Made by a program: the position numbers and the translations under genes. DNA of 53,813 nucleotides from a virus (taxonomy: Duplodnaviria > Caudoviricetes). Below the pieces are notes generated by a model that did not search any database, had not been told where the DNA came from, and saw only the letters and a program-made list of their open reading frames with translations. Below, in pieces: positions 1 to 53,813 of the stretch. Where the stretch lies: positions 1 to 53,813 of the IMG/VR virus record IMGVR_UViG_3300020109_000024. One strand, given 5' to 3'. How positions within the stretch are numbered: position 1 is the stretch's first letter; each line of letters begins with the position of its first letter.

Positions 1-1
1 T

Positions 2-127
2 CTCGATTCCATCGGAAAGACGGACCTCGCCACGCTGACCGGCGAGGAGTGGGCGACCCTGCTGCATCAGGTCATTGTCGGCTTCGAGGCGGGCCTGCGC
101 ACTCGCATTCTCAAGGGCATGGCACCG
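2..127. repeat. 126-bp terminal direct repeat (left copy); assembly overlap of a circular genome
   Basis: Identical to 53688-53813; base 1 (T) differs from 53687 (C). Confidence 0.95.
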
Positions 128-132
128 TTCTG

Positions 133-2529
133 ATGATCTCCGCCCCCGGCCCTTACGCGCAGATCGGCGCTCGCCTCGTCGAGCGCGGATATGCTGCGAT
201 CCCGATCATCCCCGGCACGAAGCGGCCGGGGCTGCCGCTCGGCAGCGGCTCATGGATCGGGATGGACGATTGGGCCGCGCGCGCCGCCGCGCGCCTCCCG
301 CTCGACATCGAGGTCGGGCAATGGTCGGCCTCCGACGGCGGGGTCTGCGTCGCCCTCGGCAACGCCTCGCGGGGCGTGGTCGCGGCCGACATCGACACCG
401 ACGTGCCCGAAATCCGCGACGCGATCCTGTCCGTGCTGCCGCCATCGATGACGGGCAAGGCCGGGCAGAAGGGCGAGACACTGTTCTATCGCGCCAGCCC
501 GAACTTCCCGTCGCGCGCCTTCAACCTGCCCGGTCCCGATGGTCGGCCGACGCGAGTGCTCGACATGCTCGGATCCGGCAAGCAGACGGTGCTCCCGCCG
601 ACGGTCCATCCCGAAACCGGCCAGCCCTATCGCTGGACGCGCCCGGAGAGCCTGGACGGGATCGATCCCGAGGATTTGCCCTGGATCGACGACGACATCG
701 GCGAGCGCATTGCCGAGGCGCTGAAGCCGTTCGGCTACGCGCCCGAGCCGGAGCGTCCGCCACGGCGCGAGGCGGCCGAGGGCGAGGAGACGCCGCACCG
801 CCGCGTCAACAATCTCGCCATGGCGGACCTGGGCGCGTGGGTGCCGGATCTCGGGCTCTACCGGCTTCGGCGGCGCGGCGGCGGCTATGTGGCCGTCCCG
901 ACGTGGCGCGCCTCGCATACCGGCCGGCCGCTGGAGAAGCGCGGGCTCAACCTGAAGATCCACCCGCAGGGCATCCGCGACTTCCATGACCTTGAGCGGC
1001 CCTACACCCCGCTCGACCTCGTGATGGCCGCCCGTGGCGACGAGTTGAACCAAGCCTTCGAGTGGCTGGCGGCGCGGGTCGGTTTCGGCGAGGGTGTCGA
1101 TCTCGACCTGCAGCCGCGCCAGATCGAGGAGCGCGACGGCGTCCTGTTCGACGCTGAGACCGGCGAGATTGTGGAAGAGCGCCCCCAGGCGCCGGAGGCC
1201 GCCGAGACGGCCGGCGACCCTCGCGACTTTCCCGTCGCGGACCTGCAGGTGCCCGGCCTCGTCGGGGAAATCGCCGACTGGATTGAGGCGACGAGCCCGA
1301 AGCCGATCCGCCTGTTCGCTGTGGCGGCGGCGCTGCTGACCGTCGGCACGCTCATCGGCCGGCGGGTCTATTGCGGCGTGCCGCGCTCCGGAGCGCATCT
1401 CTACGCGCTGACGATCGCCGGCACTGGCGCGGGCAAGGAGCGCCCGCAGGAGGCCATGCGCCAGATCCTCGACGCCGTGTCAGCGAGCCACCGCCTGCAT
1501 GCGGGCGCGTCCTCGTCGGCGGCCTCGCTCGCCATGCGGCTGGCGGAGCGCCCGGTGCAGGTGCAGATCATCGACGAGGTCGACAAGGTGCTGGCCCGCT
1601 CGGGCAGCCGGAACGCCAACGCGCAGGAACGCGAGCTGGTGCAGGACTACTGCACGCTGTGGGGGCGGGGGATGGGGACCTTCATCCCGAACTCGACCAC
1701 GACCCGCGGCGACATCCTCATCAACCGCCCGTGCCTGTCGTTCTTCGGCGCCACGAACTTCGTCTCGTTCTATGAGCACATGAAGGCGAAGCTTCTGGCC
1801 AACGGCTTCCTCAACCGCTTCCTCGTGCTGCCCCGATTCGAGCGGGTCCGGGCGCGGCGGCCCATGCTGCCGGAAGAGGTGATCCCAGGATCGATCGTCG
1901 CCGCGGCCAAGCGCCTCTTCGAGTTTCAGGACGCGCCGCCGCCGGGCGCGGATCCGCGGCGCCACATCGCGGCGACCGCAACCCTGCACGACCCGGTACG
2001 CACTCCGGAAATGCGGGTCATCGAAATGACCCCCGCGGCCCAGGTGATCTATGACGCCTGCCGCGAGCGGGACGAGCGGATGCTGGAGCGGGCGGACAAG
2101 GATCCGCTGTTCGAGGCGTGGGTGCGCGGCGCCGAGATGACGAAGCGGATCGCCCTGGTCGTAGCGTGCGGCCGGTATGTCGACAGCGACCTCGCGGGCG
2201 CGGTGGTCGACGAGGATGACATGAGGTTCGCGGCCCGGCTCGTCGATTGGTCGCTTGGGCTGTTCGTCACCGGGCTGCGCGAGAACATGGCCGAGAACGA
2301 CCATCAGGCGAATACCAAGCTCGTGCTCGGCCACCTGCGCAAGGCCAACCGCGTGATGACGCGGTCCGAGCTGTATCGGCGCGTCGATGCCCGGATGGAC
2401 GCTCGGCAGCTCGACGGCGTGATGAAGTATCTCGCGACCAGCGGGCAGGTCGAGGCGCTGGAGGAGAAGACGGCGGGGCGCCCCAAGACGTCCTATCGGC
2501 TCATGGCGGAGGATGAGGCGCCCGCCTGA
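133..2529 (+). CDS. Bifunctional DNA primase/polymerase with C-terminal DUF3987-like helicase-type region
   Basis: N-terminal Prim-Pol motifs (IPIIPGTKRP, ADIDTD, QTVLPPTVHPETG.PY.W); P-loop-like AGTGAGKE and IIDE; ATG 133 overlaps the upstream TGA (TGATG). Confidence 0.85.
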   Translation: MISAPGPYAQIGARLVERGYAAIPIIPGTKRPGLPLGSGSWIGMDDWAARAAARLPLDIEVGQWSASDGGVCVALGNASRGVVAADIDTDVPEIRDAILSVLPPSMTGKAGQKGETLFYRASPNFPSRAFNLPGPDGRPTRVLDMLGSGKQTVLPPTVHPETGQPYRWTRPESLDGIDPEDLPWIDDDIGERIAEALKPFGYAPEPERPPRREAAEGEETPHRRVNNLAMADLGAWVPDLGLYRLRRRGGGYVAVPTWRASHTGRPLEKRGLNLKIHPQGIRDFHDLERPYTPLDLVMAARGDELNQAFEWLAARVGFGEGVDLDLQPRQIEERDGVLFDAETGEIVEERPQAPEAAETAGDPRDFPVADLQVPGLVGEIADWIEATSPKPIRLFAVAAALLTVGTLIGRRVYCGVPRSGAHLYALTIAGTGAGKERPQEAMRQILDAVSASHRLHAGASSSAASLAMRLAERPVQVQIIDEVDKVLARSGSRNANAQERELVQDYCTLWGRGMGTFIPNSTTTRGDILINRPCLSFFGATNFVSFYEHMKAKLLANGFLNRFLVLPRFERVRARRPMLPEEVIPGSIVAAAKRLFEFQDAPPPGADPRRHIAATATLHDPVRTPEMRVIEMTPAAQVIYDACRERDERMLERADKDPLFEAWVRGAEMTKRIALVVACGRYVDSDLAGAVVDEDDMRFAARLVDWSLGLFVTGLRENMAENDHQANTKLVLGHLRKANRVMTRSELYRRVDARMDARQLDGVMKYLATSGQVEALEEKTAGRPKTSYRLMAEDEAPA

Positions 2530-2566
2530 TGGCGAGCGATGCCGCAGCCTTTCGTGGCCAACCTCG

Positions 2567-2592
2567 ACCCGCTGCAAGGCGGGTTTTCTTTT
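2567..2592 (+). terminator. Rho-independent terminator after primase
   Basis: ACCCGC-tgcaag-GCGGGT stem followed by TTTCTTTT. Confidence 0.7.
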
Positions 2593-2657
2593 GCCCTGCC
2601 TCGATTCAGAAGCGACCACCTGGTCCAACCGATAAATCGCTTGTCATCAGCATATTA

Positions 2658-2672
2658 GAACAAAGCACGAAC
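2658..2672 (+). promoter_or_regulatory. Alphaproteobacterial LexA (SOS) box upstream of MTase
   Basis: GAAC-AAAGCAC-GAAC, just downstream of a TTGTCA -35-like hexamer at 2641. Confidence 0.75.
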
Positions 2673-2734
2673 AGCGACGATTTGTCCACAGGTTCGCGGT
2701 TGCACAAGTTGCTGATTCAATTAATGTTTCGTCC

Positions 2735-3346
2735 ATGGATGCGACTTATCACCTGAATGGCGGCTTCAAGCCGACCATGAAGCGCTTCGCCGATTTGGAG
2801 GGGCCGGACTTCTTCCCAACCCCTGCTTGGGCGACTTATGCTTTGATCGACAATGAAAAATTTCAAGGCGACATGTGGGAGTGCGCCTGTGGGAACGGCG
2901 CTATGTCAAAAGTTCTCACACAGGTGAACCCAAAGGTTGCTAGCTCAGACCTCTACGATCGAGGGTTCGGCGAAGCCGGGCACGACTTCGTGGCCAGCAA
3001 CAGGCGCTTCGACAACATCATTACAAATCCGCCCTATAATAGCGCCGAAGGCTTCGTTCACAGTGGAATAAGAAACTCAAATAGAAAATTTGCTCTACTG
3101 CTTAGGCTGGCTTTCCTCGAAGGCGCAAACCGACAAAGGACGATTTTCACTAAAAATCCACCTAGCAGGCTTTGGATATTCAGTGAGAGGATTACGTTCT
3201 ATCCTCATGGCGCTGTTCAAAAAGGAACTGGCACCACCGCCTATGCCTGGTTTGTATGGGATAAGGATGCCCCTGGCTCAACCGAGTTGAAGTGGCTCAA
3301 GCCAGGGTACAAAGCTAAGTTCTCAAACAAGTCTCTTGTTCTTTAA
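2735..3346 (+). CDS. Small amino-(N6A/N4C) DNA methyltransferase
   Basis: DFFPTP, ECACGNG (SAM-binding motif I), IITNPPY (motif IV); AT-richer than flanks. Confidence 0.8.
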   Translation: MDATYHLNGGFKPTMKRFADLEGPDFFPTPAWATYALIDNEKFQGDMWECACGNGAMSKVLTQVNPKVASSDLYDRGFGEAGHDFVASNRRFDNIITNPPYNSAEGFVHSGIRNSNRKFALLLRLAFLEGANRQRTIFTKNPPSRLWIFSERITFYPHGAVQKGTGTTAYAWFVWDKDAPGSTELKWLKPGYKAKFSNKSLVL

Positions 3347-3649
3347 GTGTAACCGGCCACGGTCGGTTATACGCCATGTGCCCTTGGCAAGTATCTCTGC
3401 GAGGCCTTCGCAGAATATATTGCCGGGGGTGTCCTTATGGGAAACTTGGTTCCTGACCTGCTGCTCCCATAATTCTTCATTCGCACGTGTCAAAGATTGC
3501 GCAAGATCATCATCCGACAGCTTGAGATGTTCGGTGATCTTGTGCTTGATAGTTGGAACATCTGATGTTCCATCAGGCTCATAATATAGAACTTGTAGGA
3601 CAGCCAAGCCAACTTCGGCCTCTGTCACGCGATTATGCTTCGAAGGCAC
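3323..3649 (-). CDS. Stand-alone winged-helix protein, Mrr N-terminal-like
   Basis: LSDDDLAQS...WEQQVRN...GTWRITDRGR pattern; GGAGG RBS before GTG 3649; converges on the MTase. Confidence 0.6.
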   Translation of the reverse strand: MPSKHNRVTEAEVGLAVLQVLYYEPDGTSDVPTIKHKITEHLKLSDDDLAQSLTRANEELWEQQVRNQVSHKDTPGNIFCEGLAEILAKGTWRITDRGRLHLKNKRLV

Positions 3650-3991
3650 ATTATCCTCCCGCTCTGGGAGTGGAATAATGACTTGCAATTTGCGAATGCG
3701 CTAGACCCGGTCATCCTAATCGAGCCCGCGTACACCTCAACATTTTTAGGTGAGGCAGCTGCAACATGCCGTTCTTTTGCCCCGGCTGCCGCAGGGCATT
3801 GGCTTTGTGCCCAGCGCTCAGGCAGGGGCAGAATGGGGTTCGTGATCGCGGGTACAATCTTTTCACGGACCAGCCTGGGGGTAGAGCATCCTATTGTAAA
3901 ATAAAAGAAAAAATACTTTTTACTTTATATACTAGCCTTCTCTCTCCCCTCCCTATCCAGACCCCTTCCATAGAGGGGGTTCTCTATAGGG

Positions 3992-4792
3992 GTGCGAAAT
4001 CGCCGGGTGAAAAGGTACTCGGGCTTGCCGCCAGCGCCGCGATATGATCGCCCCGCCACGTCGCCACCCGGTTCGGATCTCTCGCCACGGAGATCCACCC
4101 TGTCTCGCCCTGCTAAGTCCAAGAAGCGCCGTCTGCGCGAGCAGCGGCGTGCCCGCACCGAACGCCGAGCCCTGCACCCCTCGCCTATCGCGCCGACGAA
4201 GCCGGAACCCCGATCCGCGGCCGATCCCGTCTACGATCTGGAGCCGCGCCGGCTGAACTCGGACCTGCGCTGGTACATCGCCCGCACCCTCCCCCGCATG
4301 GGTGACCGGGCGATCCAGGCGCTCAAGGCCGCCGAGGTCGACATGTTTCAGCCCCGCACCTCCGAGGTCGTGGTGCGGCGTGGGCGACGCGTGGTCCGTC
4401 ACGCCCAGCTGCTGATGCGGACCGTGTTCATCGGCGTGCGGGATGCCCCGCATCTCGACGAAGCCCGCAACGCGGTCGGCGTGGCCGAGATCGTCAGCCG
4501 TCCGGAGCCAGACACCGGTCCGCCGGGCAACATCGCCGGCATGGTGATGCACCCTGTCCGCCTCGACCCGGAGGCGCTGCAGAGGTTCGTCGATGCGGTG
4601 GTGACCGGCGAAATCGTGGCGCCGCTGAGCGTCGCGGAGGGGTCGAGCGTCATCGTGCGAGCCGGCCCCTTCGCGAGCTTCCCCGGCACCGTGGACGCGA
4701 TCCTGCCCGGCGATCGGCTGAAGGTCGCCGTCAGCATCTTCGGCCGCACGACACCTGTAGAAGTGGGGCTTGCGGACGTGGCGATCGTGTAA
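3992..4792 (+). CDS. NusG-family transcription antiterminator (late activator); start uncertain
   Basis: NGN-like WYIART and KOW GSSVIVRAGPFASFPGTV...VSIFGRTTPVEV; located before the late genes. Confidence 0.85.
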   Translation: MRNRRVKRYSGLPPAPRYDRPATSPPGSDLSPRRSTLSRPAKSKKRRLREQRRARTERRALHPSPIAPTKPEPRSAADPVYDLEPRRLNSDLRWYIARTLPRMGDRAIQALKAAEVDMFQPRTSEVVVRRGRRVVRHAQLLMRTVFIGVRDAPHLDEARNAVGVAEIVSRPEPDTGPPGNIAGMVMHPVRLDPEALQRFVDAVVTGEIVAPLSVAEGSSVIVRAGPFASFPGTVDAILPGDRLKVAVSIFGRTTPVEVGLADVAIV

Positions 4793-4934
4793 TATGCGCG
4801 CGCACCTTTTCAGCCGCCGCTTGTCTCCCCTTCGGGGTTGCGTGTGCGAGCCGCGGCGGGGACGGACAGCCCTCTACCTGGGCGGATCCGCTTCCCTGCG
4901 ATGGAGGCTTGTGCCTCGGCGGCAGGGTGCATGA

Positions 4935-5011
<77 letters not shown>

Positions 5012-5031
5012 TTTCACCATGAGGTCGATCG

Positions 5032-5358
5032 ATGGGCCTGCCTGACATCTTCGGCTTCAAGCGTCGCGCAGAGGAGCGGCGGCGCCGCGAGGAACAGGAG
5101 TGCCGCCTGCGTCGCGCTCGCCTCCTCGGCACCTCTGGCTCGCCTCGGTCGGCCTCGTCCCGGTCGGCATGGGACGACAGCCCGATGAACCCGGCGTCGC
5201 CCTCGGGCATGGTGCTGAGCCCTCTCAGTCCGATCTCGCCCAGCAATGGCGGGTCGGACTACTCGTCCTTCGAGAGCTGCACCCCCTTGTCGTCCTACTC
5301 GGACAGCGGGTCGTCCTGCTCCGGTGGGGACAGCGGCGGCGGGGGCGGTGGGGACTGA
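5032..5358 (+). CDS. Hypothetical protein with Ser/Gly/Asp-rich C-terminus
   Basis: GAGG RBS, 108-aa ORF between tRNA and terminase. Confidence 0.55.
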   Translation: MGLPDIFGFKRRAEERRRREEQECRLRRARLLGTSGSPRSASSRSAWDDSPMNPASPSGMVLSPLSPISPSNGGSDYSSFESCTPLSSYSDSGSSCSGGDSGGGGGGD

Positions 5359-5417
5359 CCCACCCTCGACCGTCAGGGCCCCTGGAGGCCCCGAACCTAT
5401 ACGGGTGGTCGGGGCCC

Positions 5418-5482
5418 CGTTCATTTCTAGCGCCAGGGTCCGAAAACCCGTGAACGGTGAACGGTGAACGCAGGGGTGAACG
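5418..5482. repeat. GTGAACG repeats in the putative cos/packaging region
   Basis: GTGAACG at 5450, 5457, 5464 and 5476; inverted CGTTCA at 5418. Confidence 0.7.
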
Positions 5483-6119
5483 CTTGCCGACGGTGATGAG
5501 CCAAGCCGAGTTCGCCCGGCACCGCGGCGTGTCGAAGGCGATCGTCACGAAGTGGAAGGGGCAGGGCCTCCTCTCGCTGACCGATGCCGGCAAGGTCGAC
5601 GTCGACGCCACCGAATGGAACCTCGACCAGCGACCGGCGAGCTACCGCGGCGGCACCACGCATCGACCGGTGCGGGCCATTCCGCGCGACGATGAGCCGG
5701 TTGGGAAGCCTGCCCGCCCCGCCGCCGCGCCGCGCCCGGCTCCGCCTGCGCCGCAACCGGTGAACGATGAGGCCGGGTCCGATCCGGTCGAGATCGATTG
5801 GGACGACCCGAACCTGCCGCCGAACCTCGCGCTCCAGCGCAAGGAGAACTACCTCGGCCTGCTGCGGAAACAGGATCACGGGGTGAAGCAGAAGGCCCTC
5901 GTCGATCGGCCCGCTGCGGAAGCCGCATTCTTCGAGGAGGCCCGAGCCATCCGCGACGCGCTGATCGCTTGGCCGGCCCGCGTGTCGATCGAGATGGCCG
6001 ATGAACTCAAGATCGATGCTCGCGAGCTGACCCAGGTCTTAGCCGCCTATGTCAACCAGCTCCTCACCGAACTCGGTGAGCCCTCCGACCTCGACCTATC
6101 TCGACACAGCCAGCCTTAG
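5457..6119 (+). CDS. Terminase small subunit (Nu1-like); real start may be ATG 5496
   Basis: N-terminal wHTH MSQAEFARHRGVSKAIVTKWK; directly upstream of the large subunit. Confidence 0.85.
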   Translation: MNGERRGERLPTVMSQAEFARHRGVSKAIVTKWKGQGLLSLTDAGKVDVDATEWNLDQRPASYRGGTTHRPVRAIPRDDEPVGKPARPAAAPRPAPPAPQPVNDEAGSDPVEIDWDDPNLPPNLALQRKENYLGLLRKQDHGVKQKALVDRPAAEAAFFEEARAIRDALIAWPARVSIEMADELKIDARELTQVLAAYVNQLLTELGEPSDLDLSRHSQP

Positions 6120-8133
6120 GCGTTCGTGGCGTAAGGGTCTGACCCCACCGCCGAACCTCGACGTGGTGGATTGGGCCGAGAACTTCCGGAAGCTGAGCAA
6201 GGAAAGCTCGAACGGCGGCAAGTTCATCACCGCCAAGGTGGAGGTGGCGCGCGGGCCGATGCTCTGGGCGACGGAACCGGGCGTCAGCAAGATCACGCTG
6301 ATGGCCTGCACGCAGCTCCTGAAGACCACGGTCATCGAGAACATCCTCGGCCGGTTCATCCACCTCGATCCCTGCCCGATCCTGGCGGTGCTGCCGAAGG
6401 ACGACGCGGCCGAGACCTTCTCGAAGGACCGGCTCGCGCCGATGATCCGGGATTCGAAGAAGCTCCTCGAACTGTTCGGTGAGGCTAAGTCGCGGGATGC
6501 CGGCGCGACGCTGACGCACAAGCAGTTCCCCGGCGGGCACATCACGCTCGTCGGAGCGAACAGCCCGACCAACCTCGCCATGCGGCCGATCCGGCTCTTG
6601 GTGTGCGACGAGATCGACAAGTACCCGCTCTCGGCCGGCGGTGAGGGCCCGCCGATCGATCTCGCCGAGGAGCGGCAGGCCGAGTTCAAGGCCAACAGTC
6701 TGACCGTGCTCGCCTGCTCGCCGACCGTCGCGGGGCGCTCGGCGATCGAGACGAGCTACGAGGAGAGCGACCAGCGCAAGGCTTTCGTCTCCTGCCCGCA
6801 CTGCTCGGCCTGGCAGCCGATGGAGTGGGAGCAGGTCAAGTTCGACAAGGACGACGACGGCAAGATCATCGCCGCGAGCGCCCGGTACGAGTGCGTGGCC
6901 TGCGAGAAGCCGTGGAGCCCGGCACAGCGGCTCGTGGCGCTTCGCCGGATCGAGTGGCGGCAGACCAAGCCGTTCGCCTGCTGCGGAGAGAAGCAGGTGC
7001 CGGAGCAGTGGGCGCCGCTGGCGCACGGGGTGCGGCGGGCGCTGTGCCGGTGCTGCGGCGCCCAGGCGGTGTCGAACGAACACGCGGGCGGACAGGCGTC
7101 CAAGCTCTACGCGCCGAAGCAGACGATCAAGGAGACGGTCGCGAAGTTCGCGCGGGCGCTGCGACGGGGGCCGGAAGCGTTGCGGACCTTCTTCAACACG
7201 CAGCTCGCCCGCACGTGGAGGGAGGGCGTCGACGCCCCCGAGTGGAAGGACGTCTACGCCCGGCGCGACGACTACCTGTCCGGCACGGTTTCGCACGGCG
7301 CGCTGATCCTGTTCGCCGGTGTCGACGTGCAGAAGGATCGCCTCGAAGTCTCGGTCTGGGGCTTCGGGCGCAACCGCGAGCGCTGGCTGGTCGAGCACCG
7401 GGTGCTCACCGGCGACACCGCCCGGCCCGCCGTCTGGGCCGAACTGGTGACCATGTTCGACGAGACCTGGGAGCACGCCAGCGGCGTCGAGATGGCGGTG
7501 CGGGATTGGGGCATCGATTCGAGCGCCTTCACCGACGTGGTCTACAACTTCGTCCGGTCCCAGGCCGGCCGCGGCAACGTCCACGCCATCGACGGCCAGG
7601 ACAGCTACTCGAACATCTATCTCGGCGTCGGCAACAAGGACGCGAACCCGCGGGGCAGGAAGATCCGGCGCGGCCTGAAGACGGTCCGCATCGGCGTCTC
7701 GCTCGCCAAGCAGGAACTGATGAACTGCCTCGGCCTGCAGCGCCCCGCTGCCGGCGCGGCGTTCCCGGCCGGCTTCGTTCACCTCCCGCGGGACGTGTCC
7801 GAGGACGGCGTGCAGCAGCTCACCGCCGAGGAACTGGTGGTCAGCCTCAGCCGGGGAAAGACCCGGCGGGAATGGGTGCCGATCGGCGGGCGCCGCAACG
7901 AGTGGCTGGACTGCGCGAACTACGCCCGCGGCCTCGCCGCTTTCCGCGGGTGGGACCGGTGGCGCGAGACGCAGTGGCACGGCCTGGAAGACGCGCTCGG
8001 CATTGAGCGGAAGACGGCGCCACTGCCGCTAGAGACCCCGCCGCCGGCCGTGGTCGCGAACTCGCTGGCAGACCGCAACATGAAGCGCCGCACCCGGCGC
8101 AGCGTGGCCCGCAAAGGGCCGGCGAGGTGGTGA
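6049..8133 (+). CDS. Terminase large subunit (lambda GpA family)
   Basis: Degenerate Walker A (ACTQLLKT), Walker B LVCDEIDKY, nuclease GVDVQKDR, RNEWLDC. Confidence 0.95.
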   Translation: MSTSSSPNSVSPPTSTYLDTASLRRSWRKGLTPPPNLDVVDWAENFRKLSKESSNGGKFITAKVEVARGPMLWATEPGVSKITLMACTQLLKTTVIENILGRFIHLDPCPILAVLPKDDAAETFSKDRLAPMIRDSKKLLELFGEAKSRDAGATLTHKQFPGGHITLVGANSPTNLAMRPIRLLVCDEIDKYPLSAGGEGPPIDLAEERQAEFKANSLTVLACSPTVAGRSAIETSYEESDQRKAFVSCPHCSAWQPMEWEQVKFDKDDDGKIIAASARYECVACEKPWSPAQRLVALRRIEWRQTKPFACCGEKQVPEQWAPLAHGVRRALCRCCGAQAVSNEHAGGQASKLYAPKQTIKETVAKFARALRRGPEALRTFFNTQLARTWREGVDAPEWKDVYARRDDYLSGTVSHGALILFAGVDVQKDRLEVSVWGFGRNRERWLVEHRVLTGDTARPAVWAELVTMFDETWEHASGVEMAVRDWGIDSSAFTDVVYNFVRSQAGRGNVHAIDGQDSYSNIYLGVGNKDANPRGRKIRRGLKTVRIGVSLAKQELMNCLGLQRPAAGAAFPAGFVHLPRDVSEDGVQQLTAEELVVSLSRGKTRREWVPIGGRRNEWLDCANYARGLAAFRGWDRWRETQWHGLEDALGIERKTAPLPLETPPPAVVANSLADRNMKRRTRRSVARKGPARW

Positions 8134-8387
8134 TGGCCGACACGACCCCACAGGATCTTGCGAAGCTGCGCGTGCAACTCGCCAGCCTCGACCGCGCCAT
8201 GGCGAGCGGCGTCCTGACCGTCGAGCAGGCCGACAACGGCGGGCGCACGACCTATCGGAGCTATGTCGAGATGCAGCAAGCGCGTCGCGACCTCGTCGGC
8301 CGCATCAACGCCGCCGACGCGAAGCTGTCTGGCACGCAGCGGCGGCGCACGAACCGCATCTCCCTGATCGGCACCAGCGGGTTCTGA
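8133..8387 (+). CDS. Head-tail joining protein, gpW-like
   Basis: ASGVLTVE...TYRS motif; between terL and portal. Confidence 0.75.
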   Translation: MADTTPQDLAKLRVQLASLDRAMASGVLTVEQADNGGRTTYRSYVEMQQARRDLVGRINAADAKLSGTQRRRTNRISLIGTSGF

Positions 8388-8390
8388 TCG

Positions 8391-10004
8391 ATGGCCGGAA
8401 CGTTCCAGACCCGGCTGAGGGTGAAGGGTACGGGCGAGGTCGTCGCACCGATGGCGATGACCGACCTGTCGGGCGGCGCAAGCGCGGTCGAGACGACTCC
8501 CTACGAGGTGGCCGGGGGCACCGGCCGACGCTCGAAATCTTGGCGGGTCGGATCGTGGGGGCCAAACGCCGCGATCACCTATGCGCTCGACGAGCTGCGG
8601 CGGAAATCGCGCGACCTCAGTCGGAAGAACGCCTTCGCCGGGGCGGCCGTCGACAAGCTCGTCGACAACATCATCGGCACCGGGATCGTCCCGCGCTCGA
8701 TCGCTGCCCGCCCGGTCGCGGGCCTGAGCGAGGAGCAGGCGAAGCGGGTCAAGCAGGAGGATGCCGCGTTCCGCGCTGCCCTGCAGGAGCTGTTCCTAGC
8801 CTGGACCGACGAGGCAGATTCGACCGGGGCGCACGATTTCTACGGACTGCAGGCCATCGCGGTGACCGGCATGGTCGAAGGCGGCGAGAGCTTCACCCGC
8901 CTGCGCACCCGGCTCCTGTCCGACGGTCTCACCGTGCCGCTCCAGTTGCAGGTTCTGGAAGGGGACCACTGCGATCATCTGAAGACGGATCAGACCAACC
9001 GCGTCCGTCAGGGCATCCAGTTCAGCGCGATCGGCGCGCGCACCGGCTATTGGCTTCGGCGCGAGCATCCCGGTGATGGCGCCATCACCGGCGCGGGCTT
9101 CGAGGAAACCCTCGTGCCGGCTGGCGACATCTGCCACCTCTACCGAGCACGGCGCCCCGGGCAGGACCGCGGCGAGCCCTGGCTCGCGCGGGCGCTGCGC
9201 ACCCTCTACGACCTCGACCAGTATTTCGACGCCGAGCTGGTGCGGAAGAAGAACGCCGCCCGCCTCGTCGCCTTCATCAAGAAAAGCTTCGACGCGGAGG
9301 GCGAGGGCGAGCCGGGCGGCGGGCCGATGGGCTCCGATCCGGCCGACGACGACGGTGTGGCTGCTATCGAGATGGAGCCCGGCACGGTGCAGGTGCTCGC
9401 CGAGGGCGAAGACGTCGAGATGTGCGAGCCGGCCGATGTCGGCACGAACTTCGAACCCTTCGTGCGCGAGGCCAAGCGCAGCGTCGCCGCGGCGGTGGGG
9501 CTGCTCTACGAGGTGCTGAGCGGCGACTACAGCCAGATGGACGACCGCACGCTGCGCGCGGCGCTCAACGACTTCCGCCGCTCCGTCGAGCGATGGCAGC
9601 ACCACCTCGTCGTGTTCCAGCTTTGCCGGCCGATCTGGCGCCGCTGGATCGACCTCGCCCTGCTCTCCGGCGCGCTGAAATTGCCGGCCGGCATGACCCG
9701 GCAGCAGGCTTATGCGGTCGAGTGGGTGCCGCAGGCGTGGTCCTACATCCACCCGGTGCAGGACGTCGAAGGCAAGATGAAGGAGGTCCAGGCGGGCTTC
9801 TCGACGCGCACCCGCGTCGTCGCCCGGGCCGGCTACGACGTCGAGCAGGTCGATGCCGAGAACGCGGCCGACAACGCCCGGGCCGACGACCTCAAGCTCT
9901 CCTACACCTCGGACGGGCGCAAGGCCGAGAAAGCGCCGGCCGCCGCCGCGCCCGCGCAACCCGACGACCCGCCCCGGCCCAACGATCCGAAGGAGCCGCA
10001 ATGA
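8391..10004 (+). CDS. Portal protein, lambda family
   Basis: RKSRDLSRKN, RPGQDRGEPW, YEVLSGDYS, W.YIHPVQD motifs. Confidence 0.95.
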   Translation: MAGTFQTRLRVKGTGEVVAPMAMTDLSGGASAVETTPYEVAGGTGRRSKSWRVGSWGPNAAITYALDELRRKSRDLSRKNAFAGAAVDKLVDNIIGTGIVPRSIAARPVAGLSEEQAKRVKQEDAAFRAALQELFLAWTDEADSTGAHDFYGLQAIAVTGMVEGGESFTRLRTRLLSDGLTVPLQLQVLEGDHCDHLKTDQTNRVRQGIQFSAIGARTGYWLRREHPGDGAITGAGFEETLVPAGDICHLYRARRPGQDRGEPWLARALRTLYDLDQYFDAELVRKKNAARLVAFIKKSFDAEGEGEPGGGPMGSDPADDDGVAAIEMEPGTVQVLAEGEDVEMCEPADVGTNFEPFVREAKRSVAAAVGLLYEVLSGDYSQMDDRTLRAALNDFRRSVERWQHHLVVFQLCRPIWRRWIDLALLSGALKLPAGMTRQQAYAVEWVPQAWSYIHPVQDVEGKMKEVQAGFSTRTRVVARAGYDVEQVDAENAADNARADDLKLSYTSDGRKAEKAPAAAAPAQPDDPPRPNDPKEPQ

Positions 10005-10903
10005 CGAGCGCGCTGCGCGCCCTGACGGCCGAGCCGTGGGCGATCCGTCCCGACTACCTGCACTTCATGGCCTCGCTCGCGAGCCTCGACCGCGACGGGC
10101 GCGCCGATCGCCGCTCCGCCGAGGGTGAGGACTGGTTCCGGCTCGACCTCGCCGCCGCGGCCGGCCCGACCGCGCAGCGGCTTGAGGGCGCGCGCTACGC
10201 CATGCTCACCCGCGAGGGCGTGGCGATCATCCCGGTGGTTGGCCCGATCTTCCCGCGGGCCAACCTCATGACCGAGATGTCCGGTACGGGCACCTCGGCG
10301 GCGATGCTGTCGCGCGATCTCCTGCTGGCCCGGGACAGCGCCGACGTCGGCGCGGTGCTGCTGATGGTGGATTCGCCCGGCGGCTCGCCGACCGGCATCA
10401 ACGCGCTCGCCGACCAGATCTACGCCATGCGCGGGCGCAAGCGCGTCCTGGCGCACGTCACCGGCACCTGCGCCTCCGCCGCCTACTGGCTCGCCTCGGC
10501 CGCGGGCGAACTCGCCGTCGAGAAGACCGGCATCGTCGGCTCGATCGGCGTGGTGGCGGCGGTGCCGAAGCAGGTCGAGCCGGACGCCTCCGGCACGCTG
10601 TCGATCGAGATCGTCTCGTCGAGCGCGCCGAACAAGCGGCCCGACCCGCAGACCGATGAGGGCGCGGCCGAGATCCGGACCCTCCTCGACGCGATTGAGA
10701 CGCAGTTCATCGCCGACGTCGCCCGCGGCCGGAAGACGACCCCGGCCCGCGTGCAGAACGACTTCGGCCGCGGCGGCGTGAAGGTCGGGGCCGATGCGGT
10801 CGCCGCCGGCATGGCCGACCGCGTCCAGACCTACGAGCGCAGCCTCATCGACCTGACCCGCACCGCCTCGGCCGAGCGCCGGGCCCGTGCGGCGCGGGGC
10901 TGA
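10001..10903 (+). CDS. S49 family capsid maturation protease (gpC-like)
   Basis: DSPGG, CASAAYWLAS, GSIGVV; ATG overlaps the portal stop. Confidence 0.92.
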   Translation: MTSALRALTAEPWAIRPDYLHFMASLASLDRDGRADRRSAEGEDWFRLDLAAAAGPTAQRLEGARYAMLTREGVAIIPVVGPIFPRANLMTEMSGTGTSAAMLSRDLLLARDSADVGAVLLMVDSPGGSPTGINALADQIYAMRGRKRVLAHVTGTCASAAYWLASAAGELAVEKTGIVGSIGVVAAVPKQVEPDASGTLSIEIVSSSAPNKRPDPQTDEGAAEIRTLLDAIETQFIADVARGRKTTPARVQNDFGRGGVKVGADAVAAGMADRVQTYERSLIDLTRTASAERRARAARG

Positions 10904-10970
10904 CGCCAAACCGATCCGGCCACCGAGCCGGTAACCCGGCGCTCCGCGCCATTCACCGAAGGACGACACC

Positions 10971-11555
10971 ATGGCCGCCGATCTGGCAGCCCTTCGCCGT
11001 GATCGCGCGAAGGCCTCCGCCCGCATGTCCGAACTGGTCGCCGCCGCGCGCGGCCGTTCGATGACCGACGACGAATCCCGCGACTTCGAGGCCGCGTCCG
11101 CCGAGGTCACCCGCCTCGACGGCGAGATCTCGGCCGGCGAGGGCAAGAACACCGTGGACGCCAGCACCACGATCTCCCGCGCCGATGCCGGCGAGATCGC
11201 CCGGCTCTGCGCCGATGGCGGCGTGCCCGGCATGACCGCCACGCTGCTCACCGAGGGCGTGTCCGTCGAGGATGCCAAGAAGCGCATCGCGGCGGCCGGC
11301 GAGGCCAAGAACCTCGTGGCGCTCGCCCGCGCCAAGGATCCGAGCATCCCCGAGGATCTGGCCGCGTCGATGCTCGCCGAGGGCAAGACCGTCGAGCAGA
11401 TCCGCACGGCGCTCTTCGACAAGCTCGTGGCGGCCGAGGACAAGACCTCGATCTCCAGCCACGTCCCCGCGCCGCAGGGCAATGCCGGCGCTCCCGCAGC
11501 CAGGGCCAGCATGGAGCGCGAGATCGCGCGGGCCGGCCTCAAGAAGGAGGCCTGA
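10971..11555 (+). CDS. Probable capsid scaffolding protein
   Basis: Helical Ala-rich protein between protease and decoration gene; internal repeat LxxGxS/TVE. Confidence 0.6.
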   Translation: MAADLAALRRDRAKASARMSELVAAARGRSMTDDESRDFEAASAEVTRLDGEISAGEGKNTVDASTTISRADAGEIARLCADGGVPGMTATLLTEGVSVEDAKKRIAAAGEAKNLVALARAKDPSIPEDLAASMLAEGKTVEQIRTALFDKLVAAEDKTSISSHVPAPQGNAGAPAARASMEREIARAGLKKEA

Positions 11556-11558
11556 TCC

Positions 11559-11933
11559 ATGGCCCTGCTCGAAACCGCCATCGTCGCCTCGGACTGGCTC
11601 AAGGCCGAGGCCGACGCCTACGCCTCGCGGGATACCGCGATCATCGCCACCGGCTCCGGCAAGCTCGTCTCCGGCACCGTGCTGGCAAAGGTCGGGGCGA
11701 AGTACGTTCCGGCTGCCGCCAGCGGCTCGGATGGCTCGCAGACCGCCGTCGCGGTCCTCGTCTTCCCCGTCGACGCGACCAGCGCCGACGCCAAGGCGGT
11801 CATCGTCTCGCGACGCGCCACCGTCAGCCACGCCGGCCTCACCTACGGGGCCTCCATCAACGATGCGACGAAGCGCGCGGCGGCCAACGGCCAGCTTGCC
11901 GCGGCGGGCATCATCGTCCGCCAGGGAGCTTAA
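11559..11933 (+). CDS. Head decoration protein (gpD-like)
   Basis: SRDT...GTVLAK...DGSQTAVAVL motif; upstream of the major capsid gene. Confidence 0.88.
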   Translation: MALLETAIVASDWLKAEADAYASRDTAIIATGSGKLVSGTVLAKVGAKYVPAAASGSDGSQTAVAVLVFPVDATSADAKAVIVSRRATVSHAGLTYGASINDATKRAAANGQLAAAGIIVRQGA

Positions 11934-11936
11934 CCG

Positions 11937-12992
11937 ATGGTCGCGACCATTCTCGACATCTTCAGCCAGGATGCGTTCAGCGCCGCGTCGCTGACCGGCA
12001 CCATCACCATCGTGCCGAACAGCTACGGCCGCATCAACGCGCTCGGGCTGTTCCGGCCCGAGCCGATCCCCACCACCAACGTGACCGTCATCATCGAGGA
12101 CGGCGTGCTGAACCTGCTGCCGACCCGCCCCCGCGGCGGCCCGGCCTCGCTCGGCACCCGCGGGCGGCAGAAGCCGAAGGGCTTCGTCGTGCCGCACATC
12201 CCGCACGAGGACAGCGTGCTGGCGAGCGACGTCCAGAACATGCTCGCGCTCAGCCCGCAGGGCTCGGCCGGCCTGGAAACGGTGCTGGGCTTCCTCAACC
12301 GCAAGCTCATCACCATGCGGCGCAAGCACGCCATCACCCTGGAAAACCTCCGCATGGGGGCACTCAAGGGTATCGTGCGCGACTACGACGGCTCGCCGAT
12401 CGTGAACTACTTCACCGAGTTCGGCGTGACCGAGAAGGTGATCGACTTCGCGCTCGGCACCAGCAACACCGACGTGCTCGGCAAGTGTCAGGACGTGACC
12501 GGGCACATGGAGGACAACCTCCTCGGCGAGACCATGACGGGCGTGCACGCGCTGTGCTCCCCCGAGTGGTTCCGCAAGTTCACCACGCACGCGTCGGTGA
12601 AGGAGGCCTTCAAGTACTACCAGTCCGGCCCGCAGATCCTACGCGAGGACGTCCGCAAGGGCTTCACCTTCGGCGGCATCACCTTCGAGGAATACCGGGG
12701 CGCCGCCTCGTACCTGCAGGAAGACGGCACCCGCACCGCGCCGGAACGGTTCATCCCGGCCGGCGAGGCGCGGTTCTTCCCGCTCGGCACCTCCGACACC
12801 TTCGTCAACTACTGGTCGCCCCCGGACTTCTGGTCCGAGGTCAACCAGGCGCCCGACGTCGGCAGCGCCGAGGTGTTCGTGGCCCCGCTCGAACCGAAGC
12901 GCTTCGGCAAGGGCATGGACATCCACACCGAGTCGAACCCGCTTCCGCTGGTGAAGCGCCCGGTCCTGCTGGTCCGCGGCACCACGAACTGA
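11937..12992 (+). CDS. Major capsid protein (lambda gpE family)
   Basis: DAFSAASLT, TLENLRMGALKG, FTFGGITFEEY, TESNPLP. Confidence 0.93.
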   Translation: MVATILDIFSQDAFSAASLTGTITIVPNSYGRINALGLFRPEPIPTTNVTVIIEDGVLNLLPTRPRGGPASLGTRGRQKPKGFVVPHIPHEDSVLASDVQNMLALSPQGSAGLETVLGFLNRKLITMRRKHAITLENLRMGALKGIVRDYDGSPIVNYFTEFGVTEKVIDFALGTSNTDVLGKCQDVTGHMEDNLLGETMTGVHALCSPEWFRKFTTHASVKEAFKYYQSGPQILREDVRKGFTFGGITFEEYRGAASYLQEDGTRTAPERFIPAGEARFFPLGTSDTFVNYWSPPDFWSEVNQAPDVGSAEVFVAPLEPKRFGKGMDIHTESNPLPLVKRPVLLVRGTTN

Positions 12993-13079
12993 TCGAGCCC
13001 GCCCGCCGGCATCCCGCTGGCGGGCTCACCCGTCACATGAGCGCCCGCGCCGCGGGCCGCAGCATCAGGGAGCAGCGCC

Positions 13080-13352
13080 ATGCGACTGCGCGAGAAGGGG
13101 AAGAAGACCGGCCCGGTCATCACCATGGGCTGGGACGAGGCGCAGGCCGCGCTTCGCGCCGGCACGCATGAGGTCGCGGATGCCGGCGGTTCCGGGTCCG
13201 AGAAGCCGGCCGAGGAGCAGGGCGACAAGCCCGACGACGACCTCGACGACAAGACCAAGGCCGAACTCGAAGCGCTCGCCAAGGAGCGCGGTGTCGACAT
13301 CGGCGAGGCCAAGACCAAGGCCGACATCATCAAGGCGCTGCGCGCGGCCTGA
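13080..13352 (+). CDS. Small virion-region protein with HeH/Rho-N-like C-terminus
   Basis: KTKAELEALAKERGVD...TKADIIKAL. Confidence 0.7.
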   Translation: MRLREKGKKTGPVITMGWDEAQAALRAGTHEVADAGGSGSEKPAEEQGDKPDDDLDDKTKAELEALAKERGVDIGEAKTKADIIKALRAA

Positions 13353-13711
13353 TGAGCGCCTTCGCGATGGCGCTTGACGCCACGTTCGAGGATCCGAACC
13401 ACGGCGCGGACGCCATCTGGCGTTCGGGCGGCACCGGTCCCGGTCTGCCCGTTCGCATCCTGCGCCTGTCGCCCGAGGCCATCGTCGGCCTCGGCGATCA
13501 GCGCTACGACCTCGACGCCATGCTGATCTCGGTGCGGCTTTCCGAGGTGTCCTTCCCGACCGTCGGCGATCAGGTCGACATCCTCGACGAGACGGGCTCG
13601 CTCGCCGAGACCGTCGAGGTGACGAGCCTCGCCCGCATCGACATGCGCCGGCTGGTGCGTACCTGCGGGGTCTCGCCGCTCGCCCCCGACGATCCGGACG
13701 ACGGGCCGTGA
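13352..13711 (+). CDS. Head-tail joining protein (FII-like)
   Basis: Position and size; VRLSEV..PTVGD motif. Confidence 0.65.
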   Translation: MSAFAMALDATFEDPNHGADAIWRSGGTGPGLPVRILRLSPEAIVGLGDQRYDLDAMLISVRLSEVSFPTVGDQVDILDETGSLAETVEVTSLARIDMRRLVRTCGVSPLAPDDPDDGP

Positions 13712-14376
13712 GGTTCAAGACCACTGCCGCCGATCCGCGCGCGGCGCTGAAGGGCAGCGAGGAGCAGATCGCGCGCTCGGTCACCGCCGGCATGCGCGAA
13801 ATCACCGACGGCCTGAAGGAGGATCTGCGCGCCGACGTGCGCGAATCCGGCCTCGGCCAACGCCTCGCCAACACGTGGCGCGGCCAGACCTTTCCGCGGA
13901 CGGGCGAGAGCACCGAGGCTGCGGCTTACGTCTCCAGCAACGCCCCGAAGCTGATCGACGCCTTCGACCGCGGCGTCACCATCACCGCCCGCAACCGCCG
14001 CTTCCTGGCGATCCCGACCCCCGAGGCGGGCGTGCGGCAGATCTCGAAGCGCCGCTCCAAGGGCTCGACCGGCAACACGCTGACACCCGCCGCATGGGAG
14101 CGCGAGACCGGCGTGAAGCTGCGGTTCGTCCCGAGCAAGAACGGCGGCGGCGTGCTTGTGGCGGACGCGTTCTACCGGCGGCAGCCCGCCCGCTACCAGG
14201 GCCGGAAATCCTTCCGCCCGATCAAGGAGGCGGGGCCGGACAAGGGCCGGTCCTTCGTCGTGATCTTCGTGCTGGTCCGGCAGGTGAAGCTCCGGAAGCG
14301 GCTCGACATTGAGGCGACCGCCAAGCGCTGGGCCGACCGCGTGCCGGGCGCCATCGCGGCGCATTGGGAGGCCTGA
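13708..14376 (+). CDS. Tail completion/neck protein (DUF6441-like)
   Basis: GLGQRLANTWR...LAIPT...FVLVRQVKLRKRLD; position. Confidence 0.7.
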   Translation: MRFKTTAADPRAALKGSEEQIARSVTAGMREITDGLKEDLRADVRESGLGQRLANTWRGQTFPRTGESTEAAAYVSSNAPKLIDAFDRGVTITARNRRFLAIPTPEAGVRQISKRRSKGSTGNTLTPAAWERETGVKLRFVPSKNGGGVLVADAFYRRQPARYQGRKSFRPIKEAGPDKGRSFVVIFVLVRQVKLRKRLDIEATAKRWADRVPGAIAAHWEA

Positions 14377-14810
14377 TGCCGAGCAAGCGCGAGCAGGTGA
14401 TCCAGGCGGTGGTCGATCTCGTGAAGGCGGCCCTGCCGAAGGCGACGCACTACCGCAACGAGGAAAAGCCGCAGACCATCCCGACGGGCGGCCAGATCAA
14501 CATCGAGGACGGCGACCCGGGGGAGCCCGAGGTGACGCTGAACCCGACCACGTGGATCTACGAGCACCAGATCCCGGTCGACGTCGCCGCGAACAAGAGC
14601 CGGACGCAGACCGCCGAGGCCCGCCTCGACACCATGATGCAGGCGATCGGCACCGCCGTCGCGGCTGACCGCACGCTCGGCGGGCTCTGCGACTACCTGA
14701 TGGTCACCGCTGCCCAGACCGAGGGCCTGACCTCCGAGGGCGCGCCGACCTCGCGCTACGGGCTCATCACCATCGTGGCCGTCTACGGCACGACCGATCC
14801 CCTGAACTGA
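14376..14810 (+). CDS. Tail terminator-like protein
   Basis: MPSKREQ...DGDPGEPEVTL...ADRTLGGLCD; immediately before the tail tube gene. Confidence 0.75.
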   Translation: MPSKREQVIQAVVDLVKAALPKATHYRNEEKPQTIPTGGQINIEDGDPGEPEVTLNPTTWIYEHQIPVDVAANKSRTQTAEARLDTMMQAIGTAVAADRTLGGLCDYLMVTAAQTEGLTSEGAPTSRYGLITIVAVYGTTDPLN

Positions 14811-14834
14811 ATCACACCGCCAGAGGAGAGACCC

Positions 14835-15776
14835 ATGGGACGCGCGCGCGGCTCGAACGCCATCATGGCGGCTGCATTCGAGGCCACCTACGGAACCCGG
14901 CCAAGCACCGGCTACATGAAGCTGCCCTTCGTCTCGTCGAACCTCGGCGAGGAGCAGGGCCTGATCGGATCCGACCTCCTCGGCTACGGCCGCGAGGCCC
15001 TGCCGCCCTCGCGCGACGTCATCAACAACGACGGCGACGTGGTCGTGCCGCTCGACCTGCGCAACTTCGGGCAGTGGCTCAAGCTGTTCATGGGCGCACC
15101 CGCGACCGCGACCGTGGCCGGCGCGCAGGAGCACGTGTTCTCCTCGGGCGCGGTCAGCCTGCCGTCGATGACGGTCGAAGTCGGCCTGCCGGAAGTGCCG
15201 AGCTACGGGAAGAACTTCGGCGTCCGCGGCAACACGATGCGCGTGCAGATGCAGCGTTCGGGCCTGCTCTCCGCGACGCTCGGACTGATCGCCCAGGGCG
15301 AGGTGAAGGACGCCACGTCGGGCGCCGGCACGCCGACCGAGGCGGCGATCGAGCGGTTCTCGCCGTTCCAGGGGGCGATCACTCGCGCCGGCACTGCCCT
15401 GGCCTCGGTCACCGCGGCCGACTTCACCTACTCGAACCAACTGGAGAAGGTGGAGACGATCCGCGCAGATGGCCGGATCGAGGATGCCGACCCCGGCATG
15501 GTGATGATGTCCGGCTCGATCACCACCCGGTTCGCGAACACGACGCTGCTGGATCAGGCGACCTCAGGCGCGCCGGTCGAACTCACCTTCGGCTGGGTCA
15601 CCGACGAGACGCGCTCGCTCGTGTTCCGGGTGCCGGCGGTCTACCTGCCGCGCGCCAAGACCCCGGTGACGGGGCCGAACGGCGTGCAGGCCACCTTCAA
15701 CTGGCAGGCGGCCAAGGACACGGTCACCGGCAAGACCGTCATCGCCACGCTGCGCAACAACGTGACGAGTTACTAG
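14835..15776 (+). CDS. Major tail tube protein
   Basis: MGRARGSNA, LG.EQGLI.SDLLGYGR, GVQATFNWQAA. Confidence 0.88.
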   Translation: MGRARGSNAIMAAAFEATYGTRPSTGYMKLPFVSSNLGEEQGLIGSDLLGYGREALPPSRDVINNDGDVVVPLDLRNFGQWLKLFMGAPATATVAGAQEHVFSSGAVSLPSMTVEVGLPEVPSYGKNFGVRGNTMRVQMQRSGLLSATLGLIAQGEVKDATSGAGTPTEAAIERFSPFQGAITRAGTALASVTAADFTYSNQLEKVETIRADGRIEDADPGMVMMSGSITTRFANTTLLDQATSGAPVELTFGWVTDETRSLVFRVPAVYLPRAKTPVTGPNGVQATFNWQAAKDTVTGKTVIATLRNNVTSY

Positions 15777-15782
15777 TCGAAG

Positions 15783-15814
15783 CTGTAGGGTGGCCCCTCT
15801 AACCCACCCTACAG
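15783..15814. terminator. Perfect 11-bp hairpin between convergent genes (terminator or GTAG-REP-like)
   Basis: CTGTAGGGTGG-N10-CCACCCTACAG. Confidence 0.6.
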
Positions 15815-15827
15815 AATAATCAAACGG

Positions 15828-16211
15828 TCACGTACAGGTGACCGGCGCTCCACGATTCACGATTTCTTGCCAATTCGGGCCAAGCTCTTCTCTAGCAGAA
15901 AGCGCATTTGCAAATTCAGGGCTTCCTTGCGGGATCATTCGCGCAACAATTCCCTGGTTGAAATTGTTGCTCCAATAGCTAAAACTATCCCCGGATTGAT
16001 CCCCAACAATCACAAAGCGGTCGCCTCCTCGCTTTATGACTTCGACAGAAGTAATTTTATAGGCAAGTTGCCTAGCTCCCGTCGCCCCGCAGGCCGGAGC
16101 TGCATACGTAGAAACTTTGAAAGTGTCCCTAGCCATTGGCTGGATATTAGATGTGGCGCATCCCCCGAGCGCGCCGCACAACGCCATCCCTACGACGTAT
16201 CGAATCAACAT
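15828..16211 (-). CDS. Moron lipoprotein (possible superinfection exclusion)
   Basis: Signal peptide with lipobox LGGC; AT-rich; antisense within the tail operon. Confidence 0.7.
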   Translation of the reverse strand: MLIRYVVGMALCGALGGCATSNIQPMARDTFKVSTYAAPACGATGARQLAYKITSVEVIKRGGDRFVIVGDQSGDSFSYWSNNFNQGIVARMIPQGSPEFANALSAREELGPNWQEIVNRGAPVTCT

Positions 16212-16409
16212 TGCATCCTCCCCAACGGACAGATGCATAGGGCGCGCGATTGAGCGTTGCTATTGCTTCTATACAACAGACAGTTTCTTTCAGAGCGACA
16301 ATAAGACAGGCAATGATCGGTTGAATATATCAAATATTGACGCAAAGATATTTGCCATAATACTGGCTATTGGCGCGCCTCACTCACTAGACAATCATCA
16401 GGAGCAATC

Positions 16410-16829
16410 ATGCTGAAGCTTGCAACTGTACCAACCGAACCGTTCTGGCTCGATCTCGTTCCAGGCGTGCGCGTTCAGGTTCGTCCGATCACGGTCGCTG
16501 CCATGCTCGTCGCCCGCGAGGCTGTCGGCAAGGTCTACCGCGACGAGGACCAGACCGACGTAACGATCCGCGCCGGCATGGCGATGGTACGCGAACTCGC
16601 GCAGCGCGGTATCGTGGCGTGGGAGGGCGTTGGCGACGCCGCGGGCGAGGCCGTCGCCGTGACCCCGGACGCGATTGACGCGCTGCTCGACCATTGGGCC
16701 GCCTACGACGCTCTCGACGCCCTCTACGTTGCTCCGGCCCTGCGGCGGGACCAGGAAAAAAACGAATCCTCGAACTCGCCCGATGGCACTTCGGCGGAGG
16801 CGCCGAATACTGCGACGCCTGCGGCATAG
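16410..16829 (+). CDS. Tail assembly chaperone (gpG-like)
   Basis: Upstream of the tape measure gene; GIVAWEGVGD motif; slippery site near its end. Confidence 0.85.
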   Translation: MLKLATVPTEPFWLDLVPGVRVQVRPITVAAMLVAREAVGKVYRDEDQTDVTIRAGMAMVRELAQRGIVAWEGVGDAAGEAVAVTPDAIDALLDHWAAYDALDALYVAPALRRDQEKNESSNSPDGTSAEAPNTATPAA

Positions 16830-17080
16830 CCTGCCCCGAGTGCCCCTATGCCGTGCATGCGGCTGAGACCGACGAGGGCATCGTGGCCTGGGCAGTGATC
16901 CGTCGCTGCGGCGGGCAGGTCCGGGCTGCCTTCGGCGGCCCCTACGCCCTCGACTACGGGGCGATCCTGATGATGGCGGACGCGATGGGTGCAGGCACAG
17001 CCCTGCTCGCCGACGTGCTGGCGTCAGTCGAGCCGGTGATCGTGAAGGCCTACCGGGAGAGCGCTGACGATGGCGAATAA
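16757..17080 (+). CDS. gpT-like -1 frameshift extension of the tail chaperone
   Basis: A-AAA-AAC heptamer at 16757-16763; the -1 frame is open to 17080 (YCDAC...CPECPY...ALDYGA). Confidence 0.8.
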   Translation, partial: KKRILELARWHFGGGAEYCDACGIACPECPYAVHAAETDEGIVAWAVIRRCGGQVRAAFGGPYALDYGAILMMADAMGAGTALLADVLASVEPVIVKAYRESADDGE

Positions 17081-20000
17081 CATCGCGATCCGCCTCGGCG
17101 TCGAGGGCGGCCCGGAGCTGAAGCGTGTCTTCGACGACACTGGCAACGCCGGGCAAGCTGCTTTTCAAAAGGTCGGCGCGGCGGCTGATCAGGCCGCTGC
17201 CGCCACCGATCGGCAGACGGCGAAGTTCCAGCGCCTCGCACAGGCCGCGCGGGAGGCGGAGGCACAGGCGCGGGCGCAGAGCAACGTCAACGCCCTCCTC
17301 GGCGTCGGCGCGGGCTCCGCCGGATCGGCCCGCGATTCCGCCTCGGTGTTCGAGGCCGAACTGGCGCGCCAGGATCAGATCCGGGCCGCGCGGCAGGAGC
17401 AGAACGCGCGCACGTCGCAGGCCAGCATCAACACGCTCCTCGGCGTGCGCGATGCGCAGGTTGGTGCAGCTCGCGCGTCGGCGGCAGCGTTCGAGGAGGC
17501 CTACCGCAGCGAGACGGAGGCGCTGCGGCGCACGGCCGAGGCCCGCACCACCGTCATCCGCAACACGGTGGCCGGATGGCGCGACCTCGGCACGGCGGGC
17601 GCATCGCAGCTCGCCAACATTGAGGCCGGCCGCCGCCTGGGCTCGCTCGGCAACGTGCCGGAGGCGGCCAATCAGAACGTCGCACGCCGTCTCCGGTCCG
17701 ACGAGGTCACCAACCTGATGTACCAGGGCGGTGACGTGGTCGCTCAGCTCGGGTCAGGCTCGCCGCTCGGCATGATCGCGATGCAGCAAGGCCCGCAGAT
17801 CGCACAGATCTTCGCGGGTCCTGGCGGCGCCAGCGTCAAGGGTGCGCTCGGTCAGGCGGGCGAAGCAGCCGCCGGGTTCGCCGCGCGGATCGGCGTGGTG
17901 GGTGCAGGAATCGGCGGCCTCATCGCCACCGCCGGCCTGGGCGTCGCCGCCCTGATCTCCTACCGGAACAGCCAGTCCGAGGTCGAGAAAGCTCTGACCG
18001 GTGTCGGGCGTGCGTCGGGGACGACGCTCACCGAGATCAACGCGCTGGCAGAAGGACAGGCCCGAGCGGGCGGCATGAGTCGCCGGTCCGCGCGCGAGAT
18101 CGCGGCGACCTATGCCGGCACCGGCCGTATCGACCCGAGCCTGCTCGGTGGCGCGGTCAGCGCGACCCCCGACTTCGCCAAGTTCCTCGGCGTTGACCGC
18201 TCCGAGGGCGCGACCGAGCTGGCGGCTGCTCTCGGCGATGTCTCCCGCGGTGCGACCGATCTCGCGCAGCGCTATGGCCTGCTCACCGATGCCCAGGCCG
18301 AGAGCATCCGCCGGATGGACGCGCAGGGCGACCGGCTCGGCGCGCAGCGGCGTCTCCTCGACACGGTCCGCGACAGCACCCGCGGGCTGGCGGAAGCAAC
18401 GACCGGGTGGGGCCGGGCCACGGAATGGCTCAGCAACCGGTGGGACGACCTTGGTCGCGTCGTCGATCGCGCCGTCACCGGCGGCGATCTCGACACGCGC
18501 CTGAAGACGGCGCGCGACGCGCTGGCCGAGGCCCGGAAGGATGCGGAGGGCGCCAATTCCTTCTACCGGCAGGCGATTCTCGATCCCCGCATCGCCACAT
18601 ACGAGCAGCAGGTCGCCGAACTGGAAAAGCGGGTCGGCGCGCGCGACGCGGTGTCCGAGCAGGTCCAGCGCGCCCGTCGGTCCGTCGAGGTGGGCAGCCT
18701 CGTCCGTTCTCTCGATCCGGATCGCGCTGAGCTGAAGAAGCTCACCGACGAGGGCATGCTCCTGCGCCGGGCGCTCATGGACCCGATCCGGTTCGGCCTC
18801 ACCCCGGAGCAGATCGAGGCGGTGAAGCGCGCGTTCGGCGATGTCGGCACGCAGGTCCGGAACCTCGTCGAGGACATCGACCAGTTCGGCAGCCGGGCGG
18901 TCGCGGCCCTCAACCGGACGGCGGACTTCAACGCCCGGAACGTCGGCGCGACGCCCTTCGGGCGCTCGGCCGCACAGATCAACAAGGAGTTCGACGACAA
19001 GCTGCGCGACGCAAAAGAGGCAGATCGCGCCGGCATCGAGCAGGCGCGGCAGAAGGAACTCGACACCCTTACCCGCACGCAGTCGCTGGAGCAGGTCCAG
19101 CGTGGCGGGGCCTTTTCGCGGGCCTCGGCCGATCTGCAGGCTCAGATCCTCGCGGCCTCGCAGCGCTTCCCGACCGTCGATAGCGCCATGCTGGCAGGGT
19201 TGCTGGAGAAGGAAGGAGGGTTCTGGAATACCGGCCCCACTCGGGTGTTGGGCCGCGACGGCCGTCCCGCCACGACGGCATGGGGACGCGGCCAGATCAC
19301 GGATGCCGCAGAGAAGGACATCCGGGGCATCCCAGGTATGGAGGGCTTCGACAAGTACAACGTCGACACGCAGGTGATGGGCGCTGCAGCCTACCTGAGC
19401 CTGCGCCAGCGCTGGGCTGGCGGCGACCAGATTAAGGCACTCGACGGCTACGGCACCGGCCCAGGCTACGGCATCGACGTCATGCGTCGGGCGGGGACGC
19501 TCGGCGACGCATCCACGCTCGGTGTGGCCCGCGACCTCGACGCTCAGACCCAGGCCGTCGAGCGCGGCCAGGATGCGCTTCGTCGCAACACCGAACTCTA
19601 CGGCCGCAACGGCGCACAGCTGGAAGCCTCGACCCGCGCGGCCGACCTCTATCAGGACATGCTCGCCCGCGGCGTTCGACCCAGCGAGGCCCTGCGCAAG
19701 AGCCTGGAAGGCTTCGCCATGTCGGCGGAGCAGGCATCCCGCGCGACCCGCCTCGTCCAGTTCACCCGGGACGACGAGTTCGCTCGCGATCAGCTCGGGC
19801 GGGATCGCATCGATCAGCAGGCCTACGCCACAGCCCGGGCCCGGTTCGGTGACACGACCTCTGCAGAGGCGGTCGCCACCATTGGGCGGACGCGTGACAC
19901 GCTTGGTCTCACTGAGACGAAGGGCATGATCGTCGACGGTGCCACGTCCATCGTGTCGGAGTTCCGTCGGACGGGTGATGCGGCCTCGGCCCTGTCGAAC

Positions 20001-20573
20001 GCATTCGGAAATGCGGCCGACCGGTTGCTATCGAAGGCGCTCGACAGCGCAATCTCCAGTGGCTTCAACTCGCTGATCGGCAGCGGCAGCAGCAGCGGGC
20101 CGGTCACTGGCGCTGCCGGCTTCATGACCTCCCTGAAGTCGTTTTTCGGTTTCTCTGGCGGCGGCTACACCGGCCCGGGCGAGCGCTACGACGTCGCCGG
20201 CCTCGTCCACCGCGGCGAGGTCGTGTTCTCGCAGGCCGACGTCGCACGCCACGGCGGCGTGGCCGCGGTCGAAGTGCTGCGTCGGAGCGGCGGTCTGCGC
20301 GGCTACGCCGACGGCGGCATCGTGATGCCCGAGTCCTTCACCACGCCGAGCCGATCCGCCTTCGCGTCCGGTGCCAGCACCGGTCCGAGCTTCGGCGACA
20401 TCAACATCACCATGCAGGGCGCCACGGGCGATCCGGCGACCGATCAGGCGCACGTCGACGCCACTATGAAGGCGATGCGCGCCGAGATGGTGCGCGTCTT
20501 CCACGAGCAGCAGAACGCATCGCTGCACACCAACGGGGCCTTGTGGAGGGCCGGCGTGCGACGCGCGCGCTGA
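17070..20573 (+). CDS. Tape measure protein with lytic transglycosylase-like domain
   Basis: 1167 aa, Ala-rich; lambda TMP motif YQGGDVVAQLGSG...QQGPQI; C-terminal GGYTGPG..AGLVHRGE. Confidence 0.92.
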   Translation: MANNIAIRLGVEGGPELKRVFDDTGNAGQAAFQKVGAAADQAAAATDRQTAKFQRLAQAAREAEAQARAQSNVNALLGVGAGSAGSARDSASVFEAELARQDQIRAARQEQNARTSQASINTLLGVRDAQVGAARASAAAFEEAYRSETEALRRTAEARTTVIRNTVAGWRDLGTAGASQLANIEAGRRLGSLGNVPEAANQNVARRLRSDEVTNLMYQGGDVVAQLGSGSPLGMIAMQQGPQIAQIFAGPGGASVKGALGQAGEAAAGFAARIGVVGAGIGGLIATAGLGVAALISYRNSQSEVEKALTGVGRASGTTLTEINALAEGQARAGGMSRRSAREIAATYAGTGRIDPSLLGGAVSATPDFAKFLGVDRSEGATELAAALGDVSRGATDLAQRYGLLTDAQAESIRRMDAQGDRLGAQRRLLDTVRDSTRGLAEATTGWGRATEWLSNRWDDLGRVVDRAVTGGDLDTRLKTARDALAEARKDAEGANSFYRQAILDPRIATYEQQVAELEKRVGARDAVSEQVQRARRSVEVGSLVRSLDPDRAELKKLTDEGMLLRRALMDPIRFGLTPEQIEAVKRAFGDVGTQVRNLVEDIDQFGSRAVAALNRTADFNARNVGATPFGRSAAQINKEFDDKLRDAKEADRAGIEQARQKELDTLTRTQSLEQVQRGGAFSRASADLQAQILAASQRFPTVDSAMLAGLLEKEGGFWNTGPTRVLGRDGRPATTAWGRGQITDAAEKDIRGIPGMEGFDKYNVDTQVMGAAAYLSLRQRWAGGDQIKALDGYGTGPGYGIDVMRRAGTLGDASTLGVARDLDAQTQAVERGQDALRRNTELYGRNGAQLEASTRAADLYQDMLARGVRPSEALRKSLEGFAMSAEQASRATRLVQFTRDDEFARDQLGRDRIDQQAYATARARFGDTTSAEAVATIGRTRDTLGLTETKGMIVDGATSIVSEFRRTGDAASALSNAFGNAADRLLSKALDSAISSGFNSLIGSGSSSGPVTGAAGFMTSLKSFFGFSGGGYTGPGERYDVAGLVHRGEVVFSQADVARHGGVAAVEVLRRSGGLRGYADGGIVMPESFTTPSRSAFASGASTGPSFGDINITMQGATGDPATDQAHVDATMKAMRAEMVRVFHEQQNASLHTNGALWRAGVRRAR

Positions 20574-20611
20574 TCGCCTGATCACCCCTCCCCCAGCACC
20601 AAGGAGAGAGC

Positions 20612-20941
20612 ATGACCCGTCCCAACGGCAAGCCGCCGATCGACCGCTCGGCCCCGGTCGCCGAGACCGCGCCGCCCGCCTCCGCGGCCGCCCCCCAGGA
20701 CACCGCGATGCCGACGGTCGAGAATGCGCCCGGCAGCGTGTTTCAGCCCGCCGCCGGCATCGCCGCCGCCGACGTGTTCGAGATCACGCTGATGTACCTG
20801 CTCAGCATGACGAACTCGCCGGCCCAGGTCGCCCCCGGCGCGCTGCGCGGCATCGCGCTGTCGGCGGAGCGCGTCAGCCAGCTCTCCGATTCCGCGCGGC
20901 GCTTCATGCAGCCGCTCGCCCCGCCCACCGCCACGCACTGA
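20612..20941 (+). CDS. Hypothetical protein
   Basis: AAGGAG RBS; ORF in the tail operon. Confidence 0.65.
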   Translation: MTRPNGKPPIDRSAPVAETAPPASAAAPQDTAMPTVENAPGSVFQPAAGIAAADVFEITLMYLLSMTNSPAQVAPGALRGIALSAERVSQLSDSARRFMQPLAPPTATH

Positions 20942-20952
20942 GAGGAACCGTT

Positions 20953-21342
20953 ATGTCCAAGACCGCATCGAAGCCGAGCGTCACCATTGCCGGCCAGAAC
21001 CTGAACCTGCCGCAGGGCGCGCAGATCTCCGTCTTCCACAAGGGGACGGATCTCTACGAGTCGGCGCGGATCAACGCCCCGATCGAACTCGCGCTGGAGA
21101 GCGGGGCCACGGTGGACGCCACCGTGCAGGCCATGCAGGTCGGCGCCCTGATCGATTTGATCGGCATGTACGGCCCGCAGAGCGTCTACACCTACGCCCG
21201 CCCCTACAGCGCGCTCGCGCTGCTGCAGGCGCTGACGGATGCGTCCGGCGAGGACGCGATCGACGTGACCAAGCTCTACACCGTCGTCGTCGTGACGACG
21301 CCGATGCCGGCGCCGGTCATGCCGGGCGCGCCGACCGCCTGA
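20953..21342 (+). CDS. Hypothetical protein
   Basis: GAGGA RBS; stop overlaps the gpM start. Confidence 0.7.
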   Translation: MSKTASKPSVTIAGQNLNLPQGAQISVFHKGTDLYESARINAPIELALESGATVDATVQAMQVGALIDLIGMYGPQSVYTYARPYSALALLQALTDASGEDAIDVTKLYTVVVVTTPMPAPVMPGAPTA

Positions 21343-21710
21343 TGCCGAACTTCCCGGCCTTTCCGACGCTCGGGATGGGCGACTTCGGCCCGGTCGCGCC
21401 AGGATCGAGCCGGGTCGCGAAGCCGGCCGTCCTGACCGCTGGCTTCGGTGGACGCTACAGCCAGCGCACGGGAAACGGCATCAACCCGCTCCCGCGCGAC
21501 TTCACATTTCGCTCGCCGAAGCTGGCTGCCGACAAGATCAAGGCCCTCGAAGACTTCCTTGTTGGCCGTAAGGGCTACCTGCCGTTCACCTTCCGCGTGC
21601 CCTACGAAGCAATGGCGCGGCAGTTCATCTGCTCATCGTGGCAGACTGACTACACGGATCGGCTCAAGTCCGTGCTGACGGCGACGTTCGAGGAGAACTT
21701 CGACCCGTGA
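21342..21710 (+). CDS. Minor tail protein M-like
   Basis: FGGRYSQRTGNGIN...LEDFL..RKG..PF...TATFEE. Confidence 0.85.
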   Translation: MPNFPAFPTLGMGDFGPVAPGSSRVAKPAVLTAGFGGRYSQRTGNGINPLPRDFTFRSPKLAADKIKALEDFLVGRKGYLPFTFRVPYEAMARQFICSSWQTDYTDRLKSVLTATFEENFDP

Positions 21711-22438
21711 CCTCGCCCAACGCCGCGATCCGCCGGGCTGGCCAATCCCTCACGCCCGGCGACCTCGTCGCCCTCTACGTGATCGACCTCTCGACCATCG
21801 GCGTGAACCAGCAATTCGCCTTCACGCCCGCGGCCAAGGGCGGCTCCGGCCCGATCGCCTTCCGCGGCATCACCTACGCGCCGCTCGACGTGAAGTGCGA
21901 GGGCTTCGAGATGACCGGCGAGGGCTCGATTCCGCAGCCGACCCTCTCGGTCAGCAACGTCACGCGGGTGATGAGTTCGGCAGCTGCGCTCTACGGCGAC
22001 CTCGTCGGCGCGCGCCTGATCCGCACCCGCACCTACGCGCAGTTCCTCGACGGCGGCACGACGCCCGACGCCGAGGCCGCCTACGGGCAGGACATCTACC
22101 TGTTCGACCAGAAGACGTCACACACCAAAAGCGCCATCACGTGGTCGCTCGCCGCGGCGATGGATCAGGAAGGCGTGATGCTGCCGAAGCGGCTGATCGT
22201 CCGCGACGTCTGCCTGTGGCGCTACCGCCGCTGGAACGCCGAGACCGGCGCTTTCGACTACACCGGCGTGCAGTGCCCCTACACCGGCGCGCAGGCTTAC
22301 GACGCCGACGGCAACCCGACCACGCCCGACAAGGACCGGCCGAGCCGGCACATCACGACTTGCTGCAAGGCCCGCTTCGGCGCGAAGGCGCAGCTTCCCT
22401 TCGGAGGGTTTCCCGGTGTCGGACGCGTTCGGGTTTGA
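21707..22438 (+). CDS. Minor tail protein L-like
   Basis: RTYAQFLDG, C.WRYR, CPYTG, CKARFG, PFGGFPG. Confidence 0.92.
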   Translation: MTSPNAAIRRAGQSLTPGDLVALYVIDLSTIGVNQQFAFTPAAKGGSGPIAFRGITYAPLDVKCEGFEMTGEGSIPQPTLSVSNVTRVMSSAAALYGDLVGARLIRTRTYAQFLDGGTTPDAEAAYGQDIYLFDQKTSHTKSAITWSLAAAMDQEGVMLPKRLIVRDVCLWRYRRWNAETGAFDYTGVQCPYTGAQAYDADGNPTTPDKDRPSRHITTCCKARFGAKAQLPFGGFPGVGRVRV

Positions 22439-23225
22439 CAACGGGCTGACCGCCCGCTGGCACGCCGCCGTCGAGGCGCACAAGGCGCACGCGGCCTCCG
22501 AATGGCCGCGCGAGGCGGTCGGGTTAATCGATGCTGCCGGCGCCTATCACGCCTGCCGCAACATCGCCGACGATCCGGTGCGCACATTCGAGATCGCCGA
22601 CGCGGATCTCGCCGCTGTCGACGGTGGCCGGCCGGCGGCGGTGCTGCACTCGCACACCTCCGAGCCCGACCCGGAAACCGGTCGGACGATCCCGCCGCAC
22701 GACTGCCCATCCGAGATCGACATGCGGACGCAGATCGACATGGCGGTGCCGTGGGGGATCACGCTCTGCATCGAGACCGGGGCGAGCGATCCATTCTGGT
22801 TCGGCGATCAGGTGCCACGCCCACCGCTTTACGGCCGCACGTTTAGGCACGGCGTCGACGACTGCTACGCCTTTATCCGCGATTGGCACCGCGAGGCGGC
22901 CGGCATCCGCATCCCCGACTTCCCGCGCGGCCTCGACTGGTGGGAGGACACCGAGAGCGAGGCGCGGCAGGATCTCTACGCACAAGGGTTCGAGGTCGCT
23001 GGCTTCGCCCGCGTGCACCGCCCCGATGGCCCGCTGCCGGGCGACGTCTTCCTCTGCTCGGTGCGCTCGCCGGTGATGAACCACGGCGGCGTCTACATCG
23101 GCGATGGCCTGATCGGGCATCACCTGATGCATCAGCTCTCGCTCCGCCAGCCGGCGAGCATCTGGCGGCCGAAGCTCAGCTTCCTCGTGCGCCACCACGA
23201 CCTTCCCGACGATTGGAGGCCCTGA
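22416..23225 (+). CDS. Tail assembly protein K-like (JAB + NlpC/P60)
   Basis: HSH...PSEID JAB motif; DCY...NHGGVYIG NlpC motif. Confidence 0.9.
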   Translation: MSDAFGFDNGLTARWHAAVEAHKAHAASEWPREAVGLIDAAGAYHACRNIADDPVRTFEIADADLAAVDGGRPAAVLHSHTSEPDPETGRTIPPHDCPSEIDMRTQIDMAVPWGITLCIETGASDPFWFGDQVPRPPLYGRTFRHGVDDCYAFIRDWHREAAGIRIPDFPRGLDWWEDTESEARQDLYAQGFEVAGFARVHRPDGPLPGDVFLCSVRSPVMNHGGVYIGDGLIGHHLMHQLSLRQPASIWRPKLSFLVRHHDLPDDWRP

Positions 23226-23227
23226 CC

Positions 23228-23449
23228 ATGTGCACCATCAACGCTGACCGCACGCGTGTTCAAGCCCTGCCGGCGGAAGACCGCGCGTCGCTGCGGACAT
23301 TCGCAGAGAAACGCCTTGCTGGCGCCGAGACCGACCACGCGCGGGAGTTCTGGACCTCGCTTGTCGAGGCCTGCATGCCGGATGACGAGTGGGAGCCGAT
23401 CATCCGCCAGCGCTTCGACGCCGACGCCAGCCGGGCAATCGGGGCGTAG
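23228..23449 (+). CDS. Hypothetical 73-aa protein inserted between K and I
   Basis: GGAGG RBS; fills the gap exactly. Confidence 0.55.
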   Translation: MCTINADRTRVQALPAEDRASLRTFAEKRLAGAETDHAREFWTSLVEACMPDDEWEPIIRQRFDADASRAIGA

Positions 23450-23454
23450 CCAGG

Positions 23455-24006
23455 ATGCGGACGATCCACCTCTACGGTAGCATGGCCGAGCAGTTCGGCG
23501 CGTCGTTCCGGCTCGACGTGCGCTCGCTCGCGGAAGCCGCGCACGCGCTCGGCTGCCAGATCCCTGGGTTCCGCAAGGCGATCGAAGACGGGCGCTTCCG
23601 CGTCACCTGCGGCGCCTCGCGCTCCAAGGGGCTGCGCCTGGACAAGGATCTCATCACCTTCGGCCTGCCGGCCGGCGACCTGCATATCGTGCCGGTGGTG
23701 CGCGGCGCCAAGAACGGCGGCATCGGCAAGATCATCATCGGCACGCTGATCGCCGCCGCCACGTGGTGGGCCGGTGGCCCGGCATGGCTCATCAGCATCG
23801 GCGCGTCGATGGCGCTCACCGGCGCGTCGCAGCTGCTGTCGCCGAAGAAGAAGAACGAGCCGACGAAGAAGTCCTTCATGTTCGACGGCGCTGACAACAC
23901 CGCCGAGCAGGGCGGCGGCGTGCCGGTCATCATCGGCACCTGCATGGTCAACCCGGTCACCGTCTCGGCCGGCGTCACGACCTCCGATTCCAACGGCCTC
24001 GTCTGA
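23455..24006 (+). CDS. Tail assembly protein I-like
   Basis: MRTIHLYG..., IVPVVRGAK, EQGGGVPVIIG. Confidence 0.88.
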   Translation: MRTIHLYGSMAEQFGASFRLDVRSLAEAAHALGCQIPGFRKAIEDGRFRVTCGASRSKGLRLDKDLITFGLPAGDLHIVPVVRGAKNGGIGKIIIGTLIAAATWWAGGPAWLISIGASMALTGASQLLSPKKKNEPTKKSFMFDGADNTAEQGGGVPVIIGTCMVNPVTVSAGVTTSDSNGLV

Positions 24007-24023
24007 CCGGATCCAGATCGCTC

Positions 24024-27000
24024 ATGACCTTCGACGACGACGGCCCTCTCCAGGGTGCCGGCGCGCTTCCGCGCGTCCAAGGTGCCGGTGCCGGTGGCGG
24101 TGGCGGCAAAGGTGGCGGCGGATCGGCGTCCAGCGCGCCCGACACGCTGTTCTCGACGGCGACCGTGCGCCTCGTCGATCTCCTCGGCGAGGGCGAGATC
24201 GTCGGCGTGCGCGGCGGCCTGAAGGGCGTCTACCTCAACGACGTGCCCGTCCAAAACGAGGATGACAGCTACAACTTCAAGGGGCTGACGGCCGAGTTCC
24301 GCGTCGGCACGCCCGACCAGCCCTACATGGCCGGCTATCCGGACGTGCAGACGCCGCGCAACGTCGGGATCAAGGTCAACCAAGCGACCCCGGTCACGGT
24401 CTCGATCACCGACACGGACGTCGACCGCCTCCGCGTGACGGTCCAGGTGCCGTCGCTGATCCTGGCCAAAAGCGACGGCTCGGTCCGGGCGAACTCGGTC
24501 AGCTATCGCGTCCAGGCGCGCTACAGCGGCGGCCCGTGGGTCAATTCGCTCGGTGACCAGACCATCACCGGCAAGACCACCTCGGGCTACTTCCGCTCGC
24601 ACGAGATCGCGCTGCCTATCAATCCGAGCGGTGCCTCCGCGCCCTGGCAAGTGCAGGTGATCCGCCTGTCGCCGGACACCGACGACTTCAACAACAGCCA
24701 GGCGAAGTTCACCAACCAGTCGGACCTCGTCTTCTACTCGACCACCTCCATCGTCGACGCACGGTTCAGCTACCCGCATTCGGCGATGGTCGGCCTGACC
24801 GCGCAGGCGGCGTCGTTCGGCTCCAGCGTGCCCGGCCGGACTTACCTTGTCGACGGCGTGCTGATGCCGATCCCGTCGAACTACGATCCGGTGGCGCGCA
24901 CCTATTCCGGCGTCTGGGACGGCACCTTTAAGGAGGGCTTCAGCAACAACCCGGCCTGGGCGCTGAACCTGATCCTGCGCAACGACCGCTTCGGCCTCGG
25001 CGAGTTCATCGACACGGCCGCGATCGACAAGTGGTCGCTCTACGAGATTGGCCGCTACTGCGACGTTCCGGTCTCCGACGGCAAGGGCGGGCAGGAGCCG
25101 CGCTACGTCTTCAACGGCGCGATCTCGACACAGCAGGAGGCGTTCGAGCTGCTGCAGCTCATCGCCCAGGTGTTCCGCGGCACGGTCTACTGGTCGTCCG
25201 GCACCGTGACAGCGGCGCAGGACCGCCCGTCCGACCCGGTACTACTGGTGACCGAGGCCAACGCCATCGAGGGCGAGAACGGCGAGGTGTTCGCCTACGC
25301 CAGTTCGGGTCGGCGTGCGCGACACACCGTGGCGCTGGTCGCCTGGAACGACCCCGACAACCTCTACAAGCAGACCATCGAGGTCGTGGAGGATTCGGAC
25401 GGGGTCGCGCGCTACGGCTACAACCCGACCCGCATTGACCTCCTCGGCTGCACCTCGCGCGGGCAGGCGCACCGCACCGGCCTCTGGACGCTGTTCACCG
25501 AGCTGCACCAGACGCAGGTGCTAACCTACCGGGCCGGGCTCGATCACGCCGTCATCCGCCCGGGCGACATCGTCGCCGTCCAAGACCCGCAGATCGCCAA
25601 CCTCGACCTCTCGGGGCGGCTGATGGGCGGCTCGACCGCCTCGGTTCTCGTGCTGGATCGCCCGGTGACGCTGGCGAGCGGGGCAACCTACACGATCTCC
25701 GTCGTGATGCCGGACGGGACCGTGCAGGAGCGCGAGATCTCGACCGGCGCGGGGACGGTGTCGTCCGTGACGCTGCGGTCCGCCCTCCCGCAGGTGCCGG
25801 ACCCGGCCGCGGTGTGGCTCATCGCCGGCCCGATCGAGCCGCAGCTGTTCCGGGTCGTGTCGATCCGCGAGGAGGAGCCGCACATCTACGCGGTGGCGGC
25901 GCTGCAGCACGAGCCGGGCAAGTACGCGACGATCGACGACGGCGCCGCGTTCGAGCCCTCGCCGATCACCGAGTTCCCGAACATCGTGCTGCCGCCGACC
26001 AACCTGTCGGTGCGCGAGAGCCAGTACACCGAACTCGGCCAGCCGAAGCAGGCCATGACGCTGTCCTGGCTGCCGGGGCAGGCCTTCAACTCCGTCGCCT
26101 ACTTCGTGACCGTGATTCGCCCCTCGGGCGCGACGGTGACCACCCGGACGGCCAGCCAATCCATCGACTTCCTTGAGGCCGAGGTCGGCGTCTGGACCTT
26201 CGTCGTCGTGGCAATCGGTCTCAACGGCAAGTCCTCGCTGCCGGCGCAGACGGCCTACACCCTCTCGGGCTGGGCGGGGCAGGCCGCGACCACCGTGGCC
26301 AGCCTGTCGATCAAGGGCGGCGGCTCGACCTTCACCGGCCGCTCCTGCACCGTGGCCTGGACCAACCAGATCGCCGCGAGCGTGCCGCCCTACCCGGTCC
26401 GGAACGCGGTCTACGTCTTCGACGCCTCGACGCAGGCGATGGTCCATCGCGAGGTGCTGCCGGCCAGCGTCACCGAGTGGACCTACGACTACTTCCTTAA
26501 CGTCAACGAGGGCGGCCCGCGGCGTCAGTTCCGCGTCGGCGTCACCGCCTACTCGGCCGCGGGCGATGAGGGCCCGCCCTCCTATCTGACGGTGTCGAAC
26601 CCCGCGCCGGAGATCATCGTGCCCACGCTCGGCGCGACCTCGGAAGTGCTGTTCGTCGACCTCCCCAAGGTCGCGGACGCGGACTTCGCGGGGTATCTGG
26701 TCTGGGTCTCCGAGACGCCCAACATCAACCCGTTGACGGCCCCCAGCTACGACGTGGCGGGCAACTCGTTCCCGTACCGGGGCGTGCCCGACAAGACCTA
26801 CTACGTGCGGGCTGCCGCCTACGACGCATTCAGCAAGGACCCGGCGCAGCTCAACGTCAGCGCCGAGCAGTCGAAGAAGCTGACGATTCAGATCTTCGAC
26901 CCGCTGGCGCCGCCGATCCCTGGCACGCCGACCCTCGCCTCGAATGTCGCCGAGATCGCCCCGGACGGCGCGGTGACGGCGAAGGTGACGATCCAGTGGC

Positions 27001-30000
27001 TGGCGGTCACCTCGACCAACCTCGCGACCTACGAGGTCGCCATCGCCGAGGGCAACAATCCGGCCCAGGCCGCCTACGTCGGCGGTCGGGTCGTCTCCGG
27101 CACGACGGCAGCCTTTGCTGGGCTGATGCCGGGGCGCCAGTACAGCTTCAAGGTCCGCTCCAACCCGCTCAACGGCTTCGCCGACAGCGGCTGGTCCGCG
27201 GTGCTCGTCGTCACGGCGGCCCTGAACACGACCCCGCCCAACGCGCCGGCCCTGTTCACGGCGGACCCCTCGTTCGAGGCGGCCAACCTCGCCTGGGCCA
27301 ACCCCAGCAACAAGGATCTGCTCGGGATCGAGATCTGGGCCGGCATCACCAACGTGCTCGCCAACGCGACGCTGCTGAAGACCGTGCCCGCGCCGGCCTC
27401 CTTCTACCGCGACGTGCTCGGCACCACCGCCACCAAGTTCTACTGGATCCGGGCCGTCAACACGTCGGACTTCAAGTCGGGCTTCGTCGGGCCGCAGTCG
27501 GTGACCTCGGTGGCGCTGGTCGGTGCGCAGCTTGCGGCTGGCGTCATCGACGCGACCAAGCTCGCCAGCTCTATCGCGGCCAATACCGTCGTCACGACCC
27601 TGCCGACCGCGAAAACCACAGACTATGTCACCTTCGGGGGCGAACAGTACCGCTGGGATACGGCGACCAACAAGTACACCAAGGCCGTTGCTTCCACCGA
27701 TATCTCGGGCAAGATCATCGCGGCCCAGATCGACACGGTCAACAAGGAGGCCATCGCGACCGCCCTGGCGCAGTCGGCCATCCAGACGTCGCAGCTCTCG
27801 GGCAACCTCGATGCCACCCGGATCTCCGGGGCGCTGACTTCGGACCAGATCGCCAGCCTCAACGCCGCGAAGGTCGCGGGCACGCTGACGGCGGCCAACA
27901 TCGACTTCGCACGGCTCATGGGAACCATCGCTGGAACCCAGATTGCTGCGGGCTCCATCGTCGGGTCGAAGCTCGCCGTCGTCTCGACGAACATGGCATT
28001 CAACCCGGATGCGTCGCAGGGTCGGCGGGGATGGACCATCGGCGGTTCTATGCCCGCCGGGGTTGATGCCGGGGTTAGTGTGTCTTGGGCGCCGGATGGC
28101 TTCAAAGCTATCTTCACGTCGAGCACCGCAACAGCGTCTGCGATCGGTTCTTCTTACATTGATCTGTATACCCAAAACGTATCCGCAGATGGCGTATTCA
28201 GCAACTACACCGTAGCTGCTAATGTAACTTACGAGTTTTCGGCTTGCATCTCACCGCACCGTTGCGCCGGGCGCATTATTGTCCAGTGGCTCAATGCCTC
28301 TGGTGGTCACATTTCTTTTTCTGACAACGCTTCTCGCGTGGTCAACCAGCAGGTTAGTCAGGGGGCCTATGCTGCATTCCCTAAGTCTGCGATGATTGCT
28401 GTTGCACCTACTGGTGCAGTCAGTGCGCGCGTATTCTTCCGCATGGACAGTGTAGTAGGCGACAACCCCTACATGTTCGTGTCGGCCTTCATGATGGCCG
28501 CCACGCGCACCGGGGCCACCGAGACCAGCCCCTACGTGGCGCCGGGCATCACCACCATCGACGGCTCGGGTATCGTCTCGAACTCGATCACGACGCGGGT
28601 GATCGCGGCTGGCGCCATCACGGCCGATCAGATCGGTGCCAACGCGGTCACGGCCACCAAGATCTTGGCGGGTTCGGTTCAGACCGGGCACATGGTCGCC
28701 GGCACCATCGACGCCAATCGTCTCGTGGCGCAGTCGATCACAGCCGGTTTGCTCGCCGCCAACTCGGTGACGGCCGAGAAGGTTTTGGCCGGGTCCATCA
28801 CGGCGAGCAAGCTGACCCTGGCCGACACGACCAACGCGCTGCTGAACGGCCACTTTCTTAATCAATCGAGCGAGGGCTGGGCTCTCTACGGCGATACGGG
28901 TATCGATGTAGCTAGCGCAGATGATCAGGGAGGGCAGTGGCGTCTCACCGGCACCACTGAAATGTATTTCGCGCGTAGTGCGCAGTGGATACAGGTCACC
29001 CCTGGTGAGATTTTGTATCTCTCCACGATGGTCTACAGCAACCGTAACGCAGGCAGTGCGGGTATTTATCTGGAATTCTACAATCAAGCGGACGGGGGTG
29101 GCTTTGGCGCCTTTACCGCGACTCGCAGTGAGAAAGGGAGCTGGGTCAAGGGCGAGGGGCAGGTTACGGTCCCTGTCGGCCGGCAGAAGGTAAGGGTCGT
29201 TCTCTACGCCGACGCGCCGGGGACCGGCAGGGTCTTCTTTGGAAAGGTCCAAGTCCGCCGCGCCAACGGGGCCGAACTCATTGTGGACGGCGCGATCACG
29301 ACCAATAAGCTGGTCGCCAACGCGGTAACTTCCGACAAGATCACGGCGAACGCCATCACCACGGCCCACATCTCGGCCGGGGCGATCAAGGCCGACCAGC
29401 TTGATGTGGGGGCTGTAACCGCCGCCAAACTTGGTGTCGGTCTCAACACGGGCAACCTGATCTGGAACAGCGAGGGTACAGCAGACGGCCTGAACGGTGG
29501 TGCTGCTGGTACTCAGCCAAATCCCATCTGCGATATGGTAGTTGACTGGAAAGTCAACGGCTCAATCCGGTCAATTCGCCTTCACCACACCAACCCCACC
29601 AACGGGGCCTACAACACCACGGATATTCAAAATCCGGCGGCCGGGGGCGGCTACACTTGGGAAATCCCGGTCCAGGGTGGTAAGCGTTACGAGTTTTCCT
29701 GCTACGTCTCCGTGCATGGTCCTTGTCGGGCGTATATCCAGGCACACTTCAACGACGGCAACGGGTTCTTCCCCGGCAACACCAGCAACATCATGAACAC
29801 CAACGGGAGGCAGGGTGCCCCCGGTGATGATTGGCGTTGCAAGATTATGGTCGATGCGCCTGGCACCGCGCAGAAAGTCTTGCTCCGTCTCGTGGTGGAG
29901 TATCAGGGCACTTCGGCATGCTGGGGCTTCTTCTCCGGGTTCTATCTCGGTATTGCTGGGGCGAACACGACAGCCTTTTCGGAATGGACGCTTCAGAGCC

Positions 30001-31418
30001 GTACTGTTATCAGCGGTGGACAGATCTCCACAAATTCGCTGAACGCAAACCGGATCGTTGCACGCACGATTACGGCGGATCGACTTGCACTACGGTCCAT
30101 TCTTGCCGAGAACTTGGTTGCTAACACTATTACTGGCGAGGAGATTGCGGTTGGGGGCGTTCACGCCAACCGTATCCAGTCGAACACGATCACAGCTACA
30201 CAGATTGCTGCCAACTCGATCTCGGCCAGCCGCCTCAATATCGAGCTGCGCGGCATCATGCCGGTCAACATCTACTTCGAGATGGAGCGCGACGGGAATG
30301 GTAACCCGACCGGTTGGCTGAAGTGGACGGCCGGTCAGATCGAATACATCGACCACAATGGGAACCGCGCCTTCTCGCAGATCCCCGCTGGCCGGATGCA
30401 GCGCGGGTCGGACGGGTGGGTGACGGTGTGGTTCAACATCGCCGCACCGGGTCAGCTACAGGCCAATTCGGGGAATAACATTGCGGGTATCCGAGCCGAT
30501 CCTAACTGTATTCTGGTGGCGACTTCGGCCGACCTCACAGGTGTCATCGTCAACTGGGGCGGCACGGTCATCGACGGTGACAAGATCGTCGCCAACTCGA
30601 TCCAGGCGCGGAACATCGCCGCGAACCAGATCCAGACGACCCACATGGCGGCCAACTCGATCAACGGCGACCGGATCGCCGCTGGTACGATCTCGGCCGA
30701 CAAGATCACGACCGGCACCCTTACGGTAAACGCCGTGTTCTCGCTTGGCTCGAATAGCCAAACTGACCTGTACGCTCACCCTAATGGTGGCATCTTCCGT
30801 GTCCGTAACCGGCAGCTGAACCAGTGGCGCGCGGCGTTCGGCTACGTCGGCGACTGGACCGGGGACGGTAATGACTTTGGATTGCTGCTCTGGGGTGCGG
30901 ACGGGGTCAACCGCCTGCGGTTCTCGAACGCCGTCAACTTCATCGACGGCGTGATCATTTCAGATGCGACGATCCAGAACGCCAAGATCGCGAACCTGAC
31001 CATCGGCAACGAGAAGGTTCAGTCCGAGGCTATCACGCGGGGCGCATTCGCCACGACAGGGGCGGGCGGGGCCGACACATCGGTGGGCCTGACCATCCGT
31101 AACCCCGGAACCCGCGTCGTCATCTGGGTGGCCCGCACAGGCGCGGCCGGTCAGCGCTACCTCACGGGTGCGGTGACGGGGCAGCTTCAGATCTACTGGG
31201 CGCGGCCGGGTCAAGGTTGGGAGCTTATCCGTGCGATCCCGAACGCTTTTATGTACGAATACGTCAACGGGCAGGGTAACTATCTTCAGCACTTGCCGAC
31301 GTCAGACATGTGTCAGGTGGGCACACTTGAAGGCGGCTACTACCAGTTCCGTGTTCTTGACACCAGCGCCGCGGGTGCTTCGTCTGTTTCCATCTGCGCT
31401 GTAGAGTTCTCCAAATGA
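24024..31418 (+). CDS. Tail tip/host-specificity protein J-like with FN3 domains, Ile-repeat spacers and carbohydrate-binding-like modules
   Basis: DLLGEGEI, PSNYDP..RTYSGVWDGTFK, NNPAW, GCTSRGQAHR gpJ motifs; 2464 aa. Confidence 0.93.
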   Translation: MTFDDDGPLQGAGALPRVQGAGAGGGGGKGGGGSASSAPDTLFSTATVRLVDLLGEGEIVGVRGGLKGVYLNDVPVQNEDDSYNFKGLTAEFRVGTPDQPYMAGYPDVQTPRNVGIKVNQATPVTVSITDTDVDRLRVTVQVPSLILAKSDGSVRANSVSYRVQARYSGGPWVNSLGDQTITGKTTSGYFRSHEIALPINPSGASAPWQVQVIRLSPDTDDFNNSQAKFTNQSDLVFYSTTSIVDARFSYPHSAMVGLTAQAASFGSSVPGRTYLVDGVLMPIPSNYDPVARTYSGVWDGTFKEGFSNNPAWALNLILRNDRFGLGEFIDTAAIDKWSLYEIGRYCDVPVSDGKGGQEPRYVFNGAISTQQEAFELLQLIAQVFRGTVYWSSGTVTAAQDRPSDPVLLVTEANAIEGENGEVFAYASSGRRARHTVALVAWNDPDNLYKQTIEVVEDSDGVARYGYNPTRIDLLGCTSRGQAHRTGLWTLFTELHQTQVLTYRAGLDHAVIRPGDIVAVQDPQIANLDLSGRLMGGSTASVLVLDRPVTLASGATYTISVVMPDGTVQEREISTGAGTVSSVTLRSALPQVPDPAAVWLIAGPIEPQLFRVVSIREEEPHIYAVAALQHEPGKYATIDDGAAFEPSPITEFPNIVLPPTNLSVRESQYTELGQPKQAMTLSWLPGQAFNSVAYFVTVIRPSGATVTTRTASQSIDFLEAEVGVWTFVVVAIGLNGKSSLPAQTAYTLSGWAGQAATTVASLSIKGGGSTFTGRSCTVAWTNQIAASVPPYPVRNAVYVFDASTQAMVHREVLPASVTEWTYDYFLNVNEGGPRRQFRVGVTAYSAAGDEGPPSYLTVSNPAPEIIVPTLGATSEVLFVDLPKVADADFAGYLVWVSETPNINPLTAPSYDVAGNSFPYRGVPDKTYYVRAAAYDAFSKDPAQLNVSAEQSKKLTIQIFDPLAPPIPGTPTLASNVAEIAPDGAVTAKVTIQWLAVTSTNLATYEVAIAEGNNPAQAAYVGGRVVSGTTAAFAGLMPGRQYSFKVRSNPLNGFADSGWSAVLVVTAALNTTPPNAPALFTADPSFEAANLAWANPSNKDLLGIEIWAGITNVLANATLLKTVPAPASFYRDVLGTTATKFYWIRAVNTSDFKSGFVGPQSVTSVALVGAQLAAGVIDATKLASSIAANTVVTTLPTAKTTDYVTFGGEQYRWDTATNKYTKAVASTDISGKIIAAQIDTVNKEAIATALAQSAIQTSQLSGNLDATRISGALTSDQIASLNAAKVAGTLTAANIDFARLMGTIAGTQIAAGSIVGSKLAVVSTNMAFNPDASQGRRGWTIGGSMPAGVDAGVSVSWAPDGFKAIFTSSTATASAIGSSYIDLYTQNVSADGVFSNYTVAANVTYEFSACISPHRCAGRIIVQWLNASGGHISFSDNASRVVNQQVSQGAYAAFPKSAMIAVAPTGAVSARVFFRMDSVVGDNPYMFVSAFMMAATRTGATETSPYVAPGITTIDGSGIVSNSITTRVIAAGAITADQIGANAVTATKILAGSVQTGHMVAGTIDANRLVAQSITAGLLAANSVTAEKVLAGSITASKLTLADTTNALLNGHFLNQSSEGWALYGDTGIDVASADDQGGQWRLTGTTEMYFARSAQWIQVTPGEILYLSTMVYSNRNAGSAGIYLEFYNQADGGGFGAFTATRSEKGSWVKGEGQVTVPVGRQKVRVVLYADAPGTGRVFFGKVQVRRANGAELIVDGAITTNKLVANAVTSDKITANAITTAHISAGAIKADQLDVGAVTAAKLGVGLNTGNLIWNSEGTADGLNGGAAGTQPNPICDMVVDWKVNGSIRSIRLHHTNPTNGAYNTTDIQNPAAGGGYTWEIPVQGGKRYEFSCYVSVHGPCRAYIQAHFNDGNGFFPGNTSNIMNTNGRQGAPGDDWRCKIMVDAPGTAQKVLLRLVVEYQGTSACWGFFSGFYLGIAGANTTAFSEWTLQSRTVISGGQISTNSLNANRIVARTITADRLALRSILAENLVANTITGEEIAVGGVHANRIQSNTITATQIAANSISASRLNIELRGIMPVNIYFEMERDGNGNPTGWLKWTAGQIEYIDHNGNRAFSQIPAGRMQRGSDGWVTVWFNIAAPGQLQANSGNNIAGIRADPNCILVATSADLTGVIVNWGGTVIDGDKIVANSIQARNIAANQIQTTHMAANSINGDRIAAGTISADKITTGTLTVNAVFSLGSNSQTDLYAHPNGGIFRVRNRQLNQWRAAFGYVGDWTGDGNDFGLLLWGADGVNRLRFSNAVNFIDGVIISDATIQNAKIANLTIGNEKVQSEAITRGAFATTGAGGADTSVGLTIRNPGTRVVIWVARTGAAGQRYLTGAVTGQLQIYWARPGQGWELIRAIPNAFMYEYVNGQGNYLQHLPTSDMCQVGTLEGGYYQFRVLDTSAAGASSVSICAVEFSK

Positions 31419-31885
31419 ACCAACTGGAAATCCCCTCCCCAATCACGGACTTGGGCAACCAGACAGGCCTTGTCCGGTTCGTGGATTACGACCCGAGCGG
31501 GCGGATCATCGCTGACGGGGGTATGTCGGAGCAGGATGTCCCCGCCGCGCAGCAGTTCCGGTTGCAGCCGTTCCTTCTTGGAGACGGCAAGCCCGAGACC
31601 CACTACGTCGAGTTCGTGGGCGATGCCCGCGCTCCGGTCCTGCGCGTCCGGCCCGCGTTCACGGAGGGCTTCGACAAGACCGAGGTCGCGCTGCGCGAGG
31701 CCGCCACCCTGGCGGATCTGCCGGCGGCCACGGTCTCGTTCGAGGGGCCGATGAAGGGTACGCACCGGCACCCCGGCGGCGACTTGGTGGTCGGCTGGAC
31801 CCTCCCCGGCACCTACACCGTGCGGATCGAGGCGTTCCCCTATCTGCCGGCCGAGTTCACGCTGACCGTCGGGGATGCCACGTGA
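31415..31885 (+). CDS. Hypothetical tail-associated protein
   Basis: ATGA overlap with J; PGTYTVRIEAFPY. Confidence 0.7.
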   Translation: MNQLEIPSPITDLGNQTGLVRFVDYDPSGRIIADGGMSEQDVPAAQQFRLQPFLLGDGKPETHYVEFVGDARAPVLRVRPAFTEGFDKTEVALREAATLADLPAATVSFEGPMKGTHRHPGGDLVVGWTLPGTYTVRIEAFPYLPAEFTLTVGDAT

Positions 31886-32289
31886 TCCTGTTCGGCCCCG
31901 AATTCGATGAGTTGCGCGAACGCGCCAAGGCCGCGGCCATGCTCCACTTCGTCGAGCAGGCCAGCCAGGACGGCGTCCCGCCCACGCTGCGCGCCATGTA
32001 CGTGCGCAAGGCCGAACAGGCGCAGCTCGTGCTTGACGGCTGCTCCTCGTCCCTGATCGAGGGCGAGGCCGCGCTGCGCGGGATCACCGCGATTCAGATG
32101 GCTCAGGTCGTGATCTCGATGGCCGCTGCCGGCGGCGACGAGATCGAGCTGAAGCGGATGGAGACCAACGTCGCGATCGAGACGGCCGCGACGGAGACCG
32201 AAATCGTCGAGGCCCTGCGGACCCGCGGCATCACGATGCAGATCGACCTTTCCCAGATCGGCGCTGCCAGCGCCGACAGCGGCGCGTAG
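31882..32289 (+). CDS. Hypothetical tail fibre assembly-like protein
   Basis: Y.RKAEQA...LIEGEA..RGIT...IE..R pattern; coupled to the previous gene. Confidence 0.65.
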   Translation: MILFGPEFDELRERAKAAAMLHFVEQASQDGVPPTLRAMYVRKAEQAQLVLDGCSSSLIEGEAALRGITAIQMAQVVISMAAAGGDEIELKRMETNVAIETAATETEIVEALRTRGITMQIDLSQIGAASADSGA

Positions 32290-32400
32290 CCTCTCACCGG
32301 GCGCGCACAACCGGCTTTGCCTCTCACGAGGGGCCGGTTCGCTGAACACAACCCCGACGCCGGCCGGGTGAAGCCGCGCATTCCCACCGGAGCACCACCG

Positions 32401-32634
32401 ATGTCCGACACCCGCATTTCCGCGGCCGATCTTCTGCGCCTTGCCGCCATCGCCTCCGTCTCGCCGGAGGGCACCGCCGACGAGGTCGTCGCGATCCTGC
32501 AGCGCACCGGGCCTGCCGAAGGCGAGCCCGCTCCGGCCATCTCGGCTGACGCGATCACCACCGCCTCGATCACCGCCGGACAGATCCGGGTGATCGACGA
32601 CGCCGATTCCGACAAGCTCGCCAAGCCGGAGTGA
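32401..32634 (+). CDS. Hypothetical protein
   Basis: GGAG RBS before ATG 32401. Confidence 0.55.
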   Translation: MSDTRISAADLLRLAAIASVSPEGTADEVVAILQRTGPAEGEPAPAISADAITTASITAGQIRVIDDADSDKLAKPE

Positions 32635-32640
32635 CCTGCC

Positions 32641-33882
32641 ATGAGCCTCCCCGCACCCGCCAAGCGGCTCCTCGACTTCATCGGCTCGAAGGAGGCCCCC
32701 CGCGGCTACGACACCGTGTTCGGCAACCGCATGGATCGGATGCCGAAGCCCCTCACCACCATGACGGTCGATGAGACCATCGCGCAGGGCAAGTGGCGCA
32801 CCGACACCTTCGGCTCCAGCGCCGCCGGCCGCTACCAGTTCATGCGGGCCACCCTGGCGAGCCTGAAGCAGACCGAGCGCCTGACCGGCCGCGAGCGGAT
32901 GACGGCCGACCTGCAGGACCGGCTCGGCTATGCCCTGCTGCTGCGCCGAGGCTACGCCAAGTTCATGGCCGGGCAACTGTCGGTCGCCGGCTTCGGCCTC
33001 GCCCTTGCGCAGGAGTGGGCCTCGTTCCCGGTCCTGGCGGCGACGAAGGGCGCGCACCGGCAGGTTCAGCGTGGGCAGACCTATTACCTCGGCGACGGCC
33101 TCAACAAGGTGCTGGCGACCGCGGGCGAGGTTGAGACCGTGCTGAACCAGATGCGGGCCATGCCGGCGGTGACTGTAGCTGATGCGCCGATGGTGACGCC
33201 CGCTCCGAAGCCGAGCATCCCGCCCGCGCTTCCCCAGGCGCAGGATCTCGTGGTGCCCGACGAGAGCAAGCTGTCGCGCTGGCTCCCCTGGCTGTTCAAG
33301 AAGAAGCCCACCGTCGCGGCAGCGGTCTCCCGCCCCGGCCTCAAGCCCGGCGGCAGCGAAGCGCTCTGGGACGTGCAGAAGGCGCTCCGCGACCGCGCCT
33401 ACTACACCAAGGGCTTCCTCGACGGCCTGGACGGGCCACTGACGCAGGAAGCCACCGCCCAGGCCCGTAAGGACAACGGCCTCGGTGACGGCGGAATCGA
33501 CAGCGCGTTCATGGCGGCGCTGCCGGCGATGCCTCATCGGCCGGTGCCCGCGGACCGCGCCAAGGTCTCGCTCAGCAAGGCCGCGCAGCACGCACCCGAA
33601 CTGTTCGGCCCGGCGAAGTGGCTGGCCGGGCTTGGGCTCGGCACGCTCGGCCTGGGCGGCGCGGACGGGGCCGGCCTGCTCGACAACGTGCAGGGCACCT
33701 TCGTGCGGATCAACGACACCGCCGACAAGGTGCAGACCGGCCTCGGCTACGTGACGTCGATCATCGCCTTCCTCGTCGAGCACAAGACGCTCGTGTTCGT
33801 CATCCTCGGCCTGTTCCTGGTCATGAAAGCGGCCGGCTACGCACTCGATGCCTGGATCAAGGTGCGGACGGCCTTCTTCTGA
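32641..33882 (+). CDS. Endolysin (lambda-R/lysozyme-like) with peptidoglycan-binding region and C-terminal TM segments
   Basis: LLDFIGSKE...SSAAGRYQFM...AQEWASFP; VQKAL...DGLDGPLT; hydrophobic C-terminus. Confidence 0.88.
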   Translation: MSLPAPAKRLLDFIGSKEAPRGYDTVFGNRMDRMPKPLTTMTVDETIAQGKWRTDTFGSSAAGRYQFMRATLASLKQTERLTGRERMTADLQDRLGYALLLRRGYAKFMAGQLSVAGFGLALAQEWASFPVLAATKGAHRQVQRGQTYYLGDGLNKVLATAGEVETVLNQMRAMPAVTVADAPMVTPAPKPSIPPALPQAQDLVVPDESKLSRWLPWLFKKKPTVAAAVSRPGLKPGGSEALWDVQKALRDRAYYTKGFLDGLDGPLTQEATAQARKDNGLGDGGIDSAFMAALPAMPHRPVPADRAKVSLSKAAQHAPELFGPAKWLAGLGLGTLGLGGADGAGLLDNVQGTFVRINDTADKVQTGLGYVTSIIAFLVEHKTLVFVILGLFLVMKAAGYALDAWIKVRTAFF

Positions 33883-33959
33883 GCCCGTCGGCCGGCCTCC
33901 CGCAGTCCGGCCGTCCCTACCTCTGTTTGCGGGTAAGAGCATGCCCACCTGGAGATGTC

Positions 33960-34463
33960 ATGGGTCCGCGTCGTCGGCCGGGGAAGGACGCCATCAAGAG
34001 GCCGCGCGATGTGGCCCGCGGCGTCGGCGGAGGGCTGCAGGAAGCAGTGCAGCCGGTGCCGGAGAGCTTCGTCGAGGGCGTCGAGGCCGAACGCGCTCGG
34101 CGGCGCATGGATCCCAACTTCGGCGAGGTCTACGGCCTCGGAGAGTACGTCGAGCCGCGTAGCGACGCCGCCGTGCACATCCAGGGCCACGCCGCCCCGA
34201 TCAAGTTCCCTGCCTTCTGGCACGCATGGTTCGCGCGCCAGACGCCGGAACGGCTCGCCGAGATCGACGAGATGGTCGACGAGCGCCTGGAGCGCGAGGT
34301 GCTCCAGCGCTTCTTCCGCCGCATCAAGCACCTCACCATCGCCGCGGTGATCGCCGGGTTCGCCGGTGCGCGGTGGTTCAGCGATCAGCTCGCCTGGATC
34401 ATGGAGCGGCTGCCCGTCCTCCGCGAGATCTGGCACCTCATCACCGGAGCGGTCCAGAAATGA
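33960..34463 (+). CDS. Membrane protein, holin candidate
   Basis: GGAG RBS; one hydrophobic segment near the C-terminus; follows the endolysin. Confidence 0.55.
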   Translation: MGPRRRPGKDAIKRPRDVARGVGGGLQEAVQPVPESFVEGVEAERARRRMDPNFGEVYGLGEYVEPRSDAAVHIQGHAAPIKFPAFWHAWFARQTPERLAEIDEMVDERLEREVLQRFFRRIKHLTIAAVIAGFAGARWFSDQLAWIMERLPVLREIWHLITGAVQK

Positions 34464-34957
34464 GTTCGCGCATCAATTGCATGCTCAACCGATGCTGGAT
34501 CTCAGCCGGCGGCGCCTGCCTCGTGCTCTTTGCCCTCTACATCGGCATGGTGGCCGGGGCCCGGCGCTGGCCCTACGAGGTGCTGAACACCACCGTCATC
34601 ACCCCGAACACGCCGCCGGGTGCTAACTTCTATATGGCCCGTACCATCGACTATCAGGACGAGTGCGAGCTGAACTACGAACGCCTGCTCATCTCCGACG
34701 TGCCAGGACCGAAGGGCGCGTTCCGCCGGGACACGCTGGAATCCATCTATTTCCGCACGCCGCCGTGGGAGCTCGATGGCAAGCCCTGGTACATCAAGGA
34801 GCACATCCCCGACGACTTCCCATGCGGCCCGGCGAAGATCGTCGACCGTCCGTCGGCGGCCTGCAACTGGTTTCAGCGGCTGTTCTGGCGCCAGCGCCGG
34901 GACGACGCGATCACGCGGTTCATGGTCGACTGCTCGGGCTCGACACCGCTGCCGTAG
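34460..34957 (+). CDS. N-terminally anchored periplasmic protein of the lysis cassette
   Basis: ATGA overlap; N-terminal TM; several Cys. Confidence 0.65.
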   Translation: MSSRINCMLNRCWISAGGACLVLFALYIGMVAGARRWPYEVLNTTVITPNTPPGANFYMARTIDYQDECELNYERLLISDVPGPKGAFRRDTLESIYFRTPPWELDGKPWYIKEHIPDDFPCGPAKIVDRPSAACNWFQRLFWRQRRDDAITRFMVDCSGSTPLP

Positions 34958-35121
34958 CGGCCGGCCCGGCGATCGAGCGCACACGGCCCTACATCGGGGA
35001 TTGGTGGCGGACTGGGGCGTTGCCGTTCGGCGGGGCAGCGCCGGGATGATGCGGCATCCGATTGAACCGGGCCGAGAGGCGCAGGTTGTTGCTTGAGGGA
35101 GGCCCCTCACGATGTCAGCGC

Positions 35122-35298
35122 ATGCTCCAGAAACCCTTAAGCCCTGACGTCGAGCGACTGAAAGCCACCATTGCGGAAACCCGGCATCTTGCGGCTTCGA
35201 CCTACCAACAGGTGGCCCGGAGTCGGCAACTGATCCGAGAGGCATACGCGCTCCTCGCTTCGACGGATCATGCGACGAGCAAGGAGCGATCTAGTTAG
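35122..35298 (+). CDS. Small hypothetical protein
   Basis: Short helical ORF; start uncertain. Confidence 0.35.
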   Translation: MLQKPLSPDVERLKATIAETRHLAASTYQQVARSRQLIREAYALLASTDHATSKERSS

Positions 35299-35351
35299 TG
35301 CTCGCGCTTCGCGAACCGCCGAGCGACCGTCCGTATCTCCGCTCATCACCC

Positions 35352-35384
35352 AGCCCCGCCCGGCCCAGCCGCGGCGGGGCTTTT
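35352..35384 (+). terminator. Rho-independent terminator ending the late operon
   Basis: AGCCCCGCC...GGCGGGGCT followed by TTT. Confidence 0.75.
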
Positions 35385-35418
35385 CGTGCGCCTTCCACAA
35401 GGCAAGCCGGTGGTATCA

Positions 35419-35466
35419 TTGACGAGTGAACCTGTATGGGTTAACTAACGAACCATATCAGGTTCA
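35419..35466 (+). promoter_or_regulatory. Promoter with two palindromic operators for the XRE-IrrE operon
   Basis: TTGACG at 35419; TGAACC-N6-GGTTAA (35427-35444) and CGAACC-N6-GGTTCA (35449-35466). Confidence 0.7.
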
Positions 35467-35489
35467 AGCTCGGAGACGAGGATGACGCC

Positions 35490-35852
35490 ATGCTCACGCC
35501 GTTTGGAAAATCACTGAGGAAGCTGAGGCTCGACCGCGGGTTGCTCCTCAAAGATATGGCCGACTTGCTCGACGTTTCCCCGTCGTTCCTGTCGGCTGTG
35601 GAGGCCGGACGCAAGGCTATACCCGCTCGAATTATCGACGAAATCGGGCATGGCTACAGCCTTAACTCCGCGGAAATAGACGATCTGCGACGTGCAGCTC
35701 TCGCATCTACCAAGGAAATGACTATTCGCTTCAACGGAAGCTCGACAGACGCTGATAGGGAAGCAGCTGCGCTTCTTGCGCGCACCTTCGAAAACGGTGT
35801 GTCTGATGACTTCCTTGCAGGTCTGAAAGACCTTCTTGATAGGAAACGATGA
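35490..35852 (+). CDS. XRE-family HTH regulator
   Basis: FGKSLRKLR...LKDMADLLDVSPSFLSAVEAGRK. Confidence 0.92.
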   Translation: MLTPFGKSLRKLRLDRGLLLKDMADLLDVSPSFLSAVEAGRKAIPARIIDEIGHGYSLNSAEIDDLRRAALASTKEMTIRFNGSSTDADREAAALLARTFENGVSDDFLAGLKDLLDRKR

Positions 35853-36397
35853 TGAGTGACGTTCGACTAGAGGCGGCTCCGCGTTCCAAAGCTGAGATCG
35901 CCGCAATCGGTTGGAAAATCCGTGAACAGTTCCACCTGACGGAGCCATTCCTGCCTGTGGCCGCCCTAGTCGAGGTAATTCTGCCTCGCGCTCTCGGAGA
36001 CCGGTTCATTTTCACAGTCAAGGATAAGTACGAGATGGGTAATCGGCACGGATGCGTCGATCCCAGTACCGGTGAATTGAGTCTTCGAGAGGATGTTTAT
36101 GACGGCTTATGTCGTGGCGTAGGGCGCGATCGTTTCACAGCATGCCATGAGTTGGGGCATTGGATGCTGCACCGAGGATCGACGCTCAACCGTGTCGGCC
36201 GCGAGAAGCACATCCCAGCCTACCGAGATCCGGAATGGCAGGCCAATGAGTTTTCAGCCTCGATCTTGATGCCGCGGCCGCTCATTTCGAGGTACAGAAG
36301 TGCTCGCGAGATAGCGCAGGACTTCGGAGTTTCTTTGGACGCTGCTGATTACCGAGTGCGAAAGCTCGGTTTGCACCAGCAGGGCCAAGGCAGCTGA
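35849..36397 (+). CDS. ImmA/IrrE family Zn metallopeptidase
   Basis: RDRFTACHELGH (HExxH) and EWQANEFSASILMP; ATGA overlap with XRE. Confidence 0.92.
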   Translation: MMSDVRLEAAPRSKAEIAAIGWKIREQFHLTEPFLPVAALVEVILPRALGDRFIFTVKDKYEMGNRHGCVDPSTGELSLREDVYDGLCRGVGRDRFTACHELGHWMLHRGSTLNRVGREKHIPAYRDPEWQANEFSASILMPRPLISRYRSAREIAQDFGVSLDAADYRVRKLGLHQQGQGS

Positions 36398-36551
36398 GGC
36401 CAATCGGTTTAGCGATCAGCCTCAGCCGTTCTGCGCTGGCACGCGCGAGCGGAGGTCCACCCGCGAAAGCCGTCTCTGGTGTAAGCAACCGGGATGTAGC
36501 CTCCAGCGGCAACGGACACAAGACCCAAGTGCCGGATTGGAGGTGTGTCAT

Positions 36552-36692
36552 GTGCGACGATTAGGGACTTCTGTACCCCCTCCGGGATTTCGCTGGGTAT
36601 TTTGCCGCTTCCGCCGCGTGAAGAACTCAACCCGGGTTCTTGACGCTTGGGAGTATGGCTACGAGGCCTGGGCTTTCCTGGTCCGAGCGTAA
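36552..36692 (+). CDS. Unannotated 46-aa protein MRRLGTSVPPPGFRWVFCRFRRVKNSTRVLDAWEYGYEAWAFLVRA
   Basis: GGAGGT RBS 7 nt before GTG; basic/aromatic protein-like composition; below the ORF-track cutoff. Confidence 0.7.
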   Translation: MRRLGTSVPPPGFRWVFCRFRRVKNSTRVLDAWEYGYEAWAFLVRA

Positions 36693-37428
36693 AATTCGAG
36701 GAGTCCAATTCTTTCGCATTGGCTCCACTCGTTCGGTCTAAGTCTGAGGGCGACCGCGGCACGCTTTTGCCCTTAGGCACTGTGGAGAAACTCTATCTCA
36801 GCTTTGATGCGAGGGACGGACATGACGGCTGCAAAGTTGGGCCCTGAAAGGACTGGCAACCACAAGCGCTAAAAGCGCCCACGCACAAGCTACATACATC
36901 CGCAGCTTAGGCTTGGCATTCCTATCTGCGATGTATCTGGCGGGAGCCAAGGGGTATCTCTAGCCAGAGGTAGCGCGCGTTTTAGCTCGGACCTCACATC
37001 AACTGATAGGAGTGGGGTCCGGTAAGCCGATTATATTCCGGGGCCGCGAGCATCCGCTTCCGCACCTCGGCCATGCGGTCGTCATCGCGAGCGCCGAGGC
37101 TGATAGATGACGCGCTCGGCGATCAGTTGGATGTTTTTCAGGTGGCAGCGGCTGGTGGGCATTGCTGCCCGTTCGCATGGTCGAGGCGGCTGCCTATGAC
37201 ATCGGGCCAGCGACGGGGGATCTCGCTCCACACCGTCCCATAGTTTAGCTGCGTGAGTTGCAATATGCCGCCGACTTGGCAGGTTCCGTTGGCTTAGTCG
37301 CCTTGGATCGAAATGCGTTGCTGTCGGGCGGCGCAGACGATCTACCCCGTGTCAAAACTAATCGCCGTGTCCAACACTGACTGATTTTCGCATCTTGATC
37401 CCCCCAACAGACTGGAGGGTACTTCAAG

Positions 37429-38388
37429 ATGATGCCTCGCAATCCAATTGAAGCCGATTGGCTCATTCGTTCTGCCGAAGAAGAGGCCGCGCGCGCCGAG
37501 CGCTGGGCTGCCGTAGCGCAGCAGCAGATGGCATACCAAGCTGCCATGGCGAAGGCGCACGCCGCCGACGCTGCCGGGCTCCGGGCCCTTTGGACCTTCG
37601 GGTCACTGCCCACCCCTGGATCGGTCGATCAGCCGAATCGGCCCGAGGTGGCGGTGGCCATCGAGGTGCCTGCACCCGAGCCGGTCGAGCCACCCAGATG
37701 CCGGTTCTGCGGGAAGCCGACACGGATCTGGCAGGGGAAGCCGCAAAGGTTCTGCACGTTCTCAAAAATAGCCTCTGGCTATTCGTGCTCCCATCGGTGG
37801 CGCGATCAACGCAACACGGAGCTCAGGAGGAAGGCGAAGGCGGAGGCGCAGAGGGAGAGGGCAGAGATCTTGGCAGTCGATCTGCCGGATATCGCCTGCA
37901 CCGAGGTCGCGTCGATCACATCGGAGGCTCCAACGTGCCGGCAATGCGGCAAGCCCACACGCATCTGGAGAGGCAGGCCTCAGAAGTTCTGCTCGCCACC
38001 CGCCGGCCGCACGACCTCTCCCTGCGCGTCGGCATTCCATTGCCGGGCTCAGCGGGGGCGGTCCACGCGGAGCCCGGCACAACGCGCGCGTCGGGCGAAC
38101 AAGCAGCCCGAACCGGTTCGCCCGACCGGATCGGTTCTGGCGACGGCCTCTCCACGGGCAGAGGGGCATGACCTCCTGGCGACGGTGACGCGCGCAGTCT
38201 CGGCGAGCCTGCCCGACGAACTGCGATCGGAGATCATCAGCGAGACGGTCGTGCTCATGCTTGAGGGGGCGAAGCTCGCGGATGCCATAGCCGAAGCCTC
38301 GAAAAGCGTCCGTAGGAACGCCGCACCGCTCCGCTACACCAAATCGATCGACGACTGCTTTTGGCTGGCGGAGGAGCCGTCGGACTGA
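37429..38388 (+). CDS. Tandem zinc-finger protein, paralog A
   Basis: Two CxxCGKPTR-x9-C...C units; C-terminal 85 aa shared with 44248-45516; GGAGG RBS. Confidence 0.8.
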   Translation: MMPRNPIEADWLIRSAEEEAARAERWAAVAQQQMAYQAAMAKAHAADAAGLRALWTFGSLPTPGSVDQPNRPEVAVAIEVPAPEPVEPPRCRFCGKPTRIWQGKPQRFCTFSKIASGYSCSHRWRDQRNTELRRKAKAEAQRERAEILAVDLPDIACTEVASITSEAPTCRQCGKPTRIWRGRPQKFCSPPAGRTTSPCASAFHCRAQRGRSTRSPAQRARRANKQPEPVRPTGSVLATASPRAEGHDLLATVTRAVSASLPDELRSEIISETVVLMLEGAKLADAIAEASKSVRRNAAPLRYTKSIDDCFWLAEEPSD

Positions 38389-38399
38389 GGTAAGGGCCT

Positions 38400-38760
38400 A
38401 CGGCGGCCCTGCGTCCGCTCACGACTGATGCTGGAAGCACGGCGGAGTAGAAGGCCGCGCTTCCAGTTCTAGCGTATCGGTCCGCGCCGCACGGGATGAC
38501 TCTACCGGCGCGGACGATCACCATTCGCTCGGAGTTCTGCCGCGGCGGTGCCGGTGAATTGGGCAATGCTTGTGTCCTGCCCCTGGACACGGTCAGCCAT
38601 GCTGGCGACCACCACGACGGCGGTCATGGCAACGAATTTCGAGTTGCACATCAACAACATGATCGAAAAAGGCCTGTTGCGCGTGGCGATGAGGCGGCGG
38701 AGGCAGCGGGCTTCACCCGGTCCGGCTTCATCGAGCGGCCGCTTGAGGCCGCGACGGACG
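38400..38760 (+). pseudogene. Degraded HicB-like antitoxin (boundaries approximate)
   Basis: Fragments in different frames: INNMIEKGLLR and DEAAEAAGFTRSGFIE (RHH-like); upstream AGSTAE*...LPART. Confidence 0.45.
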
Positions 38761-38907
38761 GAGGTGCGGGCGCTTGAGCGCGCCCGCCAAGGCCAACAAA
38801 ACGTCCAACATCACGTCCAACAATTGAGCGGTGACGCAATGTTTCATTGTTATATTTCAATGATATAAGACAACTTTAGTTCAGTGTTGGCGGACTCCGT
38901 CGGAGGA

Positions 38908-39564
38908 TCAGAACTCGCCGGCATCGGGGTCGTACTCCCGCTCGTGGTGGCCGAAGGCAGCGGTCAAATTGTCAGAGACTGTATGCGCGCAACAGATCGC
39001 GCAGGTCGGCGGGTACGCTGCCGCGGAAAGCACGTCGTAAGCAGCTAGGAGAGAGCCGCCCGTCGTAATGACATCGTCTACCAGGATGACAGCCCTCGAT
39101 CTCGGCCGAGAGATTAGGACCATACCCTCTGCCAGTGCTGTCCGGTCGCGCGTGCCACCAGCTGCAGCTCGTTCCATCTCCTTGCTGAAGCGCAGGATGC
39201 ACTCAACGTTGGCTTCGAGGTCCGACCCGGCCATCGCCTCTCTGACCATTTCAGCAGAACGGTAGGTTTCCGCCCTGACGAGACCATCTTTCGAGGGGAC
39301 GGGGATAATCGAAGGATCTTCGATACCGAGATGGGAGATTCGGCCCCTCACGAAAGACCCGAAAATTTCCCTGGCACGATGAACGTTTTTTGTATCGATC
39401 TCTTCGTGCGGCTTGTTCTTCCACGGAACAGTCATATAGCCGTTAATCAAGCCGCTCTTTACTGCGCGAGTGAACTTGAACGCATCCCATTGCTTCTGCG
39501 TGCGCGGAGCAAGGTTTTTATGCGCATACTGGGAATAGTAAGCGCACATGAAGTGAACGTTCAT
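38908..39564 (-). CDS. Phosphoribosyltransferase (ShosT/ComFC-like)
   Basis: IIPVPS and PRPP-binding VILVDDVITTGGSL; ATG overlaps the DprA stop (ATGA). Confidence 0.85.
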   Translation of the reverse strand: MNVHFMCAYYSQYAHKNLAPRTQKQWDAFKFTRAVKSGLINGYMTVPWKNKPHEEIDTKNVHRAREIFGSFVRGRISHLGIEDPSIIPVPSKDGLVRAETYRSAEMVREAMAGSDLEANVECILRFSKEMERAAAGGTRDRTALAEGMVLISRPRSRAVILVDDVITTGGSLLAAYDVLSAAAYPPTCAICCAHTVSDNLTAAFGHHEREYDPDAGEF

Positions 39565-40280
39565 GGGGAGCTTTTGATCGCGTCCAGCAGGTCTGCGGTC
39601 GACGTGAGAATGCGGACATTCTTGTCGCCTAGAAAGCGATTGGGCCACGTTAGGGTTGTGTCGTCAACCACTGATCGCATGATGAAGAGCCAGCGCTTCA
39701 GCCGCCCACACTCCGCCGCTTGATGCAGCGTGCCGGACGTGTCCGAAGCCTCCACGATCACCGTCGCATCCGAGATGGCAGCCATGACACGATTCCGCTT
39801 GGGGAAATTGCTGCGGAAAGTGCGCTCCCCGATCTCGAAAGGTGTCAGGAGAAGGTGGTTGCGCCAGACGGTCTCCTGAAGCTCAGAGTTCTCGGCGGGG
39901 TACGCCTTATCGAGAGGAGTCCCGATAATGCCGACCACGGAGCCATCGTGATCGATCGCGGACGTGATCGCCGCCGTATCGACGCCCTTGGCGAGACCAC
40001 TAACTACGGTCACACCAGCGGCAGCGAGTTCACGCGAAAGGCGAGCGGCACGCTTCCAGCCGGCGTCTGAAACGTCCCGGGTTCCCACGATCGACACGCA
40101 TGGGCGCTTCAGCAGATCGAGGCTGCCGGCATAGTAGACGGATGCGGAACCGGACCCATCGCCTGTTCGCAGGAGATCCATCTGCTTCGCAGCGAGCGGG
40201 GCGCGGCCGATCTCCGCCAGCAAGTCTGCCAGCCCTATAGAAGAAGGTGCGCTGGGCGCTTGGTAGCGCCGACGCGTCAT
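39561..40280 (-). CDS. DprA/Smf-like protein (ShosA-like)
   Basis: VSIVGTR, VVSGLAKGVD, FPKRNRVM, VEASDTSGTL. Confidence 0.9.
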   Translation of the reverse strand: MTRRRYQAPSAPSSIGLADLLAEIGRAPLAAKQMDLLRTGDGSGSASVYYAGSLDLLKRPCVSIVGTRDVSDAGWKRAARLSRELAAAGVTVVSGLAKGVDTAAITSAIDHDGSVVGIIGTPLDKAYPAENSELQETVWRNHLLLTPFEIGERTFRSNFPKRNRVMAAISDATVIVEASDTSGTLHQAAECGRLKRWLFIMRSVVDDTTLTWPNRFLGDKNVRILTSTADLLDAIKSSP

Positions 40281-40455
40281 CTCCCTCATTGTCGGCTCAG
40301 CGATGCTCATACAGCCAAGTTGCGCGCTCAAGCTTAACCATCCCCTAAGCTCCGCCGCCACCCGACAACCTAGTTAACAACGCGTCAGCTGTCGCGCCTT
40401 TCCCGGTATCAGAAAGCTGTTGATCCCCAACGGGTTCCAACGTTAAGCGGCCGAT

Positions 40456-40470
40456 GTTCCTGTTTTGTTC
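40456..40470 (-). promoter_or_regulatory. LexA box upstream of DprA-PRTase
   Basis: GTTC-CTGTTTT-GTTC. Confidence 0.7.
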
Positions 40471-40634
40471 TATTGCGTTAGGCCTCAGGCGACAAGTGGG
40501 CGAAAGGCGTAGATCCGCCGCGAGATGATTCGCTGAGCGCATTCCGATCGCCACAAGGCCGAGGCTCGCGCGGGGCAAGCGGCGATGGCCGCCCGACCTT
40601 GTAGCGACAGGCTCCGCTTTGCCCGCTTTCGGCG

Positions 40635-40841
40635 TTTCGACAGCGACGAAAACTTCTTGTAGAACAACGGAGGCAAATCAAACGATTTGTCGAAATATGC
40701 TCTGATCCGGCTCAATTTTGGGGAGACTCTTAATCAGCGGGTCCTAGGTTCGAACCCTAGTGCGCCCACCAAACTTCCCAAGCACTTAGCCGATACTTGG
40801 GTCGCCGTTTCGACACGGCGTCAGCGGCTCATTTCGACAAA
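40635..40841. repeat. Putative integrase arm-type sites TTTCGACA around attP
   Basis: Copies at 40635, 40808, 40832 (+) and 40688 (-). Confidence 0.65.
40725..40771 (+). mobile_element. attP core = 3' half of tRNA-Lys(CTT)
   Basis: GACT-CTT-AATC anticodon region, CTAGG-TTCGAAC-CCTAG T-arm, ending CCACCA; no 5' half; adjacent to the integrase 3' end. Confidence 0.9.
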
Positions 40842-42037
40842 CCCTCCCGCTTCGTTCTCGCCTCCAGCCGCTTGCGCGCACCCTCGCGCCGCTGCGCGGC
40901 CGTCGTCTGAGCGTAGCGGAGCAGTGCGGCCGTGGTCAGGTGACCGCTGAGCGCGCGGAGCTGCGCGTCGGTCAGGCCGGCCTCGGCGCCCTCGACGTTG
41001 CCTCCGTGGCGTAGGCCCATGAACTTCACCTCCGCGTCGATCCCGGCCGCCTCGCGGATCTCCGCGACCTGATGCCGGAAGTAGTCCGGCTGCCACGGCA
41101 GGTGCACCTTGCGGCGGCGGTCGAGCTGGTCGCGCGTGACGATCAGCGTCCCGCGCCGCGGCAGCGCATCAAGGCGCTCCGTCATTTCCGGCCAGAGCGA
41201 CGTGCCGTCCGTGTCGAACAGCGGTACCTCGACCAGTTCTCCGGTCTTGTGGTGGAACACGCGCACGATTCCCGGCGCGTCCGCTGGCCGGTAGTGCGTC
41301 CAGGCCAACCGGGTCAGGATGTCCTCCTGCCGCTGCAGCCAGAAGAACGCGATCATCGCGGCCGTACCGATCGACCCCTCCCCGGCTTTGTCGGCGGCGG
41401 CGACGAAGCGGACGAGTTCGGCGTGCGTCACCGGCCGCGTCGCCTTCGCCTTGTACGCGAGGCCCATCTTGGCGAACGGGTTGTCGAGCGGGATCTCGCG
41501 CGGCCGATCGCGGCGGGCGACGTTCCACGCTCGCTTGCAGACCGTCATCGCTAGGATGGCGGTGCGCACCCGTGCCGTGCCGTCGGCCTTGGTCTTGAGC
41601 CGGTCGTAGAGCCGATCGGCGACGCCGGGCTGGATGCTGGCGAGCGCGAGCGATCCGAAACGCCGACCGTCCTTCATCTTGTAGTCGGCCACGAGGGCGA
41701 GCGCCGAATCGTAGCTCTTGCGAGTGCGGGGCGGCCGGTCCGTGAATTTGGGCGAGGACCGGTAGATGCCGGTAAGCCAATCGAACGTGCCGACCTTCGC
41801 CGCCGCCTCTACAATGGGCGCGGTCGAGCGCGTGCGCCACGCATCGAACTGCGGGTTAAGGATCTCGTCGCAGCGCCGCTTGGCCTCGCCGTAGTCGCCG
41901 CCGAGCGATTCGAACGTGAGCGGGCACCCCCTCTTGGTCGCCCAGGTGGGCGGACCCCAATAGTAGGCGGTGGCGCCGGTCTTCAGGCGGCGGGCCACCA
42001 TCAGCTTGGGCCAGCCGACTGGCTTCGTGCGCGGCAT
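40829..42037 (-). CDS. int: Tyrosine integrase
   Basis: QRQEDI (R), HKTG (K), MGLRH, LSGH, RY catalytic pattern; next to attP. Confidence 0.9.
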   Translation of the reverse strand: MPRTKPVGWPKLMVARRLKTGATAYYWGPPTWATKRGCPLTFESLGGDYGEAKRRCDEILNPQFDAWRTRSTAPIVEAAAKVGTFDWLTGIYRSSPKFTDRPPRTRKSYDSALALVADYKMKDGRRFGSLALASIQPGVADRLYDRLKTKADGTARVRTAILAMTVCKRAWNVARRDRPREIPLDNPFAKMGLAYKAKATRPVTHAELVRFVAAADKAGEGSIGTAAMIAFFWLQRQEDILTRLAWTHYRPADAPGIVRVFHHKTGELVEVPLFDTDGTSLWPEMTERLDALPRRGTLIVTRDQLDRRRKVHLPWQPDYFRHQVAEIREAAGIDAEVKFMGLRHGGNVEGAEAGLTDAQLRALSGHLTTAALLRYAQTTAAQRREGARKRLEARTKREGLSK

Positions 42038-42297
42038 CAGATCAACTCCGCCACGTCCTCAGCGACGATCGTCGTCTCGAGCGCCAGTCCGTGCCGACGA
42101 GCGATGTCCGAATCGAGCTTGGCTCGATGCCACTTCGGCAAGCATCCCTGCTGCCGGCGCGGCCGGCAATAGATCCCGCGCTCGACCTTCGACAGGAACG
42201 CCTCGACGCTCGGCTCGTCGCAGTAGGCGGCAGCGGTCTCGGCGCGCATTTCGAGCGGCCAGGACCCCGGCGGATAGGATACGGCCCGCACCGTCAT
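42037..42297 (-). CDS. Excisionase-like protein
   Basis: WPLEMRAETAAAYC...W.RAKLD; directly upstream of int. Confidence 0.7.
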   Translation of the reverse strand: MTVRAVSYPPGSWPLEMRAETAAAYCDEPSVEAFLSKVERGIYCRPRRQQGCLPKWHRAKLDSDIARRHGLALETTIVAEDVAELI

Positions 42298-42398
42298 GCG
42301 CGGCTCCTGATGAGCGGAAGGGCTACGATGATGATGGCGGTGGCCGTGCCGGCGCTGAGCGCCGCGAGAAGGCCATGGAGCAGGTCAGCGGCGGTCAC
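42294..42398 (-). CDS. 34-aa single-TM peptide
   Basis: GTGA/ATGA coupling on both sides; hydrophobic. Confidence 0.45.
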   Translation of the reverse strand: MTAADLLHGLLAALSAGTATAIIIVALPLIRSRA

Positions 42399-42562
42399 GG
42401 CTCGGAGCCCTCTGCCGCCGCGGCAGCACGAACCGCGCGCGCGATTGCCACGCATCGAACGTGGCGCACGACGAAGCGCCCACGACGACGCTCGAAGTGG
42501 CCTTGGCCTACCTCGACGCGCTCGCCGCAGTCGGCACACGGGCCGGCGAAGCGGTTCCTCAT
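42395..42562 (-). CDS. 55-aa Cys/His protein MRNRFAGPCADCGERVEVGQGHFERRRGRFVVRHVRC...
   Basis: GGAGG RBS; ATGA overlap; CxxC...HxxC; not in the ORF track. Confidence 0.65.
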   Translation of the reverse strand: MRNRFAGPCADCGERVEVGQGHFERRRGRFVVRHVRCVAIARAVRAAAAAEGSEP

Positions 42563-42837
42563 TTGCAGGCCCCTCCAACAAGGTCCGGCTCAAGCCCGAG
42601 GTCGAAAAATCGGGTCACGAGCAGCAGGAGCAGGGACGCCGGCTCGGCCCGGCGGTAGCGGCCCTGCGCCCAGGCCAGGACGAGGCCGGGCGCCCATCGG
42701 TCGCCGGCACCGTGCGAGCCGATGCGAGCGCCATGCTCGACGACAAGGCGCACCGCGTCGTCGGATAGCAGCGCGTCCAGGCGCTCCGCCGGCCAGGGGC
42801 GGCCGTCGATATCAAAATAGGCGGCGCGGGCGGTCAC
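42559..42837 (-). CDS. Hypothetical protein
   Basis: Translationally coupled in the early leftward operon. Confidence 0.55.
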   Translation of the reverse strand: MTARAAYFDIDGRPWPAERLDALLSDDAVRLVVEHGARIGSHGAGDRWAPGLVLAWAQGRYRRAEPASLLLLLVTRFFDLGLEPDLVGGACK

Positions 42838-43262
42838 GGGTCGCCTCCCTGATTCCGGAAGGCTGCCATCACGTAGTGAAAGCCCTCAGCCTGCCCGAGA
42901 CCGGCGGTCAGGGCCTTCATCGCCCCCATGCTGCCGTTGACGTACTCGCGATCGACCTGCGCCGGCGTCGCCGTGATGCCGTGCCCGCCTTCCTGCGCCG
43001 CGCTGACGAGGCCCTGGGCGACGTAGTGCGGGGCGATCAGCACCGGCCCGCCGTCCACTTCGACAGTGCGGCACTGCGGGCCGAAGTTTTTGAGCATCTT
43101 GGCCCGCAGCTCGCGGCGGAGCGATCGAGGCAGCGCGAGCGCGGCCAGCAGGTCGTCGTGCGCGTGCCAGGGCATATCCGGGGCGTCGCCAGGGCCGCGG
43201 AAGAACCGGAACGGCTTGCCGCACACCGTGGCGACGTGGAGGGGTTGAGCGGCGGCGATCAT
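42834..43262 (-). CDS. Hypothetical protein (possibly BRO-N/antirepressor-like)
   Basis: PFRFF...DMPWHAHDDLLAAL; ATGA coupling. Confidence 0.6.
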   Translation of the reverse strand: MIAAAQPLHVATVCGKPFRFFRGPGDAPDMPWHAHDDLLAALALPRSLRRELRAKMLKNFGPQCRTVEVDGGPVLIAPHYVAQGLVSAAQEGGHGITATPAQVDREYVNGSMGAMKALTAGLGQAEGFHYVMAAFRNQGGDP

Positions 43263-44248
43263 GCCGGCTGCCCTTCGCGCTTCATCCTGCGCACCTTGGT
43301 GGCGGCGATCTCTTCGCCCTCGGCGGCAGCGATATTGCAGAACGTCTCGACCAGTTCGTCCGGCACCCATGCCGGCACATCGACCAAGCCGGTGGCGGGC
43401 GCCCTGGCGGGCTCCTCGGCACGAGGCATGGCGCGACGCCCGAGCTTGCGTGCGGCCTTGAACCACACCGCGGCCAGCCCGCGCCACACCGGCACGCGGT
43501 GGACGGCGGCGTGCTCCTTTGCGTCCTGCTCTGCGATCTTACCCGGCGATGCCTGGATCGCCCGCACGAGCGCGTCGCGATCAACCTCGGCGAACTCTTC
43601 CGTCGTGGCGAGATGCTGCAGGGCCCGGATGTGGGCGGCGGTGATCGGTGCGAGGTTCGCGTCAGCGAGTGCCCGCAGGACCCACACCGCGTCGGCCTCG
43701 TCCTCTGCCGCCACGAGCGCCCGCACCGCTGCCACAGCGATCGTCGTGCGGAGCTTGTAGACCCCGCCGGCGGGTGGGATGCGTAGGACGGTGACGTCCG
43801 CAGCCTCGCAGATCCGGGCCACGCGCAGCGCGTCCTCGTCGCCGGCCGCGACGGCGGCGGCGTGCATCTGCACGGCGGTGATGCCGAGGCGGTCGCGGTT
43901 GTGACCGATGAACGCCTGGGCGCGATCGACCTGTGCCTCTGCCTGGACGACCACGACCGGGATCTCGGCGATGCCGCCGTGCGTCTCGGCGGCGATGGCC
44001 GTGTGCTGGCCGTCGATGACCTCCAGGCCCTGTTCCGTCCGCGCGGTCACCGGCGGCTTGAACCGCCGCCAGTCCCAGCCCTCGACGATTCGCCGGATCA
44101 ATCGAATCGACTGTTCCGAAAGGTCGCGCTGGTACGTCGCATCGATCAGCAGCTCGCCCGGCTTCACCCACACGATTTCGGGTTTTCCGGTCGGCGGCGT
44201 CCCGGGCGCAGCGCCCGGCAGGTCGAGAGCAATAACGGAACGCTTCAT
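43259..44248 (-). CDS. ParB/Srx-like domain protein (DUF6551-like)
   Basis: IDATYQR...VIDGQHTAIAA. Confidence 0.8.
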   Translation of the reverse strand: MKRSVIALDLPGAAPGTPPTGKPEIVWVKPGELLIDATYQRDLSEQSIRLIRRIVEGWDWRRFKPPVTARTEQGLEVIDGQHTAIAAETHGGIAEIPVVVVQAEAQVDRAQAFIGHNRDRLGITAVQMHAAAVAAGDEDALRVARICEAADVTVLRIPPAGGVYKLRTTIAVAAVRALVAAEDEADAVWVLRALADANLAPITAAHIRALQHLATTEEFAEVDRDALVRAIQASPGKIAEQDAKEHAAVHRVPVWRGLAAVWFKAARKLGRRAMPRAEEPARAPATGLVDVPAWVPDELVETFCNIAAAEGEEIAATKVRRMKREGQPA

Positions 44249-45516
44249 CAGACCATCTCCGGCATGTCTTGGGTTTCGTCCGCGAGCCAAAAGCAATCGT
44301 CGATTGACTTCGCGTAGCGGAGGCGGCTGCCATTGCGGCGGACGCTCTTGGATGCTTCGACCACGGCCGCTTTGATCTCGGCGCCTTCCAGCGTCAGCAG
44401 GGCTGTCTCGCTGATGATCTCCATCCGCAGGGAGTGCGGCATGGCAGATGGCACCGCGGCGTGGATCCGCGAAAACAGTTCGTAGCCGGCACTGCGAGGC
44501 GACGCTGTCACGAGCACCGATCCCGTCGGCAGAGGCTCGGCAGGCTTGATCGCAGGCTTCTGCGTGCGCCATTTCTGCCGAAGACGCTCGCGGCCTTCGG
44601 GCGTCGCCATCATGCGCTGATAGCGTTCGCGATCACGCTCGCGCTCGCGCTCCAGGCGCGCCGCCTTTCTCGTTGGGTCGGCATTGAGCTTCTTTTGCGC
44701 AGCAGCTTCAGCGCAGCGGCTTCGCCCGTTCACCTTCGAGCAATAGAGCTGCGGCTTGCCGCCCCGGAAGCGAGTCGGCTTTCCGCACGTGACGCAATTT
44801 GGCATCTCGACTGGATAGTCGGGCGTAGGCCTCTCCACTTTGCGGCGCTTGGGAATGCCTTTCTCAGCTCTGTGACGAGCCTTGAGCGCTCGATTTTTTT
44901 CTAGGTGCTTCGCCCATCTGACTGGGTTGTTGCGCAGATATTTATAGCTTCTTTGTCTTTTTTTCTTTTTGGAGGTCGGGTCGGTCCTATCCTTCTCACG
45001 CGCTATCCTGTTCGAATGTCGAATGAGACAGAGAGACCGTGGCCCGCCCGGCTGTGGGGGGCAGAACCGAACTGGCTTGCCCTGATAGAAGCGCGTAGGC
45101 TTGCCGCACTCCTCACACTTGGGCGCCTCAGTGGTTTGGCCTGCAGCGAGCCACTCGGCCCGGAACCGCGTCGAGATGGGCAGCTCGCGCCGGACGTCCG
45201 CCTCCAGGCCGACCAAACCGACGACGAATTGCGGGTTCTCGCTGGCAAAACGAGCGGCGGCGCGCTTTGCCAGGGCATGTGCAGCCCGCTCCGTTCCGAA
45301 GGGGCCCGAGCGCTCAACCAGCGGGCCGGCCGCGATGCCGATCAGCGACCGCGAGAAGCCGAACTGCGCGCCGTCGGGGACAACGCGGAAAATCGCCTTC
45401 GGCCGCTGCTGCGGTTGAGCCGTCGCGCTCAGCACGCGCCCGATGGCCCGCTCAATGCGGGTCTCGTCGTCATGCCGGGCGAACGCCGCAGCTCTCCTAG
45501 CCGGAAGGCCGCTCAC
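44248..45516 (-). CDS. Tandem zinc-finger protein, paralog B
   Basis: Two CxxCGKPTR units, each followed by a basic helix; C-terminal domain shared with 37429-38388. Confidence 0.8.
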   Translation of the reverse strand: MSGLPARRAAAFARHDDETRIERAIGRVLSATAQPQQRPKAIFRVVPDGAQFGFSRSLIGIAAGPLVERSGPFGTERAAHALAKRAAARFASENPQFVVGLVGLEADVRRELPISTRFRAEWLAAGQTTEAPKCEECGKPTRFYQGKPVRFCPPQPGGPRSLCLIRHSNRIAREKDRTDPTSKKKKRQRSYKYLRNNPVRWAKHLEKNRALKARHRAEKGIPKRRKVERPTPDYPVEMPNCVTCGKPTRFRGGKPQLYCSKVNGRSRCAEAAAQKKLNADPTRKAARLERERERDRERYQRMMATPEGRERLRQKWRTQKPAIKPAEPLPTGSVLVTASPRSAGYELFSRIHAAVPSAMPHSLRMEIISETALLTLEGAEIKAAVVEASKSVRRNGSRLRYAKSIDDCFWLADETQDMPEMV

Positions 45517-45682
45517 GACCGCGCCGACCCGCGCGGCACATACTGGCTTGCGCGCGACGTGGCGCGCTCAGACAGATGGTAGCCGATCAGCCATGCGCCC
45601 GAGAGGGCCAGGATCGGCAGAAACGGAAGGAGGTTCGCGAACACGGATAGGCTCCACCGCGATGTGGCGATGGCCGAACGCT

Positions 45683-45740
45683 AAAACCTTGGTGTTCGGG
45701 TGTCAATGCCTGGGTGTTGTCGGTTGTCGATTGGGTGTTG
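45683..45740 (-). promoter_or_regulatory. PL/OL promoter-operator
   Basis: Minus strand TTGACACCCGAACACCAAGGTTTT, near-identical to PR; extra GGGTGTT repeats. Confidence 0.8.
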
Positions 45741-45780
45741 TCCACAGATGCCCACAGCCAAGCGGCGTTGACTCTAGCGG

Positions 45781-45795
45781 GAACAAAGAACGAAC
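45781..45795 (+). promoter_or_regulatory. LexA box
   Basis: GAAC-AAAGAAC-GAAC just after a TTGACT -35. Confidence 0.8.
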
Positions 45796-45829
45796 ATCGC
45801 CGGGTGGTGGTGGCTACGGGGGAATCTGC

Positions 45830-46090
45830 GTGGAGGCCGACGGGGCACGAAAGACCTTCTTCATCGTCCAGAGCTTCAGTTCGGACGGGTGCGGTATACG
45901 CATGGATCCGCCTTTAGAGGCTGCGTCCGAGAACTCTGCCAGACGAACTGCGGCCCGACTCGCCGCTCGCAAGCCGTCGGTGATCTGCTTCAAGCGCACG
46001 GGCGATCCATCAACGGGCGACTTCGACGAACCCGAAGTGCTGATCAGCTACGGATCAGTGGTCGGCTCGGATGATGACCTGCCGTTCTAG
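45830..46090 (+). CDS. SOS-controlled 86-aa hypothetical protein ending DDDLPF
   Basis: GGGGGA RBS + GTG; converges on cI. Confidence 0.7.
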   Translation: MEADGARKTFFIVQSFSSDGCGIRMDPPLEAASENSARRTAARLAARKPSVICFKRTGDPSTGDFDEPEVLISYGSVVGSDDDLPF

Positions 46091-46095
46091 ATCAA

Positions 46096-46782
46096 TTATC
46101 GGAAATTCTTCGCGACGATGCGGTGGCGTATAGGCCAAATCTCGCGCGACAACTGAAAATCTTGAGGCGGATTGAACTGCCTCACAAGCCACTCTTGTTC
46201 GTTTTGACCGATGTACCGCTTGACGGTTGCCAGCGTCTCCGCGCCTTCCTCGGCGCCGTAGAACACGCATGTGGTATTTGCAAGAACCGGCAGTCGCGGA
46301 TTAACAAACAGAAGGTCTCCCGGCTCAAACTCGGGGACCATAGACTCGCCGATTAAATAAATAGCATATCCGTCTTTTACGCCCTGAAGAAGTGGCGGTC
46401 TTTTCACACTTCCAATTGCATCTTGTTCGATAATGAGTGCACCGCGCCCGCCCTCGGCGGACGCATACAGGGGAACATCGCCTACTAGTCCTGCTGCACC
46501 TGCCCAATAGGCAGGATCGCGGGCGTATTCCGGCACCGGCGTACTCGCGCCACGGTGCACCAGTGCAGTTGGTATGCGTGAGCGACCGAACGCCTCTTCC
46601 GGCATTGATGCCGGATCGAGACCGAGCGCCGCGCACAGCTTGTCGAGAACTTCGGTCGAGTGGCTGTGTTTGCTCTCGATCTTGCCGATCGTGGCTTGAG
46701 ACACGCCGACGAGCTGACCTAGGGCCTTCTGCCCCAAGCCCTTTGCAATGCGCGCTTCCCGTATGCGGTCCTGCCAGTCCAT
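46096..46782 (-). CDS. cI: CI-like repressor (HTH + S24 autopeptidase)
   Basis: HTH QKALGQLVGVSQATIGKIE; GESMVPEF (Ser) and TVKR (Lys). Confidence 0.92.
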   Translation of the reverse strand: MDWQDRIREARIAKGLGQKALGQLVGVSQATIGKIESKHSHSTEVLDKLCAALGLDPASMPEEAFGRSRIPTALVHRGASTPVPEYARDPAYWAGAAGLVGDVPLYASAEGGRGALIIEQDAIGSVKRPPLLQGVKDGYAIYLIGESMVPEFEPGDLLFVNPRLPVLANTTCVFYGAEEGAETLATVKRYIGQNEQEWLVRQFNPPQDFQLSREIWPIRHRIVAKNFR

Positions 46783-46797
46783 GGACCGAAATCCTTA

Positions 46798-46860
46798 CAC
46801 ACCCGCCCACCGTTGATCCCGGGTGTTCTGGGTGTTGACACCCGAACACCTTGGTGTTCT
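46798..46860 (+). promoter_or_regulatory. PR/OR promoter-operator
   Basis: TTGACA at 46835, palindrome AACACC-TT-GGTGTT, several GGGTGT/ACACCC half-sites between divergent cI and cro. Confidence 0.8.
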
Positions 46861-46871
46861 AAGCATGGGCC

Positions 46872-47111
46872 ATGACCGACGTCCGCGCCCTCATCGAAGC
46901 AGCGATCCGCGACCAAGGGTCCGAGGTTAAGCTGGCTCGTGCCTGCGGCGTGTCGCAGACGGCCATCAACAAGGCCAAGCGCGCCGGGCGTTGCTCTCCG
47001 CGCCTCGCGGTGAAGATCGAGGCGGCCTGCAACATCAGCCGCCGCCTTCTCTGTCCGGAGTTCTTCGGCACCAGCGCGAAGCCTGTTCCCTGCGAGGAGG
47101 CACGCCCGTGA
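46872..47111 (+). CDS. cro: Cro-like repressor (YdaS family)
   Basis: GSEVKLARACGVSQTAINK...LCPEFF; divergent from cI. Confidence 0.85.
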   Translation: MTDVRALIEAAIRDQGSEVKLARACGVSQTAINKAKRAGRCSPRLAVKIEAACNISRRLLCPEFFGTSAKPVPCEEARP

Positions 47112-47119
47112 TGCCCCCA

Positions 47120-47446
47120 TCAGCACCCGAGGCGCATCAGCACCAAGCCAGTCGCTCCGATCAGTTTCGCTGTCTCGCCGCCTCCGACGACGCGCCCGCG
47201 TCCGTCCATGCGGTTCGCCAGCCGCTCCAACGCCGCCGGTCGATCCTCGACCTCCATCGCGGCCATCATGTCCACCATCATTACCGCCAGGGCCTCGCTG
47301 AGCGTCCGCCGTGTCACCGGCGTGTTCTCAGTCGGATCCTGCGCGGTCGTGCTGCTCAGCAGATCCTCAACCCTTCGTCCGACCGCGCTCGCCAAAGCTA
47401 TCCGGACCGAAGGGCTGCTGCTCTGCTCGTTCACCGTGTCTCGCAC
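47120..47446 (-). CDS. Hypothetical protein antisense to the early right operon
   Basis: Protein-like helical ORF filling the gap between cro and the next + gene. Confidence 0.4.
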   Translation of the reverse strand: MRDTVNEQSSSPSVRIALASAVGRRVEDLLSSTTAQDPTENTPVTRRTLSEALAVMMVDMMAAMEVEDRPAALERLANRMDGRGRVVGGGETAKLIGATGLVLMRLGC

Positions 47447-47547
47447 CTCGCTGTCTCCCTGCTCCGTGGACGATTCCCTTCGACCACAAAGGAGCGGGAC
47501 GAATGGTCCTTCCGTGCGGGACAAATCATCCTTCGGAGCGAGCGCCC

Positions 47548-47907
47548 ATGAGCGCCCTGGCCTTTCACACCGACACGCGCGCCATCGCTCGGGCCCTTGA
47601 GGACCGGGAGACCGCACGCGTCGGCAAACTGCCGATTGCTCGGCAGGCGGTGGCCCGGCGCGTCGGCTGCGCTCCGGGCACCCTCGAAACGTTGCGTAAG
47701 GGTCGGTTGAAACGGGTCGAGCGCTGGCTTCACGAGAAGCTGGAGGCGCTGCTGGTCGGTGAGATTGAATCCGAAATCCGGAGGCTGACCCTTGAATTGG
47801 AGACGTATCGCCGAACTCGTGGCGACGCTGATGGCGCTCCGGAAATGGCGCGACTGGTTGAAGCGATCGAGAGCGCGCAGAGACTGATTTCGGGGGAGGT
47901 CGCGTGA
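47548..47907 (+). CDS. HTH protein at the CII position
   Basis: ARQAVARRVGCAPGTLETLRKGRLK; GGAG RBS. Confidence 0.7.
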   Translation: MSALAFHTDTRAIARALEDRETARVGKLPIARQAVARRVGCAPGTLETLRKGRLKRVERWLHEKLEALLVGEIESEIRRLTLELETYRRTRGDADGAPEMARLVEAIESAQRLISGEVA

Positions 47908-48494
47908 GCGTGCGTGCGCGCATCCTCGGGATCGATCCGGGGCTCACCGGCGCCATCGCGCTGCTGACGCCGGACGCCCCTGGCGTCGTCAGCGTGTGGG
48001 ACATGCCGACGGTCCTGAAGACGGTCGATCCGGCCGCGCTCGCGGCGTTGATCCGCGATCAGGACCCGGACGCCATCGTGCTTGAAGAGGTCGGACCGCA
48101 GCCGCGGGACGGCGTCCGGCAGGCATTCAGCTTCGGGCAGTCCTACGCCACGGCGCGGGTCGTCGCCTTGATGCTGGAGATCCCGCTGCACCTCGTGCGG
48201 CCGCAGGCCTGGAAGTCGTTCTACCGCCTTCGCGGCGGCGACGAGGGCAAGGAGCAAGGCCGCGCCCTGGCGCTCCGCCGCTTCCCGGCGAGCCATGCCA
48301 GCTTCGCGCGGAAGAAGGATCACAACCGGGCAGAAGCCTCCTTGCTCGCGCTCTACGGCGCGGAGCGGCTGCTGCTCGCGGGTTCGTCTCACGATCCGAG
48401 CCGGGTCGGGGACGTGGCACAGGCCGGAGGCGTGGCGGCCTCCGGCCACCCGCCTCTCACCAGTTCACCGAGCGCGACCGAGGTGCCGGAATAG
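47904..48494 (+). CDS. RuvC-like Holliday junction resolvase
   Basis: ILGIDPG, VLEEV, PQAWK, AEASLLA. Confidence 0.85.
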   Translation: MSVRARILGIDPGLTGAIALLTPDAPGVVSVWDMPTVLKTVDPAALAALIRDQDPDAIVLEEVGPQPRDGVRQAFSFGQSYATARVVALMLEIPLHLVRPQAWKSFYRLRGGDEGKEQGRALALRRFPASHASFARKKDHNRAEASLLALYGAERLLLAGSSHDPSRVGDVAQAGGVAASGHPPLTSSPSATEVPE

Positions 48495-48575
48495 ACCCCG
48501 GCTCAGTCCGCCAGCCTGATCTCCGCCTCGGTCGCGCCCGGGCATTCAGGAGCAGGCCGGACGAAAGGCATTAGC

Positions 48576-49376
48576 ATGGCAATCAGCCTCAAGAACCTGA
48601 CCCACAAGAAGGCGCCGTCCCCGCCGCGTGTCCTGATCTTCGGACCGCCCGGCATGGGGAAGACGACCGTCGCGGCCGAGGCCCCGAATCCGGTCTTCAT
48701 CCAGACCGAGGACGGCTACCCGAGCGACCTGCCCGACCCGCCGCCGCGGTTCGAGCGTGAGATGCTGGGCGACTTCAACGGCGTGCTCGATGCCGTCAAC
48801 GCGCTCATCGTCGAGGACCATGATCGGCAGACGCTGGTCATCGACAGCCTCGACAAGCTCGAACCGTGGGTGTGGGAGGCGACCTGCCGCGAGAACAACT
48901 GGGCGACGATCGAGCAGCCCGGCTACGGCAAGGGATACCTCGCCGCCGAGGCGCAGTGGCGCGACCTCCTCACCGGCCTGAACGTGCTCCGCCGCGAGCG
49001 CGGCATGGCGATCTGGCTCATCGCGCACTCGACGATCGAGACCGTCAACGACCCGACCACGGTGGCCTATTCGCGGTTCGATATCCGCCTGCAGAAGCGC
49101 GCCACCGCGCTCTTTCAGGACGAGATGGATGCGATCCTGTTCATCAACCAGGACGTCACCATCAAGCAGGACGACCCGAAGGCGAAGACGTCCCGGTCCC
49201 GCGCCGACGGTGGCGGCAACCGCTGGATCTACACCGCCCCGCGGCCGGCCTTCGTCGCCAAGAACCGCTTCGGCATCCCCGACAAGATCCTGTGCGAGCG
49301 CGGCAACACCTACGCGCAGCTCGCGCCGTTCTTCCCCGACCCCGGTCAGCCGCTGGCGGCGGCTGAAGCGGCGTAA
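48576..49376 (+). CDS. AAA_24 / Sak4-like ATPase recombinase
   Basis: GPPGMGKTT, TLVIDSLD, LIAHS, AKNR. Confidence 0.88.
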   Translation: MAISLKNLTHKKAPSPPRVLIFGPPGMGKTTVAAEAPNPVFIQTEDGYPSDLPDPPPRFEREMLGDFNGVLDAVNALIVEDHDRQTLVIDSLDKLEPWVWEATCRENNWATIEQPGYGKGYLAAEAQWRDLLTGLNVLRRERGMAIWLIAHSTIETVNDPTTVAYSRFDIRLQKRATALFQDEMDAILFINQDVTIKQDDPKAKTSRSRADGGGNRWIYTAPRPAFVAKNRFGIPDKILCERGNTYAQLAPFFPDPGQPLAAAEAA

Positions 49377-49406
49377 CCCTCCCCAACCCTGAAGGAGACA
49401 AGGGAC

Positions 49407-49943
49407 ATGGCACAACTCGGCGAAAGCATCGACGTCGACAACATCGTTCCGGAACGCGGCGACTTCGAACCGCTGCCGGCCGGCCCCTACATGGTGCAGG
49501 TCATCGACAGCGACGTGGTCGAGACCAAGGCGCAGGACGGTCTCATCCTGAAGCTGACCTTGGAAGTCATGGACGGCCCGTTCGCGAACCGGAAGGTCTG
49601 GGCCAACCTCAACTTCAAGAACAAGAACCCGACCGCGCAGCGTATCGCGCAGGAGGCGATCAAGCAGATCTGCGACGCGGTCGGCTACAGCGGGCAGCTC
49701 ACCGATAGCGAGGTGCTGCACTACAAGCCGCTGCGCGCGCAGCTCACCATCCGGAAGGACGCCGAGTACGGCGACCGGAACGAGGTCAAGCGCTACTCGC
49801 CCCTGAACGGCAACGCACCGCCCGCGGGCAAGCCGGCGCCGACGGGCGGCGGTGGCGGCGGGCAGTCCGGTGGCGGGCAGGCGCAGCAGTCGAAGCCGTC
49901 TGGCGGCGGCTCGGGCCGCCCGTGGGGCAATCGCGCGGCGTGA
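49407..49943 (+). CDS. DUF669 family ssDNA-binding protein
   Basis: FEPLPAGPY...NRKVW...NEVK; Gly-rich tail; follows Sak4. Confidence 0.82.
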   Translation: MAQLGESIDVDNIVPERGDFEPLPAGPYMVQVIDSDVVETKAQDGLILKLTLEVMDGPFANRKVWANLNFKNKNPTAQRIAQEAIKQICDAVGYSGQLTDSEVLHYKPLRAQLTIRKDAEYGDRNEVKRYSPLNGNAPPAGKPAPTGGGGGGQSGGGQAQQSKPSGGGSGRPWGNRAA

Positions 49944-50029
49944 CGTAGCCGGGGCGGCCGGCCCAAGGGGTCCAATCCAGCGCCGGCCGCCCCTCCCCCC
50001 GTCCTCATTCCTGAAAACGGAGATGCGCG

Positions 50030-50362
50030 ATGGCGAACATCGAGCGCACGGCGGAGCTATGCCCGGATCCGAGCGGCCCGCAACCCTGCACGAACCGTGA
50101 CTGGTTCGACAGCTATACCCGCGCAGCCCATCGCACGACTAGGCTGCCGAAGGGGTGGATCGGCTACCTTTTCCAAGCCGTCGAGGGCCAGGGCGTGATG
50201 GTCACTGGCCGCGTGGTCACGCAAGCTATCACTCGCGGCCCACGCAAGGGCGCCCCGAACTTTCGCACCGCCGACCCGAAAACCGAGCTGAAGGTCTTTG
50301 TCACGTACCGCGCCGTAGAGGCGCAGCGCAAGCGTGAGACCGCGGGAGACGCCCGTGGCTGA
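50030..50362 (+). CDS. Hypothetical protein
   Basis: GGAG RBS. Confidence 0.65.
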   Translation: MANIERTAELCPDPSGPQPCTNRDWFDSYTRAAHRTTRLPKGWIGYLFQAVEGQGVMVTGRVVTQAITRGPRKGAPNFRTADPKTELKVFVTYRAVEAQRKRETAGDARG

Positions 50363-51326
50363 GATCCCGCCCGTCGATTCCCCGACGGTCCTCGCCGTCT
50401 ACGCCGGGCTCGAAGCCGCCCGGCCGGCCGAGGACCGGCCCTATCTCGGCATGTCGGGCTTCAGCTCCGACTGCGACCGCAGCCTCTGGTACGGCTGGCG
50501 CAAGGCGCACGCGCCCGAGCCGCTGGACGGTCGCCGCATCCGCTTGTTCGAGACCGGCCACCTCGAAGAAGACCGACTTGTCGATAACCTCCGCGCGGCC
50601 GGCGTCCTCGTCGAGCCAACCGACCCGGCGACCGGGCGGCAGTTCGCTGTCTGGAACCTCGGCGGGCACCTGCGCGGCCACCTCGACGGGCGCGTGCTGC
50701 GCGTCCCGGAGGCGCCGAAGACGTGGCACGTCTTGGAGTGCAAGACCCACAACGACAAGAGCTTCAAGGAACTGGTCAAGTCCGGTGTCACCGCGTCGAA
50801 GCCGGGGCACTTCCGGCAGATGCAGTTCTACATGCATCACACCGGACTCACCCGCGCCCTGTACGTCGCGGTGAACAAAAACGACGATCAGCTCTATACG
50901 GAACGCCTCCGCTACGACCCGCTTGCGGCTCATCAGCTACTTGTGCGGGCCGAACGGATACTGCGCGCCGACGAGCCACCCGCGAGGCTGCATCAGGACC
51001 CCTCGGCGCCGTCAGCCTATGCCTGCGGCTGGTGTCCGGCGCGCGGCCTTTGTCACGACGGATGGTTCGCGCGGGTCCACTGCCGCACCTGCCTGCACGC
51101 GACCGCCATCGTCGACGAAGGCGATGCCGGGCGCTGGCGCTGCGAGCGCTTCGGCCTCGACCTCACGTTCGAGGAGCAGATGCGGGGCTGCGACTTCCAT
51201 CTGTTCCTGCCGGCGCTCGTGCCTGGCCAGCAGGTCGATGCCGACGAGGCCGCCGGCACCGTCACCTATCAGCTTCACGACGGAGCGACCTGGGTCGATG
51301 CGCCTGCACGCAGGGGGCTCGCATGA
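50355..51326 (+). CDS. Cas4-like PD-(D/E)XK exonuclease
   Basis: CDRSLWY, GHLDG, LECKT, QMQFYM, C..CP....C. Confidence 0.85.
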   Translation: MAEIPPVDSPTVLAVYAGLEAARPAEDRPYLGMSGFSSDCDRSLWYGWRKAHAPEPLDGRRIRLFETGHLEEDRLVDNLRAAGVLVEPTDPATGRQFAVWNLGGHLRGHLDGRVLRVPEAPKTWHVLECKTHNDKSFKELVKSGVTASKPGHFRQMQFYMHHTGLTRALYVAVNKNDDQLYTERLRYDPLAAHQLLVRAERILRADEPPARLHQDPSAPSAYACGWCPARGLCHDGWFARVHCRTCLHATAIVDEGDAGRWRCERFGLDLTFEEQMRGCDFHLFLPALVPGQQVDADEAAGTVTYQLHDGATWVDAPARRGLA

Positions 51327-51469
51327 CCGCCCCGGAAATCCTGATCGCCCTCTACGAGAACGCCCTGCGCGAGATCGTCGAAGCGCTCGGCACCGCCGAG
51401 CCCGACGCCGCGCAGACCGCCCTGGAGATCGCCGCCGACGCTCTTGCCAGCGGGGAAGATGCACCGTGA
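51323..51469 (+). CDS. 48-aa hypothetical protein
   Basis: ATGA/GTGA coupling on both sides. Confidence 0.55.
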   Translation: MTAPEILIALYENALREIVEALGTAEPDAAQTALEIAADALASGEDAP

Positions 51470-53424
51470 TCGAACCGCGCCCCTACCAGATCGCGACCAT
51501 CCAGGCGATCCTCGACTATTGGCGCGACGGCGGCGGCAACCCGCTCGTCGATCTCGCCACCGGCACCGGCAAGTCCGTCTGCATCGCCGGCCTTATCGAC
51601 GAGCTGCTGGCCGAGTACCCGACGCTGCGGGTGGTCGCCCTCGTCCATACCCGCGAGCTGGTCGAGCAGAACGTGAAGGCGTTTCTCCGGGTGCGGCCGG
51701 GAAGCGACGTCGGCATCAACGCGGCCGGCCTGAACCGGCGCGATCGGCATCAGCAGGTGCTCTTCGCTTCGATCCAGTCCGTCTACCGGGAAGACGGCTA
51801 CTCGCTCGGGCTCCGCGACCTCGTCCTGATCGACGAGGCGCACCTTCTGCCGAAGAAGGGCGAGGGCATGTATCGCCAGTTCATCGACAAGCTGCGCGAG
51901 CGCGTGGCGGACCTGCGGGTCGCCGGGTTCACCGCCACGCCGTACCGCCTCGATTCCGGCCGGCTCGATGAGGGGCAGGGCCGCATCTTCGAGCGGATCG
52001 TCTTCACCTACGGCATCGGCGATGCCGTGGCCGACGGCTGGCTCGCCCCGCTCGTCTCCAAGGCGACGACGACCGGCATGGACGTGTCGGGCGTCACCCG
52101 GCGCGGCGGCGAGTTCGTCGAGAGCGACCTGCAGCGCGCCGTCGATCGCGACGACGTGACGGAGGCGGCCTGCGACGAGATCGTCGCGATGGGCGCCGAC
52201 CGGCAGTCCTGGCTGGCCTTCTGCGCGGGCGTGGAGCACGCCTTTCACGTCCGCGACGCCCTGCGCGCCCGCGGCGTTACCTGCGAGACGGTGACCGGCG
52301 AGACGCCGGCCGGCGAGCGGGACCGGCTGATCCGCGACTTCCGGTCCGGCCGCATCCGCTGCCTGACCAACGCCATGGTGCTGACGACCGGCTTCGACGT
52401 GCCGGGGGTCGATCTGATCGCCATGCTCCGGCCGACACTCTCGACGGGGCTCTACATCCAGAAATGCGGGCGTGGGACGCGGCCGGTCTACCCGCCCGGT
52501 TTCGACCCGAACCGGGCGACGGCCGAGGAGCGCGTTGCGGCCATCGCAGCGTCGTCGAAGCCCAACTGCCTGGTGCTCGACTTCGCCGGGAACGTCCGCC
52601 GGCACGGGCCGGTCGATGCCATCTCGATGGGCGGGGACGCGGCGAGCGGGCGGCCGCGGGCTCCGGTCGAGGCGGCGGTGAAACCCGACGAGGTGCGGGC
52701 GAAGGTCTGCCCGAACTGCTCCACGCTCGTGGGCCTCGGCGTGTTCGCTTGCACCGCGCCCGGCTGCGGGTTCGAGTGGGAGCGCCCGAAGCCGGCGCAC
52801 GAGGCCCAGGCCGACGCCGAGGCGGTCATCATGACCGGCCAGCGCTCGGCGGCGCCGCACATCCCCGATCCTTGGCTCGCGGTGACGGGCATCGACTTCG
52901 CCCATCACGAGAAGCGGGGCGATCCGAGCGCGCCGCCGACGCTGCGGGTCGATTATCAGTGCGGCTTCGTCCACCACTCGGAATGGGTCTGCTTCGAGCA
53001 CGACGGCGTCGCCCGGGCCAAGGCGGAGAAGTGGTGGCGCGATATGCGCGGGCGCCAACCGGCGCCGAAGAGCGTCGATGAGGCGCTGAGCCGCTGCCTG
53101 GACCGGGAGACGGCGACGCCGAGCGACATCGTCGTGCGCCGCGACGGCAAGTTCATGCGGGTGGTCAGCCGCCGGTTCTCGCCGGAGGAATTGGCGCGCG
53201 CTGCCGCCTACGTCGTCAAGCCGATCGTCGAGCGTGAGAACGCCGAGTGGTGGCGGGTGCTCGGGATCGATCGGTCTGCCAGCTTCGGCGAGATCAAGGG
53301 CGCCTTCCGCCGTCTCGCGCGCGAGCACCACCCCGATGCCGGCGGCTCGAACGCGGCGATGGCGAACATCAACCGCGCCTACCGGGAAGCCATGGAAGAG
53401 GCCGAGGAAGGAGTGCCGTTCTGA
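51466..53424 (+). CDS. SF2 DEAH helicase (RadD/YejH-like) with Zn ribbon and C-terminal J-domain
   Basis: ATGTGKS, DEAH, TATP, TTGFD, QKCGRGTR, CPNC..C....C; WRVLGI...RRLAREHHPDAGG...INRAY. Confidence 0.92.
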   Translation: MIEPRPYQIATIQAILDYWRDGGGNPLVDLATGTGKSVCIAGLIDELLAEYPTLRVVALVHTRELVEQNVKAFLRVRPGSDVGINAAGLNRRDRHQQVLFASIQSVYREDGYSLGLRDLVLIDEAHLLPKKGEGMYRQFIDKLRERVADLRVAGFTATPYRLDSGRLDEGQGRIFERIVFTYGIGDAVADGWLAPLVSKATTTGMDVSGVTRRGGEFVESDLQRAVDRDDVTEAACDEIVAMGADRQSWLAFCAGVEHAFHVRDALRARGVTCETVTGETPAGERDRLIRDFRSGRIRCLTNAMVLTTGFDVPGVDLIAMLRPTLSTGLYIQKCGRGTRPVYPPGFDPNRATAEERVAAIAASSKPNCLVLDFAGNVRRHGPVDAISMGGDAASGRPRAPVEAAVKPDEVRAKVCPNCSTLVGLGVFACTAPGCGFEWERPKPAHEAQADAEAVIMTGQRSAAPHIPDPWLAVTGIDFAHHEKRGDPSAPPTLRVDYQCGFVHHSEWVCFEHDGVARAKAEKWWRDMRGRQPAPKSVDEALSRCLDRETATPSDIVVRRDGKFMRVVSRRFSPEELARAAAYVVKPIVERENAEWWRVLGIDRSASFGEIKGAFRRLAREHHPDAGGSNAAMANINRAYREAMEEAEEGVPF

Positions 53425-53813
53425 TGATGACAGCGAACTATCCCGACGGCGAGACCATCGTGTCCCGCATCAAGGGCGACCGCGAACCCGTCATCTGCGG
53501 CGTCTGCCGCCGCCGGGCCACGACCGGACTCGGGTGGGCCGGGCAACAGGGCCGGCCGATCATGTGGTTGTGCGATGATCCGATCTGCGGGCAGCTCGCG
53601 AGGACGGTGTACGAGATGCCGAAGCTCAAGCTCGATGCCTTCGAGGAGGCGGCGCGGGACGATGCCGGCGAGATGGCGGGCGCCTACCTCGATTCCATCG
53701 GAAAGACGGACCTCGCCACGCTGACCGGCGAGGAGTGGGCGACCCTGCTGCATCAGGTCATTGTCGGCTTCGAGGCGGGCCTGCGCACTCGCATTCTCAA
53801 GGGCATGGCACCG
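53424..53813 (+). CDS. DUF6511-like protein; continues across the circular junction to the stop at 131-133
   Basis: MMTANYPDG...CGVC...C....C...AYLDSIGKTDLATLTGEEW...MAPF*. Confidence 0.75.
   Translation, partial: MMTANYPDGETIVSRIKGDREPVICGVCRRRATTGLGWAGQQGRPIMWLCDDPICGQLARTVYEMPKLKLDAFEEAARDDAGEMAGAYLDSIGKTDLATLTGEEWATLLHQVIVGFEAGLRTRILKGMAP
53688..53813. repeat. 126-bp terminal direct repeat (right copy)
   Basis: Identical to 2-127. Confidence 0.95.

Follow-up and report, generated by a model that had tools for sequence, protein, structure and literature searches.

A repressor-peptidase cassette of a lambda-like prophage linked to a 46-residue protein behind a structured leader RNA

The window analysed here is a 53,813-nt stretch of caudoviricete DNA (IMG/VR record IMGVR_UViG_3300020109_000024), taken at its full length. 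At positions 35419-36692 it contains a cassette in which a gene for an XRE-family repressor, a gene for an M78 peptidase, a structured spacer and a 46-codon gene follow one another; the cassette and its flanking hairpins lie on the plus strand. The left edge of the cassette is marked by an intrinsic terminator (35353-35384), a GC-rich hairpin with a T-run read from the sequence, which closes the lysis/late operon and was missed by a simple terminator scan because its loop exceeds 8 nt. In contigs of related genomes, the match at this site is limited to 35354-35386, with divergence on either side. The GC content is 0.59 and 0.57 across 35001-37000 vs. 0.675-0.695 in the three 1-kb windows before; both the composition and the hairpin agree with an earlier note on this DNA, which had described an AT-richer operon after the late terminator. 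Past the stop codon of the last gene, two further hairpins (36700-36726 and 36744-36777), also read from the sequence, likely form the 3' end of the small-gene transcript, and in the relatives inspected by eye a hairpin, often with a T-run, mostly follows soon after this stop. The prophage has its integrase gene at 40829-42037 and encodes a separate CI-type repressor of the HTH-S24 kind at 46096-46782. Because the phage possesses its own CI-type repressor elsewhere, the cassette can be regarded as cargo, and the arrangement is best explained by accessory cargo in a lambda-like prophage, with the lysis genes on one side and the integrase on the other.

The promoter-operator region (35419-35464) was defined by motif count, with the promoter hexamers assigned by eye only. 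Two AACC-N6-GGTT palindromes (35429-35442 and 35451-35464) lie within it, 22 bp apart from centre to centre. Four such sites occur in the 53.8-kb window, where 0.35 would be expected, and four or more were reached in 0 of 100 shuffles. A single AACC-N6-GGTT is present 5' of 9 of the 83 distinct related XRE genes (compare 11 of 4150 shuffles and 2 of 480 control windows), and a strict search for twin identical palindromes 5' of related XRE genes found them in the window only (1 of 82). Thus, of the twin operators over a promoter that had been proposed, the operator-like pair is present, but the promoter is represented by TTGACG at 35419-35424, a candidate -35 box chosen by eye, and a simple scan for a sigma-70 consensus promoter found 0. 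The XRE-family HTH repressor (35490-35852, 120 aa) resembles CapH, ImmR and DdrO; it matches HTH_31 (E 6.5e-8) and HTH_3 (E 8e-7) of Pfam as well as capH of PADLOC (E 3e-7 over residues 2-117), and the alignment of its relatives reveals a conserved FAR motif at the C-terminus.

The second gene (35849-36397) overlaps the stop codon of the XRE gene by 4 nt (ATGA) and encodes a short, stand-alone zinc metallopeptidase of the M78 (ImmA/IrrE) type, 182 aa in length. Peptidase_M78 (PF06114, E 1.5e-12) is the sole domain found by Pfam. The HExxH motif (HELGH) occupies residues 100-104, and H100, E101, H104, E129 and Q131 are invariant among 48 sequences; the coupling of XRE and HExxH genes was therefore read correctly at the outset. 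The best PADLOC match of the peptidase is capP (E 1.2e-18), whereas RmrA scores lower (E 1.3e-9 at best) and matches nothing outside the peptidase core. CapP and IrrE are its best solved relatives; the M78 family profile aligns with CapP (7t5t, E 8e-14) over the peptidase part only (residues 82-184 of 291). Both Pfam and the CapP alignment indicate that the 182-aa protein has no GAF domain. The assignment to ImmA/IrrE proteases consequently holds at the level of the M78 zinc peptidase, but not for the GAF domain of IrrE and CapP, and in size the protein is ImmA-like. Because GAF is the domain thought to sense in IrrE and CapP, the trigger cannot be transferred from these proteins to the cassette.

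The small gene (36552-36692) is supported by homologues, by phrog_33859 and by its codon pattern. It begins with an in-frame GTG at 36552 behind a GGAGGT sequence at 36539-36544, the RBS that the earlier note had given for its hidden 46-codon ORF, and ends with a stop codon at 36690-36692; an alternative TTG start at 36537 would yield 51 aa. The protein is basic (pI 11.2, 9 K/R) and rich in aromatic residues (20%), with a GRAVY of -0.28. Conservation had been set beforehand as the test of this ORF, and it is evident at several levels. Twenty-five homologues of near-equal length (45-58 aa) share 62-86% identity with 15 invariant residues, and 102 clusters at 50% identity were found among 1.84 billion representatives, in nearly all of which the best-scoring stretch reaches the C-terminus or ends a few residues short of it. 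The match to phrog_33859, a family listed with unknown function, has an E of 9e-17 (residues 7-51 on profile positions 4-55 of 57), and the same family is matched by 26 of 26 aligned members. Given that the spacer is a strongly conserved structured RNA, one might suppose that the ORF is a chance frame and that only the RNA matters. However, identity at the three codon positions is 0.76, 0.81 and 0.38 (80 distinct sequences, genomes of 37-69% GC), and this third-position wobble refutes such a reading; the invariant residues, the wide GC range, the stop codon followed by a hairpin in most loci inspected and a confident fold prediction also stand against it, and we regard it as extremely improbable.

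The predicted structure of the small protein comprises four beta strands and a short helix (pLDDT 87.9). Neither Foldseek against the PDB (best E 1.4) nor a wide VIA-align search of 48,161 chains (no Z of at least 2) provided a counterpart for this model; such failed searches give no fold assignment and, for a predicted model, do not prove a new fold. A profile search against PDB sequences returned nothing below E 0.5, the ESM Atlas returned unnamed small-protein clusters only (0.92, 0.89 and 0.88), NCBIfam gave chance-level matches only, and Pfam and PADLOC gave none. With PADLOC, NCBIfam and phrog all lacking a defence or toxin-antitoxin (TA) match for the small protein, it fits the earlier note that no named system could be matched. 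Longer or fused forms are limited to 4 proteins of 112-379 aa, which probably have miscalled starts and include no informative fusion. A complex prediction with XRE, M78 and the small protein scored 0.00 in a run without controls, and counts neither for nor against binding. No title or abstract opening found in the literature concerned the small protein or the leader, while supplements on CapH/CapP and the PD systems may list such loci.

Between the M78 gene and the ORF lies a 154-nt spacer (36398-36551), annotated as a structured leader RNA from its minimum free energy (MFE) fold and from conservation and covariation in relatives. The predicted fold of the segment 36385-36560 has a free energy of -76.7 kcal/mol (z = -2.97), a stability reached by 1 of 200 shuffles. 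Just past the M78 stop, at the 5' end of the leader, the MFE structure forms a hairpin (hp1, 36393-36426), which is terminator-like or attenuating and has equivalents in relatives. Of 81 distinct intergenic regions, 34 carry its loop motif, GSGSCAAC or the reverse complement, vs. 28 of 4050 shuffles; the window has a variant of it. An attC site or integron cassette was considered for hp1 and rejected, as the loop motif, compared by eye, is unlike the integron core-site consensus. Further downstream, the fold of the window contains a hairpin bearing an SD-mimic, GGAGG (36451-36455), and a small hairpin whose loop reads GUAAGCA (36476-36492). In the same fold, an anti-SD sequence, CCUCCA (36500-36505), pairs with the SD, UGGAGG (36538-36543). 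An out-of-frame ATG is read at 36550, and an ATG of this kind is found 7-11 nt past GAGG in 72 of 130 distinct contexts. A further promoter inside the cassette may lie upstream of hp1. The conserved CTTG and TAGC of the spacer were rejected as a sigma-70 promoter, since these positions pair or covary as RNA and the candidate -10 box has no final T.

The leader was analysed with a structure given by hand, a covariance model and alignment-free permutations. The covariance model (R1) gave one match per locus, always directly 5' of the ORF, in 74 of 164 sources. In the leader alignment 76.7% of cells are paired, compared with 59.7% in shuffled (0 of 500) and 43-54% in slid controls, and the covariation score is 0.422 vs. 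0.153, figures to be read with the facts that the permutation controls ignore phylogeny and that alignment A7 was fitted to the model. Compensatory changes affect 7 of 7 pairs in helix P2 and 4 of 6 in P3. Alignment-free permutation supports the pairing of P3 (0 of 5000) and also that of the SD-mimic loop with the anti-SD (-12.7 vs. -9.2 kcal/mol; 0 of 5000). RNAalifold on plain MAFFT alignments (A2 and A5), in which the helices are misaligned, yielded no pairs. The leader of the window itself matches the covariance model poorly (6.8 bits), and its structure therefore rests on its own fold, with the z-score given above, and on motif-level similarity. At the gathering threshold, Rfam recovered only a tRNA and an unrelated C4 RNA from the window and 10 related loci, and up to E 10 it gave chance-level matches only for the leader. 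The structured spacer of about 155 nt first described thus stands in length and folding, with one amendment: to judge from sequence comparison, it appears to be a conserved leader with a riboregulatory role, which accompanies the ORF and is undescribed in Rfam. What is new here is this conserved leader RNA absent from Rfam, with its covarying helices, its anti-SD:SD hairpin and, further upstream, an SD mimic whose changes covary with those of the anti-SD.

The XRE, M78 and small genes keep the same order and strand in 107 of 161 loci. Across 86 distinct M78 sequences, the only common neighbours are XRE (84 of 86) and M78 itself; the remaining flanks vary, which points to a mobile cassette of prophages, plasmids and chromosomes. 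In the other 54 loci, the leader and ORF are located behind other genes without XRE-M78, and the small gene is therefore not dependent on the XRE-M78 switch. The proposed linkage of the ORF to XRE-IrrE pairs is accordingly correct for the larger group, but does not extend to these 54. The commonest other partner (28 of the 54) is a phrog_2602-like protein, in which a disordered linker connects an N-terminal domain to a small C-terminal one. The predicted fold of its N-terminal part resembles the core-binding domain of tyrosine recombinases (3nrw, Z 8.3, rmsd 2.7, 88 aligned), and integrase N-domains make up most of the top structure matches; on these models, the partner is predicted to be DNA-binding, with an antitoxin-like layout. 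At two loci (L074 and L075) the small gene lies downstream of a CI-type repressor. On a 4-kb ColE1-type plasmid (NZ_CP065845.1), XRE-ImmA is divergent from an operon of two small genes, the last of which is the small gene, and twin palindromes lie in the space separating the divergent units; this layout was found only there.

Family members share 60-85% identity and have hosts among Alpha-, Beta- and Gammaproteobacteria, Synergistota, Nitrospirota, Planctomycetota and others. Besides prophages, the carriers include chromosomes of several phyla and plasmids, which range from 4 to 190 kb and are represented in Acinetobacter, Klebsiella, Legionella and Alteromonas. The distribution is patchy, and the small gene is sometimes unannotated in the records. 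A blastn search with the cassette against 50,697 phage records gave no match; tblastn with the small protein found one unannotated Escherichia phage record, and megablast of the copy from Escherichia sp. against complete E. coli genomes gave no match.

The leader and ORF might also constitute an autonomous, selfish mini-cassette that inserts behind assorted genes, often found beside XRE-M78 because both are inherited on one successful mobile module rather than because they form a functional circuit. The unit of hairpin, leader, ORF and terminator does lie behind at least six unrelated gene kinds, including a position between the halves of a split nrdJ, and the occurrence of the hp1 loop motif in either orientation hints at recognition at the DNA level. 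However, there was no sign of a recombinase, a target duplication or terminal repeats, XRE-ImmA adjoins the small gene again in the divergent plasmid arrangement, and order, strand and spacing to M78 are kept over 86 distinct M78s with 27-44% identity to that of the window, which implies long co-evolution. We therefore consider such autonomy quite improbable.

Among known systems, ImmR/ImmA of ICEBs1 and phi105 in Bacillus subtilis is likewise described as combining an XRE repressor with a short, GAF-less M78/COG2856 peptidase on a mobile element. ImmR is described there as autoregulated through operators at its own promoter, and the same is proposed for the cassette. However, in those accounts ImmR governs the entire element as its master repressor and controls a large divergent excision/transfer operon. 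In the present phage the CI-type repressor is a separate protein, and consistent linkage is limited to one target, the downstream, same-strand 46-aa gene behind its structured leader. CapH/CapP and DdrO/IrrE provide the best profile and structure-sequence matches of the XRE and M78 proteins, which by analogy would share the logic of a protease that cleaves a repressor. CapP and IrrE are proteins of approx. 290-300 aa with a C-terminal GAF domain, in contrast to the 182-aa protein of the cassette, which consists of the peptidase part only; moreover, these pairs regulate multi-gene immune or repair operons that are usually divergent, whereas the target in the cassette is downstream on the same strand.

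Makarova et al. (2009; PMC2701414) predicted TA systems of three components with COG2856-Xre at their core, and PD-lambda-2 is an experimentally supported defence system (Vassallo et al., 2022). Both are described as located on mobile DNA and as joining a small, toxin-like third gene to a peptidase and an XRE element, and the cassette shares with type II and three-component TA systems a compact operon, mobile DNA and a patchy distribution. In those descriptions, however, a RelE, PIN or HigB toxin fills the third place, and HTH and peptidase mostly form one fusion protein, whereas the third gene of the cassette encodes an unrelated 46-aa protein of no known family and lies behind a leader. Similarly, Rosmer (RmrA)/PD-lambda-2 has an HTH-M78 fusion beside a toxin, and in the cassette the genes are separate. 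No known defence protein was found by PADLOC among the five cassette-linked proteins scanned. Type I TA systems, such as hok/sok and tisB/istR, encode hydrophobic membrane peptides neutralised by antisense RNA. The cassette resembles them in its very small ORF, in an SD sequestered within a long leader with alternative pairings, and in its flanking terminators, but its protein is basic, soluble-looking according to GRAVY and predicted to form a beta sheet.

Within this context, it is proposed that XRE binds the twin operators and represses its own promoter, and that the translationally coupled M78 peptidase would, by analogy, cleave XRE upon a stress signal, which might be DNA damage or phage infection. 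Transcription would then proceed past the attenuating hairpin into the leader of about 150 nt, where the anti-SD:SD hairpin would lock the ribosome-binding site of the small gene until the SD-mimic loop upstream competes for the anti-SD and opens it. The basic, aromatic-rich beta protein would be the output of this circuit, gated at both transcription and translation; from the design of the locus, it probably binds nucleic acid and arrests growth or blocks phage, with the DNA-binding partner acting as its neutraliser or regulator. The flanking hairpins, the sequestered SD and the out-of-frame ATG suggest the design of a guarded product. We give about an even chance to this interpretation, i.e., that the small protein is the doubly gated output of a protease/repressor switch in a three-component TA-like or defence module. 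The toxin part is weakened by the protein being neither hydrophobic in the type I manner nor of a known toxin fold, the TA part by a 150-nt leader and hairpin between "antitoxin" and "toxin", which is atypical of type II TA operons, and the notion of an induction output by the position after CI at L074/L075, which is usually expressed in the lysogen. In a bolder version, the locus could be a two-key suicide module of prophages and plasmids in Proteobacteria and several other phyla, with repressor cleavage as the transcription key, a new pseudoknot-type RNA switch as the translation key and the peptide as a new class of nucleic-acid-binding abortive-infection toxin; the leader could then read a second, independent signal, such as a metabolite or nucleotide alarm, temperature, ribosome state or the peptide. 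This version seems doubtful.

The same position after a CI-type repressor suggests lysogen expression, and it is possible, as we tentatively suggest, that the small protein is a regulator rather than a killer, which exerts RNA- or DNA-binding feedback on the cassette or tunes a host process, e.g., translation. It might bind its own leader, of which the conserved structure is possibly a binding site, or serve as co-repressor or anti-repressor of the upstream partner, which is always DNA-binding or predicted to be so (XRE or the phrog_2602-like protein); its basic and aromatic character is compatible with this role. However, the core identity of 60-85% over distant phyla suggests a universal target instead of a locus-specific partner, the partners are mutually unrelated proteins, and a heavy translational lock would be unusual for a harmless regulator.

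The neighbourhood also raises the question of whether the small protein modulates the sensing of DNA damage by binding ssDNA, RecA filaments or the protease, thereby activating or damping XRE cleavage. The earlier note had named a ligand or activator of the protease as one option, besides a toxin or abortive-infection effector. CapP is described as ssDNA-stimulated. The adjacent XRE/M78 pair is of the CapH/CapP kind, S24 repressors occur as neighbours, umuD/umuC-like genes lie near two loci (L143 and L158; from N-terminal sequence, by eye), a class II ribonucleotide reductase lies near L084, L092, L093, L095 and L109, and an aromatic, arginine-rich beta protein could resemble an ssDNA binder. 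Nonetheless, the 54 loci mentioned above have no protease, the neighbour theme is anecdotal, and an activator placed behind its own switch and a locked SD would be circular. A role of this kind is thus unlikely.

Switches of the ImmA/IrrE/CapP kind are known as regulators of large operons, whereas the one described here consistently accompanies just one gene, of 46 codons. Should the peptide act as an effector of defence or addiction, it would be among the smallest protein effectors under such control. Comprising three genes in approx. 1.3 kb, the cassette offers a compact experimental model for combined transcriptional and RNA-level locks, and the sometimes unannotated small gene is the conserved core of a widespread module. 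On the basis of comparative sequence analysis, the small protein appears to represent a family that has no functional annotation in the libraries searched, yet has a leader RNA supported by covariation. A hint of expression, which is weak, comes from a 404-nt metatranscriptome contig spanning exactly 36384-36787; it is unstranded, possibly derives from DNA carry-over, and its ends are not proof of transcript ends. Another data set, X15, which was taken as RNA by guess, contains a 90-95% relative.

It is very likely that the window carries a conserved cassette in which a real, translationally gated small gene stands under an XRE/M78 switch. All the elements that the earlier note had described were found in the window at the cassette. 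GC content, about 69% over the 53.8-kb window, falls to 0.57-0.59 across 35-37 kb, and a GC-rich hairpin with a T-run (35353-35384) closes the preceding operon. Twin AACC-N6-GGTT palindromes (35429-35442 and 35451-35464) precede the XRE gene (35490-35852, 120 aa), which is coupled by an ATGA overlap to the M78 peptidase gene (35849-36397, 182 aa, HELGH). A structured spacer of 154 nt follows (36398-36551), folding well below shuffles (z = -2.97), and then the 46-aa ORF, whose in-frame GTG (36552) is preceded by GGAGGT (36539-36544). The palindrome occurs four times in the whole window against 0.35 expected, a count reached by 0/100 shuffles. No sigma-70 promoter was called at the cassette by a simple scan, so the promoter hexamers stay a by-eye reading. 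The terminator hairpin (match 35354-35386) recurs in other contexts in contigs of two runs, where both flanks diverge, and may be a repeated terminator or REP-like element.

The window reads as a lambda-like siphovirus or prophage. A Prim-Pol/DUF3987 replication protein (1-2529) and tRNA-Met (4935-5011) are followed, in this order, by the large terminase, portal, tape measure, a 2464-aa tail-fibre J-like protein and endolysin; then come a PRTase-like and a DprA/SLOG-like gene (38908-40361, - strand), a tyrosine integrase (40829-42037) and a CI-type repressor with canonical HTH plus S24 (46096-46782). As the phage possesses a CI repressor of its own, the cassette's XRE protein is not the master immunity repressor. 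Lysis genes lie on one side of the cassette and the integrase on the other, an interval that is a customary site of accessory cargo. The PRTase-like gene (246 aa; Pribosyltran match weak, below Pfam's cutoff) overlaps the DprA/SLOG-like gene (266 aa; DNA_processg_A E 4.9e-50, LDcluster4), and the pair beside the integrase looks like a further accessory or conflict-system pair. A 319-aa ORF (37429-38388, +) with two repeated Cys-x2-Cys 'CGKPTRIW' zinc-ribbon-like segments had no above-threshold family match in the searches run; it lies 3' of the small gene, from which 736 nt separate it, and other loci do not keep it beside the cassette.

The small ORF (36552-36692), which had been proposed as a hidden third gene, has homologues, and these bear a coding signature. 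A word-indexed search gave 25 proteins of 45-58 aa with 62-86% identity, and HMMER, run over all 1.84 billion representatives, gave 102 clusters, nearly all below 100 aa (longest 169 aa), with the match C-terminal or close to it in almost all; the few longer forms seem to result from miscalled starts. In the alignment, 15 residues of a core of ~40 are invariant, and the N-terminus before it varies. When 80 distinct core sequences (source genomes 37-69% GC) are compared in pairs, their mean identity is 0.76 at first, 0.81 at second and 0.38 at third codon positions, which marks them as protein-coding. All 26 aligned members (26/26) match phrog_33859, whose function is not annotated: the family is already catalogued, yet unstudied. 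The protein had no match in Pfam, NCBIfam or PADLOC, and a profile search of PDB sequences returned no solved relative. Its AlphaFold2 model, built on the family alignment (pLDDT 87.9), has four strands and one short helix, with no usable match in fold searches. The composition is very basic and aromatic-rich (pI 11.2; K/R 9 vs D/E 3; aromatic 20%), which suggests nucleic-acid binding.

The suspected linkage of the ORF to XRE-M78 pairs also held. Degenerate-pattern scans gave 108 loci in viral and 128 in genomic sequences, and 80 of each kind were retained; with the window, 107 of 161 loci have XRE, M78 and the small gene in the same order and on the same strand, the distance from M78 stop to small-gene start being 113-243 nt (typically 140-160 nt). 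Around 86 distinct M78 sequences, the only common neighbours are M78 itself and XRE (84/86); the others vary and include integrases and S24 repressors. The cassette is also found on plasmids (36 PLSDB records), carried by Acinetobacter, Alteromonas, Klebsiella, Legionella, Escherichia and Edwardsiella. One ColE1-type plasmid of 4.0 kb has XRE-ImmA transcribed away from an operon of two genes, the first for a phrog_3202 protein and the second for the small protein, which is unannotated there, and the shared control region holds twin palindromes; this independent layout likewise couples switch and small gene. AACC-N6-GGTT lies upstream of 9/83 distinct related XRE genes vs 11/4150 shuffles and 2/480 control windows, a recurrence that supports this motif being the operator of the XRE family. 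At one locus (L140), about eight tandem copies of the 9-nt unit CTAACACGA stand directly before the XRE start, in the ~100 nt upstream, in place of the palindromic operator found elsewhere. Another (L024) has a C4 antisense RNA (Rfam RF01695, 80.9 bits; 3513-3599, - strand) ~0.3 kb upstream of the XRE gene.

The intergenic regions of the relatives share one leader architecture: hp1, P2, P3, an A-rich linker and P4. The terminator-like hairpin hp1 has the loop GSGSCAAC or its reverse complement in 34/81 distinct M78-to-ORF regions vs 28/4050 shuffles; the use of one orientation in some loci and the other in others is odd for an RNA signal, and the motif may be recognised as DNA. P2 is a hairpin with a purine-rich loop resembling a Shine-Dalgarno (SD) sequence, P3 a long-range stem on CUUG...CAAG enclosing a hairpin with a UAGCA-like loop, and in P4 an anti-SD binds the invariant GGAGGU. 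From 12 sequences with this nested structure a covariance model was made, which gave 40 matches in 100 sources and 34 in 64, one per locus and always directly upstream of the ORF, with none elsewhere in 1.4 Mb. Pairing occupies 76.7% of alignment cells vs 59.7% when shuffled (0/500) and 43-54% with partners slid, and the covariation score is 0.422 vs 0.153 and 0.08-0.13, respectively. Compensatory changes occur in 7/7 pairs of P2 and 4/6 of P3; variation in P4 is confined to the 5' side, as expected where the SD must remain GGAGG. Because this alignment was fitted to the model, alignment-free permutations were also run on 36 distinct leader sequences, with phylogeny ignored: P3 flanks pair better with their own partners than with others' (2.94 vs 2.23 of 6; 0/5000), and the P2 loop pairs with its own anti-SD/P4 loop at -12.7 kcal/mol vs -9.2 with others' (0/5000). 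Since this pairing and P4 need the same nucleotides, they are mutually exclusive; the P2 loop can serve as an anti-anti-SD, and this design would make the leader a two-state translational switch.

In a second class of leaders (22 loci, 19 distinct), a GGAAUGG...CCCAC...GUGGAUUC stem is conserved, and inside it lies a hairpin that seems, by eye, to covary. No family in Rfam 15 matches either class, so the leader RNA is new relative to Rfam. An out-of-frame ATG lies 7-11 nt after GAGG, just before the true start, in 72/130 distinct contexts; its frames are mostly very short (<=5 codons in 28/72; a 4-codon frame at 36550-36564 in the window), and it may be a decoy start or start-stop element.

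The window's own leader is a divergent variant (6.8 bits with the covariance model) that retains the logic of its relatives. Its SD mimic, GGAGG (36451-36455), stands in the loop of a hairpin; a small hairpin further on (36476-36492) has GUAAGCA in its loop; and an anti-SD, CCUCCA (36500-36505), is paired to UGGAGG (36538-36543) in an extended hairpin. The duplex energies are -15.5 kcal/mol for mimic:anti-SD and -20.4 kcal/mol for anti-SD:SD. A single 404-nt contig in one metatranscriptome run spans 36384-36787 with one mismatch and contains hp1, leader, ORF and two 3' hairpins, with XRE and M78 absent; it is a weak hint of a discrete transcript, though a contig is no proof of transcript ends, of strand or of an origin in RNA.

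XRE-M78 is lacking at 54 of the 161 loci. In 28 of these, a phrog_2602 protein (~190 aa, unknown-function family) is encoded directly upstream on the same strand, and it is mostly this family that accompanies the second leader class (16/22). Its model (pLDDT 77) begins with a domain of four helices and ends in a beta-hairpin and a helix, the two parts being joined by a disordered linker. The structures that match the N-terminal domain best are tyrosine-recombinase core-binding (SAM-like) domains (3nrw: Z 8.3, rmsd 2.7, 88 aligned; further IntI, XerA, XerD and lambda Int), and the list of matches includes the integrase-derived repressors MrpR and SroF; as the Z values are middling, this fold is only probable. 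At two loci (L074/L075), the phrog_2602-type gene comes after a CI-type HTH-S24 repressor. In the remaining 26 loci, other genes precede the small gene, e.g., a ~260-aa family and, from sequence motifs judged by eye, AAA ATPase-, HNH- and DUF262-like proteins. In four Competibacteraceae genomes (L092, L093, L095, L109), the hairpin-leader-small-ORF unit lies at ~4800-5260 of each locus, where it separates nrdJa from nrdJb, two genes that together encode a split class II ribonucleotide reductase; in Capsulimonas (L084) it comes just after an intact nrdJ and a 266-aa partner. Since partners vary, the constant unit is hairpin, leader and ORF, with a terminator-like hairpin in most loci inspected; the reading of leader and ORF as a selfish mini-cassette is quite improbable.

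XRE-M78 is a switch of known type. If it works like ImmR/ImmA, DdrO/IrrE and CapH/CapP, XRE would repress its own promoter until a stress signal led M78 to cut it. CapP and IrrE have a GAF domain, whereas the cassette M78 is without one, so their trigger is not transferable. The small protein would be the circuit output, held under a double lock of transcription (repressor and attenuating hairpin) and translation (leader). This design suggests a growth-arresting or defence effector, given the DNA-binding, or so predicted, partners upstream, the mobility, and the effort spent on silencing the gene; we hold a toxic or defence role tentatively, at rather less than even odds. Among the alternatives, a non-toxic regulator is somewhat unlikely and a modulator of DNA-damage sensing improbable. 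COG2856-Xre three-component TA systems were predicted in 2009 (PMC2701414), to which the small protein would add a new third component. Literature listings, covering titles and the openings of abstracts, held no description of the small protein or leader RNA. On an Acinetobacter plasmid (L164; NZ_CP027245.2, 1-2705), ThiF-family E1-like, hypothetical and DUF6685 genes lie upstream of the XRE-ImmA-small cassette and recall the ubiquitin-like operons reported to adjoin CapH/CapP-like regulators.

Follow-up and report, generated by a model that had tools for sequence, protein, structure and literature searches.

A 53.8-kb virus record with about 70% G+C, referred to here as the window (the whole stretch of DNA that was analysed), carries a spacer of 154 nt between the stop codon of an M78 peptidase gene and the GTG start codon of a small gene. 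What is this spacer for? The leader region has a G+C content of 57–62%, below that of the rest of the window. The preliminary description of this DNA had proposed that the spacer encodes a switch-like RNA leader with mutually exclusive OFF and ON folds, as in the leaders of type I toxins, which would tightly gate the translation of a harmful peptide. Our results reveal that the spacers before phrog_33859 genes, the family to which the small gene belongs, are a structured RNA family without an Rfam match. On balance, we lean towards reading the spacer in the window as a divergent, pseudoknotted mRNA leader that sets initiation of the small gene by competing pairings around its ribosome-binding site.

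Gene context of the spacer

The three genes that frame the spacer are read in the same direction:

35490–35852, + strand: XRE-type helix-turn-helix (HTH) gene (CapH-like), the first gene of the module; Pfam HTH_31 (6.5e-08) and HTH_3 (8e-07), PADLOC capH (3e-07)
35849–36397, + strand: ImmA/IrrE M78 metallopeptidase gene (CapP-like); Pfam Peptidase_M78 (1.5e-12), PADLOC capP (1.2e-18)
36552–36692, + strand: conserved gene for a protein of 46 residues, GTG start; phrog_33859 (9e-17), AlphaFold2 mean pLDDT of 89

The XRE-type HTH gene adjoins the peptidase gene, whose translation contains the HExxH motif as HELGH, and the two form a CapH/CapP-like (ImmR/ImmA-like) pair. Judged from sequence similarity, cleavage of the repressor and activation by ssDNA are putative for the pair in the window. 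Because the module follows a repressor-peptidase pair, the small protein is probably made only after the switch has opened. A candidate attachment site at 37043–37097 was rejected, as no repeat is shared with the region of the tRNA-Met gene at 4935–5011 of the window.

The small gene and its product

The small ORF in the preliminary description turned out to be a real, conserved gene; the ATG at 36550, however, opens only 4 codons, and the conserved start is the GTG at 36552. The frame of the gene is that of an ORF with a TTG start (36537–36692), and the match to phrog_33859 (E of 9e-17, profile positions 4–55 of 57) begins at residue 7 of this ORF. We assigned the start to GTG 36552 because the lengths of 25 homologues, 45–58 residues, fit this choice. 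These homologues share 67–87% identity with the 46-residue product and have 15 invariant columns. An out-of-frame ATG follows the Shine-Dalgarno (SD) sequence in 87 of 169 unique leaders, and the spacing between SD and ATG is most often 5–6 nt when all 156 leaders with an ATG are counted.

A profile search against 1.84 billion representatives detected 102 clusters at E ≤ 1e-3, of which 43 matched at E ≤ 1e-10, nearly all of them short proteins aligned at the C-terminal end. The protein belongs to no Pfam or NCBIfam family, and PADLOC gave no match. The best hit of a profile search of the PDB had an E-value of 0.55, a Foldseek search against the PDB returned nothing at E ≤ 0.001, a wide search with VIA-align peaked at a Z-score of 2.3, and the ESM Atlas contributed unnamed clusters only. 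Counted from the translation, the product has 9 Arg/Lys and 3 Asp/Glu residues, giving a net charge of about +6, and it lacks a hydrophobic segment. The AlphaFold2 model (mean pLDDT of 89) consists of four short strands and one helical turn. For the product, a basic protein predicted as a beta sheet and devoid of a hydrophobic segment, the analogy with type I toxin leaders therefore breaks down, and the resemblance is limited to the RNA logic.

Predicted competing folds in the leader of the window

The following elements were located in the leader:

36393–36426, + strand: hairpin 1 (P1), GCTGAGGC (36393–36400) paired with GCCTCAGC (36419–36426), present in the MFE folds
36427–36451, + strand: hairpin 2 of the full-length fold (MFE fold)
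36451–36456, + strand: second GGAGGT, SD-like and an alternative partner for the anti-SD; its first G lies inside hairpin 2
36471–36496, + strand: hairpin 3, present in the MFE folds, with the loop GTAAGCA (36481–36487) carrying the conserved AGCA
36497–36498, + strand: unpaired UA (of GUAG), conserved in alignments of relatives
36499–36506, + strand: anti-SD GCCTCCAG, with pair probabilities of 0.61–1.0 with 36537–36544
36507–36534, + strand: CGGCA/TGCCG clamp (CGGCA 36507–36511, TGCCG 36530–36534), present in the MFE folds
36537–36544, + strand: SD region TTGGAGGT with its core at 36539–36543, 7 nt before GTG 36552
36550–36564, + strand: out-of-frame ATG mini-ORF of 4 codons plus stop, overlapping the real start, as read from the sequence

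The three hairpins, the anti-SD, the SD, the clamp and the second GGAGGT had all been listed before, and direct reading of the sequence found each of them in place. Hairpin 1 spans the TGA stop codon (36395–36397) with which the M78 peptidase gene ends. Hairpin 3 carries the AGCA(A)C motif, which aligns with the relatives and has its AGCA at 36484–36487, and GGAGGT 36451–36456 lies roughly where the relatives have their purine-rich P2 loop, at −100 to −125 from the start. The clamp encloses the conserved CAAG (36519–36522), which occurs again at 36526–36529.

Folding of 36393–36554 by RNAfold produced exactly the listed helices at −69.2 kcal/mol. This energy corresponds to a z-score of −2.24, with 6 of 200 dinucleotide shuffles folding as well. 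The reverse strand folds about as well (z-score of −2.72, 1 of 200 shuffles as good), so that fold energy alone cannot name the strand.

The claim that the anti-SD at 36499–36506 hides the SD was borne out in silico, in the folding model of the window's own leader. On 36393–36575, the anti-SD:SD pairs formed with probabilities of 0.61–1.0, reaching 0.98–1.0 in the SD core, and forcing the SD open cost 8.4 kcal/mol; an mRNA fold that hides the ribosome-binding site is thus present in the model. The pairing probability of the SD was 0.999 compared with a mean of 0.73 when the upstream sequence was shuffled, and none of 20 shuffles reached the value of the window. The second GGAGGT had been proposed to capture the anti-SD as an alternative partner. 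In the full leader, this pair had a probability of about 0 at equilibrium, and a fold forced to contain GGAGG:CCUCC lay 7.9 kcal/mol higher than the MFE; the model prefers the closed state by about 8 kcal/mol. In the transcript prefix ending at 36536, before the SD exists, the MFE fold pairs 36451–36456 with 36499–36504, and the proposed capture holds in this nascent-chain model.

The region was almost unchanged in contigs from other samples. The leader showed only two variants (36459 A>C, 36468 A>G), both at unpaired positions, although two sites constitute weak evidence. A contig from a metatranscriptome library spans 36384–36787 and takes in hairpin 1, the rest of the leader, the whole small gene and about 95 nt beyond it. 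From such an RNA-library contig neither a transcript end nor a strand can be read, and its source may be DNA. In two enterobacterial loci, the small gene is followed at a short distance by an intrinsic-terminator-like site on the + strand. A promoter scan on both strands of the window region and of the two enterobacterial loci detected no promoter-like site, which is weak evidence in a high-GC host.

The cassette in other genomes

We collected 237 related loci from viral contigs (80 kept of 108), genome contigs (80 of 127) and metagenome contigs (77). Those on genome contigs include loci from Acinetobacter, Pseudomonas, Escherichia, Citrobacter, Pectobacterium and Thiobacillus. The spacer counts are based on the first 161 tblastn matches, 157 of which had a usable start. 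The nearest upstream ORF on the same strand ends 100–199 nt before the small gene in 139 of these 157 loci, and an upstream ORF with HExxH was present in 105 of the 157. The 154 nt of the window fall within the range of about 135–185 nt that we used to define spacers of the leader family. An annotated E. coli chromosome shows the same order: first the HTH and ImmA/IrrE genes, then a spacer of 157 nt and a hypothetical gene of 49 residues; this module sits between tail genes and the integrase.

In one set of relatives, group B, the gene upstream is an unrelated one; it encodes about 185–195 residues, belongs to no Pfam family and matches phrog_2602 at 5e-21 and 1e-22. Because the upstream partners differ (ImmA or phrog_2602), the small gene and its leader travel as a unit, and this cassette is present in prophages of many Proteobacteria, including E. 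coli. The ImmA protein as bait recovered distant loci only (27–40% identity), which were useless for comparing spacers. A DNA search of a phage collection with 35400–38400 found no match, and a protein search of the same collection found one unannotated record. Megablast of the Escherichia locus against E. coli genomes gave no match, and a more distant search of E. coli genomes with this locus retrieved 16 genomes.

A structured RNA family before phrog_33859 genes

Against Rfam 15, the only match of the whole window at the gathering threshold was the tRNA, and 36200–37600 gave nothing at E ≤ 5. For 11 typical relatives, the same database returned six sub-threshold matches only (E of 0.14–0.67). 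The sole Rfam match lying on a leader is on the minus strand of locus L024 and scores 28.1 bits, compared with a gathering score of 45. The literature consulted and the main text of a 2017 catalogue of 224 candidate RNAs (PMC5737381) do not describe this leader, and the family seems not to have been described previously.

For group B, 25 leader clusters were aligned with MAFFT, an alignment that was not fitted to any structure. Here, 92.7% of the cells were paired, compared with 82.4% in shuffled alignments (0 of 500 as good) and at most 54% when the partner was slid. Changes on both sides were found in 4 of 6 pairs of helix Ha and 2 of 4 pairs of helix Hb. A 7-nt bulge forms a pseudoknot with the loop of the hairpin that immediately precedes the SD; in this pseudoknot, 6 of 7 pairs changed on both sides and 95.4% of the cells were paired.

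The covariation set of group A comprises 38 clusters, excluding the window, in a 38-row alignment termed A5. A 62-row MAFFT alignment (A4) was tried for finding helices and yielded fragments only; we used A5 instead because the loops are out of register in A4. Hairpin P2 showed changes on both sides in 6 of 7 pairs, and the pseudoknot of group A, formed by the P2 loop with a tract 5' of the SD, in 7 of 8 pairs. Overall, 65.9% of the cells were paired, compared with 52.8% in shuffled alignments (0 of 500 as good). Covariation among homologous spacers had been named in advance as a check on the proposed leader, and the relatives showed clear compensatory changes for the pseudoknot and covariation of P2, Ha and Hb. 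Two further helices of group A, P3 and P4, are not claimed, since 53–55% of their cells were paired in the MFE-independent alignment. Nor do we claim a pairing of the P4 loop with the region between SD and AUG, which had a z-score of 2.3 compared with 1.1–1.7 for controls.

An alignment-free test on 111 leader clusters supported the long-range helix. The longest helix between the upstream domain and its own pre-SD tract averaged 7.59 bp, compared with 6.43 bp for non-cognate tracts (z-score of 10.9, 0 of 5000 permutations), and a helix of at least 7 bp was found in 85% of the cognate and 43% of the non-cognate pairs. Duplex energy gave a z-score of −11.7 in the cognate test on 86 clusters. The same signal also bears on the strand: the z-score was 11.0 with G-U pairs allowed and 4.8 with A-C pairs allowed, as the opposite strand would need, and the + strand is favoured because G-U keeps the signal better than A-C. 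Group B taken alone leaves the strand undecided by counts (17 G-U vs 13 A-C).

Several unpaired bases are preserved amid variable helices. In the UA dinucleotide, T is invariant and A nearly invariant (at least 90%) in A5, both bases are nearly invariant in A4, and UA is invariant in group B. Within CAAG, A5 has an invariant CAA and a nearly invariant G (at least 90%), and in A4 the whole motif is nearly invariant. The GGAGGT of the SD is likewise nearly invariant when group A is aligned. Relatives also have a counterpart of hairpin 1 immediately downstream of the upstream stop codon, preceded by an A-run in 18 of 86 and followed by a T-run in 3 of 86. Because an A-run precedes it, this hairpin reads as a minus-strand intrinsic terminator in some relatives, for example in locus L159.

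Access to the Shine-Dalgarno sequence across the family

In group A, at least three bases of the SD core are paired with the upstream 20 nt in the local fold of all 37 of 37 leaders, and the 3' strand of the pseudoknot overlaps the anti-SD by at least 3 nt in 24 of 37. The pseudoknot and the SD hairpin are mutually exclusive in this group because one pyrimidine tract serves both. The P2 loops of group A are themselves SD-like, for example GGGAGG or GAGAGG, and the group matches the proposed logic of SD, anti-SD and decoy.

A lack of conservation of the SD:anti-SD pairing had been named in advance as an outcome that would count against the proposal, and on this point the relatives gave no compensatory support. 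Only one-sided C/U changes were observed, 0 of 5 pairs were compensatory, and 81% of the cells were paired; compensatory change is missing here because the SD is invariant. Across the family, the pairing probability of the SD, 0.747, did not clearly exceed the 0.723 obtained with shuffled upstream sequence (Wilcoxon p of 0.06). The OFF/ON switch of the preliminary description is supported in part, by the competing folds in the model of the window, but not by compensatory changes of the SD:anti-SD pairing in relatives. The strands of the group B pseudoknot are often not SD-like, for example GGUAAAC/GUUUACC, and therefore the pseudoknot is not in itself an SD mimic. Taken together, the pseudoknot adjoining the ribosome-binding site is the feature with firm support, and SD sequestration is plausible but unproven.

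The copy in the window compared with the family

The leader in the window is a divergent singleton. When it was compared by blastn with all fetched loci, only the SD block of 22–24 nt of L024, L126 and L102 was found. A covariance model of group A, built without the window, had a single match in 53.8 kb on both strands, which lies at 36445–36562 on the + strand and is full length; this match is weak (10.9 bits, E of 0.21), and the same model detected 42 of 100 representative loci at E ≤ 0.01. The group B covariance model did not match the window. AGCA (36484–36487), UA (36497–36498) and CAAG (36519–36522) nevertheless follow each other in this order before a strong SD, which is the motif order that marks the family.

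The anti-SD of the window comes directly after UAG, about 30 nt before the SD, an arrangement shared by L073, and about 20 nt further upstream than the pseudoknot strand of the family. GGAGGT 36451–36456 is complementary to 36499–36504, a tract about 30 nt before the SD rather than adjoining it. The counterpart in group A of the loop-to-SD complementarity of the window is weak (z-score of 2.3 vs 1.1–1.7 for controls).

Discussion

The spacers before phrog_33859 genes constitute a new cis-regulatory leader family, within which the switch is partly supported. Direct results of the analysis are the modelled helices of the window, the finding that the cassette is conserved and, in relatives, the covariation of the pseudoknot, P2, Ha and Hb. 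From these we infer that the pairings regulate translation; which state is the active one, and what tips the balance, likewise belong to our interpretation. On the reading that we favour, the tract at 36499–36506 and the SD at 36537–36544, clamped by CGGCA/TGCCG, would make up a stable closed state. The same tract would pair first with GGAGGT 36451–36456 during transcription, leaving the SD open. In relatives, an upstream purine loop or bulge pairs as a pseudoknot with the pyrimidine tract beside the SD. The CapH/CapP-like switch probably opens transcription first, with the leader acting as a second, translational gate, and the balance could be tipped by kinetics, by a ligand or by a protein, for which the small basic product itself is one candidate.

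The leader might instead be an effector-dependent riboregulator and not a self-contained kinetic switch, a reading to which we give clearly less weight. The pseudoknot with the unpaired UA and CAAG would then be a putative site for a small ligand or a protein, possibly the small basic product itself, that decides access to the ribosome-binding site. This would account for UA and CAA(G) being invariant or nearly so in both groups while the surrounding helices vary, and for a pseudoknot that is retained even with strands that are not SD-like. The product is very basic and beta-rich with a net charge of about +6, and the leader accompanies the small gene behind two unrelated partners, ImmA or phrog_2602, which are both in keeping with an effector. 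However, no riboswitch in Rfam matched, and the searches linked the protein to no known nucleic-acid-binding fold.

We regard two further explanations as improbable. One is a type I toxin-antitoxin-like system, in which the product would be harmful and its mRNA silenced both by folding back and by an antisense RNA that terminates at hairpin 1. The sequestered SD, the metastable alternative fold and a reverse strand that folds as well as the forward strand would suit such a system, and the minus-strand terminator-like hairpin 1 of some relatives (an A-run in 18 of 86, as at L159) keeps an antisense RNA alive with low odds. Yet the product is predicted as a small beta sheet without a hydrophobic segment and has no PADLOC or Pfam match, neither strand of the window region or of the two enterobacterial loci has a promoter-like site, and the G-U vs A-C test favours the + strand. 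The other explanation, to which we attach equally little credence, holds that the SD:anti-SD and GGAGGT pairings of the window are incidental, the family fold having been lost; hairpin 1 would merely end or stabilise the XRE-ImmA transcript, and the remainder would be GC-rich spacer, possibly with a promoter. In favour of this are the modest z-score of −2.24, the shortness of the words GGAGG and CCTCC in a spacer whose G+C content is about 60%, a weak match to the family model (E of 0.21) with no close relatives, and SD pairing that is common even with shuffled upstream sequence (mean of 0.72–0.73). A purely incidental origin is harder to reconcile with the retained spacer length of 154 nt and the retained AGCA, UA and CAAG motifs, and with 0 of 20 shuffles reaching the SD pairing of the window; the unpaired positions of both variants (36459 and 36468) point the same way, although two sites are weak evidence. 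The competing-pairing leader remains the reading that we prefer for the window.

A bolder proposal, which we put forward as doubtful, is that the leader and the 46-residue gene form an autonomous, widespread prophage cassette, in which the RNA is a new class of sensor and the protein an effector released by the CapH/CapP-type DNA-damage switch. The RNA would act either as a ligand-binding riboswitch or as an operator to which the small basic protein binds, and the effector could, for instance, set off induction or an abortive response. If so, an RNA gate would be added to this class of regulators of immune operons and prophages. If the leader gates translation, it would provide a second, RNA-level safety on a tightly controlled phage product, and E. 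coli would offer a tractable system for the function of the small protein.

Among known systems, hok/sok, tisB/istR-1 and symE/symR exemplify type I toxin mRNA leaders. The leader in the window resembles them in its long structured 5' region, in a remote complementary tract that masks the SD and in a different fold of the nascent chain; as for symE, the gene lies behind a transcriptional switch linked to DNA damage. It differs in that the product is a basic beta-sheet protein and not a membrane peptide, in that the promoter scans gave no sign of an antisense RNA, and in that the best-supported helix is a pseudoknot of an upstream loop with a tract beside the SD. The preQ1-II/III and SAM-II/V riboswitches act on the SD by a pseudoknot. 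They have in common with the present family an H-type pseudoknot directly at the ribosome-binding site, invariant unpaired bases and the position in a 5' leader, whereas the family described here has no Rfam match, occurs in a phage regulatory module, and engages in its pseudoknot not the SD but the tract that precedes it, which in group A is the anti-SD. The leaders of T4 gene 32 and of the ribosomal protein S15 and S4 operons contain autoregulatory pseudoknots. They too combine a pseudoknot upstream of the ribosome-binding site with a protein to which the small basic product, as a putative nucleic-acid binder, can be likened, but there is no relation in sequence or fold.

The gene pair before the leader has its counterparts in ImmR/ImmA, CapH/CapP and DdrO/IrrE, which are known from prophages, mobile elements and immune operons as switches that respond to DNA damage at the level of transcription and share the tandem XRE-type HTH and M78 peptidase genes. 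In a preprint, the CapH/CapP repressor is reported to be cleaved after DNA damage and the pair to be associated with many immune operons; capH and capP are described there as lying, for the most part, upstream of the operon they regulate and in the opposite orientation (10.1101/2022.04.27.489752). The pair in the window differs in that the structured leader and the gene for the 46-residue protein come after it on the same strand.

A possible second start codon behind the ribosome-binding site

The leader between the ImmA/IrrE peptidase gene and the small gene (46 aa, GTG start) carries a further potential start codon close to its Shine-Dalgarno (SD) sequence:

36550-36564: ATG mini-ORF shortly 3' of the SD, with counterparts in the leaders of the related loci L011-L249.

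Across the leaders of the window and of L011-L249, the ATG most commonly follows the SD by 5-6 nt, and it is nearly invariant in group A, one of the two alignment groups of relatives' leaders. It is out of frame relative to the small gene in 87 of the 169 unique leaders, where the small gene starts 2, 4 or 7 nt beyond it, giving patterns such as ATGTG and ATGnATG. The mini-ORFs opened by the out-of-frame ATG are 1-81 codons long, and comparison of the unique leaders revealed no conserved peptide among them. The out-of-frame ATG may act as a decoy start or as a coupling device.

Hairpin 1 and an RNA-library contig

The loop of hairpin 1, the hairpin over the peptidase stop codon (loop at 36403-36416 in the window), carries a UUGGCG/UUGCAG/UUAGCG-like motif that recurs in the relatives although the stems differ. 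Because of this recurrence across differing stems, hairpin 1 may be part of the functional RNA rather than a terminator alone.

A metatranscriptome-library contig of 404 nt (36384-36787) takes in hairpin 1 and the leader as well as the small gene, and extends about 95 nt beyond it; the peptidase gene lies outside it. This may point to an RNA that is transcribed separately or processed, although the contig's ends need not be transcript ends.

Genes and sequences around the module

In group B, the other alignment group, a different gene precedes the leader in place of ImmA:

L110 2280-2834 and L125 2253-2834: phrog_2602 protein gene.
L110 784-1914: IS110-family transposase gene, just 5' of the phrog_2602 gene.

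Downstream of the small gene in the window lies a stretch of about 50 nt (37043-37097) that three metagenome runs also place in several further contexts; its depth there is raised, and it has loose ends on both sides. A comparison with the tRNA-Met region showed no repeat shared with this stretch. Two further features follow:

37429-38388, plus strand: ORF of 319 aa.
38908-40361, minus strand: DprA-like gene and overlapping phosphoribosyltransferase gene.

Searches of Pfam, PHROGs, NCBIfam and PADLOC gave no family for the 319-aa ORF. A Cys-containing motif, CxxCGKPTRIW...FC, occurs in it twice and is also visible at the DNA level as direct repeat D1. The DprA-like gene matched ShosA in PADLOC (3e-63) and DNA_processg_A in Pfam (4.9e-50), and the phosphoribosyltransferase gene matched ShosT in PADLOC (8.9e-06). 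Judged by these family matches, the pair adjoining the module is a ShosTA-like defence or toxin-antitoxin pair.

Follow-up and report, generated by a model that had tools for sequence, protein, structure and literature searches.

We have identified a phage-encoded helicase, similar to RadD and belonging to the SF2 helicases, whose polypeptide ends in a short J-domain, and we lean towards the view that this enzyme of a phage recombination module uses its captured J-domain for the recruitment of DnaK to a helicase-associated client on DNA. [quoted passage not shown]

The helicase-J-domain gene and its product

The gene was found in a window of 53,813 nucleotides, namely the whole stretch of DNA that was analysed. 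As claimed in an earlier note on this DNA, the helicase frame runs on into a J-domain; indeed, translation of 51466-53424 (+ strand) gives 652 residues with zero internal stops. The gene and its product are laid out as follows.

51466-53424, + strand: helicase-J-domain gene (652 aa; GTG start; TGA stop at 53422-53424; stop-free frame)
51469-52482, + strand: SF2 motor core, residues 2-339 (Pfam, and NCBIfam RadD at residues 5-339 with 234.6 bits)
52708-52767, + strand: four-Cys zinc ribbon (C415, C418, C429 and C434)
52873-53205, + strand: RadD-like helicase C-terminal domain, about residues 470-580 (AF2 pLDDT 89-97)
53206-53244, + strand: linker from the C-terminal domain to the J-domain, residues 581-593 (AF2 secondary structure; variable in alignment A1)
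53245-53406, + strand: minimal J-domain, residues 594-647 (PF00226, AF2 and conservation), with the codon of E594 at 53245-53247
53329-53337, + strand: HPD tripeptide (H622, P623 and D624), then an invariant xGG (read from the sequence)
53407-53421, + strand: acidic C-terminal tip ending in ...EEGVPF (pLDDT 45)

In the helicase part, Pfam ResIII (residues 2-161, 1.4e-24) and Helicase_C (residues 236-339, 2.6e-14) were matched, and the phrog_16 DNA helicase profile (1.1e-91) covered residues 2-624, that is, both the helicase and the C-terminal domain, as a member of that family does. The residues of the SF2 motifs (Walker A GTGKS at 33-37, DEAH at 123-126, TAT at 156-158 and QxxGRGxR at 332-339) are intact and invariant or nearly so among 116 aligned homologues (alignment A2). 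All four Cys residues of the zinc ribbon are invariant in the same alignment, and a zinc ribbon (PF10571) is annotated in many homologues. The description of the helicase as RadD/YejH-like with a zinc ribbon is thus borne out, with a match to NCBIfam RadD (NF053632, 1.8e-69) and with RadD structures as the best Foldseek matches (E 9e-31 to 1e-29, 25-26% identity, 621-650 columns). RadD (YejH; PDB 6jde, 7r7j and 8h5y) has a like build of two RecA-like lobes, a zinc ribbon and a C-terminal domain, and the SF2 motifs, the ribbon and the C-terminal domain of the phage protein stand in the RadD order. RadD is reported to act with recombination proteins and to bind the C-terminal tip of SSB (PMC10238739, PMC8887467).

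The phage helicase is, nonetheless, not a RadD orthologue, because the NCBIfam match is confined to residues 5-339 and its 234.6 bits fall short of the equivalog cut-off of 720. Furthermore, the Foldseek alignments with RadD gave TM values of 0.47-0.56 and an rmsd of about 17 A, and the orientation of the domains therefore differs. Unlike RadD, the helicase is phage-borne (phrog_16) and equipped with a J-domain, and some members have an SSB-like tip of their own; the matched RadD chains comprise 555-574 residues, and the J-domain (594-647) is added at the C-terminus as a further module, for which Pfam gives a separate match.

In the J-region, PF00226 (DnaJ) matched residues 595-639 with 33.1 bits, above the gathering cut-off of 27.8, in a match that spans only positions 2-50 of the 63 in the profile. 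J-domains in the PDB, among which were those of large T (1gh6) and of DnaJ in the solved DnaK-complex entry 5nro, matched this region from E 1.3e-06. In the AF2 model (pLDDT about 89-96), helix I (595-599), helix II (607-620) and helix III (629-647) were assigned, and HPD sits between helices II and III, as the definition of a J-domain demands; helices II and III pack as an antiparallel hairpin in which helix II presents a basic face (pLDDT about 93-96). Helix IV is absent, with the protein terminating 5 residues past helix III, but this helix is a usual accessory of canonical DnaJ J-domains and not a defining element. The proposed J-domain is hence genuine, while being shorter than the canonical one. 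Its HPD was also said to be intact, and HPD and the following GG are indeed invariant in all 15 fused proteins, the most divergent of which are 59% identical, and the A-[FWY]-R motif in helix II is likewise retained (15/15). With dN/dS of the J-region at 0.03-0.47 (below 1 in 15/15 pairs), the J-domain is, as judged from these alignments, intact, conserved and under purifying selection. It represents a short three-helix "HPDxGG" type nearest to the small phage J-proteins of phrog_9210, and no second J-domain was found elsewhere in the phage genome.

Occurrence and origin of the fusion

Among the 120 listed homologues, the fusion recurs in 14 other protein clusters, which are 59-92% identical, and the J-domain is absent from the other 106; the fusion is dispensable for the helicase family at large. 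Given this recurrence with an unchanging HPD, the J-domain is no chance match. Contigs from two other studies bridge the helicase, the J-domain, the stop and the next gene with 0 gaps; the contig X3 (8,533 nt) covers 51945-53600, and X4 covers 52813-53600. A look for expression among the listed sequencing runs turned up no RNA set that contains the sequence. The same open frame is present in five further loci, drawn from named Methylobacterium/Methylorubrum assemblies and one MAG, and the genome of Methylorubrum aminovorans holds a 92% identical copy of the gene. An assembly error or a missed stop, which the earlier note had raised as a concern, is ruled out by the 14 further clusters, the further genome loci and the gap-free contigs.

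Outside the fused proteins, we searched for the J-domain in several ways. In the best 80 IMG/VR loci, no J-domain was detected in the helicase gene or the roughly 3 kb around it with an HMM built from the J-fused clade, which gave 105-113 bits for six positive controls and which divergent or distant J-domains could escape. A separate J-gene beside an unfused helicase was considered as a precursor of the fusion and rejected, the best E in these 80 loci (flanks of up to 3 kb) being 0.18. Against isolated phages, the whole protein as the query gave 3,059 matching records, and in the best 40 of these no alignment extended past residue 611. With residues 560-652 as the query, 189 of 50,697 records matched, and the only one with a coverage of at least 80% bears a chaperone annotation rather than a helicase one. 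Also, among the 150 listed nearest J-domain representatives, 10 of the long proteins (at least 445 aa) were scanned; these had no helicase domain and carried PDZ/PH, ankyrin, TPR, Sel1, ferredoxin, DnaJ_C or repeated J-domains. Among the papers listed in a literature search, none describes a phage helicase-J-domain architecture.

A FastTree phylogeny of 116 rows required 3 changes of J state. In a helicase-only IQ-TREE analysis of the 15 fused and the 35 next-best proteins (66 of the 116 rows left out), the 15 fused proteins formed one clade with an SH-aLRT of 99.4. The helicase-J fusion is thus rare and of one origin. Decay also occurs, since all that survives of such a gene in one locus (L007) is the part for its final 160 residues.

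The C-terminal tip is disordered, as its pLDDT of 45 indicates, and it resembles the C-terminal tip of bacterial SSB. Tips like ...EEGVPF are present in 6 of the 15 fused and 9 of the 101 unfused homologues. That the J-domain was simply inserted ahead of an ancestral IPF tip is not supported by the helicase tree, in which the J clade has neither P0016 nor P0017, both unfused and IPF-tipped, as its sister.

As to the source of the J-domain, the capture of a phage J-module is likely, because its nearest relatives are small phage J-proteins. The phrog_9210 proteins are about 200 aa in length, are encoded by separate genes annotated as "DnaJ-like chaperonin" or "molecular chaperone", and have a C-terminal three-helix J-domain of the same subtype (WWxVLG...HPDxGG...INxAY). 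Five full-length members were among the ten nearest representatives scanned, and J-domains of this type were found in 93 phage records. One small J-protein (P0144) shares with the helicase the J-domain alone, which is 52% identical over 52 gap-free residues (BLASTP). Similarly, only positions 146-202 of the 204 in the phrog_9210 profile were matched, and the N-terminal 145 residues have no counterpart in the helicase. Small size is usual in this group (130 of the 150 listed nearest J-domain representatives have at most 250 aa), and in 93 of the 150 HPD lies within 35 residues of the C-terminus, helix IV being likewise absent in many. In two of the three phage records examined, the genes of small J-proteins adjoin SSB or lie near a recombinase; in the third (Erythrobacter phage R6L), the gene is among unannotated ones.

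Genomic setting, predicted docking and known parallels

The record also encodes terminase, portal, capsid and tape measure proteins, so that the helicase-J gene is a phage gene, as had been assumed, and the source is a temperate phage of Methylobacterium-type bacteria. The circular junction is evident from the identity of positions 2-127 of the window to 53688-53813. The neighbouring genes are as follows.

47904-48494, + strand: RuvC-like Holliday junction resolvase (phrog_1770, 7.2e-30)
48576-49376, + strand: Sak4-like ssDNA annealing ATPase (phrog_124, 9.8e-38)
49407-49943, + strand: SSB-like protein (phrog_2300, phrog_6015), ending in ...GNRAA without an IPF tip
50334-51326, + strand: Cas4-domain exonuclease (phrog_1990, 1.8e-89)
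51323-51469, + strand: 48-aa ORF overlapping both neighbours (ATGA, GTGA)
53427-53813 and on across the circular junction to 133, + strand: DUF6511 gene (PF20121, 1.2e-09), starting beside the helicase stop
133-2529, + strand: PrimPol and DUF3987 protein (PF09250, PF13148)

The GTG start of the helicase-J gene shares bases with the stop of the 48-aa ORF, which is 89.6% identical in the locus L002 and had no family match in phrog and Pfam profile searches. The DUF6511 gene is syntenic in L002-L007, PrimPol-DUF3987 comes after DUF6511 in six related loci, and the order of RuvC, Sak4, SSB-like protein, Cas4 exonuclease, helicase-J, DUF6511 and PrimPol-DUF3987 is kept in L002-L006. The PrimPol-DUF3987 protein is likely the replicative primase-helicase of the phage, and the helicase-J protein is an accessory enzyme of the recombination module, separate from the PrimPol-DUF3987 gene.

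The earlier note had suggested a built-in co-chaperone recruiting DnaK, and this part gains support from structure prediction; the remodelling of a replication or recombination complex, which it had added, is a matter for the mechanism considered below. When the J-domain was docked on DnaK of the M. aminovorans genome, the three predictions gave ipSAE of 0.73, 0.66 and 0.70 (median 0.70), against 0.00 as the best of 3 for controls; the score expresses likeness and not binding, because the model may remember the solved DnaJ-DnaK complex. Of 80 solved complexes, 58 reach the docking mark, as do 2 of 110 mismatched pairs, and the runs shared at least 96% of contacts with a partner pLDDT of at least 83. 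In the predicted complex, HPD (622-624) contacts the interdomain linker of DnaK (385-387) and residues 474-475, and helices II and III contact residues 207-210 and 412-416, with residues 611-619 of helix II falling within the interface. The J-domain is accordingly predicted to sit at the canonical J-site, the junction of NBD, linker and SBD, of a host-type DnaK. Recruitment of DnaK is well supported in silico, and we infer that it occurs inside the cell.

In polyomavirus large T, too, a J-domain that engages host Hsp70 forms part of the polypeptide of a viral helicase; the LT chain 1gh6_A matched the J-region (E 7e-4), and the extended loop motif is HPDxGG here vs HPDKGG in LT, where it is described as invariant (PMC11720896). 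Large T, however, has an N-terminal J-domain, an origin-binding domain and an SF3 hexameric replicative helicase, whereas the phage protein of a bacterial host has a C-terminal J-domain on a RadD-like SF2 accessory helicase and no origin-binding domain; indeed, the Pfam scan of the 652-aa protein gave no SF3 or origin-binding-domain match. Of the T-antigen-like design proposed earlier, therefore, what holds is an analogy of independent origin, not family membership, and the analogy is loose because the helicase-J gene sits in a recombination module beside a separate PrimPol-DUF3987 gene.

Another parallel is Rki (gene 057w) of RB43, a phage related to T4; it is described as the first functional J-domain protein from a phage (PMC3486835). 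What it shares with the helicase-J protein is a J-domain that is encoded by a phage and has the DnaK of the host as its target. In that report, Rki is described as interfering with DnaK and stabilising sigma-32 and not as a generic co-chaperone; unlike the helicase-J protein, it stands alone, acts on sigma-32 control and has no helicase attached. J-domains of T4-like phages matched the J-region weakly (31% identity, E about 8e-3).

Possible functions and significance

The following mechanism would account for these features. An active-looking RadD-like SF2 helicase/translocase would serve the recombination-dependent replication module of the phage, and its C-terminus would, in one lineage of Hyphomicrobiales phages, have gained a short J-domain of the phage type. 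By its HPD loop and the basic side of helix II, this domain would dock on ATP-bound host DnaK at the junction of NBD, linker and SBD-beta and set off ATP hydrolysis, upon which DnaK would clamp a client held close to the helicase. DnaK is thus probably brought by the helicase to the recombination/replication machinery of the phage. The identity of the client and the effect on recombination or replication are what we infer: candidate clients would be the helicase itself or one of its partners bound to the same DNA intermediate, such as the Cas4 nuclease, Sak4, the SSB-like protein, PrimPol or a protein of the host, and a nucleoprotein complex may be assembled, released or recycled as the outcome.

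A bolder version, conceivable though rather doubtful, is that viral helicases (large T and the RadD-like phage helicase) have repeatedly and independently acquired Hsp70 recruitment as an accessory, with DnaK being an obligatory remodeller of the helicase-nuclease-annealase recombination machine here. DnaK could then, for instance, remove or pass on Sak4 or the SSB-like protein, or free the helicase from its product, and the acidic ...VPF tip behind the J-domain may be a second hook, which would engage either the network of SSB partners in the host or a RadD-type SSB pocket in the helicase itself.

Alternatively, the J-domain might divert host DnaK globally, for example by stabilising the heat-shock sigma factor or altering another DnaK-controlled regulator, with the helicase being a carrier that gives early expression. 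The precedent of Rki, as reported for sigma-32 (PMC3486835), and the docking predicted independently of the helicase part are consistent with such a hijack, but phages commonly encode small stand-alone J-proteins with this J-domain subtype and a global effect therefore requires no fusion; since the fusion moreover stays intact throughout the clade and the gene lies within a DNA-metabolism operon, we regard this as unlikely. Still less probable is that DnaK folds, solubilises, oligomerises or turns over the helicase itself with no other client. By the general logic of J-proteins, a tethered J-domain would hand DnaK first to its own polypeptide, and the protein is large and multidomain with low-confidence loops at residues 390-470 (AF2), yet a J-domain is missing from most of the close homologues that share this architecture; this explanation is a special case of the favoured one and inseparable from it by sequence. 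Finally, a neutral J-like leftover, a missed stop or a chimeric contig is scarcely credible, for while the J-domain is shorter than the Pfam model (positions 2-50 of 63) and one locus retains only the last 160 residues, HPD is invariant in 15/15 proteins, dN/dS is below 1 in every pair, the same frame recurs in five further loci (from Methylobacterium/Methylorubrum assemblies and one MAG), and the junction is gap-free in contigs of two studies.

The favoured recruitment of DnaK to a helicase-associated client bears on how phages use this chaperone. Phage lambda borrows host DnaJ and DnaK to release its replicative helicase, and phage use of the DnaK system has classically been indirect; no phage J-protein is known to have been characterised apart from Rki, which is reported to act on heat-shock control (PMC3486835). 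Because close relatives lack the J-domain, natural controls are at hand, and lysogens of Methylobacterium/Methylorubrum are culturable, so that tests are practical. With its J-domain attached to a known DNA enzyme, the protein would also offer a route to trapping a client together with DnaK, and the fusion indicates that the small J-modules of phages are mobile and can be joined to enzymes acting on DNA. A J-domain hard-wired to a recombination helicase would thus represent a direct and testable link between Hsp70 and the recombination-dependent replication of phages.

Reading frame and RadD-like motor of helicase-J

The earlier note had described a phage SF2 helicase of the RadD/YejH type whose frame continues, after a zinc ribbon, into a J-domain. 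Indeed, the frame of this gene (helicase-J) was found to be open throughout, its J-domain scored above the gathering cut-off of Pfam, and the start of the J-domain and the HPD motif read from the frame agree with those the note had located, as follows.

51466-53424, + strand: helicase-J, GTG at 51466 to TGA at 53422-53424, 652 open codons
Residues 2-161 of helicase-J: ResIII (Pfam, 1.4e-24)
Residues 236-339 of helicase-J: Helicase_C (Pfam, 2.6e-14)
Residues 595-639 of helicase-J: DnaJ, PF00226 (Pfam, 33.1 bits versus the cut-off of 27.8)
53245-53247: E594 of helicase-J
53329-53337: H622-P623-D624 of helicase-J

The GTG start overlaps the stop of an upstream 48-aa ORF (GTGA), and the downstream gene begins beside the helicase-J stop. 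The zinc ribbon is formed by C415, C418, C429, and C434, all of which are invariant in an alignment of 116 helicase homologues (A2), and conservation in this alignment also extends to the Walker A, DEAH, TAT, and QxxGRGxR motifs. The likeness to RadD was supported by the RadD model of NCBIfam (residues 5-339, 1.8e-69) and by the AlphaFold2 model of helicase-J (116-sequence input, mean pLDDT 88.1), the top PDB matches of which were the E. coli RadD structures 8h5y, 7r7j, and 6jde (E 9e-31 to 1e-29, with 25-26% of residues identical across 621-650 columns). Orthology was nonetheless not borne out, as the RadD model gave just 234.6 bits, well short of its equivalog cut-off (720); helicase-J is hence RadD-like but not a RadD orthologue. 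Residues 2-624 furthermore matched phrog_16, “DNA helicase” (1.1e-91).

Five longer homologue clusters (P0056, P0079, P0096, P0103, and P0111; 837-912 aa) were 62-65% identical over just half of the query. One of them has a LAGLIDADG domain (PF14528), which suggests that these are intein-bearing versions of the helicase.

Integrity of the J-domain and its predicted docking on DnaK

The model of the J-domain places helix I at 595-599 and helix II at 607-620, with the HPD loop leading into helix III (629-647), all at pLDDT of about 89-96; the final residues are disordered, helix IV is absent, and the Pfam match stops at profile position 50 of 63. PF00226 was detected in 14 of the 120 best homologous clusters (59-92% identical, 623-664 aa; NCBI genomes of Methylorubrum, Methylobacterium, and Chelatococcus as well as JGI, ENA, and Logan assemblies) and was absent from the other 106. 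Across the 15 fused proteins, the window's own included, the HPD with the following xGG, A-[FWY]-R in helix II, and IN-R-A-[YF] in helix III are all kept, so that the HPD is intact as the note had claimed. In all 15 pairs compared, dN/dS of the J-region (codons 591-645) was 0.03-0.47, like the rest of the gene, albeit over 55 codons only; a decaying relic is therefore excluded. An assembly artefact is also excluded, because the fusion recurs in the 14 clusters and its junction is crossed without gaps by contigs from two other studies, X3 (51945-53600, 28 substitutions) and X4 (52813-53600, one substitution).

We then co-folded residues 585-652 of helicase-J with residues 1-610 of DnaK from the Methylorubrum aminovorans genome holding a 92% identical prophage copy, this DnaK being aligned with 25 others from the same taxonomic order. 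The docking scores (ipSAE) were 0.73, 0.66, and 0.70 (median 0.70), while the best of three controls gave 0.00. Of 80 solved complexes, 58 reach the docking mark used, as do 2 of 110 mismatched pairs. The runs agreed in at least 96% of contacts with a partner pLDDT of at least 83. HPD 622-624 is predicted to contact DnaK at 385-387 (interdomain linker) and 474-475, and helices II and III at 207-210 and 412-416, which is where DnaJ sits on DnaK in their solved complex. As that complex (5nro, also among the PDB matches of the J-region) was already solved, the predicted docking is evidence that the domain resembles a working J-domain, but not of binding.

Helicase-J ends in an acidic ...EEGVPF tip (53407-53421), which resembles the C-terminal tip of bacterial SSB. 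A D/E-x-(I/V/M)-P-(F/Y) ending such as DDDIPF was noticed in 6/15 fused and 9/101 unfused homologues (among them P0016, P0017, P0059, P0063, P0078, P0084, P0104, P0106, and P0117). The SSB tip is bound by E. coli RadD (PMC10238739), while ...GNRAA is the ending of the SSB-like protein encoded by the phage itself. The tip of helicase-J may serve as a hook that recruits partners or binds the protein itself. Most unfused homologues in A2 have a conserved alanine-rich C-terminus (...(E)AA, ...AAE, or ...AAA), which resembles ssrA-type degradation tags.

Distribution and origin of the fusion

In a tree with the 35 next-best homologues (IQ-TREE, helicase columns only), all 15 fused proteins group in a single clade (SH-aLRT 99.4). 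Three changes of J state were needed in a FastTree of all 116 rows, but its well-supported branches force only one; a single acquisition of the J-domain is the simplest reading. In the 80 best of 584 IMG/VR relatives, no J-domain was found either inside the gene or in flanks of up to 3 kb (clade-specific HMM, best E 0.18 versus 105-113 bits in six positive controls), and the helicase alignment extended past residue 611 in none of the 40 listed of 3,059 matching records of isolated phages. When residues 560-652 were used as the query, J-domains were hit in 189 of 50,697 phage records, none of these 189 being joined to this helicase. Helicase-J is thus a real, clade-specific domain fusion. No publication describing a J-domain on a phage SF2 helicase came up in a literature search at title and abstract level.

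Against 1.84 billion representatives, residues 584-652 matched 6,395 proteins with E at most 0.001. Among the best 150 of these, 148 have HPD, 128 HPDxGG, 130 a length of 250 aa or less, and 93 the HPD within 35 residues of the C-terminus. The top match, P0122 (679 aa), has six tandem J-domains (PF00226, 397 bits, six stretches). Five proteins of ~200 aa among the ten nearest representatives scanned were full-length members of the phage family phrog_9210, with one of which helicase-J has the J-domain alone in common (52% identity over 52 residues, no gaps). Small J-proteins of this type are present in 93 phage records; for example, the gene abuts the SSB gene in Caulobacter phage Sansa, is two genes past a Bet recombinase in Synechococcus phage Ssp-JY39, and lies among unannotated genes in Erythrobacter phage R6L. 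From these comparisons, a mobile phage J-module was likely grafted onto the helicase C-terminus.

Gene neighbourhood and the role of helicase-J

The window is the entire IMG/VR virus record, and its positions 2-127 are identical to 53688-53813; the assembly is therefore circularly closed, at ~53.7 kb, though classed as linear. A DUF6511 gene crosses the circular junction and ends at 133, its stop being overlapped by the PrimPol ATG (133-135). Genes for a large terminase, a portal, a major head protein, and a tape measure lie in the record, together with one for a weakly matched integrase-like protein (PF00589, 20.6 bits, below cut-off). Also present are a 2,464-aa ORF in the tail region (24024-31418) and, just upstream of the packaging genes, a NusG-like protein (PF02357, 26.2 bits; region 3992-5011) adjoining a tRNA-Met gene.

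Helicase-J stands in a DNA-metabolism block in the order RuvC-like resolvase, Sak4-like annealing ATPase, SSB-like protein, Cas4-domain exonuclease, 48-aa ORF, helicase-J, DUF6511, and PrimPol-DUF3987. Between RuvC and PrimPol, five related loci share this arrangement (one in Methylorubrum aminovorans, three in Methylobacterium genomes, and one in a MAG), with the short contig L005 showing it from Sak4 onwards; these loci are prophages, given that one is inside a 6.5-Mb contig. A sixth locus, L007 of Methylobacterium oryzisoli, retains at 8001-8483 only the last 160 residues of the gene (the end of the C-terminal domain, the J-domain, and an ...ADIPF tip). DUF6511 and PrimPol come next, and what precedes the remnant is unrelated sequence; L007 represents either a truncated prophage or a joint formed by recombination. 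Based on the conserved gene order, helicase-J belongs to a module for recombination-dependent replication. The PrimPol-DUF3987 protein is a better candidate for the replicative helicase, a role that helicase-J probably does not have. RadD speeds up strand exchange by RecA; the C-terminal tip of SSB stimulates it, and it has shown no unwinding activity of its own (PMC10238739, PMC8887467).

The T-antigen-like design proposed in the earlier note stood only in part. Large T antigen (PMC11720896) does unite a J-domain (invariant HPDKGG) and a helicase in one protein; however, its J-domain is N-terminal instead of C-terminal, its helicase is SF3 and replicative instead of SF2 and RadD-like, and it has an origin-binding domain, unlike helicase-J. 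The likeness is hence a functional analogy only.

Helicase-J thus joins a J-domain that is intact and under selection to a conserved RadD-like motor, within a recombination/replication operon. One rival reading is that this J-domain serves to chaperone the helicase itself. Another is that it diverts DnaK globally, for which Rki, the stand-alone J-protein of the T4-related phage RB43, would be a precedent (PMC3486835); the fusion has, however, long been kept while stand-alone J-proteins of the same type abound, which favours a tethered, local role. In such a tethered role, which is the main reading, the J-domain would recruit ATP-bound DnaK and trigger hydrolysis, and DnaK would then grip a client near the helicase and remodel the complex.
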